Assembly (NCBI GenBank): GCA_009839835.1 | Contig: VXOY01000010.1 | Location: 4,025-68,024, forward strand | DNA length: 64,000 nt | Direction: 5' to 3' | Origin: Candidatus Spechtbacteria bacterium SB0662_bin_43 | GTDB taxonomy: Bacteria > Patescibacteriota > Minisyncoccia > Spechtbacterales > 2-12-FULL-38-22 | Shown: piece by piece, positions 1 through 64,000 of the stretch | How positions within the stretch are numbered: the first letter of the stretch is position 1 | Layout: each line of letters opens with the position of its first letter | Notes under the pieces: generated by a model | Database searches by the model: none | Told to the model about the DNA's origin: nothing | What the model saw: the letters and a program-made list of their open reading frames with translations, nothing else | Translations under genes and position numbers: made by a program

Positions 1-2411
1 CTATCAATATGTTTTGCTTCTGCGTTGAGCAGTGCCATCATAAACTCTGTTGGGTAGTGCGCCTTGAGGTACGCTGTTTGGTACGCTATTTCAGCGTACG
101 ACACTGCGTGGCTTCTGTTAAATCCATACCGTGCGAATCCAGGGAACAGAGACCATACTTTTTGTGCAGATTTTTTATCAATGCCGTTTTTTTTCATTCC
201 TGAAATAATTTTTGTCTCTTGTTCGTCCAGCAGTTCTTTGATTTTTTTACCGATTGCTTTGCGCAACGTGTCTGCTTCTGCAAGCGTAAATCCTGCAAGG
301 TCGCGCGCGATTTGCATCATTTGTTCTTGGTACACGCCAACGCCGTACGTATTTTTGAGGATAGGCTCTAATCTGGGGTGGTCGTATGTTGTCTCTTCTT
401 GACCGTGTTTCCTCCTAATATACGTTGGGATTAGTTCCATAGGACCTGGGCGATAGAGCGATATCATAACGACAATGTCTTCAAACTCGGTTGGTTTCAA
501 GTCTTTGAGGTAGCGACGCATCCCGCCTGACTCCAATTGGAACACGCCTGTTGTGTCTCCTTTTTGGAGTAGTTCGTATACCTTTGCGTCTTTGTGGTCT
601 ACAGTTTCAATATTTATTTCTACTCCGTGTGTTTTGTGTACCTCTTGCAGGGTATTTTCAATGATGGTGAGGTTTTTAAGACCCAGAAAGTCCATTTTAA
701 GAAGTCCTAAGTCTTCTATAGCGTGCATCTCGTATTGTGTGATAATTGTTTCTGTGTCTTTTGTTGCGTGCTGGAGGGGAATGAGTTCGGTGAGCGGTTC
801 TTTGGTAATCACGACACCGCACGCGTGTGTAGATGCGTGGCGCGTTACTCCCTCTAATCTCCGCGCGTTATCAATGAGCATTTTTGCCTGTTCGTCTGTT
901 GCGTAAATTGTTTTCAATTCCTCTACATTTTGCAGCGCATTATCCAGAGACGACATAAACGGAATCATCTTTGATATTCTGTCGCAGTACTGGTATTCGT
1001 AGTCCAGTGCGCGTCCAACGTCACGGATAGCAGCACGGGCTGCCATCGTTCCAAAGGTGATGATTTGAGCAACGTTTTCTTTTCCATATTTATCCGATAC
1101 ATACTTGAGAACCTCATCTCTTCGGGTGTCTGCAAAGTCAAGGTCAATATCTGGCATTGAGATACGGTCAGGGTTCAAGAAACGTTCAAAAATCAGCCCA
1201 TATTTTATTGGGTCAATGTTCGTAATGTTGAGAAGGTACGATACTAGTGATCCTGCAGCACTCCCTCGTCCAGGACCCACAACAATTTTGTTGTCCTTTG
1301 CCCAGATTACAAAATCTGCAACAATAAGCATATACGCCTCGTACCCCATTCTAATGATGATATTCAACTCGTAATCTAACCGTTCCAGAATCTCATTTTT
1401 TTCCTTTGATTGCGGAGCAATATCTTTGTCGTAGTCGGTGAGTGAGGATGTATCAAGACCATAGCGTTCGTGTAGCCCCAGGACGCACTGCTTTCGCAGG
1501 TACGATGCAGCAGTGTACCCTTTTGGCACTTCGTAGTGGGGGAGTTGATAATCACCCAATGGTATTTCTACATTGCACCTATCTGCTATTTTTTGTGCGT
1601 TGCTCACAGCATCAGGGTGGTCTGGGAACGCTTGGTTCATCTCTTCAGGGGAAACGATCGACAGGTCAAGGTGGGTGAGTTTCATTCTCCTTTCTTCCTT
1701 GATTGTGTTTCCTGTCTGGATTGCGAGTAGTATGTCGTGTGCGTTTTGGTCGTCTTTGTTGAGGTAGTGCGAGTCTGCTGTTGCAACCATTGGCGTATCA
1801 GTCTCTTTGCTCAGCGCAAAGATTGCTTCGTTCACTTTCTTTTGTTCAGGGTCGTTGATATTGTGCTGCACTTCTAAGTAGTAATTTTCTTTTCCAAAAA
1901 TGGCTTTGTGCTCTTCGATGATTTTTTTTGTGTCTCGCATCCTGCCCTCCAAGATAGCAGAGCCAAGTTCTCCTCCTAAACAGCCCGAGAGCGCGATAAT
2001 ACCCTCTGCGTATTTTGCGAGCGTTTCTTTATCAAGGCGAGGTTTGTAGTAGAAACCCTCCAAGTGGGAGAGGGTTGAGAGCTTGATCAGGTTCTTATAC
2101 CCTGTATTGTCTTTTGCAAGCAGGATAATGTGCCACCTTTTTTCGTTTATGTTGGGGTTTTTGTCCTGCATTGTATGACTGGTAACATACCCCTCCATTC
2201 CAATAATTGGTTTAATCCCTTGTTTTTTTGCCTCTTTGTAGAGCTCAATCGCACCATACATATTGCCGTGGTCTGTTACCGCAACTGCGTTCATTCCTAA
2301 GTCTTTTGCTCTCTGCACCAAGGCAGGTATTTTTGAGAGCCCATCCAAGAGCGAATAGTCAGAATGCGTATGGAGGTGAACAAATTGTGGTTTTGTTTTC
2401 ATTGCTTTCAT
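1..2411 (-). CDS. dnaE: DNA polymerase III alpha subunit, N-terminal ~800 codons (PHP domain); gene continues past window start
   Basis: Manual minus-strand translation from ATG at 2411 gives MKAMKTKPQFVHLHTHSDYSLLDG...AVTDHGNMYG (PHP domain); near position 1 the same frame reads FNRSHAVSYAEIAYQTAYLKAHYPTEF (DnaE finger/thumb region). No stop before the window edge, hence absent from the ORF track. Confidence 0.9.
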   Translation of the reverse strand, partial: MKAMKTKPQFVHLHTHSDYSLLDGLSKIPALVQRAKDLGMNAVAVTDHGNMYGAIELYKEAKKQGIKPIIGMEGYVTSHTMQDKNPNINEKRWHIILLAKDNTGYKNLIKLSTLSHLEGFYYKPRLDKETLAKYAEGIIALSGCLGGELGSAILEGRMRDTKKIIEEHKAIFGKENYYLEVQHNINDPEQKKVNEAIFALSKETDTPMVATADSHYLNKDDQNAHDILLAIQTGNTIKEERRMKLTHLDLSIVSPEEMNQAFPDHPDAVSNAQKIADRCNVEIPLGDYQLPHYEVPKGYTAASYLRKQCVLGLHERYGLDTSSLTDYDKDIAPQSKEKNEILERLDYELNIIIRMGYEAYMLIVADFVIWAKDNKIVVGPGRGSAAGSLVSYLLNITNIDPIKYGLIFERFLNPDRISMPDIDLDFADTRRDEVLKYVSDKYGKENVAQIITFGTMAARAAIRDVGRALDYEYQYCDRISKMIPFMSSLDNALQNVEELKTIYATDEQAKMLIDNARRLEGVTRHASTHACGVVITKEPLTELIPLQHATKDTETIITQYEMHAIEDLGLLKMDFLGLKNLTIIENTLQEVHKTHGVEINIETVDHKDAKVYELLQKGDTTGVFQLESGGMRRYLKDLKPTEFEDIVVMISLYRPGPMELIPTYIRRKHGQEETTYDHPRLEPILKNTYGVGVYQEQMMQIARDLAGFTLAEADTLRKAIGKKIKELLDEQETKIISGMKKNGIDKKSAQKVWSLFPGFARYGFNRSHAVSYAEIAYQTAYLKAHYPTEFMMALLNAEAKHID

Positions 2412-2503
2412 TCTACCATAGAATGGATTTGTAAAAGGAGTGCAGCGAGTGTAAGCCATTGGTTGATTGTTTGTGGATAATGATGTTGTGGGGTGGTGGG
2501 TAG

Positions 2504-3175
2504 GTGTTCATCCTCTCCCTTCTGCTGTTTTTGTGGTATCGTAAAAACATTGGCATGAACTTTCAGTACGAGAAAAAGGTAGCCAAGAAGTTTGGCTACC
2601 AGTACATAGCAGGTATTGACGAGGTGGGAAGAGGACCGTTGGCAGGTCCTGTTGTTGCGTGTGCGTTTATGTTTTTGAGCCATCGCGTTCCTCGTTCTGT
2701 TGTGCGACAGGTGCGGGATTCGAAAGTAGTGTCGCACAAGAAACGATGCGAGTTGTTTCGTATTTTTTGCGAGTGGAAGAACGAAGGGATTGTTGATTTT
2801 GAAACCGCCTCTGTTCGCCCCGCAACAATAGATGCGCTCAACATCCAGAAGGCAACTATTATTGCGATGAGACGAGCGTTCTCAAAACTCAAAACAAGAC
2901 CACAGTATGTTATTGTGGATAAAATATCGCATCAAGGAACACTGCTATCGTGTGATTACGAGGTTCGTGTCAAGGCAGATAGAGATGTGTTGTCGTGTGC
3001 TGCTGCGTCAATTGTGGGAAAGGTGAGGCGAGATAGCGGTATGGTACGATACCATACCCGTTACCCTGAGTATGGTTTTGCGCGCCACAAAGGGTATCCT
3101 ACTGCTGCACACTACGCAGCGTTGAGGAGGTATGGCACAACAGATATTCATCGGAAAAGTTTTCGTTTGGTGTAA
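2504..3175 (+). CDS. rnhB: Ribonuclease HII (real start probably the internal Met at 2555)
   Basis: GIDEVGRGPLAGPVV active-site motif, ~200-aa size. Confidence 0.9.
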   Translation: MFILSLLLFLWYRKNIGMNFQYEKKVAKKFGYQYIAGIDEVGRGPLAGPVVACAFMFLSHRVPRSVVRQVRDSKVVSHKKRCELFRIFCEWKNEGIVDFETASVRPATIDALNIQKATIIAMRRAFSKLKTRPQYVIVDKISHQGTLLSCDYEVRVKADRDVLSCAAASIVGKVRRDSGMVRYHTRYPEYGFARHKGYPTAAHYAALRRYGTTDIHRKSFRLV

Positions 3176-3272
3176 TCGGGGTATAGCGTTGTGTTGCATT
3201 TTTTGACAAGTTTCGTTATTGTAAGGATGTGTATTGCTCAAGCGATATTATCAGTAACTTACCTATACACGT

Positions 3273-3494
3273 ATGGCAGTCCCAAAAAATAGGCACACAA
3301 AATCACGACGTAACAAGAGGCGTTCTCATATAAAATTGTCTCCTGCACCCCACGGAATATGCGAAAAGTGCGGAGTTCGTACGCCCCCTCATTTTCTCTG
3401 CGAGAACTGCGGTTCGTACAAAGGGAGAGAAATGGTTGATGTTCTCAAGAAACGAACTAAGAAGGAAAGAAGGGAAGTAGCGACCAATGGGTAG
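3273..3494 (+). CDS. rpmF: 50S ribosomal protein L32
   Basis: MAVPKNRHTKSRRNKRRSH N-terminus typical of L32; Cys pairs CEKC...CENC zinc ribbon. Confidence 0.85.
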   Translation: MAVPKNRHTKSRRNKRRSHIKLSPAPHGICEKCGVRTPPHFLCENCGSYKGREMVDVLKKRTKKERREVATNG

Positions 3495-3551
3495 ATAAGG
3501 CAGGCAAGTTTTTCACAACGTAGTTATAGTTAGTTTGATTTTGTTCTTTTT

Positions 3552-4046
3552 ATGGCATCACGACACCTTGCTCGTTCAGTAGCACTCCAAGTTCTTTATG
3601 AATTGGATTTTTGGTGTGCGGACAATGACCTTACGCTGCAAGAATCTGATAGATACCAAAAGAAGAGTGACGTTATCACAAAGAATGTTGCTGAATTTGC
3701 TCCTGGCACCAGCGAGTTAGGGTTTATCACCTCGTTGATAGAAGGAGTTATCAAGTACCAAAAGAAGATAGACGCTATTATTGAAAAGTCGGCTCCTGAG
3801 TGGCCTCTGAGCCACATCACCACAGTTGATAGAAATGTTCTGCGAATAGGAATTTTTGAGTTATTGTGGGGTAATAGAAAAGAGGTGCCACCAAAGGTTG
3901 CGATCAACGAAGCAATAGAGTTGGCAAAGAATTTTGGCGGCGAATCATCGGGCAAGTTCGTCAACGGTGTATTGGGAGCAATTTATCGTGAAATAGGCGA
4001 GCCACAAAAAGATGAAAGGACAAGGGTGCGTTTGAATAAAGGTTAA
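3552..4046 (+). CDS. nusB: Transcription antitermination factor NusB
   Basis: [17 protein letters not shown] NusB signature, ~160 aa. Confidence 0.8.
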
Positions 4047-4057
4047 CTCTAATAATA

Positions 4058-4756
4058 ATGGATATTAAACACGATTTTTCAGCTCTTGAGAAGAAAGTTT
4101 CTGTATCGTTCAAAGATAAAGATTTATTGAAAAAAGCATTTGTTCATCGTTCGTATATTAATGAACACCCTGAGTTTGAGATGGGTCATAACGAGCGGTT
4201 GGAATTTTTAGGGGATGCTGTCTTGGAATTAGTTGTTACCGAGTATCTCTTCCGTCATCACCACAACGCAGAGGGTGACCTCACCGCGTATCGCGCTTCA
4301 CTGGTTAATAGTAAAATGTTGGCGCGCGTGGGGAGTGATCTTGATTTTAATAATTATTTGTTGCTGTCCAAAGGTGAAGCAAAGGACATAGATGGCAGGG
4401 CGCGTAGTTTTATTATCGCAGACGCAGTAGAAGCGTTTATTGGAGCAATGCATTTAGACCAGGGTTTTGATGTTGCAAAGCGGTTTATCACCGATCACGT
4501 CATCATCCACTTGGACGAAGTTTTAGAGAAAAAATTATACCAAGATCCAAAGAGTGCACTCCAAGAAAAAGCGCAAGAAAGGAAGAGCGTTACCCCAAGA
4601 TACGAAGTATTGCGCGAGACCGGCCCTGACCACGAAAAGACGTTTTGTGTGGGCGTGTATTTTGAGAGCATCCTGGTCGCTGAAGGACAAGGTTCTAACA
4701 AACAAGAGGCAGAAGAAGACGCTGCGAAAAAGGCGCTGCAAAAAAATAATTGGTAG
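4058..4756 (+). CDS. rnc: Ribonuclease III
   Basis: ERLEFLGDAVLELVV catalytic signature plus C-terminal dsRBD (KSALQEKAQE...). Confidence 0.9.
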   Translation: MDIKHDFSALEKKVSVSFKDKDLLKKAFVHRSYINEHPEFEMGHNERLEFLGDAVLELVVTEYLFRHHHNAEGDLTAYRASLVNSKMLARVGSDLDFNNYLLLSKGEAKDIDGRARSFIIADAVEAFIGAMHLDQGFDVAKRFITDHVIIHLDEVLEKKLYQDPKSALQEKAQERKSVTPRYEVLRETGPDHEKTFCVGVYFESILVAEGQGSNKQEAEEDAAKKALQKNNW

Positions 4757-4823
4757 AATTCGCTCCACAAAGAACCTACGGTACAGCGCTGGATGCAGGA
4801 CGATAGTTCTGTACTTTACTATA

Positions 4824-6065
4824 ATGCAAAAAAATATCTCTCAACAAAACCGCAGGTTGTTTCTTTTAGGAACTATTCTATCCTGTGTTTTTGTGCTAGT
4901 GGTTTGGAGTATGGTTCTTGGTGCGCGGTCTGCGTCTGCGCAGAGTGCTGTTATTGAGGATATTCACACCATCAAAGATGGAGATTTGATACAGCAAGAA
5001 AACGACCCTGATGTCTATATCGTCAAAATTGTCGGCAACAAAGCGTTCAAAAGGCTGATACTCAATCCTGATATATTTAATTCATACGGTCACTTGTCGT
5101 GGGATGCTATTCTAACAGTACCTCCTTCTATTGTGGATGTGTATCAAACATCACGTTTGGTGATGGAGGTGTATCCTGATGGCACTCCTGTAACAGGTAG
5201 AGTGTATGTTCTTGAGCCAGATGGTGATGTTGGAGTAAAGCGATACCTCAACCTTTCACCAGAGCAATTTGAGAGCGCAGGATACGATAGAGATAGTATT
5301 TACTTTATCAACCGCCTTGAGGCAGGTCCTACCTTTTATAAAGAGGGAGAACCTATTACTCACGACACATCCACACAGCAACCTGGCACTTCTCAGTCCT
5401 CCCCAGAGAACACCCCTTCTCCTGAGCTTAATAAAGAGGAGAAAGAAGGGAGAGAAAATTGTACACAAGAGTGGCTTGAGCTTACAAAGCATGTGCTTGG
5501 AACCATAGAAGTGCTGGATGGGTTATGTATTGAGTTGATACCAAAAGACAGCGCTGTTGGAAAATTTATTCTATCAAAAAAGGTGAGTGGATTTTATGTT
5601 GTCAACGATAATAAAATAGCGGTCATTGAGGATAGGGGGTTCCAAACGTTATATTCTGAGTTGCATGAGGTGTGTCACGCACAACAGAATTGGTATTTTA
5701 CCTCGTTTTACGAAGATGGGAATATATTGACGGAGTGGATACGTACAAAAGCAGGTAGTGAATTTCTTGATATTGCTGGGTTTGAGCGAGTACGGACACA
5801 GCATGATACAATCGTATGGAGTGTTTCTTCTCGTAGTCCGTTTTTTGGAATATATGGTTACAATGATCCTATTGAGCTGGCGGCAGAGCTATGTACGTTA
5901 TCGTTCTTGTGGAAGTACGATGTGCGTGACGCTAAATACCAGTATACAAGAGATGAAATAGCAGATTTGCTACGAATAGGAAAGAGGAGCGGAGTATATG
6001 CGTGGATGCACAAATGGGTGATAGACCAGAACGAAGAAACGCTTGGTGAGCGAGAGAGAGGATGA
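4824..6065 (+). CDS. Hypothetical membrane-anchored/secreted protein with an HExxH motif (start moved to in-frame ATG 4824 to avoid overlapping rnc)
   Basis: ORF 4554..6065 overlaps rnc. In-frame Met at 4824 precedes a hydrophobic anchor LFLLGTILSCVFVLVVWSMVLGA. HEVCH motif near the C-terminus. No family recognised. Confidence 0.55.
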   Translation: MQKNISQQNRRLFLLGTILSCVFVLVVWSMVLGARSASAQSAVIEDIHTIKDGDLIQQENDPDVYIVKIVGNKAFKRLILNPDIFNSYGHLSWDAILTVPPSIVDVYQTSRLVMEVYPDGTPVTGRVYVLEPDGDVGVKRYLNLSPEQFESAGYDRDSIYFINRLEAGPTFYKEGEPITHDTSTQQPGTSQSSPENTPSPELNKEEKEGRENCTQEWLELTKHVLGTIEVLDGLCIELIPKDSAVGKFILSKKVSGFYVVNDNKIAVIEDRGFQTLYSELHEVCHAQQNWYFTSFYEDGNILTEWIRTKAGSEFLDIAGFERVRTQHDTIVWSVSSRSPFFGIYGYNDPIELAAELCTLSFLWKYDVRDAKYQYTRDEIADLLRIGKRSGVYAWMHKWVIDQNEETLGERERG

Positions 6066-6176
6066 AAACGTAATCAGTAATGTTCAATGATTGAGAATAT
6101 TGGCATATTGTCATCCCTCCATTTTTTTGTTATGATATTTTTGCTGTTATTCATAGTATGAAATAAATTATAGAGT

Positions 6177-6668
6177 ATGTTGAGACTTCGATTAAGAAGA
6201 GTAGGCAGGAAGCACGATCCGAGTTTTCGTATTGTTGTTACTGAAAATACCGCACCATTGAAGGGTAAATATTTAGAATCCATTGGTTTTTATAATGCAG
6301 TTTTAAAAAAACGAGAAGTGAACCACGAGCGAGCAAAGTACTGGTTGAGCAAAGGGGTGCAGCCCACAGATGTTGTCCATAACATCTTGGTGACCGAAGG
6401 AGTTATTGATGCCCCCAAAATCGCAGTTCATAAAAGGTCTCAAAAACAAGATCAGGGTCAAGAACAAGAGGAAAGTGAGGATGAAAAAGCAAAAGTGAAC
6501 AGCGAAGAAGGTGGTGGAGGTGAACCCAGTGAAGAGAAGAGTGCCAAAGAAGAGGAGAATAAAGAAGCAGAGGAAGTAAAGGAAGCAAAAGAAGAGAATA
6601 AGAAAGCAGGGAAGCAGGACAAGCAAGATGAAAGCGCAGAAGATGAAAAAAGTGAGACCAAAGAATAG
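6177..6668 (+). CDS. rpsP: 30S ribosomal protein S16 with ~80-aa C-terminal K/E-rich low-complexity extension
   Basis: MLRLRLRRVGRKHDPSFRIVV S16 N-terminus; tail EEESEDEKAKVNSEEGGGGEPSEEKSAKEEENKEAEEVKEAKEENKK. Confidence 0.85.
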   Translation: MLRLRLRRVGRKHDPSFRIVVTENTAPLKGKYLESIGFYNAVLKKREVNHERAKYWLSKGVQPTDVVHNILVTEGVIDAPKIAVHKRSQKQDQGQEQEESEDEKAKVNSEEGGGGEPSEEKSAKEEENKEAEEVKEAKEENKKAGKQDKQDESAEDEKSETKE

Positions 6669-6852
6669 AGGACATCTATAGGTGCCTGTGTTTTGATATG
6701 AGCACCTTTTCATCACCCATAGATTGATTGTGGTATGTGCTGTGTGTGAGTAATAGTATATTGACTTTTGCACCAGATACTATATTATAGAAGTGAGAAA
6801 TGGTCATTCTCAATTCTTAATACCATATAATTAATGTGCAGAAAATACAGAT

Positions 6853-7224
6853 ATGACTGACGACAAAGAGTTTCTTGAATATATTATAAAGGGCATTGTA
6901 AATAACCCAGACGACGTGATGGTTGAGAGAAAGGTTGATGAACTGGGTGTCCTCCTTACCTTGAAGGTGAATCCTGAAGATATGGGTCAGGTTATTGGCA
7001 AGGGTGGAGCTACTGCCCGTGCGGTCCGTACTCTACTCCGTATTGTTGGAATGAAGAGTAACGCGCGAGTCAATTTAAAAATTGAGGAGCCAGAAGGAAG
7101 CGCTCGTCGCACTTCTCAAGATGCAATGCAAGACAACGCATCAAACGAATCTCCTGAAGCCTCACAACCACAGGAGCAAGACTCAAAGGTTGACATTAAC
7201 GAGGCAATTGGTGACCTTGACTAA
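6853..7224 (+). CDS. KH-domain RNA-binding protein (YlqC/UPF0109 family) with acidic C-terminal tail
   Basis: VIGKGGATARAVRTLL KH GXXG loop; position between rpsP and trmD is the canonical one. Confidence 0.8.
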   Translation: MTDDKEFLEYIIKGIVNNPDDVMVERKVDELGVLLTLKVNPEDMGQVIGKGGATARAVRTLLRIVGMKSNARVNLKIEEPEGSARRTSQDAMQDNASNESPEASQPQEQDSKVDINEAIGDLD

Positions 7225-7236
7225 ATTTTATGTAGC

Positions 7237-7270
7237 AAAAAACCCTGCATCATACACTGCAGGGTTTTTT
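7237..7270. terminator. Rho-independent terminator hairpin (bidirectional type, A-tract / stem / T-tract)
   Basis: aaaaaaccctgca-tcatacac-tgcagggtttttt. Confidence 0.6.
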
Positions 7271-7283
7271 GTTGGCATAACCT

Positions 7284-7973
7284 ATGCAGTTTGATATTTT
7301 TACATTATTCCCCGATATCATTGATTCGTATAAGGGTGAGTCCATCATACGGCGAGCCATAGATGCTGGTGTTTTGCGCGTCCATAGCCATAACATCCGT
7401 GACTGGGCGCACGACAAGCACAGCACGGTTGACAATGTTCCGTACGGAGGTGGAGCAGGCATGGTGATGAAGGTAGAACCAATTTATAGGGCGATATGCG
7501 ATTGCTCGCTGTTTGAAATCAAGACAACAGAGCGTGGACTTGTACATAGCGATAAGCAACGGATTATTTTGTTGTCTGCAAAAGGGGAGCGGTTCACACA
7601 ACAAAAGGCACAAGAATTAGCGCAATACGAACACATTATGTTGATATGTGGGAGGTACGAAGGCGTTGATGAACGAGTTACGACCTATATTGCGGATGAA
7701 GAGATTTCTATTGGTGAGTACGTTTTGACAGGAGGAGAGATCCCCGCGCTCGTTCTTTTGGACGCTGTTGCGCGTCTCCACAAGGGCGTATTGGGGAATG
7801 TTGAGTCGCTCAAAGAGGAGTCGTTTACCACAGGTCACCCAAAGGAGTATCCGCACTACACCAGGCCTGCGGTTTTTTCTCCAAAACCAGGCGTGGAATG
7901 GAAAACACCCGATATTCTTTTGTCGGGGAATCATCAGGAAATTCAAAAGTGGAGGCAACAAGATTCTCGGTAA
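7284..7973 (+). CDS. trmD: tRNA (guanine37-N1)-methyltransferase
   Basis: MQFDIFTLFPDI...VPYGGGAGMVMKVEP TrmD signature. Confidence 0.9.
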   Translation: MQFDIFTLFPDIIDSYKGESIIRRAIDAGVLRVHSHNIRDWAHDKHSTVDNVPYGGGAGMVMKVEPIYRAICDCSLFEIKTTERGLVHSDKQRIILLSAKGERFTQQKAQELAQYEHIMLICGRYEGVDERVTTYIADEEISIGEYVLTGGEIPALVLLDAVARLHKGVLGNVESLKEESFTTGHPKEYPHYTRPAVFSPKPGVEWKTPDILLSGNHQEIQKWRQQDSR

Positions 7974-8508
7974 GAGTGAAGAAGAAAGCGGTATGTTAAT
8001 GGAGGGTACGTATGAAAATCCCACACTTTAATTCAGTGTGGGATTGATAGGAGGTGTGTCTTGGAAGTGAAAGTACGCAGTAGAGGAATCGTTGAGTTTT
8101 TGTACTTGTAGCGTGCCACAGATGATGCACTCCAAGATGAGTTTTGCAATGTCGTAAAACGTAAAGGTGCGACATGTGCACCGTATGCAGGACGTTATTC
8201 CTTCTACTCCTCTGAACATCACTTCTCCTTTCTGGTATCAGTACACTGTATTTATACACTATATTCGATGTAGTATCAATTGTATTGATGGTATGTAGGC
8301 GAAGGGGCGAGTACTGTTTTCAACAATCACATCAATCAATAGTACAAGAGTAGATTGTTCGTATGCAAGACATCAAGGATGTGCAGTGCTGTGTGTGGCA
8401 GGGTTCTTGACTTTATATATTAGTGTGTTATTCTATAGATAGTTCTTGAACACAAGACCTCTGCATGTGTTGTGAATACAGGGGTTTTCAAAAGAAAGGA
8501 AGTTTCTG

Positions 8509-9300
8509 ATGGCTACGAAGGACTATCCTGCATTGAGCAGGGAGCCTTTGCGGGTTCATCACAGGGCTGTCGTGGGATTGAGCGATAAGAACCTACGCGG
8601 ACAGGAGATGATGGACGAGTTCCTCATAGGATCGTTCTGGAGGAGAATCTTTGATGGAGTCAAGGAACCATTGTTTGAGTGCTATGATGAGTACATGACG
8701 TTGGATCTTGTTGTGCTCACGCCACAAGAGGTTGGATTGCACACAGACAATAGGATTTCTTTGTCATCTTTCTTCTCGCACGTTGTGCGCACTTTTCCTG
8801 AATTAGAGCTCGTAAAGCCAGAAGTTGCTTTTCGGGTACAAAGAGACTACGATCTGGAGATTGGGGAGGCACACTATTTTGCGATTCCTCAACCAGGCGT
8901 CATCATGCGTGACTACGATCTTGGTACGCGGGAAATAGGGTTTGGTCTTTCGCACGGAGGCCTACGACTGATGGGTGTGCCGCACTTGCAAAAAGAGAAC
9001 GCCGTGTATCGGATTCTACAACCTGTTCCTCGTTACGACATCCATTGGACTAGACACGATGTCAGGTGGGTGTTTGCGTTGAAGGCGCAGGTTGATATGG
9101 GTGCGACGCCCACTGATGAGAATATTCGCGAGTCCTCTCACCAGAGCAGTGGCAATACTGGTGTTTCGTATGACGCACGGAGTCATTACCAAACAGCGCA
9201 GAATGGTGATGGGTTAATCTTTGATGACAAGTCAACGGAAGAACAGATGGACAGGGATCTTGACGACGCACTGTCATTTCTGAAGAGAGTCCACCGATGA
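8509..9300 (+). CDS. Hypothetical protein, GC-rich (~55%) gene with GAAAGGAAG SD-like leader
   Basis: Clean 263-aa ORF. Composition clearly higher GC than flanks. No recognisable motifs. Confidence 0.55.
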   Translation: MATKDYPALSREPLRVHHRAVVGLSDKNLRGQEMMDEFLIGSFWRRIFDGVKEPLFECYDEYMTLDLVVLTPQEVGLHTDNRISLSSFFSHVVRTFPELELVKPEVAFRVQRDYDLEIGEAHYFAIPQPGVIMRDYDLGTREIGFGLSHGGLRLMGVPHLQKENAVYRILQPVPRYDIHWTRHDVRWVFALKAQVDMGATPTDENIRESSHQSSGNTGVSYDARSHYQTAQNGDGLIFDDKSTEEQMDRDLDDALSFLKRVHR

Positions 9301-9468
9301 CTCCCTGATACGGCAGAATACACATTCTGCCGTTTTTCTTTTTTAATATGCGAATGTAAGTCTGGTTGCAAGGATACAGGTGTTGACAAAATCATATATA
9401 TATATAATCATAGTGGTTCCAGTCATACGATTGGGATAGAGACTGTGCTCAAGAAAGGAGCGTAGGAA

Positions 9469-10590
9469 ATGACAGGTTCGAGCGTGATACGGAGCCAGGG
9501 ACCCAAGCGCTACAATCACTTCACGGGCAGGAGCGTTTTCATCTCCACTGTGCGTGGCGGCCGACCCGACAAGAAAAAGACCAGTGTACAACATCCTGTG
9601 GTGCAACGCGATCCATTCGTTGACCCCCAGGCGTTCGGGAACGAAGATCCAGTGTTTCAGTACACCGATCCTGAAACCCAGGACTGGCTGGTGCAGATCA
9701 TTCCAAACCTGTGGCCCATTCTTTCTCTTGAACGAAAGGAACGATTCGACAGAGATGCGATTATTGGAGAAGGATTTCACGAGGTGGTGATCACAAAAGA
9801 TCCCACCTACTCCTTCGCGGACTTCTCGCAGCAATACACAGAGCTTGTGTTGAAGGCTCTTGCTATGCGGTCAAACGCGATCCTTCGTGAGTGCCCGAGC
9901 ATTAAGGAGATTTCTATCTTCCAGTGCTATGGGTTACAGGCAGGAGGCTCTCAACCCCACCCTCATCTACAGATCTTCGCTCACAACGATGTTTCACCAG
10001 AGGTGAAACATCGCGAGGAGATGATGCTTCTCTTCTGGAAGAAGCACAACATCAATGTGATTGATGCTGTGATACAGGATGCAGAAGAGGATCCAAGTCT
10101 GGTTGTCTACCGCAACAGCAGTTACGTGGTCGTTTGTTCGCACGCACCCTCAGCCGAATACGAGGTTCAGATTCTGCCAACCTACACAGAAAAGACCGCC
10201 TACACGAACCGAGGCTTGAACGCGGAAATGTTGGACGATCAGAGGAGAAGGGATCTTGCTGAGGCACTGAATGTCGCGACTCGCGCACTCAAAATCGCCC
10301 TGAATGATCCTCCGTACAACATCTTGGTTCGTTCCCTTACGAAGGGTATGGCGAACATGATTATTCCTACGGACCAGCATTTTCTCGGATGGTACATTGA
10401 CATTCGTCCCACCTACGGCTACCAGCCGTTTGGGCTCCAGCCGTTACGGGGAGACGATACAGTGACCGTCGAGCCCGAGTACGCAGCAAACGATTTGCGC
10501 CTTGCCTTAAAGCATCCTGATTTCCCAAACAGGGAACAGATGTCGTGGCAAGACCAGTACGCCAACACGATCGCGATGCTGGTTCAGTAG
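9469..10590 (+). CDS. HIT-superfamily GalT-branch nucleotidyltransferase/phosphorylase-like protein (GalT/Apa2-like)
   Basis: GGSQPHPHLQIFA matches the GalT H-x-H-x-Q active-site block (cf. SNPHPHGQIWA). Upstream VQIIPNLWP resembles the (V/I)PNK(F/Y)P block. GC-rich, GAAAGGAG leader. Confidence 0.65.
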   Translation: MTGSSVIRSQGPKRYNHFTGRSVFISTVRGGRPDKKKTSVQHPVVQRDPFVDPQAFGNEDPVFQYTDPETQDWLVQIIPNLWPILSLERKERFDRDAIIGEGFHEVVITKDPTYSFADFSQQYTELVLKALAMRSNAILRECPSIKEISIFQCYGLQAGGSQPHPHLQIFAHNDVSPEVKHREEMMLLFWKKHNINVIDAVIQDAEEDPSLVVYRNSSYVVVCSHAPSAEYEVQILPTYTEKTAYTNRGLNAEMLDDQRRRDLAEALNVATRALKIALNDPPYNILVRSLTKGMANMIIPTDQHFLGWYIDIRPTYGYQPFGLQPLRGDDTVTVEPEYAANDLRLALKHPDFPNREQMSWQDQYANTIAMLVQ

Positions 10591-10657
10591 AGATCCGAAC
10601 CATCCGCTGTTCAAACCTCTTGTTCGTTCGCGCCAATGATCCAGCGCGAAGATGCAC

Positions 10658-10697
10658 AGACCCCGTAGCACGCAACCAGCGTGATACGGGGTCTTAT
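10658..10697. terminator. Terminator-like hairpin after GalT-like gene
   Basis: agaccccgta...tacggggtct stem followed by a T-rich tail. Confidence 0.45.
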
Positions 10698-10721
10698 TGA
10701 ATTACGGGTTTTTCTGTGTCT

Positions 10722-11114
10722 CTACTTTTGTTCTTTGATGTATCGCTTCTTTTGGTAGATGTACCTGAACGACAAGAATAGTAGTGGAGATCCTACTACG
10801 ATGTCTGCCACTGCTTGTGAGATAGCTCCTTGGACTCGCTTCCTATCGTTTTTCTTACAGTTTTCGTATCGTTCCTTTTGCGCTTTTTCATCCTCTTTGT
10901 CGTACGAGTCGTATACTCTGATGTACTCGTTTTCCAAGCATCGCGAATCTGCTGAAAAAACGTATGTATACATCACATTGCGCACCAAAGATATGACTCC
11001 GTATGATGTGTAAAAAAAAGATGATAAAAAGACAATAGCAAGCGCTATTGAAAAAATGGTCTTTGAGAAACTCGCCAACGTAATAGACGTTACTTTATGA
11101 TTTGAGTGCTCCAT
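10722..11114 (-). CDS. Hypothetical small membrane protein
   Basis: 130-aa ORF with two hydrophobic helices; no family recognised. Confidence 0.45.
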   Translation of the reverse strand: MEHSNHKVTSITLASFSKTIFSIALAIVFLSSFFYTSYGVISLVRNVMYTYVFSADSRCLENEYIRVYDSYDKEDEKAQKERYENCKKNDRKRVQGAISQAVADIVVGSPLLFLSFRYIYQKKRYIKEQK

Positions 11115-11231
11115 AGGACAATGAATAAATAATATCTTATTCTATGGTATCACAATCGAATATATATATATATATGATTTTTGTGGATAAAGACGAACGC
11201 TCGCTGTGTCAGGTGCAGACAGTGTTCCAGT

Positions 11232-12116
11232 TTATTCCGTATCAGGTATAGGTAGCATTCCTGTGAACGAGAGTTGTGCTGGACCACTCATATACACTGG
11301 TTCACTTTTGTTGTTGGTGCCATCCCATTGCATTTTTAAGTCACCACCTGGCAGCGAAACTGTTGCTTGTTTATCTGAAAGTCCACGAAGTCGCGCAGCT
11401 ACTAATACAGCGCACGCGCCAGACCCGCAGGCGAGCGTGACACCCACTCCGCGCTCCCATACCCGCATTTTGATGTGATGTGGCGATACTATGTTTGCGA
11501 CTTCAAAGTTCGTTTTGTTTGGAAAGTCAGGGTGTGTTTCTACGATTGGACCAATGTCAGTCAGCGGGAAATCGTCTATTGGCATGTCAATGAACAGTAC
11601 TGCGTGCGGGTTTCCCATTCCTATACACGCTAAGTCGTAGGTTGTATTGTTGATTTGTAGTGTATGGTGTATGTCTGGTGATGATTGAGCATTGAGAACA
11701 GGGATGGTCTCTGGGTCTAACACAACAGGCTCCATAGCAACACGTACGCTATCTACAATTGACCCAGACATATGTATCTCTACTTGCACTATACCTGAAC
11801 CAGTTTCAACCGTTATATTTCTGTTTTTTGGTTTGAAATCGGCACGCTCAATGAGATATTTAACAAAACAACGAATTCCATTACCACACATATCGCTATA
11901 TGATCCATCTGCATTTACGATAACCATATGAGCATCAGCATTATTACTATCTGCTGCAATAAGAATTCCATCTGCGCCAATACCAAAGTGACGATCGCAA
12001 ATTTTTGGTGTTATCATCGTCCAGTCTCTATTTAGAAAATGACTGTTGGAGCCCAATGCATCAATCAGTATAAAATCATTACCAATACCCTGAACTTTTG
12101 TGAATGGAATAGACAT
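11232..12116 (-). CDS. dapF: Diaminopimelate epimerase
   Basis: FTKVQGIGNDFILID and MCGNGIRCF catalytic Cys blocks. Confidence 0.9.
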   Translation of the reverse strand: MSIPFTKVQGIGNDFILIDALGSNSHFLNRDWTMITPKICDRHFGIGADGILIAADSNNADAHMVIVNADGSYSDMCGNGIRCFVKYLIERADFKPKNRNITVETGSGIVQVEIHMSGSIVDSVRVAMEPVVLDPETIPVLNAQSSPDIHHTLQINNTTYDLACIGMGNPHAVLFIDMPIDDFPLTDIGPIVETHPDFPNKTNFEVANIVSPHHIKMRVWERGVGVTLACGSGACAVLVAARLRGLSDKQATVSLPGGDLKMQWDGTNNKSEPVYMSGPAQLSFTGMLPIPDTE

Positions 12117-12330
12117 ACATTTATTATATCATTGAAACAGCAAAGAATGCGGAGCCATGTGTATTGGCACACCATACCAACGGAGAAGTGCTGTATTGAT
12201 TTACAAAATGCAGAAAATGTTTTATGCTGGTTGATACTGACACAAAATAGAACCAATCAGGAGATTCTTTTTGTGTCACAACAACCCATAACCAGGATGG
12301 CACGCAGCGCACATCCAAAGAGAGGATTGA

Positions 12331-12633
12331 ATGATGGGTAACTCTACATCAAAAAGGCGAGACGGTTTTGAAGCCGCCAGTCAAGAATTCAAAGATGGTG
12401 AATACCAGAAGGGTCGAGAAGCCGCTCTCAATGGTGAGGACCTGTCTGTAGATGCGAACGAATATCAGCAACAGGGCTATAAAGAAGGCGAATGGATCAA
12501 TGGTTATAAAGCCGCACGGAATGGTAAAGATTTGCCTCCAGATGCCAGCGATGCCTTTCAAAGAGGATATGAGGAGGTTGAATTTGAGTTCAATGGCGGA
12601 CATCCTCCTTCATGGCGCCCACCATCCTTTTAA
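12331..12633 (+). CDS. Small hypothetical protein with internal ~20-aa repeats
   Basis: Repeats EYQKGREAALNGEDLSVDANEYQQ / GYKEGEWINGYKAARNGKDLPPDASDAFQ; followed by a hairpin terminator at ~12655-12690. Confidence 0.4.
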   Translation: MMGNSTSKRRDGFEAASQEFKDGEYQKGREAALNGEDLSVDANEYQQQGYKEGEWINGYKAARNGKDLPPDASDAFQRGYEEVEFEFNGGHPPSWRPPSF

Positions 12634-12870
12634 TCTCCACAGTGCTGTCCATAAAATGAGTGAGGTAATCTTCTGGATTGCCTCACTCACCCAAATTCTT
12701 TTGTCTTTATACGAGACTTTTTTGTTTTTAAGAAGAGCATTGTACATTTTCTTTCAAAGGTACTATTTGATTGGTATCTTGGTGGTTGCTATAATATGAG
12801 GTGTTGGTTCTTCTATTTATAATAAGGTAGACAGTGGCGATTATTCAGGGCGTATTGACATAGAAGTCAT

Positions 12871-15408
12871 ATGGCAAATTCCAAAGAAGCACAATCACGG
12901 ATAAAGATTAACAAGTTTTTAGAAGACGCAGGGTGGCGGTTTTTTGATACAGAAAAAGGTGAGGCAAACATTCGGCTTGAAGCCAGTGTAAAAATAACCC
13001 AACAAGATATTGATGAAATGGGAGAGGATTTTGAGAATACCCAAAGAGGATTTGTAGATTATTTATTGTTGGATGATAAGGGATTTCCTTTTGTTGTCTT
13101 GGAAGCAAAGAGAGAAGGTAAAAATCCATTAGATGGTAAAGAACAAGCACGTAGGTACGCCCAGTCGCAGAATGCCAGGTTTGTTTTACTATCAAATGGC
13201 AATACGCATTACTTTTGGGATTTGGAAAGCGGTAACCCAGAAGTTATTATAGAGTTTCCAAAACAAGAATCATTGTTGCATCGTTCAGGGTTTCAGCCAG
13301 ATAACCAACGGCTATCCAGTGAAAGCGTTAAAGAGGATTATATTGCTTTGACGCAAAATCCAAACTATAAAGAGGATCCTCGTTATCGGGACAAAAGCAC
13401 AAGGGAAGAATATCTCTCTCAGGAGGACTTACGAATTTTACGTCCCTATCAACTCAGAGCAATTCATGCATTACAAAAGAGTGCTGGTGAAGGTAGTACC
13501 AGGTTTCTCTTTGAGATGGCAACAGGTACAGGGAAAACTCTTGTGGCAGGTGCGGTTATAAAACTTTTTTTGAGAACAGGCAACGCGAAACGAATTTTGT
13601 TTTTGGTTGATAGAGTAGAATTAAAAAATCAGGCGTATGATAATTTTAATACTTACTTAAAGAACGATTGCACATCTGTTATTTATAAAAACAACAGAGA
13701 CGACTGGCAGAAGGCAGAGATAGTCATCTCAACTGTTCAGAGTCTTGCTTCTCAAGATAAGTATAAGAAGTTTTCGCCAACTGACTTTGGCTTGGTGATT
13801 TCTGATGAGGCACACCGCTCAATTGGAGGGAGTAATGGGAATTATAGGGCAGTGTTTGAGTATTTTGTCGGATATAAGTTGGGACTCACCGCAACACCAA
13901 AAGATTACTTGAAAAATGTTGATTCACAAAAATTACCTCAAAAAGACCCTCGTGCGTGGGAACGTAGGCAGCTTTTGGATACCTATACGACTTTCGGTTG
14001 TCCAAGCGGTGAACCAACATTTCGTTACACACTAATCAGTGGTGTGAAAGATGAATATCTTATCAATCCTATTGCTGTTGATGCACGAACAGAAATAACC
14101 ACTCAGTTACTTTCAGAAAAGGGCTATGCTATTATTGCTGAGAATGATGAAGGAGAAAAAGAGGAAGGAGTGTTTTTTCATAAAGATTTTGAGAAAAAGT
14201 TTTTCTCAGATAATACTAATAAAGCATTCTGTGGGACGATTATTAAAAATGCTCTGCGAGATCCTATCAGCAGAGAAATTGGCAAGACCATTGTGTTTTG
14301 TGTTAGACAGAGCCACGCTTCTAAGATTACACAGATATTGAATCAAATGGCGGACAAAGTGTGGCCTGGCAAATACAACTCTGACTTTGCGGTACAGGTC
14401 ACATCAAATGTTCCTGATGCTCAACAAATGACGATGAATTTCGCAAACAATAATCTTACAGGACGCACCAATTTTCTCCCTGGTTATAAGTCAAGCAAGA
14501 CAAGAGTATGTGTAACAGTCGGGATGATGACAACAGGATATGACTGCAAGGATATTTTAAATCTTGCGTTGCTTCGTCCTATTTTTTCTCCAACAGACTT
14601 TGTGCAGATTAAGGGACGAGGTACCCGTAAGTTTACCTTCGGGTACAAAAATGAAGATGGGGAAGAGATAAAGAAAGAAAAAGATACATTCAAGATGTTT
14701 GATTTCTTTGCGAACTGTGAGTATTTTGAGGAAAAGTTTGATTATGATGAGGCACTCCAATTGTCAGTTGCACAGAGGAATGGCAGTAGTTTTTCTGCGG
14801 ATGATTTCAGCATCCAAAGTACGATGGACGAGGCAACTACTTATGCTCCTGATACTGTTACTCGGTACAAAGAAAAGCAGATTAGCAGTGCAGGGATGAA
14901 AGTAGATCGTAAATTATTTGAAAAAGCCAAAGAAGAAATTGGAAAGGATAAAGATATTCAAGATGCTGTTATGCAAGAACAGTGGGACAAGGCAATCAAT
15001 ATCACTGTGCATAAGTATCAAGATAAGCCTGAGCTCTATATCAATCTTGATAAACTTCGTCGTAGCGAGAGCTTAGATAGACGATTGACGTGGCGTGAGG
15101 TATTAGAGCGAGTATTTGGATTTGTTGATACCTTTCCATCAAAAGATGAAAAATTAGAGGAAGAATGCGAGAAGTTTATCTCTATTGATAAGCCCAAGAG
15201 TAAGTATGTACCATATATTAAGAATTTTATTAAGGCATACCTTACAGATGAAAGGTTTCATGCAATTATTGAAAACAGAAACTATGGAGAGCTCAATAAC
15301 TACGCGGGTTTTCCAATGTCAGATTTTAAGGCATTAGGAGAAGATTTACGCAAGAAATTACCCGAATACATAAAAGATTATATACCCATCAATCAATATA
15401 AGGAATAA
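12871..15408 (+). CDS. hsdR: Type I restriction enzyme R subunit (compact, 845 aa)
   Basis: N-terminal HsdR_N nuclease MANSKEAQSRIKINKFLEDAGWRF...DYLLLDDKGFPFVVLEAKREG. SF2 motifs EMATGTGKT (I), DEAHRS (II), LGLTATP (III), TTGYDCKD / QIKGRGTRK (V/VI). Confidence 0.85.
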   Translation: MANSKEAQSRIKINKFLEDAGWRFFDTEKGEANIRLEASVKITQQDIDEMGEDFENTQRGFVDYLLLDDKGFPFVVLEAKREGKNPLDGKEQARRYAQSQNARFVLLSNGNTHYFWDLESGNPEVIIEFPKQESLLHRSGFQPDNQRLSSESVKEDYIALTQNPNYKEDPRYRDKSTREEYLSQEDLRILRPYQLRAIHALQKSAGEGSTRFLFEMATGTGKTLVAGAVIKLFLRTGNAKRILFLVDRVELKNQAYDNFNTYLKNDCTSVIYKNNRDDWQKAEIVISTVQSLASQDKYKKFSPTDFGLVISDEAHRSIGGSNGNYRAVFEYFVGYKLGLTATPKDYLKNVDSQKLPQKDPRAWERRQLLDTYTTFGCPSGEPTFRYTLISGVKDEYLINPIAVDARTEITTQLLSEKGYAIIAENDEGEKEEGVFFHKDFEKKFFSDNTNKAFCGTIIKNALRDPISREIGKTIVFCVRQSHASKITQILNQMADKVWPGKYNSDFAVQVTSNVPDAQQMTMNFANNNLTGRTNFLPGYKSSKTRVCVTVGMMTTGYDCKDILNLALLRPIFSPTDFVQIKGRGTRKFTFGYKNEDGEEIKKEKDTFKMFDFFANCEYFEEKFDYDEALQLSVAQRNGSSFSADDFSIQSTMDEATTYAPDTVTRYKEKQISSAGMKVDRKLFEKAKEEIGKDKDIQDAVMQEQWDKAINITVHKYQDKPELYINLDKLRRSESLDRRLTWREVLERVFGFVDTFPSKDEKLEEECEKFISIDKPKSKYVPYIKNFIKAYLTDERFHAIIENRNYGELNNYAGFPMSDFKALGEDLRKKLPEYIKDYIPINQYKE

Positions 15409-15415
15409 TAAAGTT

Positions 15416-15485
15416 AGTTTACATCTCTTGACGAGATATAAACTAAATCGCATTTTAGTTTATATCTATAGGTAAGATGTAAACT
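15416..15485. promoter_or_regulatory. Nested perfect palindrome (A-B-loop-B'-A') in the hsdR / AlbA_2-gene spacer; candidate operator or RNA hairpin
   Basis: agtttacatct(15416-26) ... gatataaactaaa(15435-47) tcgca tttagtttatatc(15454-66) ... agatgtaaact(15475-85). A further gatataaacta copy at ~15558. Confidence 0.4.
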
Positions 15486-15597
15486 AAAATAAAAGATAGT
15501 TTTTGTTGACTGATGAAATCTGAGTTAGGTCGCGATTTAATGTATAGTGATAGGCGTGATATAAACTATTGTCCAAAAATATGCCATAATAAATAGC

Positions 15598-17031
15598 ATG
15601 GATGATATCGTGAATACAATTCTGAATATCCCAGAAGAGACACAAACCATTGAGTTTAAACGTTTAGCTGGCGATAAAGTTGTTCGTAAGATTTTGCAGA
15701 CTATCGTTGCTATGGCAAATACTGATGGCGGAACGATTATCTTAGGCGTTGATGACCCAGAGAAGACAGCATTGAAGGGATGTGATAGGATTTTCGGAGT
15801 TGAAGAGGATAAGGTTTTGCTTGATGAGATTTTGAAAGAGCAGTCAAAAATTAATCCACAACTTCAAGGTATTCAGTTTCGCCATATCAAGGCACAAGGT
15901 GATAAAACAATTGTTTTGATAACAGTTGAAAAATCTAAAGAATCATTAGTCTCATTGAGTAATGATGTTTTTACTCGTCTCAATAAAAGTAATAAAAAAT
16001 TAAACCCACAAGAAATTGTAAAGTGGAGTTATACCAAAGGATTTATAAAGGCGGATAAAGAATTGGTGGATGTGGATTTTGAACTTTTACAGACAAAATA
16101 TTTTGATGTCTGGTGCGGTGCAATGGGTATCTCTGGAGGAACCATCCAAAGCATTTTATCTCAGGCTGGTTTGGCAAAAAAAGGTCAGGAAGAAATCTTG
16201 CGACCAACAAGAGCAGCCGTTCTACTTTTCGCCGAACATCCTACTTACCTAATGGAAATACATTGTACTGTGCGAGTTATACAACTCCGAGGCACATTAG
16301 AACGATTTGAGACTGTTCCTAATTATGTTAGTAAGCCAAAAACTATTGGTGGTCCAATCATAGAAGTAATTCGTAATTCTCACGAGTATGTTTTGAGTTT
16401 ATTGGGGGCAGGTATAGAAATTCATTCTGGTTTTGTTAATACTTTTAAGATTCCCGAACGAGCAGTGAAAGAGGCTATTACGAATGCTGTCATACATCGT
16501 GATTACCGTATTCAAAGAGATGTTGAGATTCGTGTTTTTGAAGATAGAGTTGAGGTATTAAGTCCTGGGCTATTTACTTATAATATAACTGCGAATAATA
16601 TAGGGTTCGTGCGTGCAGATGGTGAGAGGAATGATTTGCTGGTCAAACATCTGCGAGAATTTCCTAATCCACCGAATTTAAACTTCAATGAAGGCGTTCG
16701 TGCAATGAGGGCGGAAATGGATAAGCAAAATTTATACCCTCCGATTTTTATGACATACCCTACATACCCTGACTCTGTGAACGTTATTCTCCTGAACGAA
16801 GAAAGACCGACAGAGTGGGAAAAGGTAAGACTATACCTATCAAGAAATAGGTATATTGATAATAAAACAGCAAGAAACATAACAGGGGTTGTACAAATGC
16901 ATGATATGTCACGTATGCTCAAGAGATGGACAGAGCAAGGATTTTTGGTAAAAATTGATGCCGAGTCTAAGTATTTTAAGGGTACAAAATATAAATTAGC
17001 AAATATTGATGAGATGGGTATAGAGCAGTGA
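15598..17031 (+). CDS. AlbA_2 (Schlafen-like, divergent AAA) + HATPase_c_4-like + wHTH protein embedded in the hsd operon
   Basis: N-terminal ETQTIEFKRLAGDKV...MANTDGGTIILGVDD (AlbA_2/pfam04326-like). C-terminal EAITNAVIHRDY block typical of the RecG-C-terminal-like HATPase_c_4 domain. Stop 17031 sits 10 nt before the hsdM start. Confidence 0.7.
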   Translation: MDDIVNTILNIPEETQTIEFKRLAGDKVVRKILQTIVAMANTDGGTIILGVDDPEKTALKGCDRIFGVEEDKVLLDEILKEQSKINPQLQGIQFRHIKAQGDKTIVLITVEKSKESLVSLSNDVFTRLNKSNKKLNPQEIVKWSYTKGFIKADKELVDVDFELLQTKYFDVWCGAMGISGGTIQSILSQAGLAKKGQEEILRPTRAAVLLFAEHPTYLMEIHCTVRVIQLRGTLERFETVPNYVSKPKTIGGPIIEVIRNSHEYVLSLLGAGIEIHSGFVNTFKIPERAVKEAITNAVIHRDYRIQRDVEIRVFEDRVEVLSPGLFTYNITANNIGFVRADGERNDLLVKHLREFPNPPNLNFNEGVRAMRAEMDKQNLYPPIFMTYPTYPDSVNVILLNEERPTEWEKVRLYLSRNRYIDNKTARNITGVVQMHDMSRMLKRWTEQGFLVKIDAESKYFKGTKYKLANIDEMGIEQ

Positions 17032-17040
17032 GAGTTTTAC

Positions 17041-19512
17041 TTGCAAACCCAAATGCAAGTAAAACTTAAAACCCCATTAAATAGGCAAAAAACAGCATCT
17101 TTACTTGCAAATCACTCAAAATTCACTATGTTAGATGCAGAAACAAAACGACACATTGATGCAGCAAGGCAAGTTCTTGTTGGTAAGGTGCCAGACCCAA
17201 AGGCGCAAGTAGACCAAATTACCACAGCCTTGATTTACAAGTTTATGGACGATATGGACAAAGAGTCGCAGGAGCTTGGTGGTAAGGCACAATTTTTCTC
17301 TGGGGATTTTAGTCAATATTCGTGGACGAAGATTTTAGATAGTAAATTATCTGGACAAGAGCGATTCAATTTGTATAATGAAGCAATTAAGAAGATGCCT
17401 CGCAATGAAAATATACCCCAACTTTTCAGAGATATTTTCAAAGATGCACTTCTACCATATCGCGATTCTGCAACTCTTTCACTGTTCTTGAAAGAGATTG
17501 ATAATTTTACATACGATCATAGCGAGAATCTGGGCGATGCATTTGAATATCTACTCTCTATACTTGGCTCGCAAGGGGACGCAGGTCAATTCCGCACACC
17601 TCGTCATATTATTGATTTTATTGTTGATGTTGTAGATCCAAAAAAGAATGAGACTATTTTGGATCCTGCGTGTGGAACAGCAGGCTTTCTTATATCCGCG
17701 TACAAGCATATTGTTGAAAATAATGATGGCAAGGATAATAAAACAGGAGAATTAACAGATAAAGAAACAACCTTAACACCAGACGAAAAACAGCGACTGG
17801 TCAAGAACGTTGTAGGGTATGATATTTCGCCCGATATGGTGAAGCTATCGTTGGTGAATATGTATCTTCATAAGTTTACCAGTCCGCAGATCTTTGAGTA
17901 CGATACTCTTACCAGCGAATCAAGATGGGATGATCAATTTGATGTAATCCTGGCTAATCCACCATTTATGACACCAAAAGGTGGTATTCGTCCACACAAG
18001 CGATTTTCCGTTCAAGCGAGTCGTTCCGAAGTACTTTTCGTGGATTACATTTTGGAGCATCTTAACTTAAAAGGACGTGCAGGTATTATTGTGCCTGAAG
18101 GGATTATATTCAAAGCAGATAAAGCATATAAATCACTCCGTAAGAAATTGATAGATGATGGATTGGTTGCTGTCGTGAGTTTACCTGCAGGCGTGTTTAA
18201 ACCATACTCAGGCGTAAAAACATCAGTTTTATTTTTTGATAATCAGGTTGCAAAAACAACAGATGAATTATTGTTTATAAAAATAGAAAATGATGGGTAT
18301 GAACTTGGAGACCAGAGGAGAAAAATCAAGGAGAATGATTTACCCGAAGCACTGGAAGTATTACAGCAATGGAAGCAGGGTAAGAAGAAAGAAAGCGAAC
18401 TTGCTTTATGGGTGAAGAAAGAAAAAATCGCAAAAAGCGAGGATTATAGCTTGGTAGGCGATAGATATGGAGAAGTAAAAGAAAACAAAAAGCAAAAATA
18501 TCCAATGGTGGAACTGGGAGAGGTTTGTGGTTTTCAGCGTGGCACAATGATTACGAAGAATATGACAGAAGAAGGCGATGTTCCTGTAATTGCGAGCTCT
18601 AAACGACCTTCGTACTACCACAATCAATCTAATAGACAGCCGCCTACGATTACAATATCATCATCTGGTGATGCTGGTTTTGTCAATTTTTTTGAGATTC
18701 CTATATTTGCATCTGACTGTTTTACGGTAGAACCCTTAGATAAAGATCAAATCAATATCTATTTTCTTTACTCTATACTAAAATCAAAACAAGAGTGTAT
18801 CTATAAACTGCAGAAAGGGGTAGCGCAGAAACATGTGTATCCAAAGGATATATCAACAATCAAGATTCCTCTTCCGCCACTTAAAATTCAACAACAAATC
18901 GTGGAAGAGATTGAAGTAAAGCAAAATGCCATCAATCATGCTCAAGAAATCATCAAAAATCTAGAGAGAGAGAGATTGTATTTTGGTAACGAAATTAGAA
19001 AACTAAAAAATGTAAAATGGGTTGAATTGGGTGAGGTGGTACAGACGATTGTTCCACCAAAAAAGATTAAAAAGAGAGATTTTGCACAAGTGGGAGATTA
19101 TCCAATTATAGATCAGTCACAGAGTCAGATTGCTGGGTGGAGTAGTGATGAATCTGCGGTTGTTAAAATTCAAAATCCTGTGGTAATATTTGGCGATCAC
19201 ACGTGCGCTATAAAATACGCTGATAGGCCGTTTATTCAAGGTGCTGATGGTTGTAAAATACTAGAGGTGTGTAGTAATTTGATGCCTAAATTTTTATTTT
19301 TCTATTTAAAAAATCACCCTATTCAAAAAGAAGGGTATAAGCGCAATTTCACTAGACTCAGGTTACTCAAAGTTCCTCTCCTGTCACATGAAATTCAAAA
19401 ACAACTCGTCGCAGAAGCAGAAAAAGAAGAAGCAATAATCAAAGCAAACCAAACCCTTATTAAAATAATGGAAGATAAGATTGATAAGGTTTTGCGGGAG
19501 GTAGGCAAGTAG
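17041..19512 (+). CDS. Type I R-M methyltransferase-specificity fusion (HsdM N-terminal ~480 aa + full two-TRD HsdS)
   Basis: HsdM motifs DPACGTAGFL (motif I) and ILANPPF (motif IV). S part: two TRDs, each opened by VELGEV, separated by the conserved IPLPPLKIQQQIVEEIE central repeat. Confidence 0.85.
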   Translation: MQTQMQVKLKTPLNRQKTASLLANHSKFTMLDAETKRHIDAARQVLVGKVPDPKAQVDQITTALIYKFMDDMDKESQELGGKAQFFSGDFSQYSWTKILDSKLSGQERFNLYNEAIKKMPRNENIPQLFRDIFKDALLPYRDSATLSLFLKEIDNFTYDHSENLGDAFEYLLSILGSQGDAGQFRTPRHIIDFIVDVVDPKKNETILDPACGTAGFLISAYKHIVENNDGKDNKTGELTDKETTLTPDEKQRLVKNVVGYDISPDMVKLSLVNMYLHKFTSPQIFEYDTLTSESRWDDQFDVILANPPFMTPKGGIRPHKRFSVQASRSEVLFVDYILEHLNLKGRAGIIVPEGIIFKADKAYKSLRKKLIDDGLVAVVSLPAGVFKPYSGVKTSVLFFDNQVAKTTDELLFIKIENDGYELGDQRRKIKENDLPEALEVLQQWKQGKKKESELALWVKKEKIAKSEDYSLVGDRYGEVKENKKQKYPMVELGEVCGFQRGTMITKNMTEEGDVPVIASSKRPSYYHNQSNRQPPTITISSSGDAGFVNFFEIPIFASDCFTVEPLDKDQINIYFLYSILKSKQECIYKLQKGVAQKHVYPKDISTIKIPLPPLKIQQQIVEEIEVKQNAINHAQEIIKNLERERLYFGNEIRKLKNVKWVELGEVVQTIVPPKKIKKRDFAQVGDYPIIDQSQSQIAGWSSDESAVVKIQNPVVIFGDHTCAIKYADRPFIQGADGCKILEVCSNLMPKFLFFYLKNHPIQKEGYKRNFTRLRLLKVPLLSHEIQKQLVAEAEKEEAIIKANQTLIKIMEDKIDKVLREVGK

Positions 19513-19529
19513 TGGCAGGATGATTATTT

Positions 19530-20234
19530 ATGGATTCTGTATATCAAATTTTTGATTATTTACCGATTAGATATCAGATAGACAGCGATTTTGATTATTT
19601 TGAATTTCTCAAAAACTCAGTAGAACAAAATTATCACATAGAGAATTATCATTTTGCAAGCATTGCACTCCACATGGTGTTTATGGGGATTGTATACCAT
19701 CACCTTTATATCTTGACTTGTGAGAGTGGTGGAAGACGAGATGCTCTGTTAAGAGATTCTAAGAAGATTCGTAATCAATACAATAAAAGAGGGAAAGTAT
19801 TGTCTTGGCAAAATTTTTCATCAGAAAATGAGCGTAGTGTTTTTAAATTCTTGAAGACTGTTGGAGCAAAAAATGATATGATTGATCAGTTGAAGCAGTT
19901 AGTTGATCAACGCAATGACTTAGTCCATACCAACGGATCGCTTTTGCAAGATCAGGTGCTTTTCGATGAGAAGGCAAATGACTATTTGCAAGGTATTAAA
20001 AATATCCACTATGTTTGTAGAGAGGAATATAAAAATTTATTTTTGAAGTTCTTGAATGAACTTCAATTTGATATTGAGGATATTCAGGATGCCGAGATGT
20101 ATCTTGAAAATTTCATTCGTAAATATGCTGTTAGCAGAAATTTACTTTCACATCTCGGAGATATAGTGCCAAAGAGTAGATATCTCCAAGGAACCCAATT
20201 ACTGTATAGTATTATTCAGGACAGGGGTTTGTGA
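19530..20234 (+). CDS. Hypothetical 234-aa protein, possible HEPN-like (R-x4-H) Abi-type component; 18 nt after hsdMS stop
   Basis: Soluble, helical-looking sequence. Single R-x4-H motif QRNDLVHT. Operonic spacing with hsdMS. No firm family call. Confidence 0.55.
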   Translation: MDSVYQIFDYLPIRYQIDSDFDYFEFLKNSVEQNYHIENYHFASIALHMVFMGIVYHHLYILTCESGGRRDALLRDSKKIRNQYNKRGKVLSWQNFSSENERSVFKFLKTVGAKNDMIDQLKQLVDQRNDLVHTNGSLLQDQVLFDEKANDYLQGIKNIHYVCREEYKNLFLKFLNELQFDIEDIQDAEMYLENFIRKYAVSRNLLSHLGDIVPKSRYLQGTQLLYSIIQDRGL

Positions 20235-20362
20235 TATAATAAGTGCCAGTCATCTTATCATTAATTTAATACGTTCTTTAAAAGCGATAAATTTATTTTG
20301 CGATATAATAAGAAGATGGTGTGTTATCTAGAGACGACGAGAGATACTAAATTAGAGTCATT

Positions 20363-22081
20363 ATGAGGTATACAAAATTTACAATTCAGAACTATAAGGG
20401 AATAGTTGGTCCGCTTATTGTTGATACTCATAAAATATCCCTCATGCCAATTATTGGAGTCAATGAGTGTGGTAAAACTACAATTTTGCAGGCAATTTTC
20501 GGTTTTGATTATTCTAATGATGTTTTCAATAAGACTGTTCAGCATTTGGAGGATATACATAATTTATATGAAACTAGTGATCAAACTCCCATCATCAGTG
20601 CGGAGATTGAGATAACAAATGATGAAATAAAAGATATTTTGGAAGAATTAGTTAATGATAATCAATGGTCTGATAAGGCACAGGCATATTTAGGATACTG
20701 TAAAGATATAAGTTTTACGTTTGCTATTGATAGAAATATGAGGACACGCAAGTATAATATTAAGTATAGGAAATTTACAGACAAAAATTTTAATCATGTA
20801 TTTGCTAAATCCATTATAGAAAAACTACCTTTCATTCTTTTCTTTGATGATTTTCGTGATAATATAGAAGAAAAAATTGAGATTAAAAAAGATTCTGACG
20901 GTAATCTCAGTGGATGGCTTGCGATAGTAGATCGCCTCTTTCGGGTTGCAGATGAAAATTTTGATATCCTACAGCTACCTAGCCTGGAGGAACGTAAGCA
21001 AAAAACAATTTTGGCCGCAGTAAATAAATTACTTAATGACACTCTAACACAAGAATGGCAGAATTTTAGACTTGATGACAAAGAGGCCCTGGAAATACAA
21101 GTGGACTATAAGCAGGAATCGGAGATGGTGGCGAATGGACAACCCGTACATAGGCACTTTGTGAGGTTTGATGTCGTAGAGAAAGATAAGGATGGCTATA
21201 AACATTTCTTTTTCGTTAGAAATCGTAGCAAGGGATTTTTCTGGTTTTTTAACTTTGTGATGAAATTGGAGTTCAATCCTAAATTAGTAGATAGTGCAGA
21301 AGGTGCAATTTATTTATTGGATGAACCAGGATCGTATCTGCATGCATCCGCACAAACAAAGCTATGCGAGAAATTGAAGTCATTGTCTGGTACCAATATA
21401 GTTTTGTACTGCACCCATTCTCATTATCTTCTTGATCCTAACGTAATACCATTCAACAACATCAAGGTGGCAGAGAAGAATCCCAGAAATTTTGCAATAA
21501 GGTTATTTCCCATTCATCAAGCTAGTGTATCTAGGAAAAATTCCAGATCAGCATTTCAGCCAATCATGGATGCACTCAAGATTAACCCCTTCGCACTAGA
21601 TATTAATCCTAATGAATGTGTGCTGATTGTTGAAGGTATAGATGATCATTATGCTTTTGAGATGTTGAAGGGCGATAGAAACGTTAAAATCCTGCCAGGA
21701 GTAGGAGCAGATTCTATACGGTATTTCATTTCACTAATGATTGCGTGGGGAGTTGATTATAGAGCATTGTGGGATAATGATCCAGTTGGGGCAAAAGCGA
21801 AAAAATCGGCAGGAGAGTTTTTCGGCGAAGTTGAATATAAAGATAAATTTTATTTGCTCCCACACGAAAATACCAAAAAGAAAAAGACCATTCTCCAAGA
21901 TTTATTTGATGGAGATGACATTTCCATCATTAAAAAAGAGCTGAGTTTACCCAAAAATACATCATTTAGTAGAGTTATCCAATCTTTATTTCATTCTGAC
22001 AAAAGACAACATGTTTTAAAGAAAGTATCTAAAAAAACAAAAGATAATTTTAAAAGAGTATTTATGATACTGAGTCTTTAA
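20363..22081 (+). CDS. OLD-family ATP-dependent endonuclease (ABC-type ATPase + Toprim)
   Basis: Walker A GVNECGKTT, Walker B/D-loop AIYLLDEPGSYLHASAQ, H-loop YCTHSHY. C-terminal Toprim VLIVEGIDDHYAFE ... ALWDNDPVG. 572 aa, like P2 Old / GajA. Confidence 0.8.
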   Translation: MRYTKFTIQNYKGIVGPLIVDTHKISLMPIIGVNECGKTTILQAIFGFDYSNDVFNKTVQHLEDIHNLYETSDQTPIISAEIEITNDEIKDILEELVNDNQWSDKAQAYLGYCKDISFTFAIDRNMRTRKYNIKYRKFTDKNFNHVFAKSIIEKLPFILFFDDFRDNIEEKIEIKKDSDGNLSGWLAIVDRLFRVADENFDILQLPSLEERKQKTILAAVNKLLNDTLTQEWQNFRLDDKEALEIQVDYKQESEMVANGQPVHRHFVRFDVVEKDKDGYKHFFFVRNRSKGFFWFFNFVMKLEFNPKLVDSAEGAIYLLDEPGSYLHASAQTKLCEKLKSLSGTNIVLYCTHSHYLLDPNVIPFNNIKVAEKNPRNFAIRLFPIHQASVSRKNSRSAFQPIMDALKINPFALDINPNECVLIVEGIDDHYAFEMLKGDRNVKILPGVGADSIRYFISLMIAWGVDYRALWDNDPVGAKAKKSAGEFFGEVEYKDKFYLLPHENTKKKKTILQDLFDGDDISIIKKELSLPKNTSFSRVIQSLFHSDKRQHVLKKVSKKTKDNFKRVFMILSL

Positions 22082-22249
22082 TGTTTGTCTTGTGGAATAC
22101 GTGTGGAAGGATTGGGTATTGTATATTTTGGTGGTGTGATGTATAATGATTGAACCGAAATGTACAAGGTATATTTTGGTGTTCTTTGAAAATTGAATAC
22201 GAGTAAATAGTTATACAACAACCATTTATAGTTGTTTCGAATATTTTTT

Positions 22250-23707
<1,458 letters not shown>

Positions 23708-24031
23708 ACATTTTTTTGTAGTTTTTTTCTTTTCTCTATCTTTTTTGAAAAGAGGAAAATGAAGTTGTCGACCAGATAGTATGTTTTGTGTAGTAGTGAT
23801 TTTCCATTGTTCTTTGATGATGGAATTTGATCTACGAACACAACACGTACAACAGCGATGAGGCAGGAATGGTACTTTCATATTCGTATGAAAGTACCAT
23901 TCCTTGCCTTGTCTCTGTATGCTGAAATGAGGGAAAGCATTTTCTTTCTCTGCTTGTAGGCAAGCTACACAGGAGTATGAACCTGTATTTCATATAATAT
24001 TCGGAACAACTATGAGTGGTTGTGTAACCTC

Positions 24032-24061
24032 AAAAAACCCTGATTTTATCAGGGTTTTTTG
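24032..24061. terminator. Bidirectional Rho-independent terminator
   Basis: caaaaaaccctga-tttta-tcagggtttttt. Confidence 0.6.
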
Positions 24062-24144
24062 AGAACAGAGATTTATTTGATAGAGTGCAATATGCCCAAA
24101 TTATATTTTGGTGTTTTCAGAAAGGTAGTATATGATAAATGTGA

Positions 24145-24846
24145 TTGAACGCCACGCGACAGAAAGGATCTCTGATGAAGTTCGCGGTTGTTGTTTTTCC
24201 GGGAACGTGGAGTGACTGGGATTGCGTTTACGCCTTACAAGATTTAGGTCAGACAGCAGAGCGGGTCTGGCATCAAGAGTCAGCGCTTGACGACTATGAT
24301 GGAGTCATTTTACCGGGTGGCTTCTCGTACGGCGATCACCTTCGTTGTGGCGCAATAGCAAAGTTCTCGCCAGTGATGTCCGCTGTTGAACGATTTGCCA
24401 TGACTGGCAGACCGATTCTCGGTATCTGTAATGGCTTCCAGATTCTGTGCGAGGCAGGCTTGTTGCCTGGAGCATTGCTTCGTAACGCGTCGTTGCAATT
24501 CCGCTGTCAGCCGCAGAAATTGACGGTTGAGCGATTGGATACTGGATTCACTAACCTTTGTCAGCCAAGGCAGATCGTCCAAGTTCCAATCTCGCACGGT
24601 GAAGGGCAGTATTTCGCTCCAGAATCTGTACTGGATGAGCTTGAGGAAGACGACCGTGTTCTGTTCCGCTATACAGATGGTAACCCTAATGGATCGCTCC
24701 GTGACATTGCTGGAATCATGAATTCAATGGGCAATGTACTCGGCATGATGCCGCACCCCGAACGCGCGTCTGACGAATTACTTGGCGGAACCGATGGCAA
24801 CTGCATCTGGCGATCAATAATTCAGGAGTGGGGCAGCGATGGCTGA
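24145..24846 (+). CDS. purQ: Phosphoribosylformylglycinamidine synthase I (glutaminase subunit); likely start at Met 24175
   Basis: MKFAVVVFPGT...GVILPGGFSYGD...GICNGFQIL (catalytic Cys)...HGEG...MMPHPER. GC-rich, GAAAGGAT leader. Confidence 0.85.
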   Translation: MNATRQKGSLMKFAVVVFPGTWSDWDCVYALQDLGQTAERVWHQESALDDYDGVILPGGFSYGDHLRCGAIAKFSPVMSAVERFAMTGRPILGICNGFQILCEAGLLPGALLRNASLQFRCQPQKLTVERLDTGFTNLCQPRQIVQVPISHGEGQYFAPESVLDELEEDDRVLFRYTDGNPNGSLRDIAGIMNSMGNVLGMMPHPERASDELLGGTDGNCIWRSIIQEWGSDG

Positions 24847-24872
24847 TAAGGCATCTCTGCTTCAGCTTAAAA

Positions 24873-24920
24873 ATCCCCCGTCAAAGCAAAAATCTTTGCT
24901 GGAGCGGGGGCGTTATTTTT
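24873..24920. terminator. Terminator hairpin after purQ
   Basis: cccccg...cggggg stem with inner gcaaa/tttgc, followed by cgttattttt. Confidence 0.45.
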
Positions 24921-25024
24921 GACGGGAATACTATAAGTCTACTAACTATGAGTGATTATTTTTGGGGTATTGACAGGTTATATATATATTATAATGTGGA
25001 TATATCATTAAACAGATACTAATC

Positions 25025-25585
25025 ATGAAAAATAAAAACCTACTTTTTGCATTGGCTGGACTTATTCTTGTTGCTGTTATTGTGAGTGTTGTTATGGCTG
25101 TGATGGGTGAGGATGATGAAGATACTAATGAAAATGTTGCTGCTACACAAGATACGGTTGGCTCGGATACTAAGAACCTGAGTGACATTTATGCAAAGTT
25201 TCCTGATTTTGATATAGTGTTGAATAAATCGGGTATCACGGAGGAACAACGAGAGAATGCTATACGAAACACACGAACGTTTATTGCTTTGTGTGATGAG
25301 ATATATGGATCTATAGAGAGGGCAAGTGGCTTGGAGGCGAGTCAATTGTATAGCATAGGTAGACTTCTTCACAACGATAACTATACGCACCCACAAGCAT
25401 TATTCTGTGCTCGAATCACTGCCCCTCCTTCGTACTTCGGTACGTACAAATACGATAATCAACTGGTATCTCTTGAGTATAATGAGCAAGGTGAAACAAG
25501 TATATACGATGTTTGGGAAGAGATAGAGGCATTTCCAGAATACGGCTATGATACCAGTCGGTACATACAGTATATAGGATTTTAG
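25025..25585 (+). CDS. Hypothetical membrane-anchored protein
   Basis: MKNKNLLFALAGLILVAVIVSVVMAVMG anchor, then acidic stretch; no family. Confidence 0.55.
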   Translation: MKNKNLLFALAGLILVAVIVSVVMAVMGEDDEDTNENVAATQDTVGSDTKNLSDIYAKFPDFDIVLNKSGITEEQRENAIRNTRTFIALCDEIYGSIERASGLEASQLYSIGRLLHNDNYTHPQALFCARITAPPSYFGTYKYDNQLVSLEYNEQGETSIYDVWEEIEAFPEYGYDTSRYIQYIGF

Positions 25586-25602
25586 CGTATGCAAATATAT
25601 CC

Positions 25603-25631
25603 TAAAAACCCTGATTTTATAAGGGTTTTTA
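25603..25631. terminator. Bidirectional Rho-independent terminator (same aaaaccctg...cagggtttt family as 7237 and 24032)
   Basis: aaaaaccct-gattttata-agggttttt. Confidence 0.6.
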
Positions 25632-25974
25632 GATAATTGCGGGCTTTGTGTTTTAAAAACGTCAAACCCCTACCGCTTCGGGTAGGGGTTGGTTGCTGCG
25701 CTGTTGCCTGCGGGTGTTGCCGACTGTTGCGAATCCTTTTGGGAAGGCAACTGGTTTGCGTTCGCAGACGCGCGTTCTTGCTGCCTGCGACGCTTCCGCC
25801 GTTGTCGGCGTCGCATTCCTTCGCCTCCTGCTGCCATTGTGATACCTCCTTGGTTGCGAGCAGTGGTTATTCACATTATAGCATATAAATATATTTTGTC
25901 AAGTACAGGCATTGACAACGTACAGATATAGTGTGAAAATATTACTATACAATATACGATTAAGTACTTATAGT

Positions 25975-26058
25975 ATGAAAAACATGAATCGCAGGAATAT
26001 CATCCTTGGTCTTATTGGGTTCGCTGTGCTTGTTAGTATAGCGATGATGATATTTTAA
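25975..26058 (+). CDS. Putative 27-aa hydrophobic peptide, paralogous to the N-terminus of the 25025 protein
   Basis: MKNMNRRNIILGLIGFAVLVSIAMMIF vs MKNKNLLFALAGLILVAVIVSVVMAVM. Preceded by TTGACA ~55 nt upstream, as for the 25025 gene. Confidence 0.3.
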   Translation: MKNMNRRNIILGLIGFAVLVSIAMMIF

Positions 26059-26083
26059 GGCTGATAATTTTTTCTCTTTTAGA

Positions 26084-26118
26084 TAAATAAAAGCGACCCG
26101 TTGCAGTGTGGGTCGCCT
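26084..26118 (-). terminator. Rho-independent terminator for the minus-strand atp / carbonic-anhydrase-like transcription unit
   Basis: On minus strand: gcgacccacactgcaacgggtcgc followed by ttttatttat. Confidence 0.55.
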
Positions 26119-26160
26119 ATGGTTGAGGTGCTGATACCTTTTAATAAGTGCGAGTTACGC

Positions 26161-26721
26161 CTATGGTTTGGACGAGACGATTTTTCTCATAACAACGCTG
26201 TCTGGATGCTGCATACTGTGTCCATCTGCGATGTAGAGGTGGGGTGTTACTGCGTCCAGATATGGAGTCATTGCTTCTTGCAGGAAGTCCTTGACACTTA
26301 GCAGGTCTCTCTTCTGTTGCTGCATTTCGCAGTACCGCTTTGGAATACGGTAGCCTCCGCAGTTGGTGTGGCAGAAGAGGTATAGGTGCTGGATGTTGTG
26401 CAGTGTGCTTGCTACTTCAAGGGCATCTATTGTGGTAACCAACGCCCTTGTTGCACGGGAAATCTTTACTGCGTCTACTGTTTGCGAGTCGCGCGGATTG
26501 ATGAGGTTGGTCGTAGCGTACGCAAGAATGCCTGCTCCTCCTGGAATGCTCAGGAATGAGTCAAACGAGCCTGGGTGCTTTGCTTGGATGAACTGATGGA
26601 TCGCTGCATGGAATCGCGGGTCAATGCACGACACAACAAATGCGTCTGAACTGTGCGAGTTCATTCGTTCTCGCGCAACAGGAAGTACTGCTTCGCTCAC
26701 TATCACGTTGCGTCCTTTCAC
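26161..26721 (-). CDS. Beta-class carbonic anhydrase-like protein
   Basis: VVSCIDPRF (C-x-D-x-R) and FCHTNCGGY (H-x-x-C-G) zinc-ligand blocks. 4-nt overlap with the atpC stop. Confidence 0.6.
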   Translation of the reverse strand: MKGRNVIVSEAVLPVARERMNSHSSDAFVVSCIDPRFHAAIHQFIQAKHPGSFDSFLSIPGGAGILAYATTNLINPRDSQTVDAVKISRATRALVTTIDALEVASTLHNIQHLYLFCHTNCGGYRIPKRYCEMQQQKRDLLSVKDFLQEAMTPYLDAVTPHLYIADGHSMQHPDSVVMRKIVSSKP

Positions 26722-26960
26722 GCAAGGAGGATGGTTGCTTGTCCGTCTGCAAGCTCAAAGATGCCTCGGTCTGGCACCTCTATGAACTGAGGTTCGTGCT
26801 CCTTGCTTTTGAGGACTATAACTCCTTTTTGTATGTTTGTCAAAAGAGGGAGGTGGTGGGGAAGGATAGTGAATTGTCCCTCTGTTCCTGGTGCGGTAAT
26901 GCTCTGTACCTCTCCTTTGTAGAGCGTTTTTTGCAGAGTAAGGATGTGGGTAGGGATCAT
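26718..26960 (-). CDS. atpC: F-type ATP synthase epsilon subunit (short, beta-sandwich domain only)
   Basis: LQKTLYKGEVQSITAPGTEGQFTILPHHLPLLT matches the epsilon N-domain; last gene of the atp operon. Confidence 0.8.
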   Translation of the reverse strand: MIPTHILTLQKTLYKGEVQSITAPGTEGQFTILPHHLPLLTNIQKGVIVLKSKEHEPQFIEVPDRGIFELADGQATILLA

Positions 26961-26965
26961 ACTAT

Positions 26966-29301
<2,336 letters not shown>

Positions 29302-29304
29302 AGA

Positions 29305-30861
29305 TTAGTGAGCGTTTTGCAAGAATGTTTGGTTGAATTCTTGGATGAGTGTTTTGATTTTCGCCTCCAAATTCTGGTCTATAGCACCTTTTTGTTGTAG
29401 TTCGTTCTGGACAGGTTTGCCAACACCAGACGCGTACTCAATGAATTGTTTCTCCCATTGCTGGATTGTATTGGTTGGAATGTCATCGATCAAGCCGTTG
29501 ATACCTGCGTAGAGAACGAGCACTTGCGCGTACCACGGCAAGGGTTTGTTCAAGGGTTGCTTGAGGAGTTCTGATAGTTGCTCTCCTCGTTTCAGGCGGT
29601 CTTGTGTCTCTTGGTCTAAGTCAGACCCGAACTGAGCAAACGAGGCAAGTTCGCGGTACTGCGCCAGTTCCAATCGGAGCGTTCCAGCAACCGATTTCAT
29701 TGCTTTTGTTTGTGCAGACGATCCAACACGAGACACCGATAGCCCTACGTTTAGGGCAGGACGCAGCCCTTTGTAAAAAAGGTCTGGTTCTAAATATATC
29801 TGCCCATCGGTTATTGATATGACGTTGGTTGGGATGTAGCTGGAAACATCTCCTGCTTGGGTTTCTATCACAGGGATTGCAGTGAGGGAACCGCCTCCTT
29901 TTTCATCGCTGAGTTTTGCTGCGCGTTCCAGTAGGCGAGAGTGGAGGTAAAAGACGTCTCCAGGGTATGCTTCTCGTCCTGGTGGTCGACGGAGGAGTAA
30001 TGAGAGTTCGCGGTACGCCCAGGCGTGTTTTGTGAGGTCGTCATAAAACACAACTGCGTGGCGACCATTGTCCCTGAAATACTCTCCAAGCGTGGCTCCT
30101 GTGTAGGGTGCGATATATTGTACGGCAGGGCTCACAGACGCTGGCGCTGAGACAATAATGGTGTACGCCATTGCGTTGCGCGAACGGAGTGTCTCTGCTA
30201 TGCGCGCAACCCGCGATGCTTTTTGACCAATCGCAACATAGATACAGATAGGGCGAGATTCTTGAGGTTCGTTCAGTTGGCTCAAAATTGTGTCAATAAT
30301 GAGGGTTGTCTTCCCAATCTGCTTATCTCCGATAATGAGTTCCCGCTGCCCTCGTCCGATAGGGATCATCGCGTCTATTGCTTTGATACCTGTTTGGAGT
30401 GGTTCGTGCACACTTTTTCTTTCAAGAACGCTCGGAGCATCTTTTTCTATAGGAGAGGTTTGCGATGCACCAATGGATTTCCCTTCAAGAGAGATACCGA
30501 GTGGATCTATGATGTGTCCTACAAGTTCGTCTCCAACAGGTACTTCCAGCACTCGTTCTGTTGTTTTTGCCGTGTCTCCAACGCGGAGCTGGTGTGCGTC
30601 CCCAAGAATAACAACATCTACCTGTTGCTCCTTCAAGTTGAGCGCCATACCAAAGAGAACGTTATCGTTCGGTATATTTTCTGGTGCTGTACCTGCGGTT
30701 TCTGGGTAGAGTGCGACCATCTCGTTGGCGCGTACATTATCCAATCCGCTAATCGTTGCTATTCCATCTGTTATTCGTTCAATTGTTCCAATAGATTCGG
30801 TTGCGATTCCTGTAATTCCTGAAAGTTCTTTTTTGAGTTGTTCAATAATAAAGTCTGACAT
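29305..30861 (-). CDS. atpA: F-type ATP synthase alpha subunit
   Basis: [10 protein letters not shown]-loop variant; 518 aa. Confidence 0.95.
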
Positions 30862-30866
30862 ACCTT

Positions 30867-31250
30867 TTAACGTGTTAAGGCGTATTCAAGCTGTTTTGTT
30901 GCCCGCGACAGAGTGGCATAAAAAACAAGGTTATTTTTCTGTACCACAACGCCTGCAATACAGTGTGGATTTTCTGTGAACGAGTACGTTCCTCTTCCAA
31001 AGTGCTGCCGTATTGTGTTTTTTTCCTGCTCTGTTAATCCGTGTGCTGTGGTAACACGGATGGTTTGTTGTTTTTTGCGTTGCTCCTTGAGTCGTGCGAG
31101 TTCTTTGATGATGTGCGGTAGGAGTGCTGTGGTGCGTTCTTTTTTGAGTAACGCAACAACATTTTTTAATGTCGTTTGTTGCTGTTGCTCGTTTTGTTGT
31201 TGCGACAGTTCGTCAAGAGCGATCGCGTATTGTTGTGCTGAGTAGGGCAT
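30867..31250 (-). CDS. atpH: F-type ATP synthase delta (OSCP) subunit, short form
   Basis: 127 aa. Position between b and alpha. Weak sequence signal, call by synteny. Confidence 0.65.
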
Positions 31251-31256
31251 ACAATG

Positions 31257-31766
31257 TTATGTGTTGTATAGTTGTGCCACCCTTTTTACTGACCGTTCGT
31301 AAATCTGTTGGCGTACATCGTCGTCAACAGATTCTTGTAAGATCTTTTCAAGGGCAGGGATGAGGAATTTTGCGGTCTGTTTTTCTACATCTCGCGTCAT
31401 CTCTTGTTTTTCTGCGGCAATTTCTGTTCTGGCTCTTGCGAAGAGTGCGTCAATCTCTTCCTGCGTTTTTATGAGTTGCTTTTCTCTATCTTGGTTCGCG
31501 GTTGTCTTTGCTTGAGCGATAATTTTTCGCGCTTCGTCTCGCGCTTTAATCAGTTGTTCCTCGTGGTACGTTCGTAGGTTTTCCATCTGTTCGTCAATTT
31601 CCTCTGCTTTTTGGAGCGAGGTTTCTATGGTGTCTCTTCTTTCGTTGAGAACCCGAAACAGCGGTTTATACGTAAAGTGTGTCAGGATAAGCAAAAGAAT
31701 CAAATAGTTTATCGTTTGTGCGAGGAACAACATCTCATTAAGACGGAACTTGTCGAGGATTTCCAT
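31257..31766 (-). CDS. atpF: F-type ATP synthase subunit b
   Basis: N-terminal TM helix followed by long charged coiled coil (EEQLIKARDEARKIIAQAK). Confidence 0.8.
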   Translation of the reverse strand: MEILDKFRLNEMLFLAQTINYLILLLILTHFTYKPLFRVLNERRDTIETSLQKAEEIDEQMENLRTYHEEQLIKARDEARKIIAQAKTTANQDREKQLIKTQEEIDALFARARTEIAAEKQEMTRDVEKQTAKFLIPALEKILQESVDDDVRQQIYERSVKRVAQLYNT

Positions 31767-31771
31767 ACAAT

Positions 31772-31987
31772 TTAGCCGAATTTAATTATAAGTGCAACTA
31801 CTAATGCATAAATAGCGATAGCTTCTGCGAATGCGATCGCTAATATCATAGCAGTTTGAATTTTTGGAGCTGCTTCAGGGTTGCGTCCAATAGCGCTCAT
31901 TGCGTGAGCTGCCATATAACCGATTGCTAATGCGGGCCCTAATGCACCGATGCCAATAGCGAAAGCCATTGAGAAATTTGGATCCAT
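31772..31987 (-). CDS. atpE: F-type ATP synthase subunit c
   Basis: 71 aa, two TM helices, GRNPE loop and conserved acidic residue in AFAEAIAIYALVVALI. Confidence 0.9.
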   Translation of the reverse strand: MDPNFSMAFAIGIGALGPALAIGYMAAHAMSAIGRNPEAAPKIQTAMILAIAFAEAIAIYALVVALIIKFG

Positions 31988-32045
31988 AATGTGTTGTTAT
32001 ACAAGTATATATATATACTTGTATAGGGTAATTAGTTGATAATAA

Positions 32046-32103
32046 GCCTTCGCATTTGAAGGCTTCTCTATGGTGTTGAGACGCTCAACACCATAGAGAA
32101 GCC
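32046..32103 (-). promoter_or_regulatory. Two overlapping, mutually exclusive hairpins in the atpB-atpE spacer (candidate attenuator / processing / stability element)
   Basis: gccttc-gcattt-gaaggc (32046-63) overlaps the 20-bp stem ggcttctctatggtgttgag-acg-ctcaacaccatagagaagcc (32061-32103), which abuts the atpB stop. Further upstream (TA)n palindrome acaagtatatatatatacttgt at 32001-22. Confidence 0.45.
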
Positions 32104-32104
32104 C

Positions 32105-32989
32105 TTAATGTTCTGCTTCTGTTGTTGCAACTTGTATAAAGATAAGTGTGAGCATTGAGAATACCAACGCTTGGATAAATCCTACAAATATTTCTAATCC
32201 ATAAGACGGCAGTGGGGCAATATATGCTAATAGTCCCAATATACTGATAAGAAGAACTTCTCCTGCAAAGACATTCCCGAATAGACGAAAAGAGAACGAT
32301 ATAATTTTTGATAGTTCTCCAAAAAGCTCCAAGATGCCCACAAAAAAAAGGATAGGGCTTGCAAACGTGATGTATTTACTCAGGTGTGCCTTTTTCCCAA
32401 TAGCCCTAATAGCAAAGAAATGGGTTGCTACCACTGATATGGCTGCTAACGCAAGGGTCATATTGAGGTCAGCGTACGTAGAACGAAACAGATGAACAGC
32501 TTCTCCGTCTTGATTAACAACATCAATACTACCAACACCAGGAAGAAGCCCTAACCAGTTTGAAAGCAAGATAAAGAGAAAAAAAGTCGCGATAAGAGGG
32601 AATGCTTGCTCTGCTTTGCGGCGAGACCCTAAAATACCGGTCATAAAATTAAGACCGGACTCAACGATTGTTTCTCCAATGTTTTGCAACGTGTGGGGTA
32701 CAAAACGGATACGATAGGTAATCAGTATCCCTATAACAATAAGGAGAGCAATAGTTACCCAGCTCATTATGAGCGAGTTTGTTATTGGAAAAGACCCTAT
32801 AGTAGCAATTGTGTCTGCGTAAAGATGTGGCTTAGGCGTATCTGGTCGCGGGGGAAAAATAGCAAATGAAATCAGTAGTAAAAGACCAATAGCAAGAGGA
32901 ATCTTCGGTATGTCAGAAAAAGTTCTGGGTATGCTCATTTGTGCAAGGAAAATATAACGGATAATAAGCGAAAAATCGTGATTCAGCAA
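32105..32989 (-). CDS. atpB: F-type ATP synthase subunit a
   Basis: Polytopic membrane protein with conserved R in LSFRLFGNVFAGEVLL. Confidence 0.9.
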   Translation of the reverse strand: MLNHDFSLIIRYIFLAQMSIPRTFSDIPKIPLAIGLLLLISFAIFPPRPDTPKPHLYADTIATIGSFPITNSLIMSWVTIALLIVIGILITYRIRFVPHTLQNIGETIVESGLNFMTGILGSRRKAEQAFPLIATFFLFILLSNWLGLLPGVGSIDVVNQDGEAVHLFRSTYADLNMTLALAAISVVATHFFAIRAIGKKAHLSKYITFASPILFFVGILELFGELSKIISFSFRLFGNVFAGEVLLISILGLLAYIAPLPSYGLEIFVGFIQALVFSMLTLIFIQVATTEAEH

Positions 32990-33126
32990 TACCTATTTAT
33001 TTTACAGAGCAATAGTTTCATTTGTCAATACCTCTTTTTTCACATGGTTAGGGTTTTATTTCTATTCAAGCGTCTTTGAGAAATAAAAAAGTTGTGTATT
33101 TTTGTGTTGCATGGTATAGTGAAGGT

Positions 33127-33250
33127 ACTGATCGTTGTTCGCTCACGGTCAGTACCTCCTTCCAGCCGCCCCACTTCTTTCACTTCCTGCTGTGTGACAG
33201 GAGTGGGGTGGCGCATCTTTCTAATACACACCCTTTGATGGGTGTTTTTT
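33127..33250 (+). ncRNA. Candidate small structured RNA (promoter-to-terminator unit, ~124 nt)
   Basis: TTGTGT(33092)-17 nt with TGn-TATAGT(33115-20) extended -10. Two long hairpins: gaaggtactgatcg...ggtcagtacctcc; ccccacttctttcacttcctg-ctgtgtga-caggagtgggg. Terminator acaccc-tttgat-gggtgt-tttttt (33228-50). Could alternatively be the atp-operon leader read on the other strand. Confidence 0.3.
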
Positions 33251-33289
33251 GTTGAAGTTGAGAAAGTGAGCCAAAAAAGATTTTACTAC

Positions 33290-33408
33290 ACAGCGACCTC
33301 TAAAAGATTTTTTCTGTGCTAAACCGATTACCGCTAACCACCAGAAAAAACGTTTTTCGGTCGCTGATGGTGGTAGTTGAGGTATAAAAAGTAAAATCCT
33401 TTTTTTGG
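33290..33408. repeat. Family-A intergenic structured repeat, copy 1 (~88% identical to copy at 62466)
   Basis: acagcgacctctaaaagattttttctg...cagaaaaaacgtttttcggtcgctg with imperfect long stem, then conserved tataaaaagtaaaatccttttttt module. Confidence 0.6.
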
Positions 33409-33441
33409 TTTCTTTTCAGCTAACCATCTTATACGTAAAAA

Positions 33442-34053
33442 TTGTATTTTGTTTATTGGGGCAGAGATATAGTATATAATAAAACTATGAAAATGACGCA
33501 GCGAATGTACGATGCGGTAAACACTGTGGCAATTCTCCATAATGGTCAGTATCGCAAAGACAAGGTAACACCGTTTATAACCCATCCATTTTTTGTTGGT
33601 ATGGTGTTGTCTCGTTACACAGACGATGAAGACGTCGTGATAGCTGGTTTGTTTCACGATGTTTTAGAGGATGTCCCAGGGCAGACGCGAGACCATATTG
33701 CAAGCGGTTTTGGTGATAGGATTGCGGATATTGTTGTGGGCGTAACGCACAATACAGAGATTGATTGGAAAACAAGCCGTACAGATTATTTGGATATGCT
33801 TCGTTCTGGCAGTGAGGAATCGTTGATGGTTGCGTGTGCAGACAAAATACACAACATCACCTCACATATTGAGGGTGTTCGCAAAGGAGGAGAGCAATTT
33901 TGGAGTTATTTTTCAGCACCAAAACAAGAGTATAAGTGGTTCTACGAATCCACGCTTTCTATTGCTCAAGATCGGTTAAAGAACCCAATCGTTGATGAAC
34001 TGCGCGGCGTGGTCCAACGAGCAAATGAGGAAATTTTTGCGCCCAGCGAGTGA
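33442..34053 (+). CDS. HD-domain phosphohydrolase (RelA/SpoT-hydrolase-like); likely start Met 33487
   Basis: ITHPFFVGMVL...AGLFHDVLED (H...HD motif of (p)ppGpp-hydrolase-type HD domains). Confidence 0.7.
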   Translation: MYFVYWGRDIVYNKTMKMTQRMYDAVNTVAILHNGQYRKDKVTPFITHPFFVGMVLSRYTDDEDVVIAGLFHDVLEDVPGQTRDHIASGFGDRIADIVVGVTHNTEIDWKTSRTDYLDMLRSGSEESLMVACADKIHNITSHIEGVRKGGEQFWSYFSAPKQEYKWFYESTLSIAQDRLKNPIVDELRGVVQRANEEIFAPSE

Positions 34054-34056
34054 TGT

Positions 34057-34512
34057 ATGGGAAAAAGCGTCCGTTATGATACATCCTTTGGCGTTGTCCC
34101 TGTGTTGCAAGAGCAAGCAGAGTGGTATTTTCTTCTCATACAACACCAGACAAGCGACCCTTCCGAAAAAGGGCACTGGTCATTTCCAAAGGGACATAAG
34201 GAGAGTGGCGAAACAGACATTGAAACAGCAGTTCGGGAATTGAAAGAGGAAACAGGCATCGTTGATATGAGGCTGCACGATGAATGTGTTTTTGAGGAGC
34301 GTTACTCGTTTTGTGTTGATGGCATAGATGTGTATAAAACGGTAGTGTATTTTTTGTGCGTTGTAAAAAATCGCAACGTCGCTATTCAGATAGACGAAGT
34401 TGCAGACTATCAATGGGTTGCGTACGAAGACGCCTTACAAAAAGCGTCTTACGATAACACGCGAAACATTATTACGCAGGTGAATCGTGTTTTGCGCACA
34501 GGAAGTTTTTAA
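34057..34512 (+). CDS. NUDIX hydrolase
   Basis: Nudix box GHWSFPKGHKESGETDIETAVRELKEETGI. Confidence 0.85.
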   Translation: MGKSVRYDTSFGVVPVLQEQAEWYFLLIQHQTSDPSEKGHWSFPKGHKESGETDIETAVRELKEETGIVDMRLHDECVFEERYSFCVDGIDVYKTVVYFLCVVKNRNVAIQIDEVADYQWVAYEDALQKASYDNTRNIITQVNRVLRTGSF

Positions 34513-34550
34513 GAGTATGGTAAAATACTATAACAGTAGCAGCGTGAGTA

Positions 34551-35366
34551 ATGTGCAGTATGGTAAAGAAAAAAGAAACGAAAAAACAGAAGAAAACAAC
34601 ATCACATAGTTCTTCACAGAAACACAAACCTGTTCGCAAGAAAAAGACATTGTTCAAGCCATCTCTCCAGAAAGACATATCACAGCACGACCTTACCAGC
34701 ATTGAACAGATTACCAATATGATATTTGGGAGAGATTCGAGGATTGCTCGGTCGCTCCGTATTTTTTGGGAGACAAGGCGAGGGTTTCTTTTTTTGAGGC
34801 AATACAGGAAATCTGCAACATTTTTTGGGTCTGCGCGCGACCACCTTCCTCCAAGAATGTACACAGAAGCAACACAGTTGGCGCGCATGTTGGCTGATGA
34901 TAACTACGCTATTATCACTGGAGGAGGTGGAGGAATTATGGAGGCGGCAAATAAAGGGGCGTTTGAATCGGGTGGTAGGTCGGTTGGTCTGAATATAGAG
35001 TTGAAAAACGGACAGCGACAGAACGTGTACATCAATGAAGGTATGCCGTTTCACTACTTTTTTATCCGCAAATTAATGTTAGCGTTCTCATCAAAAATCT
35101 ACATCTTTTTTCCTGGTGGGTTTGGGACAATGGACGAGTTTTTTGAAATCGTGACGCTCATACAGACAGAAAAAATAGAAGATCCCATTCCCGTAGTAGT
35201 AGTAGGGAAAGAGTTCTGGAGCCCGCTGCTTGAATGGGTTGATAACCATCTGTACGAACGATTTGGAACAATTAGTAGAGACGACCAAAAAATATATACC
35301 CTGGTTGATAGTGCTGAAGAAGCGTACAAAGTTCTGCTTCAAAAGAAAAAATCAAAAAAGAAATAA
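34551..35366 (+). CDS. LOG-family protein (TIGR00730 Rossmann-fold nucleotide-binding / cytokinin-riboside-monophosphate phosphoribohydrolase-like); N-terminal basic extension, possible later start at 34719
   Basis: IITGGGGGIMEAANKGA and FPGGFGTMDEFFE LOG signature blocks. Confidence 0.75.
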   Translation: MCSMVKKKETKKQKKTTSHSSSQKHKPVRKKKTLFKPSLQKDISQHDLTSIEQITNMIFGRDSRIARSLRIFWETRRGFLFLRQYRKSATFFGSARDHLPPRMYTEATQLARMLADDNYAIITGGGGGIMEAANKGAFESGGRSVGLNIELKNGQRQNVYINEGMPFHYFFIRKLMLAFSSKIYIFFPGGFGTMDEFFEIVTLIQTEKIEDPIPVVVVGKEFWSPLLEWVDNHLYERFGTISRDDQKIYTLVDSAEEAYKVLLQKKKSKKK

Positions 35367-35375
35367 TAAAAATGT

Positions 35376-36398
35376 ATGTATGATACGCCCAAGATCATAG
35401 ATAAAAAAGTGTTGATAGCGCTTTGTTTCGTGCTTGTTGTTGGTGCAGGAGTTGCTATTAGTACGTTTGTGTTTTCTGAAGATACGAACGTATCTACCCG
35501 TGTCCCAGCAGGTGCTGTTCCCTCTGAAAATGTTGTTGGTAGCGATTCGCAAGAACAGGAAGCCAAACAACAACAAGGGGAAGATACCAATGACAATGGG
35601 AATAATACAGACCCACCAGAAAGCACTGAAGATGGAGACACGAATACGGTAGTGGATTCTGTCCGACCAACCACAACTGTACAAAATAATAACAATCCAT
35701 CTCCAATACCCGGGGATAGTTCTTCTGGTTTTGATGCTGCAAAGGTCATCAGCGCAACGAACGCGTATCGTGCGCAAAGAGGACTTGCTCCGTTGCGCTA
35801 TAACGAGGCGCTTGCACTATCTGCCAACAGAAAAGTTGATTTGATATTCCAAGAACAACACTTTGAACACAGATCCTTGAGCGGAAAAGAGGTAAGCGAT
35901 TTAATACAAGAAGCAGGGTACCAGTTTCTTGCTGTTGGAGAGAACTTGGCATTGGGCACCTACAGGAGCGAACAAGAAATTGTAGAATTGTGGATACAGT
36001 CTCCTGCGCACCATGCAATACTCGTAAGTCCTTATTTTGAAGACATAGCAATAGGCATCAAGCAAGGTGTGTTTGAGGGGCAACGTGTATGGGTAGCAGT
36101 GCAACATTTTGGTAGGCCAGCTGCGGCATGCGCTCCAGTTGCACCGCAACAAGCCCTCAAACAACGGATAGATAGTCAATCCGAACAGCTACGTGTCTGG
36201 GAGCAAGAGATACAGGAGAAACAAGCAGTGTTGAAGAAATACGCCCCATCGTATGGAGTAGAGTATAATCAGGTTGCTCGCGAATACGACTCATTGGTGC
36301 AACAGTATAACGCGTTATTGCAGGAGGCAAAACAGGCAATTAATACCTATAACAAACAAGCAAAAGCATATAACGACTGTATAAGCATGGGAGTATGA
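35376..36398 (+). CDS. Membrane-anchored CAP (SCP/PR-1-like) domain protein with C-terminal coiled coil
   Basis: N-terminal TM anchor. CAP blocks NAYRAQRGLAPLRYNEAL ... GENLALG ... WIQSPAHHAILVSPYFEDIAIG. Confidence 0.7.
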   Translation: MYDTPKIIDKKVLIALCFVLVVGAGVAISTFVFSEDTNVSTRVPAGAVPSENVVGSDSQEQEAKQQQGEDTNDNGNNTDPPESTEDGDTNTVVDSVRPTTTVQNNNNPSPIPGDSSSGFDAAKVISATNAYRAQRGLAPLRYNEALALSANRKVDLIFQEQHFEHRSLSGKEVSDLIQEAGYQFLAVGENLALGTYRSEQEIVELWIQSPAHHAILVSPYFEDIAIGIKQGVFEGQRVWVAVQHFGRPAAACAPVAPQQALKQRIDSQSEQLRVWEQEIQEKQAVLKKYAPSYGVEYNQVAREYDSLVQQYNALLQEAKQAINTYNKQAKAYNDCISMGV

Positions 36399-37219
36399 AC
36401 GCACAGGAACAACAATTTCACGCCTCTGTAATGGAATACTATCAGCAATACGGAAGGCACTCATTGCCCTGGCGAGTTGCACGCGGTACAGAAAGTATTA
36501 ATCCGTACTGTGTTGTGGTGTCAGAGTATATGCTCCAACAAACACAAGTTGCGCGGGTACTCACAAAATATCCGTTGTTTTTGTCCCGCTTCCCAACAGT
36601 AAATGCGTTGGCAGCAGCACCCCAGTCTGCAGTTGTGCGAGTGTGGCAGGGGTTAGGGTACAATAGGCGGGCAATAGCACTCCATAGAAGCGCATTACGA
36701 ATTGTTCAGGAGTATGGCGGTCGCATTCCTCGTGCGTATGAGGACTTGATTTCTTTGCCCGGTATTGGTCATGCAACTGCAGGAGCGATTCAAGCATTTG
36801 CTTTTAACAAGCCAGTTGTTTTCATTGAGACAAACATTCGGAGGGCATTCATTGACTTTTTCTTTACCTCCTCAGAAAACGTTGCAGACAAAGACATCAT
36901 GCCACTCGTAGAAAAAACACAAGGCAACGTGTCGTCACGGGAGTGGTACTACGCCTTGATGGATTACGGAGCCTTTCTATCAAAACAGAAAAACAACCCG
37001 AACCGCAAAAGCGCTCACTACTCTTTGCAATCACCATTTGAGGGGTCAAATCGGCAATTGCGCGCCGCAACCATTCGTATGCTCCTTGATAGGCCACGAT
37101 CGCGAGATGATATTGTAGAAACGCTGTCTGTTGCAGAAGATCGTATGGAAACTATCCTTTTTTCGCTCCAAAAAGACGGCTTTATTCGGCAAGACGCTAC
37201 GATGATTTTTCTGGTGTAG
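36395..37219 (+). CDS. MutY-family A/G-specific adenine glycosylase-like HhH-GPD protein (short, no NUDIX-like C-domain)
   Basis: LPWRVARGTESINPYCVVVSEYMLQQTQVARV and LPGIGHATAGAI (HhH) blocks. Confidence 0.7.
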   Translation: MNAQEQQFHASVMEYYQQYGRHSLPWRVARGTESINPYCVVVSEYMLQQTQVARVLTKYPLFLSRFPTVNALAAAPQSAVVRVWQGLGYNRRAIALHRSALRIVQEYGGRIPRAYEDLISLPGIGHATAGAIQAFAFNKPVVFIETNIRRAFIDFFFTSSENVADKDIMPLVEKTQGNVSSREWYYALMDYGAFLSKQKNNPNRKSAHYSLQSPFEGSNRQLRAATIRMLLDRPRSRDDIVETLSVAEDRMETILFSLQKDGFIRQDATMIFLV

Positions 37220-37337
37220 GTTATGTGATTAAACCAGCAATGAAAATAAGTGCAAGATTGTTTTTCTGGTGATATGGTGTATAGTAGGTAAGGTATCCGT
37301 TGTGTTCTCATGAGCACCACAAGAAAGGAGTTTTGCA

Positions 37338-37634
37338 ATGGATGTGCCCCTTCTGATGTACCTGGTCATGGTACCAGTCTCGGTGCTCGTCGTATCCTTT
37401 ATGGGATTCGCAGGGTTGTCGCTTCGGTACGAACAGCGGCACACCAAGGTCAAGGCAGCCGTGTCGTTCTTGTTGATCGGCTCGCTCACCTTTCTGGGCC
37501 CAGTTATCGGAGGAGTGGTGGACGTTGCATATCTTCCCATATTGTACATCCCCTGTATCGCAGGGTGGTGCACGATGTGTATCGCAGCATTCGCTCCTCA
37601 TCCGTACGACATCGTGCGCATGGTGTCGCGTTGA
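37338..37634 (+). CDS. Small GC-rich membrane protein (98 aa), GAAAGGAG leader
   Basis: Three hydrophobic segments; ORF ends 4 nt before a strong terminator; ~58% GC. Confidence 0.5.
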   Translation: MDVPLLMYLVMVPVSVLVVSFMGFAGLSLRYEQRHTKVKAAVSFLLIGSLTFLGPVIGGVVDVAYLPILYIPCIAGWCTMCIAAFAPHPYDIVRMVSR

Positions 37635-37638
37635 GGAC

Positions 37639-37681
37639 GGCTCCTATTGAGTACCCGCTGTACTCAATAGGAGCCTTTTTG
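37639..37681 (+). terminator. Rho-independent terminator
   Basis: ggctcctattgagtac-ccgctg-tactcaataggagcc-tttttg. Confidence 0.7.
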
Positions 37682-37784
37682 TATCATAATAATAGTGTGT
37701 GTATCACAGAAATTTCTCTCTTGCCCTCCCTCCAAGTGCTTTTTTGAGTGCGTATTATAGGAAGTAGTGGCGTGATTTTTACCT

Positions 37785-39116
37785 ATGCTGTGGGCAAATA
37801 TATGTTCTACGGGGTGTATTGGTGTGTTGCTTGGAGTTTTCCTTGCTTCATTTTTCAACATTCATAGCGTTGCTATTGCACTTCTTTTTTGTGCTGCATC
37901 GTTTGGATGCTTGCTCTTCTGGAACAATGAGAAAATACGGTATGGATCCATTGTGCTGGTCGCAAGTTGCGCAGGCATAGTTTTGTATTACCACGCAACA
38001 GTATCTATTTTGGAAGGAGATATTGCTGCACCACAAGACCCTGTATCGTTCTATGGACATATTGAAGATGTTGATCGCCGAAGCAATGGGAGGGTATTTT
38101 TGCGAGTCGAGCCCCAGGATACCCTACAGTACCCTGTACGAATCACAACGTACAACGATACCCGCGCTTTTGCTGTTGGCGACAAGGTGCAGGTTCAGGG
38201 GGTGCTCGAGGTTCCGCAGTCATTCAATGGTTTTGATTATCGCGGGTATTTGGCAAAAGAGGGTATTGCGTTTGTTGCGGCATCACCTACGATTGTTGAG
38301 GTAGGTGACAGGAAGAAGAATGTAGCAACTGTACTTTTTGATATACGAATGGAGATGGCGCGCGGATTAGAAAAGATGCTTCCGCCTGACAATGCCGCGT
38401 TATACAAGGCAATGCTATTGGGGCAGAGGGGTGATATATCGCGCACAAAACAGGATGCAATACGAGGCGCTGGGTTGAGCCACATTGTTGCTATATCAGG
38501 TCTCCATATCGCTCTGCTTTTTGGTATTGTGTTTATCGTGCTGTCGCTTGTACCTGTACACCGTACTGTTGTAGGAGCGGTTGCAGTCCTTTGTATTGCG
38601 TTCTACATTATGATGATTGGTGCGCCTGCAAGCGCTGTACGCGCAGGCTTGATGATAGGCGCTCTGCTCCTTGCTTCAACGGTTGGTCGTCCCAATGTGC
38701 CGTACCGAGTACTGCTCCTTGTTGCCACAATTATGGTGTGTTTCAATCCTCTTATTGTGCGGTACGACATCGGGTTTCAGCTCTCGTTTGCCGCAGTTGC
38801 CGCGATTTTGTTTGTCGTGGGTAGTCGCACCTTGTCTTCTGCCTTAAGAACGTATGACCTCTTCAACATCCGTTCGTTTCTCCTTGTAACAGTTGCTGCG
38901 TACCTTGCGACATTTCCTCTCGTACTCTTACATTTTGACGATGTTGCAGAGTGGGGGATTATCGCGAACATACTTGTTGTTCCTCTCATTCCTGCTCTCT
39001 TGGTTGCGGGCATTATTGTCGCATTGCTTGGAGTCATTGGTGCTCCTGCGCTCCTTGCAGCACCTGCATTTTCACTATCGTGGTACGTTTTAGAAATTGC
39101 ACAATGGCTTTCGTAA
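37785..39116 (+). CDS. comEC: ComEC/Rec2 competence channel protein, membrane part (DUF4131 + competence domain)
   Basis: Polytopic. LLGQRGDISRTKQDAIRGAGLSHIVAISGLHIALLFGIV competence-domain block. Confidence 0.8.
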   Translation: MLWANICSTGCIGVLLGVFLASFFNIHSVAIALLFCAASFGCLLFWNNEKIRYGSIVLVASCAGIVLYYHATVSILEGDIAAPQDPVSFYGHIEDVDRRSNGRVFLRVEPQDTLQYPVRITTYNDTRAFAVGDKVQVQGVLEVPQSFNGFDYRGYLAKEGIAFVAASPTIVEVGDRKKNVATVLFDIRMEMARGLEKMLPPDNAALYKAMLLGQRGDISRTKQDAIRGAGLSHIVAISGLHIALLFGIVFIVLSLVPVHRTVVGAVAVLCIAFYIMMIGAPASAVRAGLMIGALLLASTVGRPNVPYRVLLLVATIMVCFNPLIVRYDIGFQLSFAAVAAILFVVGSRTLSSALRTYDLFNIRSFLLVTVAAYLATFPLVLLHFDDVAEWGIIANILVVPLIPALLVAGIIVALLGVIGAPALLAAPAFSLSWYVLEIAQWLS

Positions 39117-39937
39117 AGAACCATCTTTTGTTTTTCATAGCACTGCTTGCATTTGTTGCCGTGAGTCTGTTTGCGTTTGTCGTAAATACCCGTGACCCTG
39201 AGTTAGTGGTTCATTTTTTGAACGTTGGTCAGGGTGATGCTATTTTTGTGGAGATGCCAACAGGGCACACCCTCCTTATAGATGGAGGGTTGTCAGGCAG
39301 CGAAACAGCATATATCATTGGTTCACTACTGCCATTTTATGAACGAGATATAGATGTGGTGATAGCAACGCATCTGGACAGCGACCATATTGGAGGTTTA
39401 ATTTCTGTGCTTTCGTATTTTGATATTGGGACAATTGTTGTTCCGCAGCGAAGAGGGGATACCACAGTGTTGTCTTCATTTTGGTATATGGTTGATAAGG
39501 AGCAGAGCAATGTTGTTACAGGAGAGCAAGGGATGAAAATAGCGTTTGGAGACGATATTGTTTTAGAAATTCTCTCACCTGCGAGCGATGGATTGTATTT
39601 TTCAGAAAATCAGAGTTCAATTGTTGCAAAACTATCGTACAAGAACGACTCATTCCTTTTTACAGGCGACATAGACCAGCGTATTGAGAGAAGTCTACTT
39701 GCGCGCACCATTGATGTATCTGCCGATGTTTTGAAAGTTGCCCATCACGGTAGCGCCTCATCCAGCCTCCCTGCGTTCATTGAAGCTGTCTCGCCAACAA
39801 TAGCCGTCATACAAGTAGGCAAAAACTCGTATGGACACCCACACAAAGACGTTATCTACACCCTCAAAGACACAACCATCCTCCGCAACGACATCCACGG
39901 ACATATTTCTATAAAAAGTAATGGCAATTCGCTGTGA
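39104..39937 (+). CDS. ComEC C-terminal-type metallo-beta-lactamase-fold protein encoded as a separate gene (own TM anchor)
   Basis: MAFVKNHLLFFIALLAFVAVSLF anchor. MBL blocks VHFLNVGQGDAIFVE ... ATHLDSDHIGGL ... KVAHHGSASS. 13-nt overlap with upstream ORF, different frame. Confidence 0.75.
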   Translation: MAFVKNHLLFFIALLAFVAVSLFAFVVNTRDPELVVHFLNVGQGDAIFVEMPTGHTLLIDGGLSGSETAYIIGSLLPFYERDIDVVIATHLDSDHIGGLISVLSYFDIGTIVVPQRRGDTTVLSSFWYMVDKEQSNVVTGEQGMKIAFGDDIVLEILSPASDGLYFSENQSSIVAKLSYKNDSFLFTGDIDQRIERSLLARTIDVSADVLKVAHHGSASSSLPAFIEAVSPTIAVIQVGKNSYGHPHKDVIYTLKDTTILRNDIHGHISIKSNGNSL

Positions 39938-40046
39938 GAGAAAATGCGTTTGCTGGGTTAGTTCTTATGCAGCTGTGGTGTAGTGCGTAATCACACCGTG
40001 TTTCGTCTTTCTTTTGAGTCTCAAAATAGGATGAATGAGTAGGGGC

Positions 40047-40075
40047 TTGCAATTCGCAACCAAGTTGCGTATAAT
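40047..40075 (+). promoter_or_regulatory. Sigma70-type promoter (TTGCAA-17-TATAAT) giving a leaderless transcript, with embedded palindrome (candidate Fur-family operator)
   Basis: -35 40047-52, -10 40070-75, ATG at 40082 (TSS about +7 after -10). Spacer contains cgcaac-caa-gttgcg (40055-69). Confidence 0.5.
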
Positions 40076-40081
40076 ACTAAT

Positions 40082-40513
40082 ATGCTTACAATGATAGACA
40101 ATACGTTCCAAGAAATAAGAGCCCAAGGTAAAAAACTTACCAAAACACGTAGGGCTGTTATCAAGATGCTCTGTCGTTCACATCGCTTACTCACCGCCCC
40201 TGAGATACAGGAAAAGCTGAATCAGCAAGGTATTTCTGTCAATAAAACTTCTGTATATAGAGAACTGGAATTCTTAACGAGTCAAAAAGTTATACAGCAA
40301 GTGAGTATCAGCCCAGGGGTAACTCATTATGAGTCAGCCCTTCGTTCTCACCACCATCATCTCGTATGTACTGGCTGCGGAGATGCTACAGACATTGACA
40401 CGAAAGAGCTTGAAAAACACGTACAGAATATACAGACCAAGGCACAACAGCAAGGGTTCAGAGTACGAGACCATTCATTAGAATTTTATGGTCTGTGCGC
40501 CAATTGTAAATAA
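40082..40513 (+). CDS. Fur-family metalloregulator (Fur/Zur/PerR)
   Basis: wHTH region TAPEIQEKLNQQGISVNKTSVYRELEFL. Metal site HHHHLVCTGCG ... CANC. Confidence 0.8.
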   Translation: MLTMIDNTFQEIRAQGKKLTKTRRAVIKMLCRSHRLLTAPEIQEKLNQQGISVNKTSVYRELEFLTSQKVIQQVSISPGVTHYESALRSHHHHLVCTGCGDATDIDTKELEKHVQNIQTKAQQQGFRVRDHSLEFYGLCANCK

Positions 40514-40538
40514 TAATAATAATTAAATAATCATTACT

Positions 40539-41486
40539 ATGAGAATAGCATTTGTCGGCAAAGGTGGATCGGGTAAAAGTACCTTTTCAGCTTTGTTTTT
40601 CTTACACCTCATTAAAAATAATCACAACGTCATGTGTTTTGACGCTGATTTAAATATTCATGTACCTCAATTATTAGGAATGGATTTTCCAGAAAAAAAG
40701 TCTCTCTCATCAAATGAAAACACCAAGAGAGTTAAGGAGTACCTCATTGGAGAAAGCAAAAAAATCGCCTCCCCAGATTACTTCCAAAAAACCACCCCTC
40801 CCTCGCGTGGTGTTAACCTCTTTGAGCTCACGCCTGAAAATGAGATTATTGCATCATTTACAGAACCTTACAGCACTGGTTATGTAGCTATTGTTGGCAC
40901 GTACGAAGAAGATGAAATCGGGAGAAGTTGTTATCACACTAATTTGTCAATCTTAGAAAACATTTTGACCTTTGCCAAATTACAAGACGAAGACTGGATA
41001 ATAACTGATATGGTTGCTGGTATTGACGCCTTTTCCAATACCTTACACAAACAGTACGACGCACTCTTTTTGATCGTTGAGCCTACACAAGAGAGTATCG
41101 CTGTGTACGATCAATACAAAAAATTGGCGCAGCACGCTGGAATCAACGACCGCTTGTATGTTGTAGGAAACAAAATTGAAGACGAAGACGACGAGCAGTT
41201 TATCGCTGAGAATATTGATGACGGACACTACGTTGGCTCTCTCAAAAAAAGCAGCGCGCTCAAAAAATTGCGACAAAAAGGAGACCCGCTGACACCTGAT
41301 ATCTTTTCATATCTGGATGAATCCCTGTTTGAAAAACTCACAGAAATAAGCAAGAGAATGAAAAAGGATCCAAATACCAGATTAGAGGAGTTGTATCAAT
41401 TACACCTTAAGTATATTGACCAAGATTATATTAGGAACACAGTGGGTGATTTGTCCACTCAAATAGATGAGGAATTTGAGTTTTGA
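40539..41486 (+). CDS. MinD/ParA-superfamily P-loop ATPase (CooC/metallochaperone-like)
   Basis: Deviant Walker A IAFVGKGGSGKST followed by CFDADLN. Confidence 0.65.
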   Translation: MRIAFVGKGGSGKSTFSALFFLHLIKNNHNVMCFDADLNIHVPQLLGMDFPEKKSLSSNENTKRVKEYLIGESKKIASPDYFQKTTPPSRGVNLFELTPENEIIASFTEPYSTGYVAIVGTYEEDEIGRSCYHTNLSILENILTFAKLQDEDWIITDMVAGIDAFSNTLHKQYDALFLIVEPTQESIAVYDQYKKLAQHAGINDRLYVVGNKIEDEDDEQFIAENIDDGHYVGSLKKSSALKKLRQKGDPLTPDIFSYLDESLFEKLTEISKRMKKDPNTRLEELYQLHLKYIDQDYIRNTVGDLSTQIDEEFEF

Positions 41487-41489
41487 TAT

Positions 41490-42923
41490 ATGTATACACT
41501 CACCCCCATTATTCATCCCCAGATACATAAAACGTTGACCGATAAGGAGAAGATGAGAGAACTTCAAAACGCCTTTGGATCCCCTCTGAATCTGATATAC
41601 CCTCAAATCGTTACTGAAAATCTGAAACAGTTTTATGAAGTTTTTGCGTCTCATAAGATCAAGGGCGAAATTCTCTACGCCTATAAAGCCAATAAGTCAA
41701 CTGCTATTCTCAAAGAATTGAGTGTGACGAATTGCAAAATAGATGTTGCTTCAGAAAAAGAGTTGCAACAAGCGTTGTCAGCAGGTTTTGTTGGCGCTCG
41801 CATAGAAGCGACTGGTCCGAAAAACCGTGCCTTTATGAGGTTAGCACTACAGCATAGTGCAATCATCAATCTCAATAGCCCAAGCGAGCTGGAAACAATG
41901 TTGGAGCTACGCGAAGAATTGAATATTTTGATTCCTACCCCAGTCTTTATGAGGCTCAAAGAGTTCAAGTCAAAACAAACAAACGTTATTCAAAAAGACG
42001 TGAAGTTTGGTTTCAGTATCAACGAAGCAAAGAACGCACTCAAAACTATACATACTCATAAAGACAACCTTGATTTTATAGGTTTCTCGTTCCACCTCAC
42101 GAGCACCAGTGAAAAAGAACGGCTCGTTGCTATTGAACAGTCCTTATATTTAACTCTTGAGGCTATCAAACTGGGCTTAGACCCCAAGGGGATTAATATC
42201 GGTGGTGGCTTTAGTATAAATTACTTGGAGAGTAGTACTGAGTGGAACAACTACGTGTCTGCTATAAAAGCCTCTCTGCTTGACCCAACAAAACCCTCAA
42301 TGAGTTGGAATCAGTCAGGATTAGGACTGTGGGCTGAAAATGGAAAAATAAGAGGCGTAGCTACATTTTCAGACTTTTACAGACCGTACAATCAATTTGA
42401 AGAGCTCAATAAAGTGCTCAGCGCGGAACTGCCCACGTTTGGAACGATAAGTCAATTCTTGCAAGAAAATATGCTACACGTGTTTATTGAACCAGGCAGA
42501 TCAATGCTGGATCAATCTGGTGTCACGTTGGCTAAGGTAGGGTCAATCAACACATCTCTCAAGGATGAAACAGTTATTTTTTTGGATATGAATAGGTCTC
42601 ATATTAGCTCAATTGAACTTGAGTTTATGTCAGACCCACTGATTATTCCCAGTAACGCTAATAAAAAAACAAAAGCAAAAGACGGAGTCTTCTTGAGCGG
42701 AAATCTATGTTTGCCGCATGATTTTATCTGTCGGAGAAAAGTATTCTTTCCTTATTCTCCTCAACCAGGTGACATTTTGGCTTTCATCAATACCGCTGGC
42801 TATTTTATGGACTTTACTGAAAGTGAAACCATCCAACACCCGCACGCGTCAAAACTTGCTATTCATTCATCTGGTTGGTCGCTTGATGAAAAATATGAAC
42901 CATCCTTAATCACTAAAAATTAA
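41490..42923 (+). CDS. PLP-dependent decarboxylase, Orn/DAP/Arg decarboxylase family (alanine-racemase fold)
   Basis: YAYKANKS (PLP-lysine block, cf. YAVKAN) and NIGGGFSI glycine-rich block. Confidence 0.7.
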   Translation: MYTLTPIIHPQIHKTLTDKEKMRELQNAFGSPLNLIYPQIVTENLKQFYEVFASHKIKGEILYAYKANKSTAILKELSVTNCKIDVASEKELQQALSAGFVGARIEATGPKNRAFMRLALQHSAIINLNSPSELETMLELREELNILIPTPVFMRLKEFKSKQTNVIQKDVKFGFSINEAKNALKTIHTHKDNLDFIGFSFHLTSTSEKERLVAIEQSLYLTLEAIKLGLDPKGINIGGGFSINYLESSTEWNNYVSAIKASLLDPTKPSMSWNQSGLGLWAENGKIRGVATFSDFYRPYNQFEELNKVLSAELPTFGTISQFLQENMLHVFIEPGRSMLDQSGVTLAKVGSINTSLKDETVIFLDMNRSHISSIELEFMSDPLIIPSNANKKTKAKDGVFLSGNLCLPHDFICRRKVFFPYSPQPGDILAFINTAGYFMDFTESETIQHPHASKLAIHSSGWSLDEKYEPSLITKN

Positions 42924-42928
42924 GAATT

Positions 42929-44227
42929 ATGGTAGCTCAATCAATAACCGATTTAATTGGAAATACACCACTACTAAAAATATCTAAGAACGTTCATGGA
43001 TTACAAAACATTGAACTATACGCCAAGCTGGAATTGTTTAATCCGTGGGGATCAGTCAAAGACAGAACCGCTTGGGGAATTTTGCAACCCCATTTAGATG
43101 AGCTTGGGACAAAAGATGTTATTGAGCGATCGAGCGGCAATACAGCGAAGGCATTGCAGATGATTGCCTCTATCCATGGGAGTAATTTAAAAACAATAAC
43201 CAACAGGATACGAGTTCAAGAAGCAAAGGATGTTCTCACACTCATAGGAACTCAAATCCAGGAACTCCCAGGCAAGAGTGATTGTTACGACCCTCATGAC
43301 CCGAATGATCCTGTAGCCTACATACAGCAGGAGATTGCTCAAAATAAGGATACGTATCTGTATAGCGACCAATACTTCAATGATTTAAACAGGAAGATAC
43401 ATTACGATACCACTGGAAAAGAGATAGTAGATGACATAGGAGATGTTGACTTCTTTATCGGAGGTCTCGGCACAACTGGCTCAACCCTTGGTACTGCCGA
43501 ACGTATCAAAGAACATAGCCCCGACGTAACAGTTATAGGGATTGTTGCTGAGAAGGATGATTATATCCCTGGTATCAGAAACTACGATGAAATCCTTGAA
43601 GTAGGTTTGTTTAATCCTGATTTTTATAAAGACATTGTTTCCGTTAACTCATCAGATTCTTTAGAAAGCATGATGAAGTTAATAAGGTCTGATGGTCTCT
43701 TGGCAGGCCCAACAACAGGAGCATCTTTGAAAGGATCTATAGATTATTTGCAAGAAATAGACACGACCTTAGATACACCCAAAAAAGCAGTGATTATCGC
43801 CTGCGACAGAGTAGAGTGGTATATCTCTTACATAAAGGACAGAAAACCAGAGTGGTTTGGAGAAGCGCGTGAGGAGCGCTGGGATGACAACGTCAAACAA
43901 TCCGCGTCAGTTGATCTTGATGTTGCGACAATCTCAGACTGGATTAAGAAAAACTCACCCTTAATTGTTGACCTGCGCCAGCCAATTTCTTTCAAGACCG
44001 TTCACATCCCTCATTCACTGAACCTACCATATGATAATTTGGATTTAGTGTTGAATACCACAAATCCTTTTCGCACCAACCAAAAAATTCTTTTTGTCTG
44101 TCCTATTGGAGAAAAATCATCGCGAGTAGCAAATTACCTAAAAACAAAAGATGTTGAGGCGTACAGTTTGCAAGGAGGAATCAACGCCTGGAGAGATCAG
44201 AACTTACCATTAGAACGAGATGTATAG
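42929..44227 (+). CDS. Cysteine-synthase-fold (CysK/CysM/SbnA-like) PLP enzyme fused to a C-terminal rhodanese domain
   Basis: IGNTPLLKI...NPWGSVKDRTAWGIL (PLP-Lys block) ... GIVAE ...; C-terminal rhodanese with catalytic Cys loop FVCPIGEKSSRVA. Confidence 0.7.
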   Translation: MVAQSITDLIGNTPLLKISKNVHGLQNIELYAKLELFNPWGSVKDRTAWGILQPHLDELGTKDVIERSSGNTAKALQMIASIHGSNLKTITNRIRVQEAKDVLTLIGTQIQELPGKSDCYDPHDPNDPVAYIQQEIAQNKDTYLYSDQYFNDLNRKIHYDTTGKEIVDDIGDVDFFIGGLGTTGSTLGTAERIKEHSPDVTVIGIVAEKDDYIPGIRNYDEILEVGLFNPDFYKDIVSVNSSDSLESMMKLIRSDGLLAGPTTGASLKGSIDYLQEIDTTLDTPKKAVIIACDRVEWYISYIKDRKPEWFGEAREERWDDNVKQSASVDLDVATISDWIKKNSPLIVDLRQPISFKTVHIPHSLNLPYDNLDLVLNTTNPFRTNQKILFVCPIGEKSSRVANYLKTKDVEAYSLQGGINAWRDQNLPLERDV

Positions 44228-45443
44228 AGTTATGTTAGACATCAAATCGCAATTCCCATTTTTCACAAACCATCCAGATGTGGTGTACTTGGATAGTGCT
44301 GCTACTACTCAAAAACCAAAAGTTGTTATAGATGCTTTGGCTGATTTTTACACGAACGACAATGCAAATGCCGGTAGGTCATCTTATTCATTAGCAAGCA
44401 AACTCGCAACACAGATTGAACACATCAGGGCAGACGTACAGCGCTTTATCGGCGCTCATGACGCCCAAGAAATACTGTTTACTGCGGGTGCGACTGATTC
44501 ATTGAATAAAGTAGCCTACTCTCTTGGCATGAACTATTTACAAGACAACGATGAAATACTGTATTGTCCGTATGACCACAAATCATTCGTACTCCCTTGG
44601 TTGAATGTACAAAAACTTTTAAAGGATAAAGGCATACATATCAGAATGGTTCCTTTTGAAATGACGAAAATGGGAAGCATTGATCGCGAGGACTTATTTT
44701 CTAAGATTACGGCTAAAACCAAAGTAATCAACGCTACCCATATACACAACATTTACGGGGCTGACAGCGATATTAATCAAATCAAAAAACACATTGGCGA
44801 TAAAGATATAATAATCAATGTGGATGCCTCTCAAAGCGTTGGTCATATACCTGTCAATGTTCAGGAGCTCGGAGCTGATACACTCTCTTTTTCAGGACAC
44901 AAAATGTTCGCTGGGCAAGGGATTGGCGTTTTATACATTAGTCAGCGTCTCCAACAGTTTATTCCTCCTGTATTTGTTGGTGGTGGCAATGGCATAACAA
45001 TAAAAGACAGGAATAAAGAAATCAGCAGCTTTACTCAATCGTACGAAGCCGGCACTCAAAACTACGCGGGAATTATAACATTAGGCAAAGCGATTGAATT
45101 CATAGAAAAGGTAGGTATTGAAAAAATTCACACACACCTTGCTGAATTGACCCAGTATTTAGTTAGTAAACTAAGGAGCATAAAAGGTATAGAGTTTGCG
45201 TATGGTCCATATTATTGGAGATGTAGCGACGGTATGGGTATAGTGTCATTTAAAATTGATAAAATCTCCCCTGAAGAATTAGGGTTTATCCTCGCCGAAA
45301 AAGGTATTTTGGTACGTACTGGCGACCACTGTATTAGCACACACGACGAATTCAACGACACCATTCGCGTAAGTATGCATATTTACAACACAAAAGAAGA
45401 CATTGATAAACTTCAAGATGTGTTAGAAAAAATTGTTGGTTAG
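44220..45443 (+). CDS. Class-V aminotransferase / cysteine desulfurase (SufS/CsdA-like)
   Basis: VYLDSAATTQKP N-terminal block, SFSGHKMFAGQGIGVLY (PLP-Lys), HHC-like TGDHCIS. Confidence 0.75.
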   Translation: MYRVMLDIKSQFPFFTNHPDVVYLDSAATTQKPKVVIDALADFYTNDNANAGRSSYSLASKLATQIEHIRADVQRFIGAHDAQEILFTAGATDSLNKVAYSLGMNYLQDNDEILYCPYDHKSFVLPWLNVQKLLKDKGIHIRMVPFEMTKMGSIDREDLFSKITAKTKVINATHIHNIYGADSDINQIKKHIGDKDIIINVDASQSVGHIPVNVQELGADTLSFSGHKMFAGQGIGVLYISQRLQQFIPPVFVGGGNGITIKDRNKEISSFTQSYEAGTQNYAGIITLGKAIEFIEKVGIEKIHTHLAELTQYLVSKLRSIKGIEFAYGPYYWRCSDGMGIVSFKIDKISPEELGFILAEKGILVRTGDHCISTHDEFNDTIRVSMHIYNTKEDIDKLQDVLEKIVG

Positions 45444-45512
45444 GTATGGACAGATTGTATAGACGTTGTATCAATGTACGAGTGTAAGGTATTGGCTGCA
45501 ATGCTACAAGTA

Positions 45513-45541
45513 TTGACTTTTTGACAAAAGTATGCTATAAT
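45513..45541 (+). promoter_or_regulatory. Near-consensus sigma70 promoter TTGACT-17-TATAAT
   Basis: -35 45513-18, spacer 17 nt, -10 45536-41; ~95-nt leader to GTG start with GGGGAGGG SD-like. Confidence 0.55.
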
Positions 45542-45639
45542 ACACATACAGACGATGAGAGATGGGCAAGATGGTGGATGATTCTTACTCTCTCTCTCTG
45601 TATTAGTCACACTGACTGCATCACGGGGAGGGAAAAACC

Positions 45640-46359
45640 GTGAACTTCATCAAAACAGGCTTTGGGCGAGCCTTGATCGCTCTTTCCGTGGGTCTAACAG
45701 CTCTTGTCGGCGTTGTCGCCATTGCCTCGGCAGATGGCGGACAACACCACCCTTCTGGACCGCCAGACTCGTCCCAGTTCGTCTGGTTGACGCAGGACGA
45801 GTTCGAAGAGGCGTGCGACATGGAAGTTCTCGTCACCGTGCACCAGGACGATGTCTATTGGGCGCAACAGGACTACTTTGTGGGTCCTACTACCCATGTG
45901 GCAGGACGCTGGGAACCTGTGTTCTTCGCAGAAGTCGCTCCTGGGGATGATCTGTGTGCCACCGTCAGCGTTTTCGTGAATATGGAAATCAGCCTCTTGT
46001 CCGACGAGGTTCCTGGAGCACTACTGACTGGCAACGAGACCGACTGGTATAGGGCATGCTCACGTCACAGCGAGTTGTCTATCGGCTTGTCTGTTGGCAT
46101 CGCCTGCTGGGGGTACGAACTTATCTTCTTGGGTCTGTATCACGGAAATTTCCTGCATGCAGCCTACCAGGTTCGTCCGCCTGCATGGCATCGCGATCGC
46201 TCGATTACCACGTACTACGGATTCGAGTACCAAGTGGAGAGCTTCACGTTGAGCTACTTCACTGAATTCGCCCTCAGGCAGAGCGTCATCTCAGGTGTTT
46301 CGGTTCTCATCGTTGACGCACGAGACGCCATCAACGAGAGCAGCGTCACGACAAATTGA
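45640..46359 (+). CDS. GC-rich secreted hypothetical protein (GTG start)
   Basis: Signal-peptide-like LIALSVGLTALVGVVAIASA; ~56% GC; no family. Confidence 0.55.
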   Translation: MNFIKTGFGRALIALSVGLTALVGVVAIASADGGQHHPSGPPDSSQFVWLTQDEFEEACDMEVLVTVHQDDVYWAQQDYFVGPTTHVAGRWEPVFFAEVAPGDDLCATVSVFVNMEISLLSDEVPGALLTGNETDWYRACSRHSELSIGLSVGIACWGYELIFLGLYHGNFLHAAYQVRPPAWHRDRSITTYYGFEYQVESFTLSYFTEFALRQSVISGVSVLIVDARDAINESSVTTN

Positions 46360-46410
46360 TGACTGCCCTCAATCCAGATTCCGTCTGCGACTTCATCCAC
46401 CGCAGATGCA

Positions 46411-46452
46411 AACCCTCTTACTTGCGTTCAGCGAGCAAGAGGGTTTATTGAT
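46411..46452 (+). terminator. Terminator hairpin
   Basis: aaccctctt-acttgcgttcagcgagc-aagagggtt-tattgatttt. Confidence 0.5.
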
Positions 46453-46553
46453 TTTAATGAAGGAGTAGAGATTATTTCTGGTATGGGTCTGCTTGCGGGT
46501 AAAAACTTGTGTTTCCTCACCTGTGCTATTTTAATCAAGAAAATACAGTAGTG

Positions 46554-46625
46554 CTCCCCGGGTAGGATTCGAACCTACAACCCGCTCCTTAACAGGGAGA
46601 CGCTCTACCATTGAGCTACCGGGGA
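46554..46625 (-). tRNA. tRNA-Asn (anticodon GTT)
   Basis: Minus-strand read tccccgg-tagctcaatggtagagc-...cctGTTaagg...-ggttcgaatcctac-ccgggga. Anticodon loop CUGUUAA. No encoded CCA. Confidence 0.85.
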
Positions 46626-46737
46626 ATAGTTGTGTTTTGTATATTTTACGACTTTCTTATTATACCTTCTTTTATCTTTCTGACAATAGATATTCTTTTC
46701 CGGTGCGCATTAAAAGAGTATAGGTTGTGGTGTTTTT

Positions 46738-47259
46738 TTGATAGAGTATGGTACAAACAAGTATATGATAGCGTTATTGGAAAACATACGGAGTATGCAT
46801 AATGTTGGTTCTGTTTTTAGAACCTGTGATGGGGTAGGGGTGAAGAAGGTGTACCTCTGTGGCTATACTCCTGCTCCTGTGCACGAGATATTAGGACACA
46901 AAAGACCTCAAATTGAGAAGGTTGCTTTGGGGAGTACCGATACTGTTGCGTGGGAAAAAGTTTCTGTTGCGTGGCGATTGGTGGAGCGATTGAAGAAGGA
47001 GAAGTACACGATTATGGCTCTGGAACAAAGCAGTGCAGCGGTTTCTCTGGACACAGTGTCTTTGTCCAAGGGTGAGTGGGATACGACCGTGCTTGTTGTT
47101 GGAAATGAGATTGAGGGCGTGAGTAAGCCTGTATTAAAAAGAGCAGATACTATCGTGGATATTCCTATGTTGGGAGCAAAGCGTTCCTTGAATGTTTCTG
47201 TTGCGTTTGGTGTTGCAGTGTACACGTTACTATTTTCAATAAAGAGAGAGGAGGGGTGA
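46738..47259 (+). CDS. SpoU/TrmH-family RNA 2'-O-methyltransferase
   Basis: HNVGSVFRTCDGVGV ... VVGNEIEGVS ... NVSVAFGVAVY SPOUT blocks. Confidence 0.75.
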   Translation: MIEYGTNKYMIALLENIRSMHNVGSVFRTCDGVGVKKVYLCGYTPAPVHEILGHKRPQIEKVALGSTDTVAWEKVSVAWRLVERLKKEKYTIMALEQSSAAVSLDTVSLSKGEWDTTVLVVGNEIEGVSKPVLKRADTIVDIPMLGAKRSLNVSVAFGVAVYTLLFSIKREEG

Positions 47260-47359
47260 TATACGGAGGAGGGGAAGAGGTATCCCTTGATTATAGCGCC
47301 TATTTTGTTATATAATGGGCGTGATGCGCTATGCATCAAGAGACTGAAGGGACAGAACA

Positions 47360-48019
47360 ATGAGCCAGTCTCGTAGTGCTCGTGAGACCAGGTTGCAGCA
47401 CGAGCAGCAACAAGAAGGCATCCAAGGGGAAGATGTGGAGGCGTTAAATCCACTTTCTGTCCTCGGGAGTGTGAAGATCCTTCTGGCTGGTGCTGACACC
47501 ACAATCCAGAAGGATCTGCAGAAGTTTGAGGATTTTGTACACAGAACGCAGGAAACAATCAACGAGAGTCCGTTCGCAAACAACAATCTTGTACGGTTGA
47601 TTGCGTACAAGGTGATTCTGGTCGTGTTGCACAAATACCTTGTCAACCGTTCTTTCATCAAGCCCTACAAAGGGTTTGTGGACTCGGTGTTTCGGGGTAT
47701 TTACACTTTCACGACCGTGTCGCTGGTCTCAAAAGCAACTCCGTCACTGGTTGATAGGCGTGTCCGAGAGTCGTACTACGACATTACCTACAACATCGTT
47801 CGTGTCTTCTTGAAGAAAGAGTACGACCACGACGCTGTTGTCAGTATCGTTGAGGACATTGTTCGTGAATACGAGGCACAGTGCAGCGCGCTTGAGAACG
47901 GCGAAGCGCACGAGCACGATTCCCAGCACCGTTCCACAATCCTTGCCCAGTGTATTGTGAACCGTCTGTTCACAGAATATTGGGAAACACAATTTGATGT
48001 CCGTGTTTTTCCAGGCTGA
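47360..48019 (+). CDS. GC-rich hypothetical protein
   Basis: 219-aa ORF, ~52% GC, GAAGGGA leader; no family. Confidence 0.5.
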   Translation: MSQSRSARETRLQHEQQQEGIQGEDVEALNPLSVLGSVKILLAGADTTIQKDLQKFEDFVHRTQETINESPFANNNLVRLIAYKVILVVLHKYLVNRSFIKPYKGFVDSVFRGIYTFTTVSLVSKATPSLVDRRVRESYYDITYNIVRVFLKKEYDHDAVVSIVEDIVREYEAQCSALENGEAHEHDSQHRSTILAQCIVNRLFTEYWETQFDVRVFPG

Positions 48020-48142
48020 GGTGCGTTGTTGCATTAAGGTACTTTACTTTCAATCACAAGACAGTACGCGTCATCACCTCGAACCCTATGTATAGGACTG
48101 CTCTCAGCACTCGTGGCTGGAGGAGGCATTATGCATCATCCA

Positions 48143-48171
48143 CACCCTATGTATAGGGTGTTTCTTTTTTT
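48143..48171 (+). terminator. Rho-independent terminator
   Basis: caccctat-gt-atagggtg-tttcttttttt. Confidence 0.6.
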
Positions 48172-48221
48172 GCAACATTACAGCCAGTTCTGTACACTTT
48201 TTCTGTTTTTCAATATATGAA

Positions 48222-48323
48222 AGAGAATACGATTTTACTTTTTTATGCCCAGCTTATGTATAAAGACAATTTCATATACAGTGGTGGTAGTTTATGCATA
48301 AAAAAGTAAAATCGTATTCTCTC
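48222..48323. repeat. Family-B long-hairpin intergenic element, copy 1 (27-bp perfect stem)
   Basis: agagaatacgattttacttttttatgc ... cccagcttatgtataaagacaatttcatatacagtggtggtagttta ... gcataaaaaagtaaaatcgtattctct. Confidence 0.65.
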
Positions 48324-48418
48324 TAAAGTGTCGTGTGTTTTATTACAATACTACGTTTTTGGTATAATAGTATGATATACATAGGAAAAGGGGAGAGAAA
48401 TAAGGATAATATTATGAT

Positions 48419-49162
48419 ATGGATCGCGAACGGATAAAAAAACAGGGTATCATTTTTTTGCTTACTATCTGTATTGTGTGCGGTGTTAGTGCGATAGGCA
48501 TTGTGCTCGTACAAACGTTGCAGGTCAGCGAACAGGTTTTGATCGTCCGATACGAAGACACGGAAAGCATACAAGAAGCAGAAAAGCTGGGCGTTGATTT
48601 TCTGGAGGTAGGGGAGTTGATGACTGTACCACTGGGAGATGATCGGTATCGTGTTGGGGCGTTTGTTACAAATCCGAATAAAAATTGGATTGCTCAGTCG
48701 TTTGAATACAATGTTATAGCAGACACTGTTCCTCAACGTCATATTGCAGCAGGGGTGAGTAGTGTTGGTATGGCGCAGGATGTGTTGTTGGTTGCCGATG
48801 TGTTTGTTGATGAGTTTGCTCTTTACGATGTAGCGTTTGTAATACACCAGGTTGATTGGGAACCGCGAGACAATAGTCGTGCTATAGTACGGGTTCGGAA
48901 TCCTATATTTGAGTACGGTAGTCGCAACGGAACGTTTTTCGTTGAGGTTTCAGGCACTCTTGTGAACGACTCTGATTCGTTCGTACACGAAGGCTCTCTC
49001 GGTATCATTGGAACTGATACGAGTGGAGATACAACGTTACTTGGAGAAACGAAGTTTTACTCGTTGCATCCTTCGTCTCAACAACATTTTACGTTGCAAT
49101 ACGAGGCTGATGAGGATGTCGTGGTACACGATATCCGTTTTGTTATCTCTTCATTAGAGTAG
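48419..49162 (+). CDS. Hypothetical membrane-anchored protein
   Basis: N-terminal TM helix IIFLLTICIVCGVSAIGIVLV; no family. Confidence 0.5.
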   Translation: MDRERIKKQGIIFLLTICIVCGVSAIGIVLVQTLQVSEQVLIVRYEDTESIQEAEKLGVDFLEVGELMTVPLGDDRYRVGAFVTNPNKNWIAQSFEYNVIADTVPQRHIAAGVSSVGMAQDVLLVADVFVDEFALYDVAFVIHQVDWEPRDNSRAIVRVRNPIFEYGSRNGTFFVEVSGTLVNDSDSFVHEGSLGIIGTDTSGDTTLLGETKFYSLHPSSQQHFTLQYEADEDVVVHDIRFVISSLE

Positions 49163-50286
49163 TGTGTATGGTTTGGTCGTGGATACTATCTTTGAAAAAT
49201 CACGATTGGGTACTGAATGGCGCGTCTTGTGTTGTGATATGTATTGGGTTGCTGTCGCTTTTTAGTGCTGGGACTGACCAGTTCTATAAACAGATTATTT
49301 GGATTTTTTTGGGAGGCATCTTGTTTCTTATAGTGAGTTCGCTTGATTACCGCATTTTTTCTGCTCATTTCTTTCCTGCACTTGCGTTGTATCTCGTGAG
49401 TGTTTTGGGGATTGTTGCTGTTGATCTTGTTGGCATTACTGTTCGCGGGAGCGAACGGTGGATTGATACAGGACTATTTCTGATAGAACCTGTTGAACCT
49501 CTGAAAATAGCGTTGATTTTGATATTGGCAAAGTATTTCTCGGTGCGGAACAGAGAGGTGCATAAGGCAAGAAACGTCATTGTGCCCGTGATTTACTTCT
49601 TTATCCCTGCGTTTCTGGTTTTTCTACAGCCCGACCTTGGTTCGCTCATCGTTCTATTCGGTATTTGGCTTGGGATGGTTATTGTTGCAGGGACAAAAAT
49701 AAGACACTCTTTCGTCATTGTATTGGGTGGAATATCTTTGTCTGTGATAGCGTGGTTATTTTTTCTGTACGATTACCAAAAAGAGAGAATTATATCGTTT
49801 TTGAATCCCTCGCTTGATCCTCTGGGTTCAAGCTACAATGCGATTCAGTCTGTTATTACTGTTTCGTCTGGTGGTTTATGGGGCAAGGGATTAGGGCAGG
49901 GAACTCAATCTCAGTTAGGTTTTTTGCCTGAAGCAACAACCGATTTTATTTACGCAGCAATCGTGGAAGAAATGGGCATTATTGTTGGGTGTCTTATCAT
50001 TGTTCTGTTCTGTGTTATCGTGTGGAGGCTGTGTCGCATAGCGTTGCGGGCGAGGAGTAATTTTGCGCGCATTGCGGTTTTTGGAGTTGCGCTTCTGATA
50101 GCGATACAGGCTGGTTTCAATATCGGTATGGTTGTCGGAATCCTGCCTATTACTGGACTCACGCTTCCGTTGATGAGCTATGGCGGGAGTAGCATGGTAA
50201 CGATATGCGTTGCGTTGGGAATCGCACAAAGCGTGCATAGAAATTCGTACGTAGAGTACGAAAAAACTGTTATTGCGTTGGAGTAG
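49162..50286 (+). CDS. SEDS-family peptidoglycan glycosyltransferase (FtsW/RodA)
   Basis: 10-TM profile with conserved GLTLPLMSYGGSSMV C-terminal block. Confidence 0.85.
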   Translation: MCMVWSWILSLKNHDWVLNGASCVVICIGLLSLFSAGTDQFYKQIIWIFLGGILFLIVSSLDYRIFSAHFFPALALYLVSVLGIVAVDLVGITVRGSERWIDTGLFLIEPVEPLKIALILILAKYFSVRNREVHKARNVIVPVIYFFIPAFLVFLQPDLGSLIVLFGIWLGMVIVAGTKIRHSFVIVLGGISLSVIAWLFFLYDYQKERIISFLNPSLDPLGSSYNAIQSVITVSSGGLWGKGLGQGTQSQLGFLPEATTDFIYAAIVEEMGIIVGCLIIVLFCVIVWRLCRIALRARSNFARIAVFGVALLIAIQAGFNIGMVVGILPITGLTLPLMSYGGSSMVTICVALGIAQSVHRNSYVEYEKTVIALE

Positions 50287-50436
50287 GTGGTTGCCGCGTC
50301 ATTGAAGCACAGAATCAGATAACAGGGGTATTGACAAAATAGTAAAAGTATATTATAGGAAAGGTGCAGATGCGTCACTGCATTATAAAAGCGCGCAAGA
50401 AACCAGTGAGTCGGGTCAGCAAGAAAGGATACAGCA

Positions 50437-52188
50437 ATGTCCGACCAACACACTGTGAGTGGGGGGTCGCAACGACGTCGGTCGGCGTTGTTGTCTCTCC
50501 TTATGCTCTTCACTATCGCAGCACTTGGGCTCGGCGCTTTCGCCGCGTACATGGTGTTGCGGAGCGAGGAGACGCAAGAGGGTCTGCCGCCGTTGACCGT
50601 GATGGTGCAAGACCACGAAGGAGAGCCGGTCAAGCTCGCAACCGTCGCAATTGAGCCTCTGGGCTCAACCGACCGGATGGAGCTTGTTTCCAGGCAGACC
50701 GACCATCGCGGAATGGTCTTTCTGCGCCCCAACGGGTCGTGGGACCAGGACACCGTGTCGTCAATCGAGATGATCGTGGATGTCAACGACGATGGGATGT
50801 CTGAGTACTCCGCAGTTCTCACGCTTCTGGGCGAAGTGTGGGTAGCCAATAAGTCGCATCCCTGGCTGGCTATCACGACCGAGGGTCTGGTGGCTACGCT
50901 GGAGGAAGGTCTCGTGATGAGCGAGGCTGAGGGTGACGATTCAAGTGCTACCAACGACCAGCTCATTGTGGCAGAGGAAGTCACAACAGAAGAGACCGTA
51001 GCCGTTGCAACAACGCAGCGGTCAGGCTCGCGACAACCTCAGTCACAGCAGCCCGCACAACCAGAGACTGTTGCAGCGCAGCAAGAGCGGCAATTCACAT
51101 TCCCAGTGGTTCAGACACTGAGTGGCGTGACCGTGTCGTTCAACTGTGGTGACACTGGGGTGTCGGCAACGCTCGAGTCGTTCGAAGTCCGGCTCAGTGT
51201 CGCGGAGGATGGTCGCATCGTTGCGATTATCACCGTTATTGAGAGCGAGGTCAATCCAGACCTCGTAGGTGAGTCGTTCGTCTTTGATCTCGAGGAGAAC
51301 GGGTTTGAAAGCTCGATTCGAGTTGACGACTACTCACTCTCCGATCTTCGTTCCCACACCTCGTCAATGATCCGAGAGGTCGGCAAAGCCGAACTCGAGA
51401 ATCGGCGAACAGCGATTCTCGAAGCGAACGATTTCCGGTGTTTCTATGGCAGAGCGACTGTGGAGCGCGCAGTTGAGCACTCATGCCCGGGTGAGCTTGG
51501 TGGAACGATTTCCACCACTCCCGTGGTTGTTACTATCAACCGCGACACCATCGAAAACACTCCGGTGATTACCGATGGTGGTACGGCTGGTACGTACCCC
51601 TTGAGTGCCATCACGGTTTTGGGCGATCGCGCTACGGGCCAACAGGACGCAGACAACTTTGCCTCTGCTATCGCGGATCAGGTGGCGCAACATCGCTACA
51701 ACATCGCGCTTGCGAGAGTGAAGGCGCAGTGTCTCACTGACCAGGGCAGCGAAGATGTCGTTGGGCAGGGTGACGACACCCTGCAGGAGGACGACATGCT
51801 TGAGGAGGCCGAAGACGACCTCTTAGAGGCCGACGAGGACACCTCTTCTTCAAGCCCAGGGTCTGGCGCTGGAGAGCCGTTGCCTATCATGGCATCAATT
51901 CAGCGAGTCCAGATGTACGTCACTCTGTCTGATGGCACCAGGGTAGATATGGAACCGTTCGAGGCGGTGGTCGTGATCGACCCCGACCTCATTGTGACGG
52001 CAGCCATTGACAACGCACTGGTCCTGGACATCGTGAGTTACGGGCTTCCTGAGTCGGTGAACGCAAGCCAGGCAACGCAGCGGTTCGCGTTCCTGATGCT
52101 CAACACCTTGATTGCTGTTGAGCGACAACAGCGAGCCGAGGCGTACGCCAGTCTGCATGGCATTACGGACTACACAGTGCCTAAGTAG
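50437..52188 (+). CDS. GC-rich (~58%) membrane-anchored acidic hypothetical protein
   Basis: LLSLLMLFTIAALGLGAFAAYMVL anchor; D/E-rich stretches; AGAAAGGAT leader. Confidence 0.55.
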   Translation: MSDQHTVSGGSQRRRSALLSLLMLFTIAALGLGAFAAYMVLRSEETQEGLPPLTVMVQDHEGEPVKLATVAIEPLGSTDRMELVSRQTDHRGMVFLRPNGSWDQDTVSSIEMIVDVNDDGMSEYSAVLTLLGEVWVANKSHPWLAITTEGLVATLEEGLVMSEAEGDDSSATNDQLIVAEEVTTEETVAVATTQRSGSRQPQSQQPAQPETVAAQQERQFTFPVVQTLSGVTVSFNCGDTGVSATLESFEVRLSVAEDGRIVAIITVIESEVNPDLVGESFVFDLEENGFESSIRVDDYSLSDLRSHTSSMIREVGKAELENRRTAILEANDFRCFYGRATVERAVEHSCPGELGGTISTTPVVVTINRDTIENTPVITDGGTAGTYPLSAITVLGDRATGQQDADNFASAIADQVAQHRYNIALARVKAQCLTDQGSEDVVGQGDDTLQEDDMLEEAEDDLLEADEDTSSSSPGSGAGEPLPIMASIQRVQMYVTLSDGTRVDMEPFEAVVVIDPDLIVTAAIDNALVLDIVSYGLPESVNASQATQRFAFLMLNTLIAVERQQRAEAYASLHGITDYTVPK

Positions 52189-52281
52189 TTCGCGCCTCTA
52201 CGGGCGGAGCATTCATTTGCTCCGCCCGTTCCATTTTTAATCTCATTCTTTTTTTTAGTGCAGAGATTTTCTCATAGAGAG

Positions 52282-52384
52282 TATAGACGATGGTATTTAC
52301 TTTTTTATGCCAAGGTCATCTATGAAACAATTGTATCTATATAGGTAGTATTTATGCATAAAAAAGCAAATACCATCGTCTATA
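52282..52384. repeat. Family-B long-hairpin intergenic element, copy 2 (29-bp stem, one mismatch)
   Basis: tatagacgatggtatttacttttttatgc-caagg...gtagtattta-tgcataaaaaagcaaataccatcgtctata. Confidence 0.6.
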
Positions 52385-52497
52385 ATGTATAACTTGTAGC
52401 GAACAATAAGAGAGTTTTATAGATATAAACGAATTTTTACAATGGGGATTTATCCAGTATCGTAAACGAGCAAGATGGTGTATACTTATAAGAGTAT

Positions 52498-53196
52498 ATG
52501 ATGAAAAGCATTAAAACTATTTTACGGGGACACGTGAAAGACGCTGTGTACGCTGCGAACGATGGAGCTGTAACAACCTTTGCAGTTGTTGCAGGAGTTG
52601 TTGGAGCCTCATTGGGTAAGCCTGAACTTTTGATTCTTGGGTTTGCAAGCCTGTTTGCCGATGGTTTTTCTATGGCAACAGGTAATTTTTTAGGAACGCG
52701 ATCTGAAAGCGATCAATACGTGCACGAAAAGGAAGCAATGAAGAAAGAATTCAGCGGAGATGGGCGCCTGGCGAAAGAAGATGCGGGCAAGTTTCTGAAA
52801 GAAAGGGGTTTTTCAGACCAAGACGCAGAACAATTGTCTGCGGTGATGGTCAGGAACAAGCCATTTTTCCTTGACATTATGATATCGCATCGCTTGGGTA
52901 TCAGCGACAGCAACACAAAAGACGCGTTGCGTAGTGCTGTGATAACGTTTCTTTCATTTTTATTCGCAGGTATTATTCCACTTCTGCCCTATATCTTTTT
53001 GAGTAGCCAAGATACTTCGCATAATTTTGTGTGGGCGTGTGTTTTCACCGGTGTCGCGCTTTTTGGTATTGGCGCGCTTCGGACGTTGTACTCGGATAAG
53101 AAGTGGTGGAGTGGAGGGTTTGAGATGTTGCTTGTTGGAGGCGTTGCAGCAATTATCGCGTATGCAGCAGGGTATGCGATTCAAGGAATCGTTTAG
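52498..53196 (+). CDS. VIT1/CCC1-family (putative Fe/Mn transporter) membrane protein
   Basis: ANDGAVTTFAVVAGVVGA N-terminal VIT block and C-terminal hydrophobic half. Confidence 0.7.
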   Translation: MMKSIKTILRGHVKDAVYAANDGAVTTFAVVAGVVGASLGKPELLILGFASLFADGFSMATGNFLGTRSESDQYVHEKEAMKKEFSGDGRLAKEDAGKFLKERGFSDQDAEQLSAVMVRNKPFFLDIMISHRLGISDSNTKDALRSAVITFLSFLFAGIIPLLPYIFLSSQDTSHNFVWACVFTGVALFGIGALRTLYSDKKWWSGGFEMLLVGGVAAIIAYAAGYAIQGIV

Positions 53197-53226
53197 CAGC
53201 ATCTCTATTACGAAACTATCAACGTA

Positions 53227-53308
53227 GAATTTTCTTTTTTATGCCCAGCTCACTACAAAGACAATCTTGTGTACGGTAGTGGCATTGTATGCATAAAAAA
53301 GAAAATCC
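53227..53308. repeat. Family-B long-hairpin intergenic element, copy 3 (shorter stem)
   Basis: gaattttcttttttatgc-ccagctcactacaaagacaatcttgtgtacggtagtggcattgta-tgcataaaaaagaaaatcc. Confidence 0.6.
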
Positions 53309-53376
53309 TCCCGCTGATACTCATTAATATATACACAAACAGCGCAGTGTTCGTTATCATTTAATTCGTTATTTTT

Positions 53377-54411
53377 ATGGCACGTACCATAGCTATCAAT
53401 GGGTTTGGAAGGATAGGAAGAGCGGTTTTCAAACAAGCAATAGAACGTTCTCGTGATTTCAATGTTGTTGCTGTCAATGATTTGGCAACACCAGAAAACT
53501 TAGCATATCTCTTGCAGTACGACTCGGCAAATGGAAAATATGATAAAAGCGTCCGCGTCAAGAAAAAGGGAGAGATGCACTACCTCATCGTAGACGATAA
53601 GCGGTACGTGTTGTACGCAATGCAGGACCCTACGCAGTTGCCGTGGGGTGATTTGGGTGTAGATGTTGTTATTGAATCAACGGGTATTTTTACAACAAAA
53701 GAGAAGGCGCAGCAGCATATTGCAGCAGGCGCAAAGCGGGTTGTTATTTCCGCACCTGCAAAAGACGAAAACACACCGCATATTTTGATGGGTTCTAATC
53801 ACAAAACCTTATGCAAAGAGGGGCTGGATACCGTGACTTCAAACGCCTCTTGTACAACCAATGCAGTAACGCCCCTTATGGCTATTTTGTCAGAGAGCCT
53901 GGGGGTTGTAAAAAGTTTGATGACAACAGTCCACGGATACACTGCGAGTCAATCGTTGGTTGATTCCACAGTAAAAGGGGATGATTTTTTGCGAGGTCGG
54001 GCAGCAGCAATGAATATCGTTCCTTCGAACACAGGTGCCGCAAAAGCGACCGCAAAAGCCCTACCTCATTTGAATGATAGGTTTGACGCAGTTGCAGTTC
54101 GCGTTCCTGTTATTGTAGGGTCTCTGGTAGATTTAACCGTGCTCGTTGAAAAGAAGACGAGTGTAGAAGCAGTGAACGCACTGTTCCGCGAAGCCCAAGA
54201 CAGTGATAGGTGGAAGGGGATTCTGGAGGTGAGTGATACACCGCTCGTCTCATCAGACATTGTCGGCAACACGAGCGCGTCTATCGTTGATACAACGTAC
54301 ACCCGTGTTGTTGATGGCGATTTTATTAAAATTCTCGCGTGGTACGACAACGAATGGGGATATACGCACACTCTTCTTGAACACGCACAGCAGGTTGGTA
54401 ATCTTGTATAG
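53377..54411 (+). CDS. gap: Glyceraldehyde-3-phosphate dehydrogenase
   Basis: INGFGRIGR NAD fold and ASCTTNAVTPL active-site Cys block. Confidence 0.95.
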   Translation: MARTIAINGFGRIGRAVFKQAIERSRDFNVVAVNDLATPENLAYLLQYDSANGKYDKSVRVKKKGEMHYLIVDDKRYVLYAMQDPTQLPWGDLGVDVVIESTGIFTTKEKAQQHIAAGAKRVVISAPAKDENTPHILMGSNHKTLCKEGLDTVTSNASCTTNAVTPLMAILSESLGVVKSLMTTVHGYTASQSLVDSTVKGDDFLRGRAAAMNIVPSNTGAAKATAKALPHLNDRFDAVAVRVPVIVGSLVDLTVLVEKKTSVEAVNALFREAQDSDRWKGILEVSDTPLVSSDIVGNTSASIVDTTYTRVVDGDFIKILAWYDNEWGYTHTLLEHAQQVGNLV

Positions 54412-54417
54412 TCAATA

Positions 54418-56061
54418 ATGAAAATAGGCGAACAATTAGAATCTATTCTTGAGGGTGATGTTTCAATGGACTCAAAGGTTCTTGCAGAGCACTCAAGAGA
54501 CGCGAGCTTATTTCGGGTAGCGCCACGTGTCGTTGTGTTTCCTCGGTCGTCTTCTGATGTGCAGCAGGTCGTCCGCTTTGTTAATAGGAACAAGAAGGCG
54601 CACTCCAGACTTTCTATCACAGCGCGGAGCGCAGGCACTGATATGAGCGGAGGCCCATTGAACGACTCCATTATTTTGTCGTTCACAAAGTATATGAATA
54701 AATTGAAGATGCATAAAAAGACCGCAACTGTGGAGCCAGGGTTGTACCATCGCGATTTTGAAAAACAGGTGTATCCACGAAACCTCTTTATGCCAAGCTA
54801 CCCTGCGTCAAAAGATTTAGCAGCGTTTGGTGGGCTGATTAACAATAACTCTGGAGGAGAATTGACGTTGCGATACGGAAAAACGAATAGATACGTGAAG
54901 AAACTCAAGGTGGTGTGTGCAGATGGCAACGAGTATGTGTTTGCTCCGCTCCATAAAAAGGAAAGGGAAGCAAAGTGCAGGAAGAACGATTTTGAAGGAG
55001 CGTTGTACCGTAAAACATACGGCTTAATCCAGAAGCACTACGACGCTATCTGCGCTGCGCGTCCCAATGTGTCAAAAAACTCAGCAGGATATGCGTTGTG
55101 GGATGTGTACGACAAAAAGAAAGATATTTTTGATCTAACACAGTTAATCGTTGGGGCTCAGGGTACGCTCGGGATGGTTGTTGAGGCAGATATAAAATTG
55201 GTGCCAATACCAAAGCACAGGCGACTCGCTGTTCTTTTTTTGAAAGAATGGGACAGGATCCCTGAGATAGTCAATGCTCTTCTGCCCCAGGATCCCGAGA
55301 GTATGGAGGTGTTTGACGATGAAACTTTGAAACTCGCGCTCCGTTTTTTTCCTGAAATCGCGAGCCGTACCGAGAACCAAAACATAGTGAAGATGGCGTT
55401 TCAATTCATGCCAGAGTTCTTGATAGGAGTACGGATGATGCGGTTACCCAAATTGGTGATTTTGGTAGAAATAGCAGAACATACAAAAAAAGAGGCAGAG
55501 AAAAAATTGAGCGCACTGGAGGAGGAGATGACGGCAATGAAGGTGATACATCGTTCTTTTCGAACAGAAGAGGAGGCAGAAAAATACTGGACTATTCGCA
55601 GAGAGAGCTTTGCGTTGTTGCGAAAGCATGTCGGCAACAAACGAACCGCACCATTTATTGATGATATTATCGTGCGACCCGATGTACTGCCAGTCGTATT
55701 GCCAAAGGTTTTGAGTGTGTTGAAACAATACTCTATCAAGGCAACGCTTGCAGGGCACGCAGGAGACGGCAATTTTCACATTATCCCTTTGATGAACCTT
55801 GAGGATCCGCGCGAACGTGCAAAAATTCCCATCGTTTCTGAAAAAGTGTACGATATTGTATTACAATACGGAGGCTCTATAACCGCAGAGCACAACGATG
55901 GGTTAATCCGTTCACCCTACCTGCAAAAGATGTATGGCAAGGATATGTACAAGATATTTCAAGAGGTAAAGCACATCTTTGACCCAAAGGGTATTTTTAA
56001 TCCACGGAAAAAAATGAGCGCTGGTATGGAGTACGCAAAAACCCACATTGACCATATATAG
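54418..56061 (+). CDS. FAD-linked oxidase (GlcD / D-lactate dehydrogenase-like)
   Basis: PCMH-type FAD-binding N-domain (VVFPRSSSDVQQVV...ARSAGTDMSGG) and C-terminal FAD-oxidase domain. Confidence 0.7.
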   Translation: MKIGEQLESILEGDVSMDSKVLAEHSRDASLFRVAPRVVVFPRSSSDVQQVVRFVNRNKKAHSRLSITARSAGTDMSGGPLNDSIILSFTKYMNKLKMHKKTATVEPGLYHRDFEKQVYPRNLFMPSYPASKDLAAFGGLINNNSGGELTLRYGKTNRYVKKLKVVCADGNEYVFAPLHKKEREAKCRKNDFEGALYRKTYGLIQKHYDAICAARPNVSKNSAGYALWDVYDKKKDIFDLTQLIVGAQGTLGMVVEADIKLVPIPKHRRLAVLFLKEWDRIPEIVNALLPQDPESMEVFDDETLKLALRFFPEIASRTENQNIVKMAFQFMPEFLIGVRMMRLPKLVILVEIAEHTKKEAEKKLSALEEEMTAMKVIHRSFRTEEEAEKYWTIRRESFALLRKHVGNKRTAPFIDDIIVRPDVLPVVLPKVLSVLKQYSIKATLAGHAGDGNFHIIPLMNLEDPRERAKIPIVSEKVYDIVLQYGGSITAEHNDGLIRSPYLQKMYGKDMYKIFQEVKHIFDPKGIFNPRKKMSAGMEYAKTHIDHI

Positions 56062-56064
56062 TGT

Positions 56065-56514
56065 ATGAAAGTATATCTTGGAACAGACCACGCAGGGCAC
56101 GAACTCAAGGAGCACGTCAAAGATTGGCTTGCGTCTCGTTCTTTTGCAGTTGAGGATTGTGGTGCGTTTTCTTTAGATATTGGTGATGACTATAACGAAT
56201 TTGTGTTTCGTGTAGCAGAACATATTGCACAGAGCAATGTTGATAGAGGAATTATTTTTGGTGGCAGTGGTCAAGGAGAGGCAATGCAAGCGAATCGAGT
56301 ACAAGGTGTTCGTGCTGCAGTGTTCTACGGTGGCGATACAGAGATTGTGCGGCTGAGCAGAGAACACAATAACGCGAATATTTTATCAATTGGCGCGCGG
56401 TTCGTATCTCAAGAAGAGGCGTTACGGGTGATACAGATATGGTTGGGTGAGCCATTTTCAGGGCACGAACGACACAAGAGAAGGAATAAAAAGTTAGATG
56501 AACTCCTCACTTGA
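56065..56514 (+). CDS. rpiB: Ribose-5-phosphate isomerase B
   Basis: VYLGTDHAGHELK ... GIIFGGSGQGEAMQANR RpiB/LacAB blocks. Confidence 0.85.
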   Translation: MKVYLGTDHAGHELKEHVKDWLASRSFAVEDCGAFSLDIGDDYNEFVFRVAEHIAQSNVDRGIIFGGSGQGEAMQANRVQGVRAAVFYGGDTEIVRLSREHNNANILSIGARFVSQEEALRVIQIWLGEPFSGHERHKRRNKKLDELLT

Positions 56515-57148
56515 AATTATCCCTGCGATTCTTACAACGAGCGCTGAGGATGCACGAAAGAAAGCAGACGCAGTGTCTCCGTTTGTGCGATGGGTACAGC
56601 TGGATGTATGCGATGGCTTTTTTGCACCATCTGCTACCTGGGGCGATCCTCGCGCAATACGAACGCACCTCAGGAACGTTTTTGTGGAGGTTCATTTGAT
56701 GGTACAAAACCCAGAACAGAGCATAGACGAATGGTTGGATTCGGGCGTCAAGAGAATATATGTCCACTACGAATCAACCCAGCATCTGCCTTTGGTGCTG
56801 CAAAAGATACAAGACGCAAGCATAAAGGCAGGGGTCGCGTTACTACCCCAAACACCTGTTGATGTTGTTGAAGCCGTTGCTCATACCATAGACGCAGTCT
56901 TGTTATTTAGCGGCAATTTAGGCGCGTATGGAGGTGAGTTCTTGGAGGAACCAACATTGGCGAACATAGCAGCATTGCGAAAACAGTACACAGATATTAT
57001 GATAGAGGTAGATGGAGGTATGAATCCACACACAGCACAGAAGGTATATCGCAGCGGGGCACGGGCAATTGTGTCAGGAGGGTTTATTTTTCAAAGCAAT
57101 TCAGTGCGTGATGCTGTGGAACAATTGAAGAGTGTGGCGTATAATTAA
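56498..57148 (+). CDS. rpe: Ribulose-phosphate 3-epimerase-like protein
   Basis: IIPAILT...LDVCDGFFAP ... HLMV TIM-barrel epimerase blocks; pathway context. Confidence 0.65.
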   Translation: MNSSLEIIPAILTTSAEDARKKADAVSPFVRWVQLDVCDGFFAPSATWGDPRAIRTHLRNVFVEVHLMVQNPEQSIDEWLDSGVKRIYVHYESTQHLPLVLQKIQDASIKAGVALLPQTPVDVVEAVAHTIDAVLLFSGNLGAYGGEFLEEPTLANIAALRKQYTDIMIEVDGGMNPHTAQKVYRSGARAIVSGGFIFQSNSVRDAVEQLKSVAYN

Positions 57149-57156
57149 ACTATACA

Positions 57157-58026
57157 ATGCCAATACCACCTATTCATAACGACAAAGTCAAAGTACTTGA
57201 AAAAAAAGCGATTGAGATTCGCGAGGATATTTTACAGTCATTGTACGAGGCGGGCAGCGGTCACTCTGCTGGCCCATTGGGGATGGCAGATGTTTTCACT
57301 GCGTTGTATTTTCATATTCTGAATCATAAACCCCAGAATCCGTATTGGGAGGACAGGGATAGGATGGTTTTATCAAATGGCCATATTGTTCCTGGGCAGT
57401 ACGTTACGCTTGCGCACGCAGGGTATCTTCCCATAGAAGAGTTGAAGTCGTTGCGAAAACTGGGGACACGGCTCCAAGGACACCCTCACCGCCCTGCTTT
57501 GCCTGGCATTGAGACAACGAGTGGACCCTTAGGAAGCGGACTGGGGCAAGCATCTGGGATGGCGTGGAGCGCATTGCTTGATGGGAAAAAATGGCGCGTG
57601 TATTGTGTGATGAGCGATGGAGAGCAAGACGCAGGCAATACATGGGAGGCTGCTATGTGGGCAGGCAAGCATAGGTTGCATAACCTTACTGCAGTAATGG
57701 ATAGAAACAATATTCAAATAGATGGATACACTGAGGACGTGATGCCGCTTGAGCCCCTGAAAGAAAAGTACGAAGCGTTCAATTGGAAGGTACTTGAAAT
57801 AGATGGGCACAACATAGGAGAGATTGTCCGCGCATACAAGGAGGCTGAAGCAATTTTTGAAAAACCTGTCCTGATAATCGCAAATACTATTCCGGGATGG
57901 GGCGTTGAGTTTATGGAAAATAAGTACGAGTGGCACGGTAAGCCTCCGAGCTCATTGAAAGAATTAAAGGAGGCTCTGGACGATCTCCGCACCCTTGAAG
58001 GCAGGATTGAGAGCGAGCATAGATAA
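57157..58026 (+). CDS. Transketolase, N-terminal (TPP-binding) subunit of a split enzyme
   Basis: GSGHSAGPLGMADVF ... SDGEQDAGNTWEA blocks. Confidence 0.85.
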   Translation: MPIPPIHNDKVKVLEKKAIEIREDILQSLYEAGSGHSAGPLGMADVFTALYFHILNHKPQNPYWEDRDRMVLSNGHIVPGQYVTLAHAGYLPIEELKSLRKLGTRLQGHPHRPALPGIETTSGPLGSGLGQASGMAWSALLDGKKWRVYCVMSDGEQDAGNTWEAAMWAGKHRLHNLTAVMDRNNIQIDGYTEDVMPLEPLKEKYEAFNWKVLEIDGHNIGEIVRAYKEAEAIFEKPVLIIANTIPGWGVEFMENKYEWHGKPPSSLKELKEALDDLRTLEGRIESEHR

Positions 58027-58035
58027 TATGTTGCT

Positions 58036-59172
58036 ATGACAGCGAAATCCAAAAAACGACAATTAGAAAAAGCAAAACAACGCAACAATAAGGCGAGTCG
58101 CGAGGCGTTTTTTGATAAATTGAAAACAACAGGACACGAACCATTGCCTGACCCTACAAAGTTTAGAATAGGCAACGTCTTGAAACCCTTGTTTCTCCTC
58201 GGGGTTCTTGCCCTTGTACTCTTTTTCGGATATCAATCTCTCGTTGATTCCGATAGTGGGAGTATTGGATCGCAGGACAATAGTGGCAATACCAACACTG
58301 CTGTTGTACCTGATGATACGCAGACCCAAGATGACAAAGATAACACATCCAACAATGATAACATTAGCAGCGATACAGGTGATTTCTCGGTTGCTATCAG
58401 GAGTAGTATTGCTATTTCCGAGCCTACAACCATATCGTATGGCTTACCTTCGTCTCTATCAGCCGCAGAGGTTGCATTATTGGATAGCGAACTCCACCTT
58501 GTTGATAAAGATGGCGCGTACATTGGCTATATTACAGATTTGCCCTTGAGTGACACGAGTTTTGAGTGGAATCCTCAAGTTGTGTATCAAGAAAAAGGGA
58601 GCGAGGTTATTCAGGCACCACAGCAAGGACTCTATCACTTGATGATAGCGTTACGCCCCAATGACCAAGCAGAAACCCCACTGTCTGAATTGGAGCAGAC
58701 CACAATAAGCAATACGTTCGATATTGAGTACGATGAATCAGTAGAGGAGTCTCCATTTCGATGCTTTAGCCTTCGAGAATACAATCAGATACGAGGGTAC
58801 TCGTCGATAGTGAACCTCTTAGAGGAACGAGGTTTTACAGTGAGCGGGCAGGAAACGGCGTGTTATTCACCAGATCAATCGCCAGGAGAGTCGTCGCCAG
58901 ACCAAGCAGTAATGATAGTTCTTATGAACGAGCGTTCAGAACGTGGGTATCCTTTGATATTCCGCTTCGTCATAAAGAAATACTCAGAGGACGATAGAAC
59001 AGAGGTAGGTGCAGCTCAGGCAGTATATGCTATTCCGCGCGACCAAGAGCTAACGATTAACTCACTGAGCGTAGGGCGCAGACAGGGCGCTATTGTACCC
59101 CTTGTTGTGAATGGTTGGTCGCTGTTCAATTACAATTTTGTTACTAATGTTATTACCGCCGTTGCTGGATAG
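58036..59172 (+). CDS. Hypothetical membrane-anchored/secreted protein inserted between the two transketolase genes
   Basis: Basic N-terminus, TM helix PLFLLGVLALVLFFGY, S/T/D-rich linker; no family. Confidence 0.5.
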   Translation: MTAKSKKRQLEKAKQRNNKASREAFFDKLKTTGHEPLPDPTKFRIGNVLKPLFLLGVLALVLFFGYQSLVDSDSGSIGSQDNSGNTNTAVVPDDTQTQDDKDNTSNNDNISSDTGDFSVAIRSSIAISEPTTISYGLPSSLSAAEVALLDSELHLVDKDGAYIGYITDLPLSDTSFEWNPQVVYQEKGSEVIQAPQQGLYHLMIALRPNDQAETPLSELEQTTISNTFDIEYDESVEESPFRCFSLREYNQIRGYSSIVNLLEERGFTVSGQETACYSPDQSPGESSPDQAVMIVLMNERSERGYPLIFRFVIKKYSEDDRTEVGAAQAVYAIPRDQELTINSLSVGRRQGAIVPLVVNGWSLFNYNFVTNVITAVAG

Positions 59173-59189
59173 CAACTCCTTTACTACGT

Positions 59190-60209
59190 ATGAAGTATAA
59201 TTCTCGTCTTTCTCTTTCACAACCTCAGTTCACCCTTCAGTCAAAAGTAGAGTACGCAAAGACGCGGGATGGGTATGGGCGTGGTCTTGTTGAGGCAGGG
59301 GTTGCGAATAAAAATGTCATTGTTTTGTGTGCTGACCTGTCTGAGAGTACGCGGTCAGAATGGTTTGCAAAAGAGTTTCCCGACCGATTCGTTCAAATGG
59401 GGGTTGCAGAGCAGAATATGGCTACTGTTGCCGCAGGTATTGCAGCAACAGGAAAGATAGTTTTTATCTCCTCGTACGCAGCGTTTTCTCCGGGCCGCAA
59501 CAACGAACAGATTCGTACAACGATTAGTTATAATTCGTGGGGTGCGGACGAAGACAAGAAAATAACCGTTATTATTGCAGGAGCGCACGCAGGTATCTCT
59601 GTTGGACCAGACGGAGCAACGCACCAAGCGCTGGAAGACGTTGCATTGATGCGCGTACAACCAGGTATGGTCGTGGTTGTCCCAACTGATTTGCACGAAG
59701 CACAGAAAGCAACTGTTGCTTTGGCGCAGCGAAAAGGTCCCGCGTATATTCGTTTTGGAAGGGCAGAGTACCCAATTATAACAACAGAAAAAACGCCTTT
59801 TGAAATCGGCAAAGCATTTGTATATACTGAAGGGAAAGATGCAACTATTGTCGCGAATGGACCTTTGGTACACAAGGCGTTGTGTGCGGCATCCGCGCTG
59901 GCGGAGCAGGGTGTTGTGTGTGAGGTTATCAATTGCCCAACAGTCAAGCCGCTTGACGGAGAGACAATAGAGCGCTCTGTTCGCAAGACAAATGCGCTGG
60001 TAAGTGCCGAAGAACACCAGATAACCGGAGGTCTGGGGTCTGTGCTGGCTGAGTATCTCAGTACTCACTACCCCGTACCGCAAGAGTTTATCGGTGTCAA
60101 AGATCGGTTTGGTGAGTCTGGTACTCCTGATGAATTATTCCAGCGATTTGAGATGGATGTTGTACACATCCAAGAAGCAGTACAAAGAGTTATTCAACGA
60201 AAATCATAG
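59190..60209 (+). CDS. Transketolase, C-terminal (pyrimidine-binding + C-domain) subunit
   Basis: FVQMGVAEQNMATVAAGIA ... GPDGATHQALEDVALMR blocks. Confidence 0.85.
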   Translation: MKYNSRLSLSQPQFTLQSKVEYAKTRDGYGRGLVEAGVANKNVIVLCADLSESTRSEWFAKEFPDRFVQMGVAEQNMATVAAGIAATGKIVFISSYAAFSPGRNNEQIRTTISYNSWGADEDKKITVIIAGAHAGISVGPDGATHQALEDVALMRVQPGMVVVVPTDLHEAQKATVALAQRKGPAYIRFGRAEYPIITTEKTPFEIGKAFVYTEGKDATIVANGPLVHKALCAASALAEQGVVCEVINCPTVKPLDGETIERSVRKTNALVSAEEHQITGGLGSVLAEYLSTHYPVPQEFIGVKDRFGESGTPDELFQRFEMDVVHIQEAVQRVIQRKS

Positions 60210-60211
60210 GT

Positions 60212-61225
60212 ATGTTTTTGAGTAGAAAAAAATACGATATTGTCTCAGTTGGTTCAGCAGTATATGACGTCTATTTAGAGAGCAAGCATTTTCGCGCCAT
60301 TGAAGATGAATCGTTTGTAACAGGTACAGGGTTGTGTCTTGATTTGGGTGCAAAGTTATCCGTAGACAAGTTTCATCTCACAACAGGAGGAGGGGCGTTG
60401 AACACCGCGATAACATTTGCGAACCAAGGGTTGAGCGTTGCGCTTGCAACAAAGATAGGGAACGACACAAATGGTACTATTATACAGCACGTTATGCGCG
60501 AGCACGGTATTGCAACCGATTTTCTTACCGTTGATACAGATCGTCCAACAACGATGTCTATTTTGTTGCACGCAACGAAAAATGGGGAACGGAGCGTTAT
60601 CTCGTGCAAAGGTGCGTCAGCCTACCTCAATGCTCAAGAGCTGCCCATTGCAAAAGTATTGTCGCACACAAATTGGCTCTACATTACGCACATCCCTGAA
60701 GGGGGCAGTGGTTTATTTGAAGAATTGGTTATGTCAGCACGAAGAAAAGGGGTTGCTATTGCATTAAATCCAGGAAAGACACAGTTGAAAATGAGGCATG
60801 ATTTAGTGCCATTGCTTGCGAACGTGTCAGTGTTTTTTGTCAATCAAGAGGAGGCGTCGCTCCTGACTGGTGTAGAGTACGAAAAAGAAGACGAGGTGTT
60901 TTCTCGATTGGATGAATGGGTGGATGGCTTAGTGGTTATGACAAAAGGAAAACAGGGTGTGTCTGTTTCTGATGGTAAGACACAGTGGAGTGCGCCATGT
61001 TTGCCCGATGCAGGGTTTGTTGACAGGACAGGAGCAGGGGATGCATTTGGATCTGGCTTCACGTCTGTTCTCTTGCGCCACGGTAGCGTAGAAGAGGCAA
61101 TACAAGTTGGGAGTGCGAACGCAACTGCTGTCCTGCGAGAATGGGGAGCAAACAGGGGGCTTTTACAGCACGATGATTCGCCTGATAGGTTTGGAACAGT
61201 AGATATAGTAAAGACAAAACTATGA
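60212..61225 (+). CDS. PfkB-family carbohydrate/nucleoside kinase
   Basis: GGGALNTA N-terminal and DRTGAGDAFGSGF C-terminal PfkB signatures. Confidence 0.8.
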   Translation: MFLSRKKYDIVSVGSAVYDVYLESKHFRAIEDESFVTGTGLCLDLGAKLSVDKFHLTTGGGALNTAITFANQGLSVALATKIGNDTNGTIIQHVMREHGIATDFLTVDTDRPTTMSILLHATKNGERSVISCKGASAYLNAQELPIAKVLSHTNWLYITHIPEGGSGLFEELVMSARRKGVAIALNPGKTQLKMRHDLVPLLANVSVFFVNQEEASLLTGVEYEKEDEVFSRLDEWVDGLVVMTKGKQGVSVSDGKTQWSAPCLPDAGFVDRTGAGDAFGSGFTSVLLRHGSVEEAIQVGSANATAVLREWGANRGLLQHDDSPDRFGTVDIVKTKL

Positions 61226-62454
61226 TTCGTCTTCACGATATAGTGCGTATTAAGGAGAAAAAGATGAAAGAACTGGATGTCCATATGCAGGCAAAGGTTG
61301 GAATCTCTGGTGTGCGCGAACGGCTTGAGAACACAATACAACAAGGCATAAATTCAAAGTTAGGCATACTGGGACTATCAGAGGATTCGTCGTATGACGA
61401 GGTGCACAAGGGGATTTTTCGCGCTGTGCAACACGATGAGGCACAGTTGTATAAGTATGTTGGAATAGAGCCTTCCAATGTTGATTTTCAAAAGATTACT
61501 CAGCGCGCACGGGAAATGGGTGGTGAGCAGAACGGATTTTTTCTCAAAAAAGAGTGCGCCCGTAAAATATTAGAGAAACGTCCTCCTGAGACAACGATGA
61601 AGCAGTTGGGGTACTCGTCTGTTGAAGAGATGCTCTCGCGCGAGGATATTATGGATGTTTTCTCTGCCCTTCGTTTTACAGAGAGTACAGAGTGGATGCA
61701 CAAGACATTTGATGACGCGTACTCTCGTTTTACAGCGAACGACTTTGAGAAGCGCGCGATAGAGATTCGCGTCTTGGGCGACCAATGGAAAGAAGTTGCA
61801 GAAAAGTTTGTCGCAAAAAAACATCACAACGTGAGCCACCTGAAAGAGTTTGGCGTTATTTTTGTGAACCCTATTGCAGAGTCCGCACCAGGGAAATTCC
61901 TGCGCGACTTTGCGTTATTGCTCCACTACACGCACGAGATTGTATTTTATAGCAAGCTGTTTGAGCGATACATTGAGAGAGAAGATTTTAATGAGAGATT
62001 TTTGTCGCTGCTGCGTGGCGATGTTCCGCGACAGCCGCTTTTTCGGAGGAAGGGAGAGTGGTTGATTATTCAGCGATACCTCTGGAAAGAGAACCCGAAT
62101 GATAAACGGCTATTTGCGCCACGGGTGAATCCTGAATCGTTGCACTGGCGTAAGGCACAACAGGATATTGTCGCCTTGTCGCAAAAAGAGCAGATTGATG
62201 GATTTTCCCTCTGGGACGATTCCGACTACTTGGCAGCCTTCTTCCCGCACGCAAACGAGCTTGGAATGGTGAGCTTTGATATGGAAGACAGCGCGATGAG
62301 CTTTGTTGCGCACAACGAACAGCAAGACACTCGTTTTATCTATCACCAACAAGAGGCGCTCTGGAATAAAATATTCGCGTCATACGTTGGTGGGTACGAT
62401 AGATTGGAAGAGTACATTCTTGATTTTATGGACAGAGGGCGAATTACACTATAG
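61222..62454 (+). CDS. Hypothetical protein (410 aa)
   Basis: Clean ORF overlapping upstream stop by 4 nt (operonic); no recognisable motifs. Confidence 0.5.
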   Translation: MIRLHDIVRIKEKKMKELDVHMQAKVGISGVRERLENTIQQGINSKLGILGLSEDSSYDEVHKGIFRAVQHDEAQLYKYVGIEPSNVDFQKITQRAREMGGEQNGFFLKKECARKILEKRPPETTMKQLGYSSVEEMLSREDIMDVFSALRFTESTEWMHKTFDDAYSRFTANDFEKRAIEIRVLGDQWKEVAEKFVAKKHHNVSHLKEFGVIFVNPIAESAPGKFLRDFALLLHYTHEIVFYSKLFERYIEREDFNERFLSLLRGDVPRQPLFRRKGEWLIIQRYLWKENPNDKRLFAPRVNPESLHWRKAQQDIVALSQKEQIDGFSLWDDSDYLAAFFPHANELGMVSFDMEDSAMSFVAHNEQQDTRFIYHQQEALWNKIFASYVGGYDRLEEYILDFMDRGRITL

Positions 62455-62465
62455 GGTGCAGTATT

Positions 62466-62573
62466 ACAGCGACCTCCAAAAGATTTTTTCTGGACTAAAC
62501 TGATTACAGCAACCGCCAGAAAAAACTTTTTTCGGTCGCTATGTGATATGTATAGAAAGTAAATTCTTTTTTA
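62466..62573. repeat. Family-A intergenic structured repeat, copy 2
   Basis: acagcgacctccaaaagattttttctg...cagaaaaaactttttcggtcgcta + tatagaaagtaaattctttttt module; 20 nt upstream of fba start. Confidence 0.6.
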
Positions 62574-62592
62574 TAATATAAGATATTGTTGT

Positions 62593-63468
62593 ATGAAAAC
62601 ATTGCGCGAATTGCACAAGCAGGCAAGGGAAGAAAAGTGGGCAATGCCGCACTTTAATTTTTCTACCATTGACCAATTGCACAGTTTGATAGAGACAGCG
62701 CATAGTATGCGTTCTCCGTTTGTCGTTGGCTTGTCTGAAGGGGAGAGAAAAGCCGTTGGTCTTCGTCAGGCAGTTGCTTTGATACGGAGTTTTCGGGAGC
62801 AAGGAAAATGTGTTTTTTTGAACGCTGACCATTCGCACAGTAAAGAGAGCGCGTTTGAAGCAATAGACGCTGGGTTTGATTCTATCCATATTGATCTATC
62901 CAAAGAAGAGTACGAGAAGAATAAGCAAGACACTCAGGAAGTTGTTGAGTACGCACGGGCACGGAACAGCGACATTGAGGTTGAGGGAGAGTTAGGGTAT
63001 CTGGTTACGGATTCGTCAAAAGTGTACACCGATACAATAGAGATACCCGAAGATTCGTACACGCAGCCTGAGCAAGCAAAAGAGTACGTTGAATATACGC
63101 AGGTTGATAGGTTCTCTCCTGTATTTGGCAACTTGCACGGTATTGCGGCAAACACTCCACAGATACGGTTTGATATTATCGAGAGCATACGGAAGGTGGT
63201 TCCTGAACATGTCACCCTCGTTGTCCACGGAGGCTCTGGTATCACTGATGTTGATTTTCAACACATTGTGCGGTCTGGATTTAGTAACGCGCACATTAGT
63301 ACTGAGATACGACTTGCGTACGCGCAGGGATTGCGAAAAGCACTGAACGAGGATCCAGATGAGATCGCCCCATATCGTTTTGTAAAGCAGGCGCAAAAAG
63401 CACTCCAAGATGTTGCGCGAAAGAAGATACTACTCTTTGGTTCAGACAATACGATTGCACAAGAGTAA
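62593..63468 (+). CDS. fba: Class II fructose-1,6-bisphosphate aldolase
   Basis: FLNADHSH and VVHGGSGI zinc-ligand blocks of class II FBA/TBP aldolases. Confidence 0.8.
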   Translation: MKTLRELHKQAREEKWAMPHFNFSTIDQLHSLIETAHSMRSPFVVGLSEGERKAVGLRQAVALIRSFREQGKCVFLNADHSHSKESAFEAIDAGFDSIHIDLSKEEYEKNKQDTQEVVEYARARNSDIEVEGELGYLVTDSSKVYTDTIEIPEDSYTQPEQAKEYVEYTQVDRFSPVFGNLHGIAANTPQIRFDIIESIRKVVPEHVTLVVHGGSGITDVDFQHIVRSGFSNAHISTEIRLAYAQGLRKALNEDPDEIAPYRFVKQAQKALQDVARKKILLFGSDNTIAQE

Positions 63469-63491
63469 GAGATGCTGTATAATGATGTATT

Positions 63492-63797
63492 ATGAAAAAA
63501 ACAGAATTTGAATACAAGTACGTGAAGAAGTGCGCTGACTGTAAAACAATGTTCTCTTCTCGGTCTATTCATCTTGTGGATCGGTTCAAAAACGTTTCGC
63601 AAGTGTATGTTGAGTGTAAAAAATGCAAAAAATCTGTGTTGGTATATATTGTCAAAAGCGAAGGTCTCTTTGTGACGCAGATTGACGTGCCAACCGATAT
63701 GAAAAAAGAAGACATCATTCGTTTTCAAAATATGTCGCCAGTCAGCGAAGACGAAGTACTGGCGTTCCGCAAATGGATCAAAAAGAGTGCTGTCTAA
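63492..63797 (+). CDS. Small zinc-ribbon hypothetical protein
   Basis: CADCK ... CKKCKK Cys pairs; 101 aa. Confidence 0.45.
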   Translation: MKKTEFEYKYVKKCADCKTMFSSRSIHLVDRFKNVSQVYVECKKCKKSVLVYIVKSEGLFVTQIDVPTDMKKEDIIRFQNMSPVSEDEVLAFRKWIKKSAV

Positions 63798-63832
63798 ATC
63801 ATATCTAACAAGTGCTTATATACCTCATTCGT

Positions 63833-63864
63833 AAAAATCTCTCTATGTAATAGAGAGATTTTTT
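63833..63864 (+). terminator. Rho-independent terminator
   Basis: aaaaatctctcta-tgtaa-tagagagatttttt. Confidence 0.6.
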
Positions 63865-63888
63865 GATGGTGTGGTATAATACAATGTT

Positions 63889-64000
63889 ATGGATAAAGAA
63901 CAGAAACTTCAAAAATTAAACAACTTTGTTTTCTTTGACACAGAACAAGGCAAGGTGAATATAGATGTTTTCTTTGCAGATGACACTATATGGCTGACAC
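63889..64000 (+). CDS. RhuM/DinD-family (Fic-associated N-terminal-type) protein, 5' fragment running off the window
   Basis: MDKEQKLQKLNNFVFFDTEQGKVNIDVFFADDTIWLT matches the xxYxTEDGxxxIxVxxxxETVWLT N-terminal block of RhuM/DinD proteins. Extended -10 TGgTATAAT at 63866-74. Confidence 0.5.
   Translation, partial: MDKEQKLQKLNNFVFFDTEQGKVNIDVFFADDTIWLT

What the first reader, a model, noticed from the sequence alone, without database searches (positions are those of the whole stretch)
15598..17031. AlbA_2/Schlafen-like + HATPase_c_4 protein inserted inside the type I R-M operon
The gene sits exactly where PrrC-like anticodon nucleases and other abortive-infection modules insert in other type I loci, and appears co-transcribed with hsdMS.

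AlbA_2-HATPase_c_4-wHTH proteins are usually annotated vaguely (RecG-like / transcriptional regulator). A defence role guarded by the R-M complex would be a testable hypothesis. The alternative is that it is a regulator of the operon (C-protein-like) acting on the nested palindrome just upstream.
Basis: inference. Interest (0 to 1): 0.55.

Follow-up and report, generated by a model that had tools for sequence, protein, structure and literature searches.

The report
Schlafen-type nuclease cassette inside restriction operon
The gene encodes a bacterial Schlafen-like RNA nuclease fused to an ATP-binding switch and a DNA-binding tail, lodged as an optional extra between the two genes of a restriction-modification system; this kind of protein and its link to restriction systems were described in 2025-2026, so it is a new example of a known kind, although how such proteins are switched on is still unknown.

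Summary
Window 15598-17031 (+) encodes a 477-aa protein ("X") with SLFN_AlbA_2 and HATPase_c_4 (GHKL) domains and a winged-helix-like tail. It lies between an HsdR-like gene and a fused HsdM-HsdS gene.

X keeps every motif that defines an active prokaryotic Schlafen nuclease: E14-x4-E19-x-K21, the VAMAN box, D53, and GHKL E292-x3-N296.

X is an optional insert. In 39 metagenomic loci with the same R and MS genes, none has X, and 33 have R abutting MS. Orthologues at 50-67% identity sit in the same R-X-MS cassette, between Mod and Res of type III systems, or alone.

Across 76 genome loci, restriction-modification genes are about 22-fold enriched at the immediately adjacent, same-strand positions.

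The defence, PrrC-like reading is therefore favoured but untested. The regulator reading based on the upstream palindrome is not supported, because that palindrome is unique to this locus.

The class (pSlfn HisKinase-HTH, or "Schlatpase") and its R-M/BREX linkage were published in 2026, so this is a new member of a known kind.

One thing appears new. A conserved ~95-nt element follows the X stop codon, with three co-varying arm copies. I found no description of it and cannot assign it a function.

The parts
12871..15408 (+). HsdR-like restriction subunit, 845 aa (HSDR_N nuclease region + ResIII/SF2 motor)
   Evidence: Pfam ResIII 1.6e-38 and HSDR_N 3.7e-08. PADLOC REase_I 4e-60. NCBIfam EcoAI/FtnUII family match below cutoff. 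69% identical to the R genes of L005 and L090.
15414..15487 (.). Two 13-7-13 inverted repeats (15414-15446 and 15455-15487) that can also nest into one long hairpin.
   Evidence: The motif TTAGTTTAYATCT occurs four times here and nowhere else exactly in the window. It is absent from 139 other loci.
15557..15568 (+). Lone copy of the palindrome arm (GATATAAACTA) overlapping a TGnTATAAA extended -10-like motif, 33 nt before the X start codon. Possible promoter of X (inference).
   Evidence: Sequence read; arm match. Solo orthologues show TGnTATAAT-like motifs in the same position.
15598..17031 (+). X: Schlafen/AlbA_2 nuclease domain + GHKL (HATPase_c_4) ATP-binding domain + winged-helix-like C-terminus, 477 aa
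17032..17127 (+). X-associated 3' element (XAE): arm A1 at 17035-17045, 8-nt loop, arm A1' at 17054-17064, 34-nt spacer, and a second direct arm copy A2 at 17099-17109 that ends 18 nt before the MS start codon
17128..19512 (+). Fused HsdM-HsdS (N6_Mtase + two target-recognition domains). The open frame begins at TTG 17041, but the homologous start is ATG 17128 (MLDAETKRHID...).
19530..20234 (+). 234-aa accessory protein with a weak HEPN-like match
   Evidence: Pfam HEPN_RiboL-PSP 0.0017, below cutoff. Homologues at 30-32% identity lie directly after MS in L125 and L135.
20363..22081 (+). OLD-like ABC-ATPase + TOPRIM protein, 572 aa
   Evidence: Pfam AAA_15, AAA_21 and OLD-like_TOPRIM. PADLOC Old 8e-17, AriA, GajA.

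Best explanation
X is a member of the prokaryotic Schlafen nucleases of the 'HisKinase-HTH' / 'Schlatpase' architecture: Schlafen RNase domain, GHKL ATP-binding domain and a winged-helix tail.

It is carried on a small cassette, made of the gene plus a conserved ~95-nt 3' element. That cassette has been inserted between the R gene and the fused M-S gene of a two-gene type I-like restriction system. In relatives it sits between Mod and Res of type III systems or next to other restriction/BREX-like methylases.

The most likely mode of action is inferred by homology to RzAgo and RorSlfn5 and is not shown here:
- ATP binding to the GHKL domain drives oligomerisation.
- Oligomerisation assembles a competent Schlafen active site.
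- On an infection cue, that site cleaves tRNA (or other RNA) and arrests translation.
- X thus acts as a second-line, abortive-infection layer expressed together with the restriction system, much as PrrC/RloC do in other type I loci.

Shown here: the architecture, motif conservation, optional-insert status, and enrichment next to R-M genes. Inferred: RNase activity, ATP gating, the defence phenotype, and any coupling to the R-M complex. The trigger and the role of the winged helix are unknown.
For: - Domains score above Pfam cutoffs.
- The PADLOC SLFN-pAgo profile matches X residues 26-401, corresponding to profile positions 51-437 only. That stretch is the N-terminal part lying before the Ago core.
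- E14-x4-E19-x-K21, N41 of the VAMAN box, D53 and GHKL E292-x3-N296 are invariant in 27 orthologues. They are conserved in nearly all covered positions of 85 loci down to 27% identity.
- The same residues are the catalytic ones in SLFN14 (E211A structures) and SLFN11 (E209A), in RzAgo (E(x)4(D/E)xK, SAFAN box, E314/N318) and in RorSlfn5 (E15/D20).
- Fold matches: DIP2311 (3lmm) at 8e-19, Schlafen N-domains at 1e-4, and weak pyruvate dehydrogenase kinase/histidine-kinase Bergerat folds.
- The R-X-MS cassette recurs in L005 and L090, with all three genes at comparable identity.
- 0 of 39 related R-MS loci have X.
- Type III Mod-X-Res arrangement in L009, L015, L024 and L075.
- Positional enrichment OR 22.5, p = 8e-14, all on the same strand. 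Pfam counts of nearest neighbours agree.
- Slots around R-MS hold other defence genes: PDC-S06/PrrC-like, Ppl-like, a DRT reverse transcriptase, PD-T7-like proteins.
- Literature: pSlfn HisKinase-HTH is 19.2% of pSlfns (PMC13056530). Schlafen-minimal histidine kinase-wHTH proteins are linked to BREX loci as 'backup suicidal effectors' (PMC12839542). Schlafen-ATPase-DNA-binding clusters are tightly associated with R-M (PMC13462974). The Schlatpase supradomain and ATP-driven tetramerisation are described in bioRxiv 10.64898/2026.05.29.728809.
Against: - No activity or phenotype was measured.
- In the one published screen that included HisKinase-type pSlfns, only the DUF262 and Ig-like fusions protected E. 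coli (PMC13056530). Defence by this architecture is therefore still unproven.
- Many close orthologues are solo, with no R-M gene nearby (L002, L008, L088, L091). Any dependence on an R-M complex cannot be obligatory.
- The same protein sits in type I, type III and type IIG/BREX-like contexts. This argues against a specific protein-protein guard contact of the PrrC-EcoprrI kind.
- The AF2 model is only moderate (pLDDT 76.5, pTM 0.48).
Confidence: 0.6

Rival explanations
1. X is an autonomous defence gene that merely hitch-hikes. R-M operons and their junctions are insertion hot spots in defence islands, and X needs nothing from the restriction system for sensing or activity.
For: - Solo orthologues with intact motifs exist.
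- The R|MS junction and the post-MS slot also hold unrelated cargo, such as an MNT-like nucleotidyltransferase, small ORFs, a reverse transcriptase, and AAA_13 proteins.
- Distant homologues sit in prophage-like spots between a repressor and an integrase.
- SLFN-pAgos show no conserved partner (bioRxiv 10.64898/2026.05.29.728809).
Against: - Enrichment is sharply confined to the immediately adjacent, same-strand positions rather than spread over the island.
- In operon-embedded loci the X start overlaps or abuts the upstream stop codon, which suggests selected co-expression.
- HisKinase-type pSlfns expressed alone gave no protection in the published screen.
Confidence: 0.25
2. X is chiefly a transcriptional or translational regulator of the operon. 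It would act through its winged helix on palindromic DNA: either the upstream 15414-15487 palindrome or the conserved 3' element in front of the MS gene.
For: - X has a conserved winged-helix-like tail.
- The window has palindromes plus a lone half-site in front of both X and MS.
- The 3' element has three co-varying arm copies at fixed spacing of 19 and 63-64 bp, the latter about six helical turns. This would suit cooperative binding by an oligomer.
Against: - The upstream palindrome is unique to this locus.
- Orthologous cassettes have no upstream intergenic space.
- Strict conservation of nuclease and ATPase catalytic residues is not explained by a pure regulator.
- The recognition helix does not track the arm sequence type.
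- The 3' element also follows solo X genes whose downstream neighbours are housekeeping genes or lie on the opposite strand.
- L005 has a separate small HTH gene in the classical controller position.
Confidence: 0.12
3. X is a toxin-like addiction module. It would stabilise the restriction cassette or island by killing cells that lose it, rather than sensing phage.
For: The predicted activity (tRNA cleavage) is toxic. X travels with mobile, patchily distributed cassettes.
Against: No antitoxin-like partner gene is conserved next to X. Characterised Schlafen relatives are phage-triggered (PMC13056530, PMC13462974).
Confidence: 0.03

Closest known systems
Prokaryotic Schlafen nucleases of the HisKinase-HTH architecture (pSlfn classification, Taboada et al., Nat Microbiol 2026, PMC13056530); 'Schlatpase' supradomain proteins (bioRxiv 10.64898/2026.05.29.728809)
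   Same: AlbA_2/Schlafen domain with E(x)4(D/E)xK, a SAFAN-like box and a third acidic residue. PF13749 GHKL domain with E-x3-N. Short C-terminal HTH. Located in defence neighbourhoods.
   Different: No member of this exact architecture has a demonstrated phenotype or trigger. This clade additionally carries a conserved 3' DNA/RNA element and is found inside operons of two different R-M types.
RzAgo, the SLFN-pAgo of Runella zeae
   Same: The N-terminal Schlafen + GHKL module. The PADLOC pAgo profile aligns to X residues 26-401. The ATP-binding residues E314/N318 correspond to X E292/N296.
   Different: X has no PAZ/MID/PIWI core and so no guide-dependent sensor. A ~70-residue winged helix takes its place.
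Schlafen-minimal histidine kinase-wHTH proteins linked to BREX and BREX-related loci (NAR 2026, PMC12839542), and the R-M-associated Schlafen clusters of the Cash paper (Nat Commun 2026, PMC13462974)
   Same: Same domain order, and the same interpretation as an operon-embedded backup RNase next to a methylation-based defence system.
   Different: Those are catalogue-level observations. Here the partner is a two-gene R + fused M-S type I-like system, the insert is shown to be optional, and it is shared with type III operons.
PrrC and RloC anticodon nucleases embedded in type I R-M loci
   Same: A latent tRNA-directed nuclease gene lodged inside an hsd operon. Relatives of this very R-MS system carry AAA_13/PDC-S06/PrrC-like proteins in the adjacent slot.
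   Different: The fold and catalytic domain are unrelated: ABC-ATPase + ACNase domain versus Schlafen + GHKL. There is no evidence here of silencing by the R-M complex.
DIP2311 of Corynebacterium diphtheriae (PDB 3lmm, structural genomics)
   Same: Best fold and sequence match over the whole protein.
   Different: 15-18% identity, and no function is assigned to it.

Membership tests
Prokaryotic Schlafen nuclease, HisKinase-HTH / Schlatpase class | Schlafen/AlbA_2 domain (PF04326) above the curated cutoff | tested here: met
   65.5 bits against a cutoff of 25.3, residues 14-136. Fold matches to SLFN13/11/12/14/5 N-domains.
Prokaryotic Schlafen nuclease, HisKinase-HTH / Schlatpase class | Nuclease motif E(x)4(D/E)xK, SAFAN-like box, third acidic residue | tested here: met
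   E14-TQTI-E19-F-K21, V37-A-M-A-N41 and D53 are invariant in 27 orthologues and conserved across 85 loci. They align to SLFN14 E206/E211/D249. The motif definition comes from the preprint.
Prokaryotic Schlafen nuclease, HisKinase-HTH / Schlatpase class | GHKL/Bergerat ATP-binding domain (PF13749) with the Mg/gamma-phosphate ligands E-x3-N | tested here: met
   40.1 bits against a cutoff of 26. E292 and N296 are invariant in all 85 loci. Weak Foldseek matches to PDK2/4 and histidine kinases.
Prokaryotic Schlafen nuclease, HisKinase-HTH / Schlatpase class | C-terminal helix-turn-helix domain | tested here: inconclusive
   No Pfam HTH hit. The AF2 model shows a three-helix + two-strand unit at residues 406-467 with pLDDT 85-90. 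Foldseek matches to MarR, AspA, Stf76 and ESCRT-II winged helices have poor E-values.
Prokaryotic Schlafen nuclease, HisKinase-HTH / Schlatpase class | Metal-dependent tRNA/RNA cleavage, ATP-dependent oligomerisation, phage defence phenotype | not testable with these tools
   Requires biochemistry and phage assays.
SLFN-pAgo | Argonaute core (PAZ, MID, PIWI) C-terminal to the Schlafen-GHKL module | tested here: not met
   X is 477 aa. The PADLOC pAgo profile (1121 positions) is matched only over positions 51-437.
PrrC / RloC anticodon nucleases | ABC-type ATPase N-domain plus C-terminal anticodon-nuclease domain | tested here: not met
   X has no PrrC, AAA_13 or PDC-S06 match in Pfam or PADLOC.
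PrrC / RloC anticodon nucleases | Gene embedded in a type I R-M operon | tested here: met
   Order R-X-MS on one strand. The same cassette occurs in L005 and L090.
PrrC / RloC anticodon nucleases | Kept latent by the cognate R-M complex and released by a phage anti-restriction factor | not testable with these tools
   Needs co-purification and infection experiments. The occurrence of solo orthologues argues against obligatory dependence.
Controller (C) proteins of R-M systems | Small Xre-type HTH protein of about 70-100 aa | tested here: not met
   X is 477 aa with two enzyme-like domains. L005 carries a separate 69-aa HTH_3 gene before hsdR.
Controller (C) proteins of R-M systems | Conserved palindromic operator (C-box) upstream of the regulator in orthologous loci | tested here: not met
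   The upstream palindrome motif is absent from 139 other loci. In orthologous cassettes the X start abuts or overlaps the upstream stop.
Type I restriction-modification system (the host operon) | HsdR with nuclease + SF2 motor; HsdM gamma-class N6-adenine methyltransferase; HsdS with two target-recognition domains | tested here: met
   Departure from the canon: M and S are one polypeptide. The R match to the EcoAI family model is below its cutoff (252 bits against 550).

The most novel reading that the evidence does not exclude
The X cassette is a self-contained plug-in: a latent Schlafen tRNase plus a previously undescribed ~95-nt 3' control element. The element's two mutually exclusive helices (A1:A1' next to the X stop codon, and A1':A2 next to the following start codon), or its three phased binding sites, would couple expression of the downstream methylase or restriction gene to X, or hold X inactive. 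This would let the cassette insert into operons of different restriction types without breaking them, and fire when restriction is blocked.
Probability: 0.2. Interest if true: 0.7.

Novelty: new member of a known kind. Interest (0 to 1): 0.4.

Why it matters
Schlafen nucleases are an antiviral effector family shared by bacteria and humans. The Schlafen-GHKL(-HTH) architecture is by far the most common bacterial form, yet it has no demonstrated trigger or phenotype.

This locus and its relatives offer a compact, comparable test system. The same orthologue occurs with and without a two-gene restriction system, and also within type III systems. That allows a direct test of whether restriction systems carry Schlafen 'backup' nucleases in the way some carry PrrC.

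The conserved 3' element, if functional, would be a new piece of how accessory defence genes are wired into operons.

Tried and rejected
- **E. coli genomes:** no DNA match for the island.
- **NCBIfam:** no model matches X.
- **Rfam:** nothing in 15350-17250 at E <= 1.
- **RecG-like helicase (common database name):** rejected, since no helicase domain is present.
- **Phage-borne 3' element:** two exact-pattern scans of viral contigs returned only isolated palindromes, without the spacer, the third arm or X.
- **Sigma-70 promoter in the 3' element:** the consensus scan finds none there. The spacer lacks a consistent TAnnnT hexamer (read).
- **Small ORF in the 3' element:** not conserved. The in-frame extension of MS in the window is coincidental.
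- **Co-variation of the winged-helix recognition helix with arm type:** not seen.
- **Integron attC or dif-like site:** the 11-13 bp arms with a 6-8 bp centre, and the hybrid arms in arrays (L088, L008), are suggestive. However, no integron core motifs are present, there is no site on the upstream side of X, and empty R|MS junctions show no target-like site. This is left open at low weight.
- **Window 234-aa protein versus the 249-aa protein in the equivalent slot of L010:** no similarity.
- **Strand bias of wobble pairs as a test of RNA versus DNA:** 27 G-U against 14 A-C, too weak to decide.
Full report
**What is there.**
Window 12.8-22.1 kb is a low-GC block (0.31-0.40, against about 0.5 on either side) of five genes on the + strand. 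It lies between dapF (- strand, 11232-12116) and a 16S rRNA gene (22246-23718). The five genes are:
- an HsdR-like protein (12871-15408; HSDR_N + ResIII);
- the flagged gene X (15598-17031);
- a fused HsdM-HsdS protein (N6_Mtase + two Methylase_S stretches);
- a 234-aa protein with a weak HEPN-like match;
- an OLD-like ABC-ATPase/TOPRIM protein.

X scores above the curated cutoffs for SLFN_AlbA_2 (residues 14-136) and HATPase_c_4 (residues 308-386). First, hsdM and hsdS are one gene. Second, by comparison with about 40 homologues that gene starts at ATG 17128 (MLDAETKRHID...), not at the TTG of the open frame at 17041. X and MS are thus 96 nt apart.

**What X is.**
X belongs to a large, tightly conserved family: 1554 hits, with the best 120 all 55-67% identical and about 475 aa long. 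These come mostly from metagenomes, and several sources name them as Patescibacteria/CPR lineages.

In an alignment of 27 orthologues the invariant residues include E14, E19, K21, N41, D53, and E292, N296, H300, R301, D302. They form three motifs:
- E14-x4-E19-x-K21;
- a VAMAN box followed by GG...G-x-D-D53;
- E292-x3-N296.

A profile of the family matches the structural-genomics protein DIP2311 (3lmm) and the nuclease lobes of SLFN14, SLFN11 and Slfn13. In those matches, E14/E19/D53 fall on SLFN14 E206/E211/D249. E211A and SLFN11 E209A are the catalytic mutants used for deposited structures.

The published definition of the active bacterial Schlafen site is E(x)4(D/E)xK plus a SAFAN box plus an acidic triad. 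The published GHKL ATP/Mg ligands in RzAgo are E314 and N318. RorSlfn5 is inactivated by E15A/D20A. X meets all of these.

Across 85 loci down to 27% identity, these positions are conserved wherever the alignment covers them, with E/D alternation at position 19 exactly as in the published motif.

The AF2 model is moderate (pLDDT 76.5). It shows an N-terminal alpha/beta domain, a central region, a GHKL-like domain, and a confident C-terminal three-helix/two-strand unit. Foldseek returns 3lmm (8e-19), Schlafen N-domains (about 1e-4), and weak matches to PDK/histidine-kinase folds and winged helices. PADLOC's SLFN-pAgo profile aligns to X only over the part that precedes the Ago core.

**X is an optional insert in a two-gene restriction system.**
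The order R-X-MS recurs in two independent metagenomic contexts (L005-7 and L090). R is 69-82% identical, X 63-75% and MS 51-65%.

A reciprocal search started from the window's HsdR and returned 48 loci at 51-70% identity. In 39 of them both R and MS are visible:
- 33 have the R stop 1-15 nt from the MS start;
- six carry some other small insert;
- none carries X.

The slot after MS in these relatives holds a changing set of defence-type genes:
- AAA_13 proteins matching PADLOC PDC-S06 and, weakly, PrrC;
- a Ppl-like protein;
- a DUF4145/PD-T7-4-like protein;
- a UG13b defence reverse transcriptase;
- a PD-T7-5-like protein;
- homologues of the window's 234-aa protein.

The host operon is therefore a hub for accessory defence genes, and X is one such accessory.

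**The association is with restriction-modification in general, not with the hsdR-hsdM gap.**
A scan of one genome per species returned 80 loci encoding relatives at 27-65% identity. R, M, S and Mod profiles were built iteratively from these loci. With them, R-M-like genes occupy 33 of 129 immediately adjacent positions, against 4 of 266 positions four or more genes away (odds ratio 22.5, p = 8e-14). All the flagged neighbouring R-M-like genes (within two positions) are on X's strand. 28 of 76 loci have such a neighbour.

Pfam on the nearest neighbours of at least 200 aa gave the following:
- upstream: Eco57I-type methylase 9, MmeI_Mtase 5, ResIII 5, N6_N4_Mtase 4, N6_Mtase 3, Methylase_S 3;
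- downstream: ResIII 7, DUF1156 3, RE_endonuc 2, AEP-TOTE 2.

In L009, L015, L024 and L075 (X 52-63% identical), X lies between a type III Mod and Res, and its start overlaps or abuts the Mod stop codon. In L010 the order is hsdM-X-hsdS-249 aa-OLD-like-hsdR.

Other close orthologues are solo (L002, L008, L088, L091). Distant plasmid homologues (25-29%) sit between a LexA-like repressor and an integrase, or beside an integrase.

**The upstream palindrome.**
Two 13-7-13 inverted repeats (15414-15446 and 15455-15487) and a lone arm (15558-15568) are present. The lone arm overlaps a TGnTATAAA extended -10-like motif. As RNA the region could fold into one long nested hairpin (z = -3.8).

The motif is found only here in the window and in none of 139 other loci. 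In L005, L090 and the type III loci there is no intergenic space before X. It is thus a local feature, not a conserved partner of X. It might be a local terminator/insulator or an operator; this remains untested.

A public assembly of the same sequence breaks at window position 15376, just before this palindrome.

**A conserved element after X (not part of the original finding).**
The 96 nt between X and MS are conserved at the DNA level in the three R-X-MS loci. The same element follows X in type III and solo contexts. Its layout is:
- an 11-13-nt arm (A1) starting 0-8 nt after the X stop;
- a 6-8-nt centre;
- the complementary arm (A1');
- a spacer of about 34 nt;
- a second direct copy of the arm (A2), which in seven loci ends 11-18 nt before the next start codon.

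I ran a sequence-agnostic detector over 1.76 Mb on both strands. It required an 11-8-11 palindrome plus a direct arm copy at +62 to +65. It gave 13 hits, all on X's strand and all at the X 3' end. It gave none in 418 kb of X-less R-MS loci.

In an alignment of 14 elements the results were:
- A1:A1' is 96% paired, with compensatory changes at 9 of 11 pairs;
- the mutually exclusive A1':A2 helix is 94% paired, with compensatory changes at 7 of 11 pairs;
- neither was reached by any of 500 shuffles or by any slid register.

A covariance model recovered further instances (L021, L019, L002, L025), again abutting X, and nothing convincing elsewhere. There is no Rfam match.

The window copy folds at -24.3 kcal/mol (z = -4.1). 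In L018 the element precedes X. In L088, L008 and L014 there is more than one unit, some with hybrid arms.

I cannot say what it does. Three-way co-variation fits either an RNA switch between the X stop and the next start, or phased binding sites for an oligomeric protein. The excess of G-U over A-C mismatches (27 against 14) is too weak to decide. The recognition helix of X does not track arm type. A sigma-70 promoter is not supported.

**How X most likely works.**
By homology (not shown here), ATP binding to the GHKL domain drives oligomerisation. This builds a two-lobed Schlafen active site, as in RzAgo. The site cleaves tRNA, as in RzAgo, RorSlfn5 and Cash. X would thus be a translation-arresting second layer of defence, co-expressed with restriction.

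The winged helix could be a sensor of DNA, DNA ends or DNA-mimicking anti-restriction proteins. It could also be an anchor or auto-regulator. Nothing here discriminates between these.

The variety of R-M partners and the solo copies argue against a PrrC-style dependence on one specific complex. The tight same-strand adjacency and overlapping start/stop codons argue for at least selected co-expression.

**Comparison with what is known, and novelty.**
The architecture is the second most frequent bacterial Schlafen form: HisKinase-HTH, 19.2% of 5,930 pSlfns (PMC13056530). It was named the 'Schlatpase' supradomain with a C-terminal HTH.

Its linkage to BREX, R-M and type I CRISPR loci has been catalogued, and it has been interpreted as a backup suicidal RNase (PMC12839542; PMC13462974). 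A stand-alone Schlatpase next to a type I system in Poribacteria has been noted.

In the only screen that included HisKinase-type pSlfns, protection was seen only for other architectures. The function and trigger of this class therefore remain open.

The finding is a new member of a known kind. What this analysis adds:
- the insert is optional in a defined R + fused M-S lineage;
- the same orthologue is shared by type I and type III operons;
- the upstream palindrome is not a conserved partner of X;
- the cassette carries a conserved, co-varying 3' element that I did not find described.

**Verdict.**
- Observation: confirmed.
- Defence reading: favoured, at about 0.6 including some functional link to restriction.
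- Regulator reading: as stated, not supported.
- Interest: 0.4.

Noticed in passing
window 17032-17127 (also L005 11426-11526, L090 4694-4794, L008 8339-8439, L024 8358-8458, and others): A conserved ~95-nt element lies directly after the X stop codon. It has an 11-13-nt arm, a 6-8-nt centre, the complementary arm, a 34-nt spacer, and a second direct arm copy. The three arm copies co-vary between loci, giving two mutually exclusive helices. The element is found only next to X, has no Rfam match, and its function is unknown.
   Followed up: partly
window 15414-15487 and 15557-15568: Two 13-7-13 palindromes can nest into a 74-nt hairpin. A lone arm copy overlaps a TGnTATAAA extended -10-like motif 33 nt before the X start. 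The motif is unique to this locus among 140 loci.
   Followed up: partly
window 17041-17128: The open frame of the fused M-S gene starts at TTG 17041, and a gene caller used ATG 17053. About 40 homologues start at the position of ATG 17128, so the first 29 codons are probably not translated.
   Followed up: yes
L093-L138 (relatives of the window's hsdR): A two-gene system, HsdR + fused HsdM-HsdS separated by 1-15 nt, is widespread in metagenomes. The slot after MS carries varied defence-type genes: AAA_13/PDC-S06/PrrC-like, Ppl-like, DUF4145/PD-T7-4-like, AAA_21. The R|MS junction sometimes holds other small inserts, for example a MarR-nucleotidyltransferase protein in L120.
   Followed up: partly
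window 19530-20234 and 20363-22081: A 234-aa protein with a sub-threshold HEPN match is followed by an OLD-like ABC-ATPase/TOPRIM protein. Homologues of the 234-aa protein (30-32% identity) follow MS in L125 and L135. L010 has an OLD-like gene inside an hsdM-X-hsdS-...-hsdR operon. This may be a separate defence pair.
   Followed up: partly
window 22246-23718: A complete bacterial 16S rRNA gene starts 165 nt after the last island gene. The small ORFs listed there are artefacts. The island thus lies between dapF and an rRNA gene.
   Followed up: no
window 15376 (equals position 1 of L001, ENA scaffold_473): A public assembly of the identical sequence begins at window 15376, inside the end of hsdR and just before the palindromes. 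This suggests an assembly break or strain variation at that point.
   Followed up: no
L088 11429-11575; L008 8342-8480; L014 11483-11646: Here the 3' element occurs as 2-3 tandem units with a 63-64-nt period. In L088 and L008 the second unit has arms of two different sequence types, which pair better with the next unit's arm than within the unit.
   Followed up: partly
L019 1438-5379: An X orthologue (53% identity) is followed by a TOTE-type archaeo-eukaryotic primase fused to a ResIII/helicase protein, instead of an R-M gene.
   Followed up: no
L074 about 8000-11500: Two X-like genes lie on opposite strands (532 aa on - and 517 aa on +), separated by one 418-aa gene on the - strand.
   Followed up: no
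L150 (Streptococcus respiraculi plasmid) 5158-8754; L151 (Caballeronia plasmid) 552-7398: Distant X homologues (25-29% identity, annotated 'ATP-binding protein') lie in mobile-element positions. In L150 the gene sits between a LexA-family repressor gene and a tyrosine integrase gene of a phage-like plasmid. In L151 it is downstream of a site-specific integrase gene and an XRE/DUF4411 gene pair.
   Followed up: partly
window 34285-34377: ARAGORN calls a 93-nt tRNA-Ile(GAT), unusually long, which Rfam's tRNA model did not report at gathering threshold.
   Followed up: no

What the first reader, a model, noticed from the sequence alone, without database searches (positions are those of the whole stretch)
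19530..22081. Candidate two-gene module: small HEPN-like (R-x4-H) protein + single-polypeptide OLD-family ATPase-Toprim nuclease
Seen in sequence: the 572-aa protein has every hallmark of OLD/GajA/AriA-type nucleases (GVNECGKTT, LLDEP, THS H-loop, VEGIDD and DND Toprim acidic residues).

It is not Gabija, because no UvrD-like GajB follows; the next feature is the 16S gene. It differs from canonical two-gene PARIS in that the ATPase and Toprim are fused and the upstream partner is a 234-aa non-ATPase protein.

That partner carries one R-x4-H motif (QRNDLVHT), as in HEPN RNases of the Abi_2 (AbiD/AbiF) type, but this is a single short motif and weak evidence. It could instead be a standalone class-1 OLD with an unrelated neighbour, or a fused-PARIS variant.
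Basis: inference. Interest (0 to 1): 0.7.

Follow-up and report, generated by a model that had tools for sequence, protein, structure and literature searches.

The report
Restriction-linked HEPN gene beside standalone OLD nuclease
The two genes are real and correctly identified as a HEPN-type protein and an OLD-type nuclease, but they are not a dedicated pair: the small HEPN gene belongs to the restriction-modification operon upstream of it, and the OLD nuclease is an independent single-gene defence gene that happens to sit next door.

Summary

The proposed two-gene module is not supported.
- In all 21 homologue loci with readable upstream sequence, from several phyla and down to about 24% identity, the HEPN gene follows a fused hsdM-hsdS gene. 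It usually follows hsdR as well, often with a gap of 17 nt or less or an overlap.
- None of the 26 distinct HEPN-family loci contains an OLD relative.
- OLD orthologues (46-66% identical) at 8 independent loci never have a HEPN neighbour. They lie among housekeeping genes or beside unrelated R-M systems.
- Their best solved-structure match is the Class 1 OLD of Thermus scotoductus.

The region 12.9-22.1 kb is a low-GC defence island in a Candidatus Spechtbacteria genome. It holds a type I-like R-M operon (hsdR, an AlbA_2 gene, hsdMS, HEPN) and a separate Class 1 OLD. The HEPN protein is most likely a PrrC-like latent RNase backing up the R-M system; this step is inferred. It is a new member of a known kind and of modest interest.

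The parts
12871..15408 (+). hsdR: type I restriction subunit with an N-terminal nuclease and an SF2 helicase, EcoAI-like, 845 aa
   Evidence: Pfam ResIII 1.6e-38, HSDR_N 3.7e-8. PADLOC REase_I 4e-60. NCBIfam restrict_EcoAI 9e-75, below its cutoff. It is 51-68% identical to the HsdR of HEPN-family loci.
15598..17031 (+). Variable cargo gene between hsdR and hsdMS: AlbA_2/Schlafen plus HATPase_c_4 protein, 477 aa
   Evidence: Pfam SLFN_AlbA_2 8e-18, HATPase_c_4 4e-10. In related loci this slot holds KilA-N, RhuM, ORF6N or nothing.
17041..19512 (+). hsdMS: fused N6-adenine methyltransferase and specificity subunit with two target-recognition domains, 823 aa, TTG start
   Evidence: Pfam N6_Mtase 2.5e-56, Methylase_S 1.7e-28 in 2 stretches. 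PADLOC MTase_I 4e-101 and Specificity_I 9e-41.
19530..20234 (+). HEPN-family protein, 234 aa. It is the conserved 3'-terminal gene of the hsdR-hsdMS operon type and a predicted latent RNase.
19911..19928 (+). RNDLVH (R128-H133): the HEPN R-x4-H catalytic motif
   Evidence: R128 and H133 invariant, N129 nearly invariant in 61 members. Coordinates.
20235..20362 (.). 128-nt spacer between the HEPN and OLD genes, containing two GATATAATAAG boxes (extended -10-like)
   Evidence: Read directly. It suggests a separate promoter for the OLD gene; this is inference only, and the consensus scan did not list it.
20363..22081 (+). [quoted passage not shown]
   Evidence: 778 homologues, full-length at 46-66% identity. 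A profile of 41 homologues finds TsOLD 6P74 at 2.8e-8, ahead of GajA at 1.7e-3 and AriA at 0.03. For the AF2 model (pLDDT 84), the top Foldseek hit is 6P74 at 4.5e-13.
20456..20482 (+). Walker A (GVNECGKTT)
   Evidence: invariant; aligns to the TsOLD Walker A.
21314..21328 (+). Walker B (LLDEP)
21413..21421 (+). H-loop (THS)
21629..21646 (+). Toprim glutamate motif (VEGIDD)
   Evidence: aligns to LLVEGYGD of TsOLD.
21773..21781 (+). Toprim DxD motif (DND)
22246..23718 (+). 16S rRNA gene; right-hand boundary of the low-GC island
   Evidence: Rfam SSU_rRNA_bacteria, 1424 bits. GC rises from 0.32-0.39 to 0.47.

Best explanation
Window 12.9-22.1 kb is a horizontally acquired, low-GC defence island in a Candidatus Spechtbacteria (CPR) genome. 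It lies between dapF and the 16S rRNA gene and holds two independent systems.

**System 1: a type I-like R-M operon.** The gene order is hsdR, a variable cargo gene (AlbA_2), a fused hsdM-hsdS, and a 234-aa HEPN gene. The HEPN protein belongs to an unnamed HEPN family that is conserved as the last gene of this operon type.

By analogy with PrrC and EcoprrI, I infer the following mechanism. The HEPN protein is a latent RNase that probably dimerises to form a composite R-x4-H active site. The R-M complex keeps it silent. It is released when a phage disables restriction. It then cuts tRNA or other RNA and stops translation, so the infection aborts.

**System 2: a single-gene Class 1 OLD nuclease.** It has an ABC ATPase and a Toprim domain, and probably its own promoter. 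It is expected to act as a homodimeric, metal-dependent DNA nickase or exonuclease against phage DNA replication, as shown for P2 Old, TsOLD and Vc OLD.

**Shown here:** domain identities, the HEPN fold, motif invariance, and the gene-neighbourhood statistics.

**Inferred:** RNase activity, gating by the R-M complex, and the independence of OLD function.
For: **HEPN identity**
- AF2 model: pLDDT 94.3.
- R128 and H133 are invariant.
- 19 of 61 family members hit Pfam HEPN_RiboL-PSP, best 4.4e-6.

**Linkage to the R-M operon**
- hsdMS lies upstream on the same strand in 21 of 21 loci with readable upstream sequence. This includes members only 24-31% identical and a cultured Paracoccus plasmid.
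- At 14 related loci, as in the window itself, the two genes are 17 nt or less apart or overlap.
- Downstream neighbours vary: FAD oxidase, SIR2+HerA, PIN, transposases, recombinases.

**No linkage to OLD**
- The OLD-clade HMM finds only the window's own gene among the HEPN loci.
- The HEPN HMM finds nothing in the OLD loci.

**OLD as a single-gene system**
- Orthologues sit between guaA and dnaE, beside groES or tonB, or beside DpnII-type, HpaII-type and hsdM/hsdS systems.
- The best solved relative is the Class 1 TsOLD.

**Island**
- GC is 0.32-0.40 inside against about 0.44-0.49 in the flanks.

**Literature**
- At least 16 HEPN clades are linked to R-M systems, and the PrrC analogy has been proposed for them (PMC3710099).
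- Class 1 OLD is defined as a single gene, and one is shown to defend Vibrio cholerae as a DNA nickase (PMC10568477; PMC12392090).
Against: - No biochemical data exist for this HEPN family.
- Its Pfam HEPN scores are below the gathering threshold (18.7 against 28.4 bits).
- PrrC carries its own ABC-ATPase regulatory domain, which this protein lacks, so the gating mechanism may differ.
- The same R-M backbone on E. coli IncF plasmids carries a TrlF AAA-like ATPase instead of the HEPN gene. HEPN is therefore an optional accessory, not a core subunit.
- The loci were found with one conserved peptide pattern, so they over-represent close relatives. Only three distant members were checked.
- OLD orthologues lie beside R-M genes in 4 of 9 independent loci, so some functional interplay with R-M systems in general cannot be excluded.
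Confidence: 0.75

Rival explanations
1. The HEPN protein and the OLD nuclease form a dedicated two-gene defence system, a fused-PARIS-like or novel OLD class, in which the HEPN protein is the partner or effector of the ATPase-Toprim protein.
For: The genes are adjacent on the same strand with a 128-nt spacer. Both are defence-type nucleases. PADLOC AriA models hit the ATPase half at 1.3e-15.
Against: - 0 of 26 distinct HEPN loci contain an OLD relative.
- 0 of 8 independent OLD-orthologue loci contain a HEPN-family gene.
- The closest OLD orthologues (64-66% identical) follow DpnII-type or HpaII-type R-M systems or an unrelated 246-aa protein.
- The HEPN gene is tightly coupled to hsdMS instead.
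- AriA similarity is limited to the generic ABC ATPase. The Toprim half matches OLD-like_TOPRIM and TsOLD.
Confidence: 0.04
2. The HEPN gene is a selfish toxin or Abi gene that hitch-hikes at the 3' end of R-M operons. It is a stand-alone toxin with an unrecognised antitoxin and has no functional connection to the R-M enzyme.
For: HEPN toxins are common in TA and Abi modules (PMC3710099). Other cargo genes such as KilA-N, RhuM and AlbA_2 insert freely into these operons. One family member is fused to TIR. L038 has hsdMS plus HEPN and no hsdR nearby.
Against: - The position directly after hsdMS is kept over a 24-48% identity range and across several phyla.
- At 14 related loci, as in the window, the gap is 17 nt or less or the genes overlap, which suggests translational coupling.
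- No conserved small antitoxin-like ORF accompanies the HEPN gene.
Confidence: 0.12
3. The HEPN protein works in trans with interchangeable neighbouring ABC-type ATPases. Together they reconstitute a split PrrC/RloC-like ATPase-HEPN anticodon nuclease inside R-M loci.
For: PrrC and RloC are ABC-ATPase plus HEPN fusions linked to type I R-M (PMC3710099). Three loci have an ABC-type ATPase within two genes of the HEPN gene: OLD in the window, AAA_13 in L010, and AAA_21+RloB in L009.
Against: Most loci have no ATPase near the HEPN gene. The three ATPases are unrelated subfamilies. The OLD clade is found mostly without any HEPN gene.
Confidence: 0.07

Closest known systems
PrrC / EcoprrI (and RloC): a type I R-M-linked HEPN anticodon nuclease
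   Same: A HEPN nuclease gene is embedded in, and co-oriented with, a type I R-M operon. The R-x4-H motif is conserved. The predicted role is a second line of defence that fires when restriction is neutralised (PMC3710099).
   Different: The 234-aa protein has no ABC-ATPase regulatory domain. It shows no detectable sequence similarity to PrrC or RloC; its nearest Pfam family is HEPN_RiboL-PSP. The R-M here has a fused HsdM-HsdS. The substrate and the activating signal are unknown.
R-M-associated HEPN clades of Anantharaman et al. 2013 (at least 16 clades), and Pfam HEPN_RiboL-PSP (PF18735)
   Same: The fold and motif are the same, and there is a conserved gene neighbourhood with R-M genes. 19 of 61 family members give sub-threshold to weak hits to PF18735.
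   Different: The window protein scores below the Pfam gathering threshold (18.7 against 28.4 bits). NCBI annotates its relatives as hypothetical proteins. PADLOC has no model for it. I could not establish whether it equals one of the 16 published clades.
Class 1 OLD nucleases (P2 Old, Thermus scotoductus OLD 6P74, Vibrio cholerae Vc OLD)
   Same: [quoted passage not shown] It has no conserved partner gene. TsOLD is the best match by sequence profile and by fold. All catalytic motifs are intact.
   Different: Similarity to solved or characterised members is very low: about 13% identity in the Foldseek alignment, and single-sequence phmmer finds nothing. The gene is encoded in a CPR genome. In 4 of 9 loci this clade lies next to R-M genes, whereas the review describes Class 1 genes as not being near other defence genes (PMC10568477).
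Gabija (GajA/GajB) and PARIS (AriA/AriB)
   Same: They share the ABC-ATPase fold and, for GajA, the Toprim domain.
   Different: There is no UvrD-like GajB next to the gene. The ATPase and Toprim are fused, and the Toprim is OLD-like (Pfam OLD-like_TOPRIM). AriA hits cover only the ATPase.

Membership tests
HEPN superfamily | All-alpha, four-helix up-and-down bundle core | tested here: met
HEPN superfamily | Conserved R-x4-6-H motif | tested here: met
   RNDLVH at residues 128-133. R128 and H133 are invariant and N129 nearly invariant in 61 members.
HEPN superfamily | Metal-independent RNase activity | not testable with these tools
   Needs biochemistry.
Pfam HEPN_RiboL-PSP (PF18735) | Score at or above the gathering threshold (28.4 bits) | tested here: not met
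   18.7 bits, E 1.7e-3. 19 of 61 relatives hit at E 0.01 or better, best 4.4e-6. It is a distant relative, not a member by Pfam's rule.
   No Abi_2 hit for the window protein or for any of the 61 relatives.
PrrC/RloC anticodon nucleases | N-terminal ABC-ATPase domain fused to a C-terminal HEPN domain | tested here: not met
   The 234-aa protein has no NTPase domain.
PrrC/RloC anticodon nucleases | Genetic linkage to a type I R-M locus | tested here: met
   21 of 21 informative loci.
OLD family nucleases | N-terminal ABC ATPase with Walker A, Walker B and H-loop | tested here: met
OLD family nucleases | C-terminal Toprim domain with a conserved Glu and DxD | tested here: met
   OLD-like_TOPRIM 2e-3, below its cutoff of 23.2 bits. 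E424, D428, D471 and D473 are invariant. The region aligns to the TsOLD Toprim. The top Foldseek hit is 6P74 at 4.5e-13.
Class 1 OLD | Single gene with no conserved partner | tested here: met
   Eight independent orthologue loci have unrelated neighbours. The reciprocal HMM tests are negative.
Class 2 OLD (Gabija) | Adjacent UvrD/PcrA/Rep-like helicase GajB | tested here: not met
   No such gene lies in the window or next to the orthologues.
Class 3 OLD (retron) | Adjacent reverse transcriptase and msr/msd ncRNA | tested here: not met
   No RT ORF or retron RNA lies near 20-22 kb. An RT in L035 is 4 kb away, within an R-M locus.
Class 4 OLD (PARIS) | Separate AriA ATPase and AriB (DUF4435-type Toprim), or their fusion | tested here: not met
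   AriA models match only residues 1-356. The Toprim matches OLD-like_TOPRIM and TsOLD. AriA in the PDB scores E 0.03 against 2.8e-8 for TsOLD. No formal phylogeny was run.
Type I restriction-modification | HsdR (nuclease plus SF2 helicase), HsdM (N6-adenine methyltransferase) and HsdS (two target-recognition domains) | tested here: met
   M and S are fused in one 823-aa polypeptide, which is atypical.

The most novel reading that the evidence does not exclude
The HEPN protein is a minimal PrrC analogue without an ATPase. It is gated by the fused HsdM-S enzyme and can recruit whichever ABC-type ATPase lies beside it as a trans-acting regulator or co-effector: OLD here, AAA_13 or AAA_21+RloB elsewhere. 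On this reading the OLD and HEPN genes in this CPR genome do cooperate, although they did not co-evolve as a pair.
Probability: 0.07. Interest if true: 0.6.

Novelty: new member of a known kind. Interest (0 to 1): 0.3.

Why it matters
The finding removes a false lead: there is no new HEPN-OLD defence system or fused-PARIS class here.

It also defines something useful. An unnamed HEPN family of about 240 aa has 272 representative clusters. It is consistently the last gene of hsdR/fused-hsdMS type I R-M operons in Patescibacteria, Deltaproteobacteria/Desulfobacterales MAGs and a Paracoccus plasmid. No curated family model tested (Pfam, NCBIfam, PADLOC) reaches its threshold for the protein.

If it is a PrrC-like fail-safe RNase without an ATPase domain, it would be a simple model for how R-M complexes gate a suicide nuclease. 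The related backbone on E. coli IncF plasmids and the cultured Paracoccus example make this testable.

The OLD gene adds a well-populated and very divergent Class 1 clade. This clade often lies beside R-M systems, which bears on the open question of how Class 1 OLDs are triggered.

Tried and rejected
- **Word-indexed search, 234-aa protein.** It found only one homologue. The exhaustive HMMER search was needed to reveal the family.
- **Sequence searches against PDB chains.** The HEPN family profile found nothing meaningful. Single-sequence phmmer with OLD found nothing; only a 41-sequence profile reached TsOLD.
- **Foldseek, HEPN model against the PDB.** No hit below E 0.6. The AFDB50 library was unavailable.
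- **The search for related loci with the 61-sequence alignment.** It failed for lack of a conserved stretch. A 9-sequence alignment worked.
- **Viral contigs.** No HEPN-family member. Only ATPase-only OLD relatives.
- **The 246-aa protein directly upstream of the OLD orthologue in L005.** Tested as a possible diverged HEPN partner. It shows no similarity and no Pfam hit.
- **Promoter and terminator scan, and repeat search, around the genes.** Nothing decisive on operon boundaries or insertion scars.
- **MADS.** Considered because mad2, mad3 and mad5 models gave hits. Rejected because all scores are far below the cutoffs and the hits reflect generic MTase, S-subunit and ABC-ATPase homology.
- **Literature searches.** Searches for this specific HEPN family or for RloA/RloB returned nothing directly relevant.
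Full report
**1. What is there**

The window comes from a Candidatus Spechtbacteria (CPR) metagenome-assembled genome; the self-hit is named.

Five genes lie on the + strand between dapF (11232-12116, minus strand) and a 16S rRNA gene (22246-23718):

| Coordinates | Product | Evidence |
|---|---|---|
| 12871-15408 | HsdR-type restriction subunit | ResIII 1.6e-38, HSDR_N; PADLOC REase_I 4e-60 |
| 15598-17031 | AlbA_2/Schlafen + HATPase_c_4 protein | Pfam, |
| 17041-19512 | Fused HsdM-HsdS | N6_Mtase 2.5e-56, two Methylase_S stretches; PADLOC MTase_I 4e-101 |
| 19530-20234 | The 234-aa protein | see section 2 |
| 20363-22081 | The 572-aa protein | see section 2 |

The block has GC 0.32-0.40 against about 0.44-0.49 on either side, so it looks like an acquired defence island.

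**2.

*The 572-aa protein.*
- All quoted OLD motifs are present at the expected positions.
- They are invariant among 41 homologues.
- Family hits: Pfam AAA_15 1.2e-15, AAA_21 4.8e-8, OLD-like_TOPRIM 2e-3; PADLOC Old 8.2e-17.
- A profile of the clade finds the Class 1 OLD of Thermus scotoductus (6P74) at 2.8e-8. Walker A, Walker B, H-loop, the Toprim Glu and DxD all align. GajA scores 1.7e-3 and AriA 0.03.
- An AF2 model (pLDDT 84.3) has 6P74 as its top Foldseek hit at 4.5e-13, followed by GajA.

*The 234-aa protein.*
- It gives only weak, sub-threshold HEPN hits: RiboL-PSP-HEPN 1.7e-3, CARF_HEPN, HepT.
- The exhaustive HMMER search shows it belongs to a real family, with 272 representatives at E 1e-3 or better and 103 at 1e-10 or better.
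- In 61 members with 18-41% identity to the window protein, H48, M52, E101, R128 and H133 are invariant and N129 and G136 nearly so. This is a conserved R-N-x3-H motif.
- Nineteen of the 61 members hit Pfam HEPN_RiboL-PSP, best 4.4e-6. Others hit further HEPN families.
- The AF2 model is very confident (pLDDT 94.3, pTM 0.91) and all-alpha.

I accept the HEPN assignment.

**3. The two genes are not a module**

*Loci that encode HEPN-family members.* I collected them through the look-up of encoding contigs, the genome and metagenome scans, and the plasmid collection.
- In every locus with readable upstream sequence, a fused hsdMS gene lies upstream on the same strand. These are L001, L009, L010, L012-L016, L018, L020-L023, L025-L028, L030, L036, L038 and L041, which makes 21 of 21.
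- Where the contig reaches far enough, hsdR usually lies further upstream.
- The set includes members only 24-31% identical to the window protein (L036, L038, Paracoccus plasmid pPZ02). It spans Patescibacteria, Deltaproteobacteria/Desulfobacterales and Alphaproteobacteria.
- At 14 related loci the HEPN gene starts 17 nt or less after hsdMS or overlaps it, and in the window the gap is 17 nt. In the others, one or two cargo genes intervene: Hypoth_Ymh, AlbA_2, AAA_13, and unknowns.
- Genes downstream of the HEPN gene are unrelated from locus to locus. They include FAD oxidase, SIR2+HerA, PIN, transposases, recombinases, PD-(D/E)XK, an AAA_33 kinase and AAA_21+RloB.
- An HMM of the OLD clade finds no hit in any of these loci except the window's own gene.

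*Loci that encode OLD orthologues.* The OLD protein has hundreds of full-length orthologues at 46-66% identity. Eight independent loci show these contexts:

| Locus | Context |
|---|---|
| L002 | After a DpnII-type R-M system |
| L004 | After an HpaII-type R-M system plus Vsr |
| L005 | After an unrelated 246-aa protein |
| L007 | Between guaA and dnaE |
| L033, L034 | Among housekeeping genes |
| L035 | Upstream of an hsdM/hsdS locus |

The eighth locus, L008, repeats the guaA-dnaE context of L007 in a different sample.

The HEPN-family HMM finds nothing in any of these loci. There is no GajB, retron or AriB partner. By the neighbourhood definition used in the field (PMC10568477; PMC12392090), this is a Class 1 OLD.

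The 128-nt spacer upstream of the OLD gene contains two GATATAAT boxes. This is compatible with a separate promoter, but that is inference only.

**4. How it most likely works**

*HEPN gene.* It is best read as the accessory last gene of the R-M operon.
- Anantharaman et al. reported at least 16 HEPN clades in conserved neighbourhoods with R-M systems. By analogy with PrrC and EcoprrI, they proposed that the RNase is held inactive by the R-M enzyme and released when a phage neutralises restriction (PMC3710099).
- The invariant Arg and His argue that this family is catalytically active.
- Its tight coupling to hsdMS suggests that HsdMS is the gatekeeper.
- Unlike PrrC, it has no ATPase domain, so the switch must differ in detail.
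- On E. coli IncF plasmids, a related hsdR and methylase backbone (49% identity) carries a TrlF AAA-like ATPase in place of the HEPN gene. The third gene is therefore a swappable accessory.

*OLD protein.* It is expected to act alone as a dimeric, metal-dependent DNA nickase or exonuclease that blocks phage replication, as shown for other Class 1 members.

None of these activities was or could be tested here.

**5. Rivals**

- The dedicated HEPN-OLD module is essentially refuted by the reciprocal neighbourhood tests.
- A free-riding HEPN toxin unrelated to R-M function is possible. It is disfavoured by the conserved position and by the lack of a conserved antitoxin ORF.
- A looser model has the HEPN protein cooperating in trans with whichever ABC-type ATPase lies nearby: OLD here, AAA_13 in L010, AAA_21+RloB in L009. 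This cannot be excluded, but most loci have no such ATPase.

**6. Novelty and score**

- Both components belong to known kinds: R-M-linked HEPN RNases and Class 1 OLD nucleases.
- The HEPN family is uncharacterised and uncovered by curated models. Its association with fused-hsdMS type I systems is very consistent. This is a useful but incremental result.
- The proposed new two-gene system does not exist.
- Interest is 0.3, and the novelty class is a new member of a known kind.

**Limits**

- The related loci were found through a single conserved peptide pattern plus a few look-ups, so close relatives are over-represented.
- No formal OLD phylogeny was run.
- The PrrC-like mechanism is an analogy, not a result.

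Noticed in passing
window 22160-24123: The 16S rRNA gene (22246-23718) has no 23S or 5S gene anywhere in the 64-kb window, so the rRNA genes are unlinked. It is bracketed by a 28-nt inverted repeat (22218-22245 / 23996-24023, 89% complementary) that looks like a processing stem. It is also bracketed by a 32-nt direct repeat (22160-22191 / 24092-24123).
   Followed up: partly
window 34285-34377: ARAGORN calls a 93-nt tRNA-Ile(GAT) here. The Rfam tRNA model does not report it at the gathering threshold. It may be a false positive or an unusually long or intron-containing tRNA.
   Followed up: no
window 15414-15488: Two tandem 34-nt hairpin-forming repeats (79% identical) lie between hsdR and the AlbA_2 gene. 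One scores as terminator-like on the minus strand.
   Followed up: no
window 15598-17031; L015 8942-9436; L030 9545-10624: AlbA_2/Schlafen-domain genes recur inside or next to these hsdR-hsdMS-HEPN operons, in three loci. The slot between hsdR and hsdMS holds KilA-N, RhuM or ORF6N in other loci.
   Followed up: partly
L039 7001-8326; L040 7001-8332 (IMG/VR viral contigs): These phage contigs encode 441-443-aa relatives of the OLD ATPase half only (34-36% identity to residues 1-360). They have no Toprim domain.
   Followed up: partly
L002, L004, L035 and window 12871-22081: Orthologues of this Class 1 OLD lie directly beside R-M genes in 4 of 9 independent loci: type I here, DpnII-type, HpaII-type plus Vsr, and hsdM/hsdS. 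This is at odds with the review's statement that Class 1 OLDs are not near other defence genes.
   Followed up: partly
protein P0212 (538 aa): One member of the HEPN family carries a C-terminal TIR domain (TIR_2 1.5e-15). This is a HEPN-TIR fusion.
   Followed up: no
L042 (E. coli IncF plasmid NZ_CP074705.1) 3424-10972: A 49%-identical hsdR-like helicase and N6 methylase backbone, present on 54 E. coli plasmids, carries a 951-aa 'TrlF family AAA-like ATPase' where the HEPN gene sits in the other loci.
   Followed up: partly
L041 (Paracoccus zhejiangensis plasmid pPZ02, NZ_CP025432.1) 3841-9711: This is an example from a cultured organism of the hsdR, hsdMS and HEPN trio. The HEPN gene is annotated as a hypothetical protein (WP_101754819.1) and overlaps the methylase gene by 4 nt.
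   Followed up: yes
L010 9001-9477 / L024 1668-2361: The HEPN gene in this locus is called as only 158 aa, yet tblastn similarity continues to residue 230. This suggests a frameshift or pseudogene. It follows an AAA_13 ATPase gene.
   Followed up: no
window 50001-52000: A local high-GC patch of 0.53-0.57 stands against a background of about 0.45.
   Followed up: no

What the first reader, a model, noticed from the sequence alone, without database searches (positions are those of the whole stretch)
33290..33408. Family-A conserved ~110-nt structured intergenic element (second copy at 62466-62573)
The two copies are ~88% identical over the core acagcgacctc[t/c]aaaagattttttctg...cagaaaaaac[g]tttttcggtcgct. 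The core forms a long imperfect stem (cagcgacc/ggtcgctg outer, ttttttctg/cagaaaaaa inner) around a ~25-nt loop. A second shared module, tatA[a/g]aaagtaaa[a/t]tc[c/t]ttttttt, follows.

Both lie immediately upstream of plus-strand genes (HD hydrolase, fba), so they could be a shared cis-regulatory leader/riboswitch-like element, a promoter module, or a small MITE-like repeat.
Basis: seen in the sequence. Interest (0 to 1): 0.55.

Follow-up and report, generated by a model that had tools for sequence, protein, structure and literature searches.

The report
Strain-variable palindromic insertion element
The two look-alike hairpin sequences are real, but they are small non-coding palindromic DNA insertions that come and go between closely related strains of an uncultured Patescibacteria bacterium, not a conserved regulatory leader of the downstream genes.

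Summary
Two copies of a ~76-nt imperfect hairpin (33291-33366 and 62467-62541) are 89% identical, and each is followed by a shared A+T-rich module. Each folds far better than shuffled sequence (z -5 to -7). No third copy exists in the window or in any fetched locus.

The riboswitch/leader reading fails. Copy 2 is a 143-nt replacement of an 18-nt spacer. It is absent from three conspecific assemblies (97-98.5% nt identity) and from three more distant relatives, which have only 8-16 nt between the same two genes. It also rewrote the last codons of the upstream gene (ISL* to ITL*). Copy 1 is present in all three conspecific lineages but absent at ~84% and ~79% nt identity. It lies upstream of the likely leaderless HD promoter.

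No match was found in Rfam, phage or plasmid records, IMG/VR, GTDB genomes or JGI metagenomes. Copy 1 shares its ends with a second hairpin family in the window, so the elements are mosaic.

Best reading (0.55): a lineage-specific, non-autonomous palindromic repeat of the MITE/REPIN/Correia kind. No clean target duplication and no transposase were found. This is a new member of a known kind, of modest interest.

The parts
33273..33289 (+). Copy 1, left outer arm (AAAAAAGATTTTACT). It pairs with 33390-33404. GATTTTACT is also the start of the family-B left arm.
   Evidence: Inverted repeat I20, 93% complementary. Fold of 33268-33412 at -40.6 kcal/mol, z -4.45.
33291..33366 (+). Copy 1 core hairpin. 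Outer stem 33291-33298 with 33359-33366. Middle stem 33302-33306 with 33351-33355. Inner stem 33308-33317 with 33341-33350. Apical mini-stem 33324-33326 with 33331-33333.
   Evidence: (CM 106.7 bits). It is 100% identical in strain L012. Lineage L035/L036 carries a variant core.
33367..33408 (+). Copy 1 right module (ATGGTGGTAGTTGAGGTATAAAAAGTAAAATCCTTTTTTTGG). It is shared with copy 2, and even more closely with family-B copy 48282-48315.
   Evidence: The pattern TGGTGGTAGTTNNNGNATAAAAA occurs only at 33368 and 48282.
62441..62466 (+). Copy 2 left arm. It overlaps the last four codons and the stop of the 410-aa gene (GAATTACACTATAG) and pairs with the right module. From 62449 onward the sequence differs from the empty-site alleles.
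   Evidence: Fold. Alignments A2 and A6. Protein C-terminus ITL against ISL.
62467..62541 (+). Copy 2 core hairpin (outer stem 62467-62474 with 62534-62541).
   Evidence: z -6.96; CM 104 bits. Identical in three assemblies from the same study (L001, L002, L003).
62542..62571 (+). Copy 2 right module (TGTGATATGTATAGAAAGTAAATTCTTTTTT).
62572..62591 (+). Right-hand part of the copy 2 insertion that is not shared with copy 1. It contains TATAAT (62572-62577), 15 nt before the fba ATG (62593). It replaces the ancestral spacer AAGAGCCGAC.
   Evidence: Not called by the promoter scan.
62449..62591 (+). Full extent of DNA present in the window strain but replaced by 18 nt (TCATTGTAAAGAGCCGAC) in conspecific strains L033, L007 and L008.
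48222..48322 (+). Related hairpin, family B copy 1. It has 27-bp perfect arms, and its ends (GATTTTACT ... TGGTGGTAGTT..ATAAAAAAGTAAAATC) are shared with copy 1 of family A.
   Evidence: (z -9.0).
52275..52391 (+). Related hairpin, family B copy 2 (36-nt arms). Its outer stem shows a G:C to A:T double change between the window and strain L033.
53226..53309 (+). Related hairpin, family B copy 3.

Best explanation
The two copies belong to a small, lineage-specific family of non-coding palindromic insertion elements. This is the kind that includes MITEs, REPINs, Correia elements (CREE) and ERIC sequences. The host is an uncultured Patescibacteria bacterium that NCBI names Candidatus Spechtbacteria bacterium SB0662_bin_43.

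**Shown**
- Each copy is one long imperfect hairpin: a 76-nt core plus outer arms.
- Each copy occupies an intergenic spacer that is short and element-free in relatives.
- Copy 2 arose after the window strain separated from strains that are 97-98.5% identical. The event replaced 18 nt with 143 nt and re-coded the end of the upstream gene.
- Copy 1 is older. It is fixed within the species and absent at ~84% nt identity.
- The elements are mosaic. Copy 1 carries the same left and right end pieces as a second hairpin family (B) in the window, wrapped around a different centre.

**Inferred**
- The DNA is copied into new spacers by a trans-acting enzyme, or by recombination or template switching on the hairpin. 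The enzyme is not encoded in the 64-kb window.
- The source of copy 2 was a third copy that I could not see. Its core is within 3-4 changes of the family consensus, but its flanks differ strongly from those of copy 1.
- The arms are kept complementary either by selection on the hairpin or by arm-to-arm correction.
- Effects on neighbouring genes are by-products. Copy 2 turns a 10-nt operon junction into a 138-nt spacer that holds a strong hairpin and an A+T-rich stretch with TATAAT just before fba. This could change coupling, mRNA stability or transcription of fba.
For: - **Empty sites for copy 2.** L033 (same contig as L012, 97-98.5% nt identity), L007 and L008 (97-98%) have a 10-nt spacer. 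L009 (~84%), L010 and L011 (~68%) have 8-16 nt.
- **Not an assembly artefact.** The filled site is identical in three assemblies (L001-L003). The empty site is identical in three independent assemblies, one of them long-read.
- **Copy 1 distribution.** It is present in the window, L012 and L035/L036, and absent in L013 and L014.
- **Non-coding.** A 1-nt indel separates the copies and no start codon is present (direct reading).
- **Hairpin strength.** z is -4.5 to -7.4 for all three variants, and 94.8% of pair cells are standard pairs.
- **Mosaic ends shared with family B**.
- **Position of copy 1.** It lies between an intrinsic terminator (33228-33250) and the conserved HD -10 box, which is a transcriptionally quiet spacer. 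Family B copy 2 sits likewise between a terminator and a promoter-like box.
- **Fast change in the loop.** Between the window and L035 the copy 1 loop differs at 6 of 25 positions. The immediate flanks differ at 1 of 38 and 1 of 42. Five of the 8 core differences make L035 identical to copy 2. This fits exchange between copies or rapid loop turnover.
- **Arm maintenance.** A compensatory G:C to A:T change occurs in a family-B outer stem between strains that differ by only 4 substitutions and one 1-nt indel in 311 nt.
- **A hint of more copies.** The Logan contig L002 begins inside the 5' arm of copy 2, as expected at a repeat-induced break in an assembly graph.
- **No known RNA family**.
Against: - Only two loci are known. 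Copy number in the rest of the genome is unknown.
- No clean target-site duplication exists. The inserted DNA at copy 2 is longer than the part shared with copy 1 (about 17 nt extra on the left, 20 nt on the right), so the element has no demonstrable fixed ends.
- No transposase, RAYT or IS200/IS605-type gene appears in the window or in any fetched locus.
- Exact-pattern scans found no copy in GTDB genomes, JGI metagenomes or IMG/VR. Those scans are brittle: the L035 variant is in a JGI sample but was missed because its T-run is one base shorter.
- The conserved internal-loop sequence and one both-sides change in the apical mini-stem (CG versus TA, not significant at 162/500) leave room for a functional structured RNA or protein-binding site.
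- Copy 2 could have arrived by recombination with an unseen donor allele rather than by transposition.
Confidence: 0.55

Rival explanations
1. The element is a functional transcription module that moves as a cassette. The hairpin acts as a partial terminator, insulator or mRNA-stabilising structure, and its A+T-rich right end supplies or strengthens a promoter for the downstream gene. Correia elements in Neisseria behave this way.
For: - All five hairpins of families A and B lie in the same orientation, 22-107 nt upstream of a + strand gene.
- The copy 2 insertion places TATAAT 15 nt before fba and removed the old spacer.
- The copy 1 right module contains GGTATAAAA, which resembles the TGGTATAAT-type boxes seen elsewhere in this genome.
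- The inner stem is followed by a run of 5-6 T.
Against: - The TATAAT lies outside the region shared by the two copies.
- The promoter and terminator scans call nothing in either element.
- HD keeps its own conserved promoter downstream of copy 1, in relatives with and without the element.
- The stem is A-U rich with a 22-25-nt loop, unlike the canonical terminators of this genome.
- Nearly all genes in this region are on the + strand, so the orientation bias is weak evidence.
Confidence: 0.15
2. The element is a structured RNA. It would be either a small RNA gene or a cis-acting leader or riboswitch that controls HD and fba.
For: - The fold is strong in all variants.
- The internal-loop sequences ACTAAAC and CAAYCG are conserved.
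- One both-sides change occurs in the apical mini-stem, CCG..CGG versus CTG..CAG.
- The minus strand folds about 2.5-5 kcal/mol better in all three variants, which hints at G-U pairs on one strand.
Against: - The element is absent from orthologous loci in all relatives outside the species. Copy 2 is absent even within the species.
- HD and fba share no obvious pathway or ligand.
- Copy 1 lies upstream of the likely HD transcription start.
- No promoter or terminator brackets the element.
- Rfam gives no hit.
- Covariation is not significant with three sequences (162 of 500 shuffles).
Confidence: 0.1
3. The element is a DNA-level recognition site. It would be a hairpin or cruciform bound or cut by a host or mobile-element protein, such as a nucleoid protein, a single-strand recombinase, or an attC- or dif-like site. 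Its spread would be a side effect of that activity.
For: - The arms are conserved in sequence, not just in pairing, and the internal loops are conserved.
- Arm complementarity is actively maintained in the sister family.
- Family B hairpins have conserved inner arms but copy-specific, mutually complementary outer stems.
- A GGTAG motif sits just 5' of the right arm in four of the five elements. By recollection, this resembles the GTAG of REP sequences.
Against: - No recombinase, integrase or Y1 transposase gene lies nearby.
- No known site consensus (attC R-boxes, dif) is visible.
- With only two loci, a binding role cannot be tested.
Confidence: 0.12
4. The element is an artefact or a trivial local duplication, caused by assembly error or a one-off segmental copy with no family behind it.
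For: Only two copies are known, and they lie 29 kb apart on one contig.
Against: - The filled and empty alleles are each reproduced in several independent assemblies and samples.
- The two copies differ by 11% and by several indels in their flanks, so one is not a fresh copy of the other.
- The orthologue in L035 is a third distinct variant.
Confidence: 0.03

Closest known systems
REPINs (REP doublets forming hairpins, mobilised by RAYT transposases; PMC3116915, PMC3337134)
   Same: Both consist of two ~25-nt arms in inverted orientation around a short spacer, giving a ~80-110-nt hairpin. Both are non-coding and extragenic, and vary in presence between strains. A GTAG-containing motif lies near one arm in the wider A/B group.
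   Different: - No RAYT gene has been seen.
- Copy number looks low (2 per 64 kb), where REPINs typically run to tens or hundreds.
- The individual arms are not themselves REP-like palindromes.
- The loop is as conserved as the arms.
- The host is a Patescibacteria lineage. I found no paper describing such palindromic repeats (MITE- or REP-like) in this group.
Correia repeat enclosed elements (CREE) of Neisseria (PMC2649163)
   Same: Both are ~100-150-bp elements with inverted-repeat ends and a conserved core. Both insert in intergenic spacers and at gene ends, and differ between strains. Both can create promoter hexamers at their ends and form RNA hairpins in co-transcripts.
   Different: - CREE have defined 26-bp terminal repeats and a TA target duplication (own knowledge). 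Here no fixed ends and no duplication were found.
- There is no sequence similarity.
- CREE occur in hundreds of copies.
MITEs in general (non-autonomous derivatives of IS elements)
   Same: Both are small and non-coding with an inverted-repeat build. Both show insertion polymorphism and form subfamilies that share ends but differ internally (families A and B here).
   Different: - No target-site duplication.
- No parent IS with matching terminal repeats.
- The whole element is one palindrome, rather than unique DNA between two terminal repeats.
ERIC/IRU and BOX elements (own knowledge)
   Same: Both are imperfect palindromes of ~120 bp in transcribed or intergenic regions. BOX elements have a modular, mosaic build, and both kinds vary between strains without a known transposase.
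   Different: The host phyla are unrelated, there is no sequence similarity, and those families have much higher copy numbers.
Riboswitches and cis-regulatory leaders (Rfam)
   Same: Both are structured and lie upstream of genes, on the same strand as the gene.
   Different: The element is not conserved at orthologous loci and matches no Rfam model. Copy 1 is probably outside the mRNA, and the two downstream genes are functionally unrelated.

Membership tests
MITE | Terminal inverted repeats | tested here: met
   The whole element is an inverted repeat: core arms plus outer arms.
MITE | Target-site duplication flanking a precisely bounded insertion | tested here: not met
   Comparing the filled and empty alleles of copy 2 shows 18 nt replaced by 143 nt, with no direct repeat at the junctions. 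The inserted DNA extends beyond the part shared with copy 1.
MITE | Multiple dispersed copies in a genome | tested here: inconclusive
   Two loci in 64 kb, and none in about 14 kb of extra same-species sequence.
MITE | A parent IS or transposase with matching ends | tested here: inconclusive
   Pfam tables and scans show no transposase in the window or in the loci. The rest of the genome was not seen.
MITE | Presence/absence polymorphism between close relatives | tested here: met
   Copy 2 is absent in L033, L007 and L008 (97-98.5% nt identity). Both copies are absent at ~84%.
REPIN / REP | Two inverted REP units around a spacer, forming a hairpin | tested here: inconclusive
   The architecture fits: 26-nt arms and a 22-25-nt spacer. 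The arms themselves are not palindromic REP units (direct reading).
REPIN / REP | A cognate RAYT (Y1 transposase) gene in the same genome | not testable with these tools
   Only 64 kb plus flanks of the genome could be read, and no PF01797-type gene is present there.
REPIN / REP | A large within-genome population (tens to hundreds of copies) | not testable with these tools
   The whole MAG was not available. Exact-pattern scans of public collections gave no true hits.
Riboswitch / cis-regulatory leader | Conserved upstream of orthologous genes across related genomes | tested here: not met
   The element is absent upstream of fba in 6 related assemblies and upstream of HD in 2.
Riboswitch / cis-regulatory leader | Located within the 5' UTR of the regulated mRNA | tested here: inconclusive
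   Copy 1 ends 65 nt upstream of a conserved -10 box that ends 6 nt before the ATG. This inference is from sequence, with no transcript data.
Riboswitch / cis-regulatory leader | Significant covariation supporting the fold, or a match to a curated model | tested here: not met
   No Rfam hit at gathering or E-value thresholds. One covarying pair among three sequences, with 162 of 500 shuffles as good.
Intrinsic terminator | Short G+C-rich stem, 3-8-nt loop, followed by a T-tract | tested here: not met
   The scan calls the neighbouring terminator at 33228-33250 but nothing in either element. The stems are A-T rich and the loop is 22-25 nt.

The most novel reading that the evidence does not exclude
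Families A and B together would be a previously undescribed class of mosaic hairpin cassettes in Patescibacteria. The class would have conserved inner arms and internal loops, exchangeable centres, and copy-specific outer stems that are actively kept complementary. The cassettes would be propagated on single-stranded DNA by an unrecognised hairpin-specific enzyme (RAYT- or HUH-like, or something new), or would encode a structured RNA with a trans function. The rapid, structure-preserving turnover between 95-98% identical strains would then reflect an active mechanism rather than drift.
Probability: 0.12. Interest if true: 0.6.

Novelty: new member of a known kind. Interest (0 to 1): 0.3.

Why it matters
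- **Annotation.** This pair should not be annotated as a riboswitch or leader of HD and fba.
- **A rare look at CPR genome dynamics.** Patescibacteria genomes are small and tightly packed, and I found no paper describing palindromic repeats in this group. A dated example of a hairpin insertion is therefore a useful marker of strain-level change. Here a 10-nt operon junction was opened, the end of a gene was rewritten, and the translation-initiation region of a glycolytic gene was replaced.
- **Arm maintenance.** The structure-preserving changes in the sister family suggest that arm complementarity is actively maintained. That would be worth testing on a complete genome.
- **Limits.** With two loci and no mobilising enzyme identified, this remains an ordinary kind of element in an unusual host.

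Tried and rejected
**Searches that gave nothing useful**
- Rfam at gathering thresholds on the whole window, and at E up to 10 on both loci. Only chance miRNA- or sRNA-like hairpin matches appeared, far below the cut-offs.
- 5'-arm pattern GCGACCNNNAAAAGATTTTTTCTG. GTDB genomes gave 0 hits. JGI metagenomes gave 2 hits, both chance matches inside a high-GC coding sequence that reads like mraY by eye (not checked with a tool).
- 3'-arm, loop-plus-arm, relaxed hairpin and shared-module patterns against IMG/VR: 0 hits each.
- Family-B pattern against IMG/VR (0 hits) and GTDB (18 hits). The GTDB hits lie in Gilliamella, Clostridia, Bacteroidota and other unrelated groups, and none resembles family B.
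- blastn in distant mode against phage and plasmid records: no match.
- Short-word blastn of the unique flanks of both insertions against the window and all loci: nothing beyond chance. The extra flanks are therefore not another repeat seen here.

**Limits of these searches**
- The exact-pattern scans are brittle. They missed the L035 orthologue, which has T5 instead of T6.
- Extending the genome by looking up end-of-window proteins failed. Only an 847-nt contig came back.

**Ideas considered and dropped**
- Protein-coding: the copies differ by a frame-breaking indel and have no start codon.
- Pre-existing palindromic target: the empty sites have no hairpin.
- IS200/IS605-style TTAC targeting: TTAC lies at the left edge of both copies, but the empty site does not fit the rule.
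- Import of copy 2 by homologous recombination from a diverged donor: the 70-80 nt on both sides are identical to the empty alleles, and SNP density is not raised nearby. This is not excluded for a conspecific donor.
- TIGR or CRISPR-like arrays: the elements are solitary, and no associated gene is present.

Full report
**1. The observation**

- The 26-nt 5' arm CAGCGACCTCYAAAAGATTTTTTCTG occurs exactly twice in the window (33291 and 62467, both on the + strand). None of 100 shuffles gave a match, even with three mismatches allowed.
- The cores are 89.5% identical over 76 nt (alignments).
The energies lie 5-7 standard deviations below shuffled sequence.
- The second shared module follows both cores.
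- The downstream genes are an HD_4-domain protein and a class II fructose-bisphosphate aldolase.
- A covariance model of the core (R1), run without filters, finds no further copy in the window or in any related locus.

**2. Host and context**

Exact-protein look-ups place the window on a metagenomic contig. NCBI names the organism Candidatus Spechtbacteria bacterium SB0662_bin_43, a Patescibacteria/CPR bacterium. No Pfam table or scan shows a transposase in the window or in the fetched flanks.

- **Copy 1** lies between the divergently oriented atp operon and HD. More precisely, it sits between an intrinsic terminator at 33228-33250 and the sequence TAGTATATAATAAAACTATG. That terminator closes a conserved small-RNA-like unit.
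- In relatives the corresponding sequence is TGGTATATAATAAGAAATATG, an extended -10 box that ends 6-7 nt before the start codon. HD is therefore probably leaderless, and copy 1 is probably not in its mRNA. This is an inference from sequence.
- **Copy 2** begins within the last codons of a conserved 410-aa gene of unknown function and ends 22 nt before fba.

**3. The decisive comparison: filled and empty sites**

Relatives were found through fba, HD and the 410-aa protein, and their contigs were fetched.

| Lineage (loci) | nt identity to window | Copy 1 (atpB-HD) | Copy 2 (410-aa gene-fba) |
|---|---|---|---|
| Window strain (L001-L004) | same | present | present |
| ctg103176 (L012, L033) | 97-98.5% | present, 100% identical over 145 nt | absent, 10-nt spacer |
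| L007, L008 | 97-98% | see next row | absent, 10-nt spacer |
| L035, L036 | 95% over 9 kb | present, variant core | see previous row |
| SRR22586461 (L009, L013) | ~84% | absent | absent, 8 nt |
| L014 | ~79% | absent | not seen |
| L010, L011 | ~68% | not seen | absent, 8-16 nt |

L008 and L036 come from the same sample, so L007/L008 and L035/L036 probably represent one lineage.

*Copy 2 locus*
- Conspecific strains L033, L007 and L008 have only 10 nt between the 410-aa gene and fba. More distant relatives have 8-16 nt.
- In the window, 18 nt (TCATTGTAAAGAGCCGAC) are replaced by 143 nt (62449-62591). The 70-80 nt on either side are identical to the empty alleles.
- The event changed the C-terminus of the upstream protein from ISL* to ITL*. 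It also removed the old spacer in front of fba.
- The filled allele is identical in three assemblies. The empty allele is identical in three others, one of them long-read, so neither is an artefact.
- By outgroup comparison this is a gain in the window strain, made after it separated from strains 97-98.5% identical to it.

*Copy 1 locus*
- The element is present in the window, in L012 (100% identical over 145 nt) and in L035/L036.
- It is absent from L013 and L014, where a much shorter spacer separates the small-RNA terminator from the HD -10 box.

Neither copy is therefore conserved outside the species, and one is not even fixed within it. That result removes the riboswitch/leader reading.

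**4. What the three variants show**

- The L035/L036 orthologue of copy 1 differs from the window copy at 8 of 76 core positions, 6 of them in the 25-nt loop. The immediate flanks differ at 1 of 38 and 1 of 42 positions.
- Five of the eight differences make L035 identical to copy 2. The copy 2 core is thus within 3-4 changes of the family consensus, and the window's copy 1 is the most derived.
- By contrast, the modules that flank copy 2 differ from those of copy 1 by many substitutions and indels. Copy 2 was therefore not copied recently from the copy 1 locus as a whole.
- I infer a third source copy, either elsewhere in the genome or in the population. In keeping with this, the Logan contig L002 starts inside the 5' arm of copy 2, as happens at repeat-induced breaks in an assembly graph.
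- All three variants keep the hairpin, and 94.8% of pair cells are standard pairs.
- One pair in an apical mini-stem changes on both sides: CCG-ATTA-CGG in L035 against CTG-ATTA-CAG in copy 2. With three sequences this is not significant (162 of 500 shuffles).

**5. Mosaic relationship with a second hairpin family**

Three other long hairpins lie at 48222-48322, 52275-52391 and 53226-53309 (family B).
- They share the inner arms TTTACTTTTTTATGC/GCATAAAAAAGTAAA.
- Their outer stems are copy-specific yet mutually complementary.
- Copy 1 of family A has the family-B left end (GATTTTACT) and the family-B right end (TGGTGGTAGTT...ATAAAAAGTAAAATC). The 19-base right-end pattern occurs only at these two places in the window. 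The A core replaces the B centre.
- Copy 2 has degenerate versions of the same ends.
- In family B copy 2, the window and L033 differ by 4 substitutions and a 1-nt indel in 311 nt. Two of the substitutions are a G:C to A:T double change in the outer stem, and a third repairs an A-C mismatch.

Arm complementarity is therefore maintained on very short time scales. The cause could be selection on the hairpin or arm-to-arm templated correction; the second is my interpretation, from established knowledge of quasipalindrome mutation.

**6. Searches elsewhere**

- No Rfam family matches.
- No phage or plasmid record matches.
- Pattern scans of IMG/VR, GTDB genomes and JGI metagenomes gave only chance hits.
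- These scans need exact matches. They missed the L035 variant, which comes from a JGI sample, so absence elsewhere is only weakly supported.
- I found no paper describing such elements in Patescibacteria.

**7. Interpretation**

The best-supported reading (about 0.55) is a lineage-specific, non-autonomous palindromic insertion element.
- It is of the kind represented by REPINs (PMC3116915, PMC3337134), Correia elements (PMC2649163), MITEs and ERIC/BOX repeats.
- It works like these: a non-coding hairpin that lands in intergenic spacers, varies between strains, shares modular ends with sister families, and alters its neighbours incidentally.
- It cannot be filed in any of those families. There is no clean target duplication, no fixed ends, no cognate transposase and no demonstrated high copy number.

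The rivals are:
- a mobile transcription module (0.15);
- a DNA recognition site for an unknown protein (0.12);
- a structured RNA or leader (0.10);
- an artefact or trivial duplication (0.03).

**8. Verdict**

The regulatory interpretation is rejected, and the MITE-like alternative is partly supported. This is a new member of a known kind of element in an unusual host. Interest is modest (0.3). It would rise if a full-genome survey revealed a population of such mosaic hairpins with an identifiable enzyme or with significant covariation.

Noticed in passing
window 33105-33252 (+): A candidate small RNA gene lies between atpB and copy 1. It has an extended -10 box TGGTATAGT at ~33111-33119, then ~110-130 nt with two hairpins (GGTACTGA...TCAGTACC and GCCGCCCCAC...GTGGGGTGGC), then an intrinsic terminator at 33228-33250. 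It is conserved in relatives L013 and L014, with the first hairpin changing sequence but staying paired. No Rfam match was found. It differs by 7.4% between the window and L035, more than the neighbouring spacer.
   Followed up: partly
window 48222-48322, 52275-52391, 53226-53309: A second family of long hairpins (family B) has conserved inner arms and copy-specific, mutually complementary outer stems. Copy 2 shows a G:C to A:T compensatory change plus a mismatch repair between strains that differ by only 4 substitutions and one indel in 311 nt. Copy 3 is a local divergence hot spot (92% against ~97%).
   Followed up: partly
L001 12559-18263 versus L033 13568-14434 (just beyond the window end, after the RhuM gene): The window strain carries a ~5-kb block between the RhuM-family gene and rpsL that is absent from the 97-98.5% identical strain L033. 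The block holds ThsB_TIR, 8xMP, an AAA_15/SMC_N ATPase and three unknown genes. It looks like a strain-variable defence island lying 1.5 kb from the copy 2 insertion.
   Followed up: no
window 22246-23718: The 16S rRNA gene stands alone. Rfam calls no 23S or 5S gene anywhere in the 64-kb window, and hairpins or terminators follow the 16S at 23865-23904 and 24029-24063. The rRNA genes appear to be unlinked.
   Followed up: no
window 34285-34377: ARAGORN calls a 93-nt tRNA-Ile(GAT) inside the NUDIX coding sequence. Rfam does not see it, so it is probably a false positive.
   Followed up: no
window 32000-32989 (atpB) versus L035: atpB differs by 13% between the window and L035, with several indels, while HD and the downstream genes differ by 1.5-1.8%. 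This is a sharp mosaic boundary that suggests recombination with a diverged allele next to copy 1.
   Followed up: no
window 33471-33489 and 62572-62595: The HD start codon lies 6 nt after a TATAAT box that is conserved in relatives, so its mRNA is probably leaderless. After the copy 2 insertion, fba has TATAAT 15 nt upstream and has lost the AAGAG-containing spacer seen in the empty-site strains.
   Followed up: partly
window 12871-22081: This stretch holds a type I restriction-modification cluster (HsdR-like ResIII helicase, fused N6_Mtase/Methylase_S), a Schlafen/AlbA_2 protein and an AAA_15 ATPase. It is a second defence-gene region, lying upstream of the 16S gene.
   Followed up: no
window 32056-32108: A near-perfect 25-bp palindrome with a 3-nt loop lies at the 3' end of atpB, between atpB and atpE. 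Its loop triplet differs between the window and L035 (positions 32081-32083).
   Followed up: no
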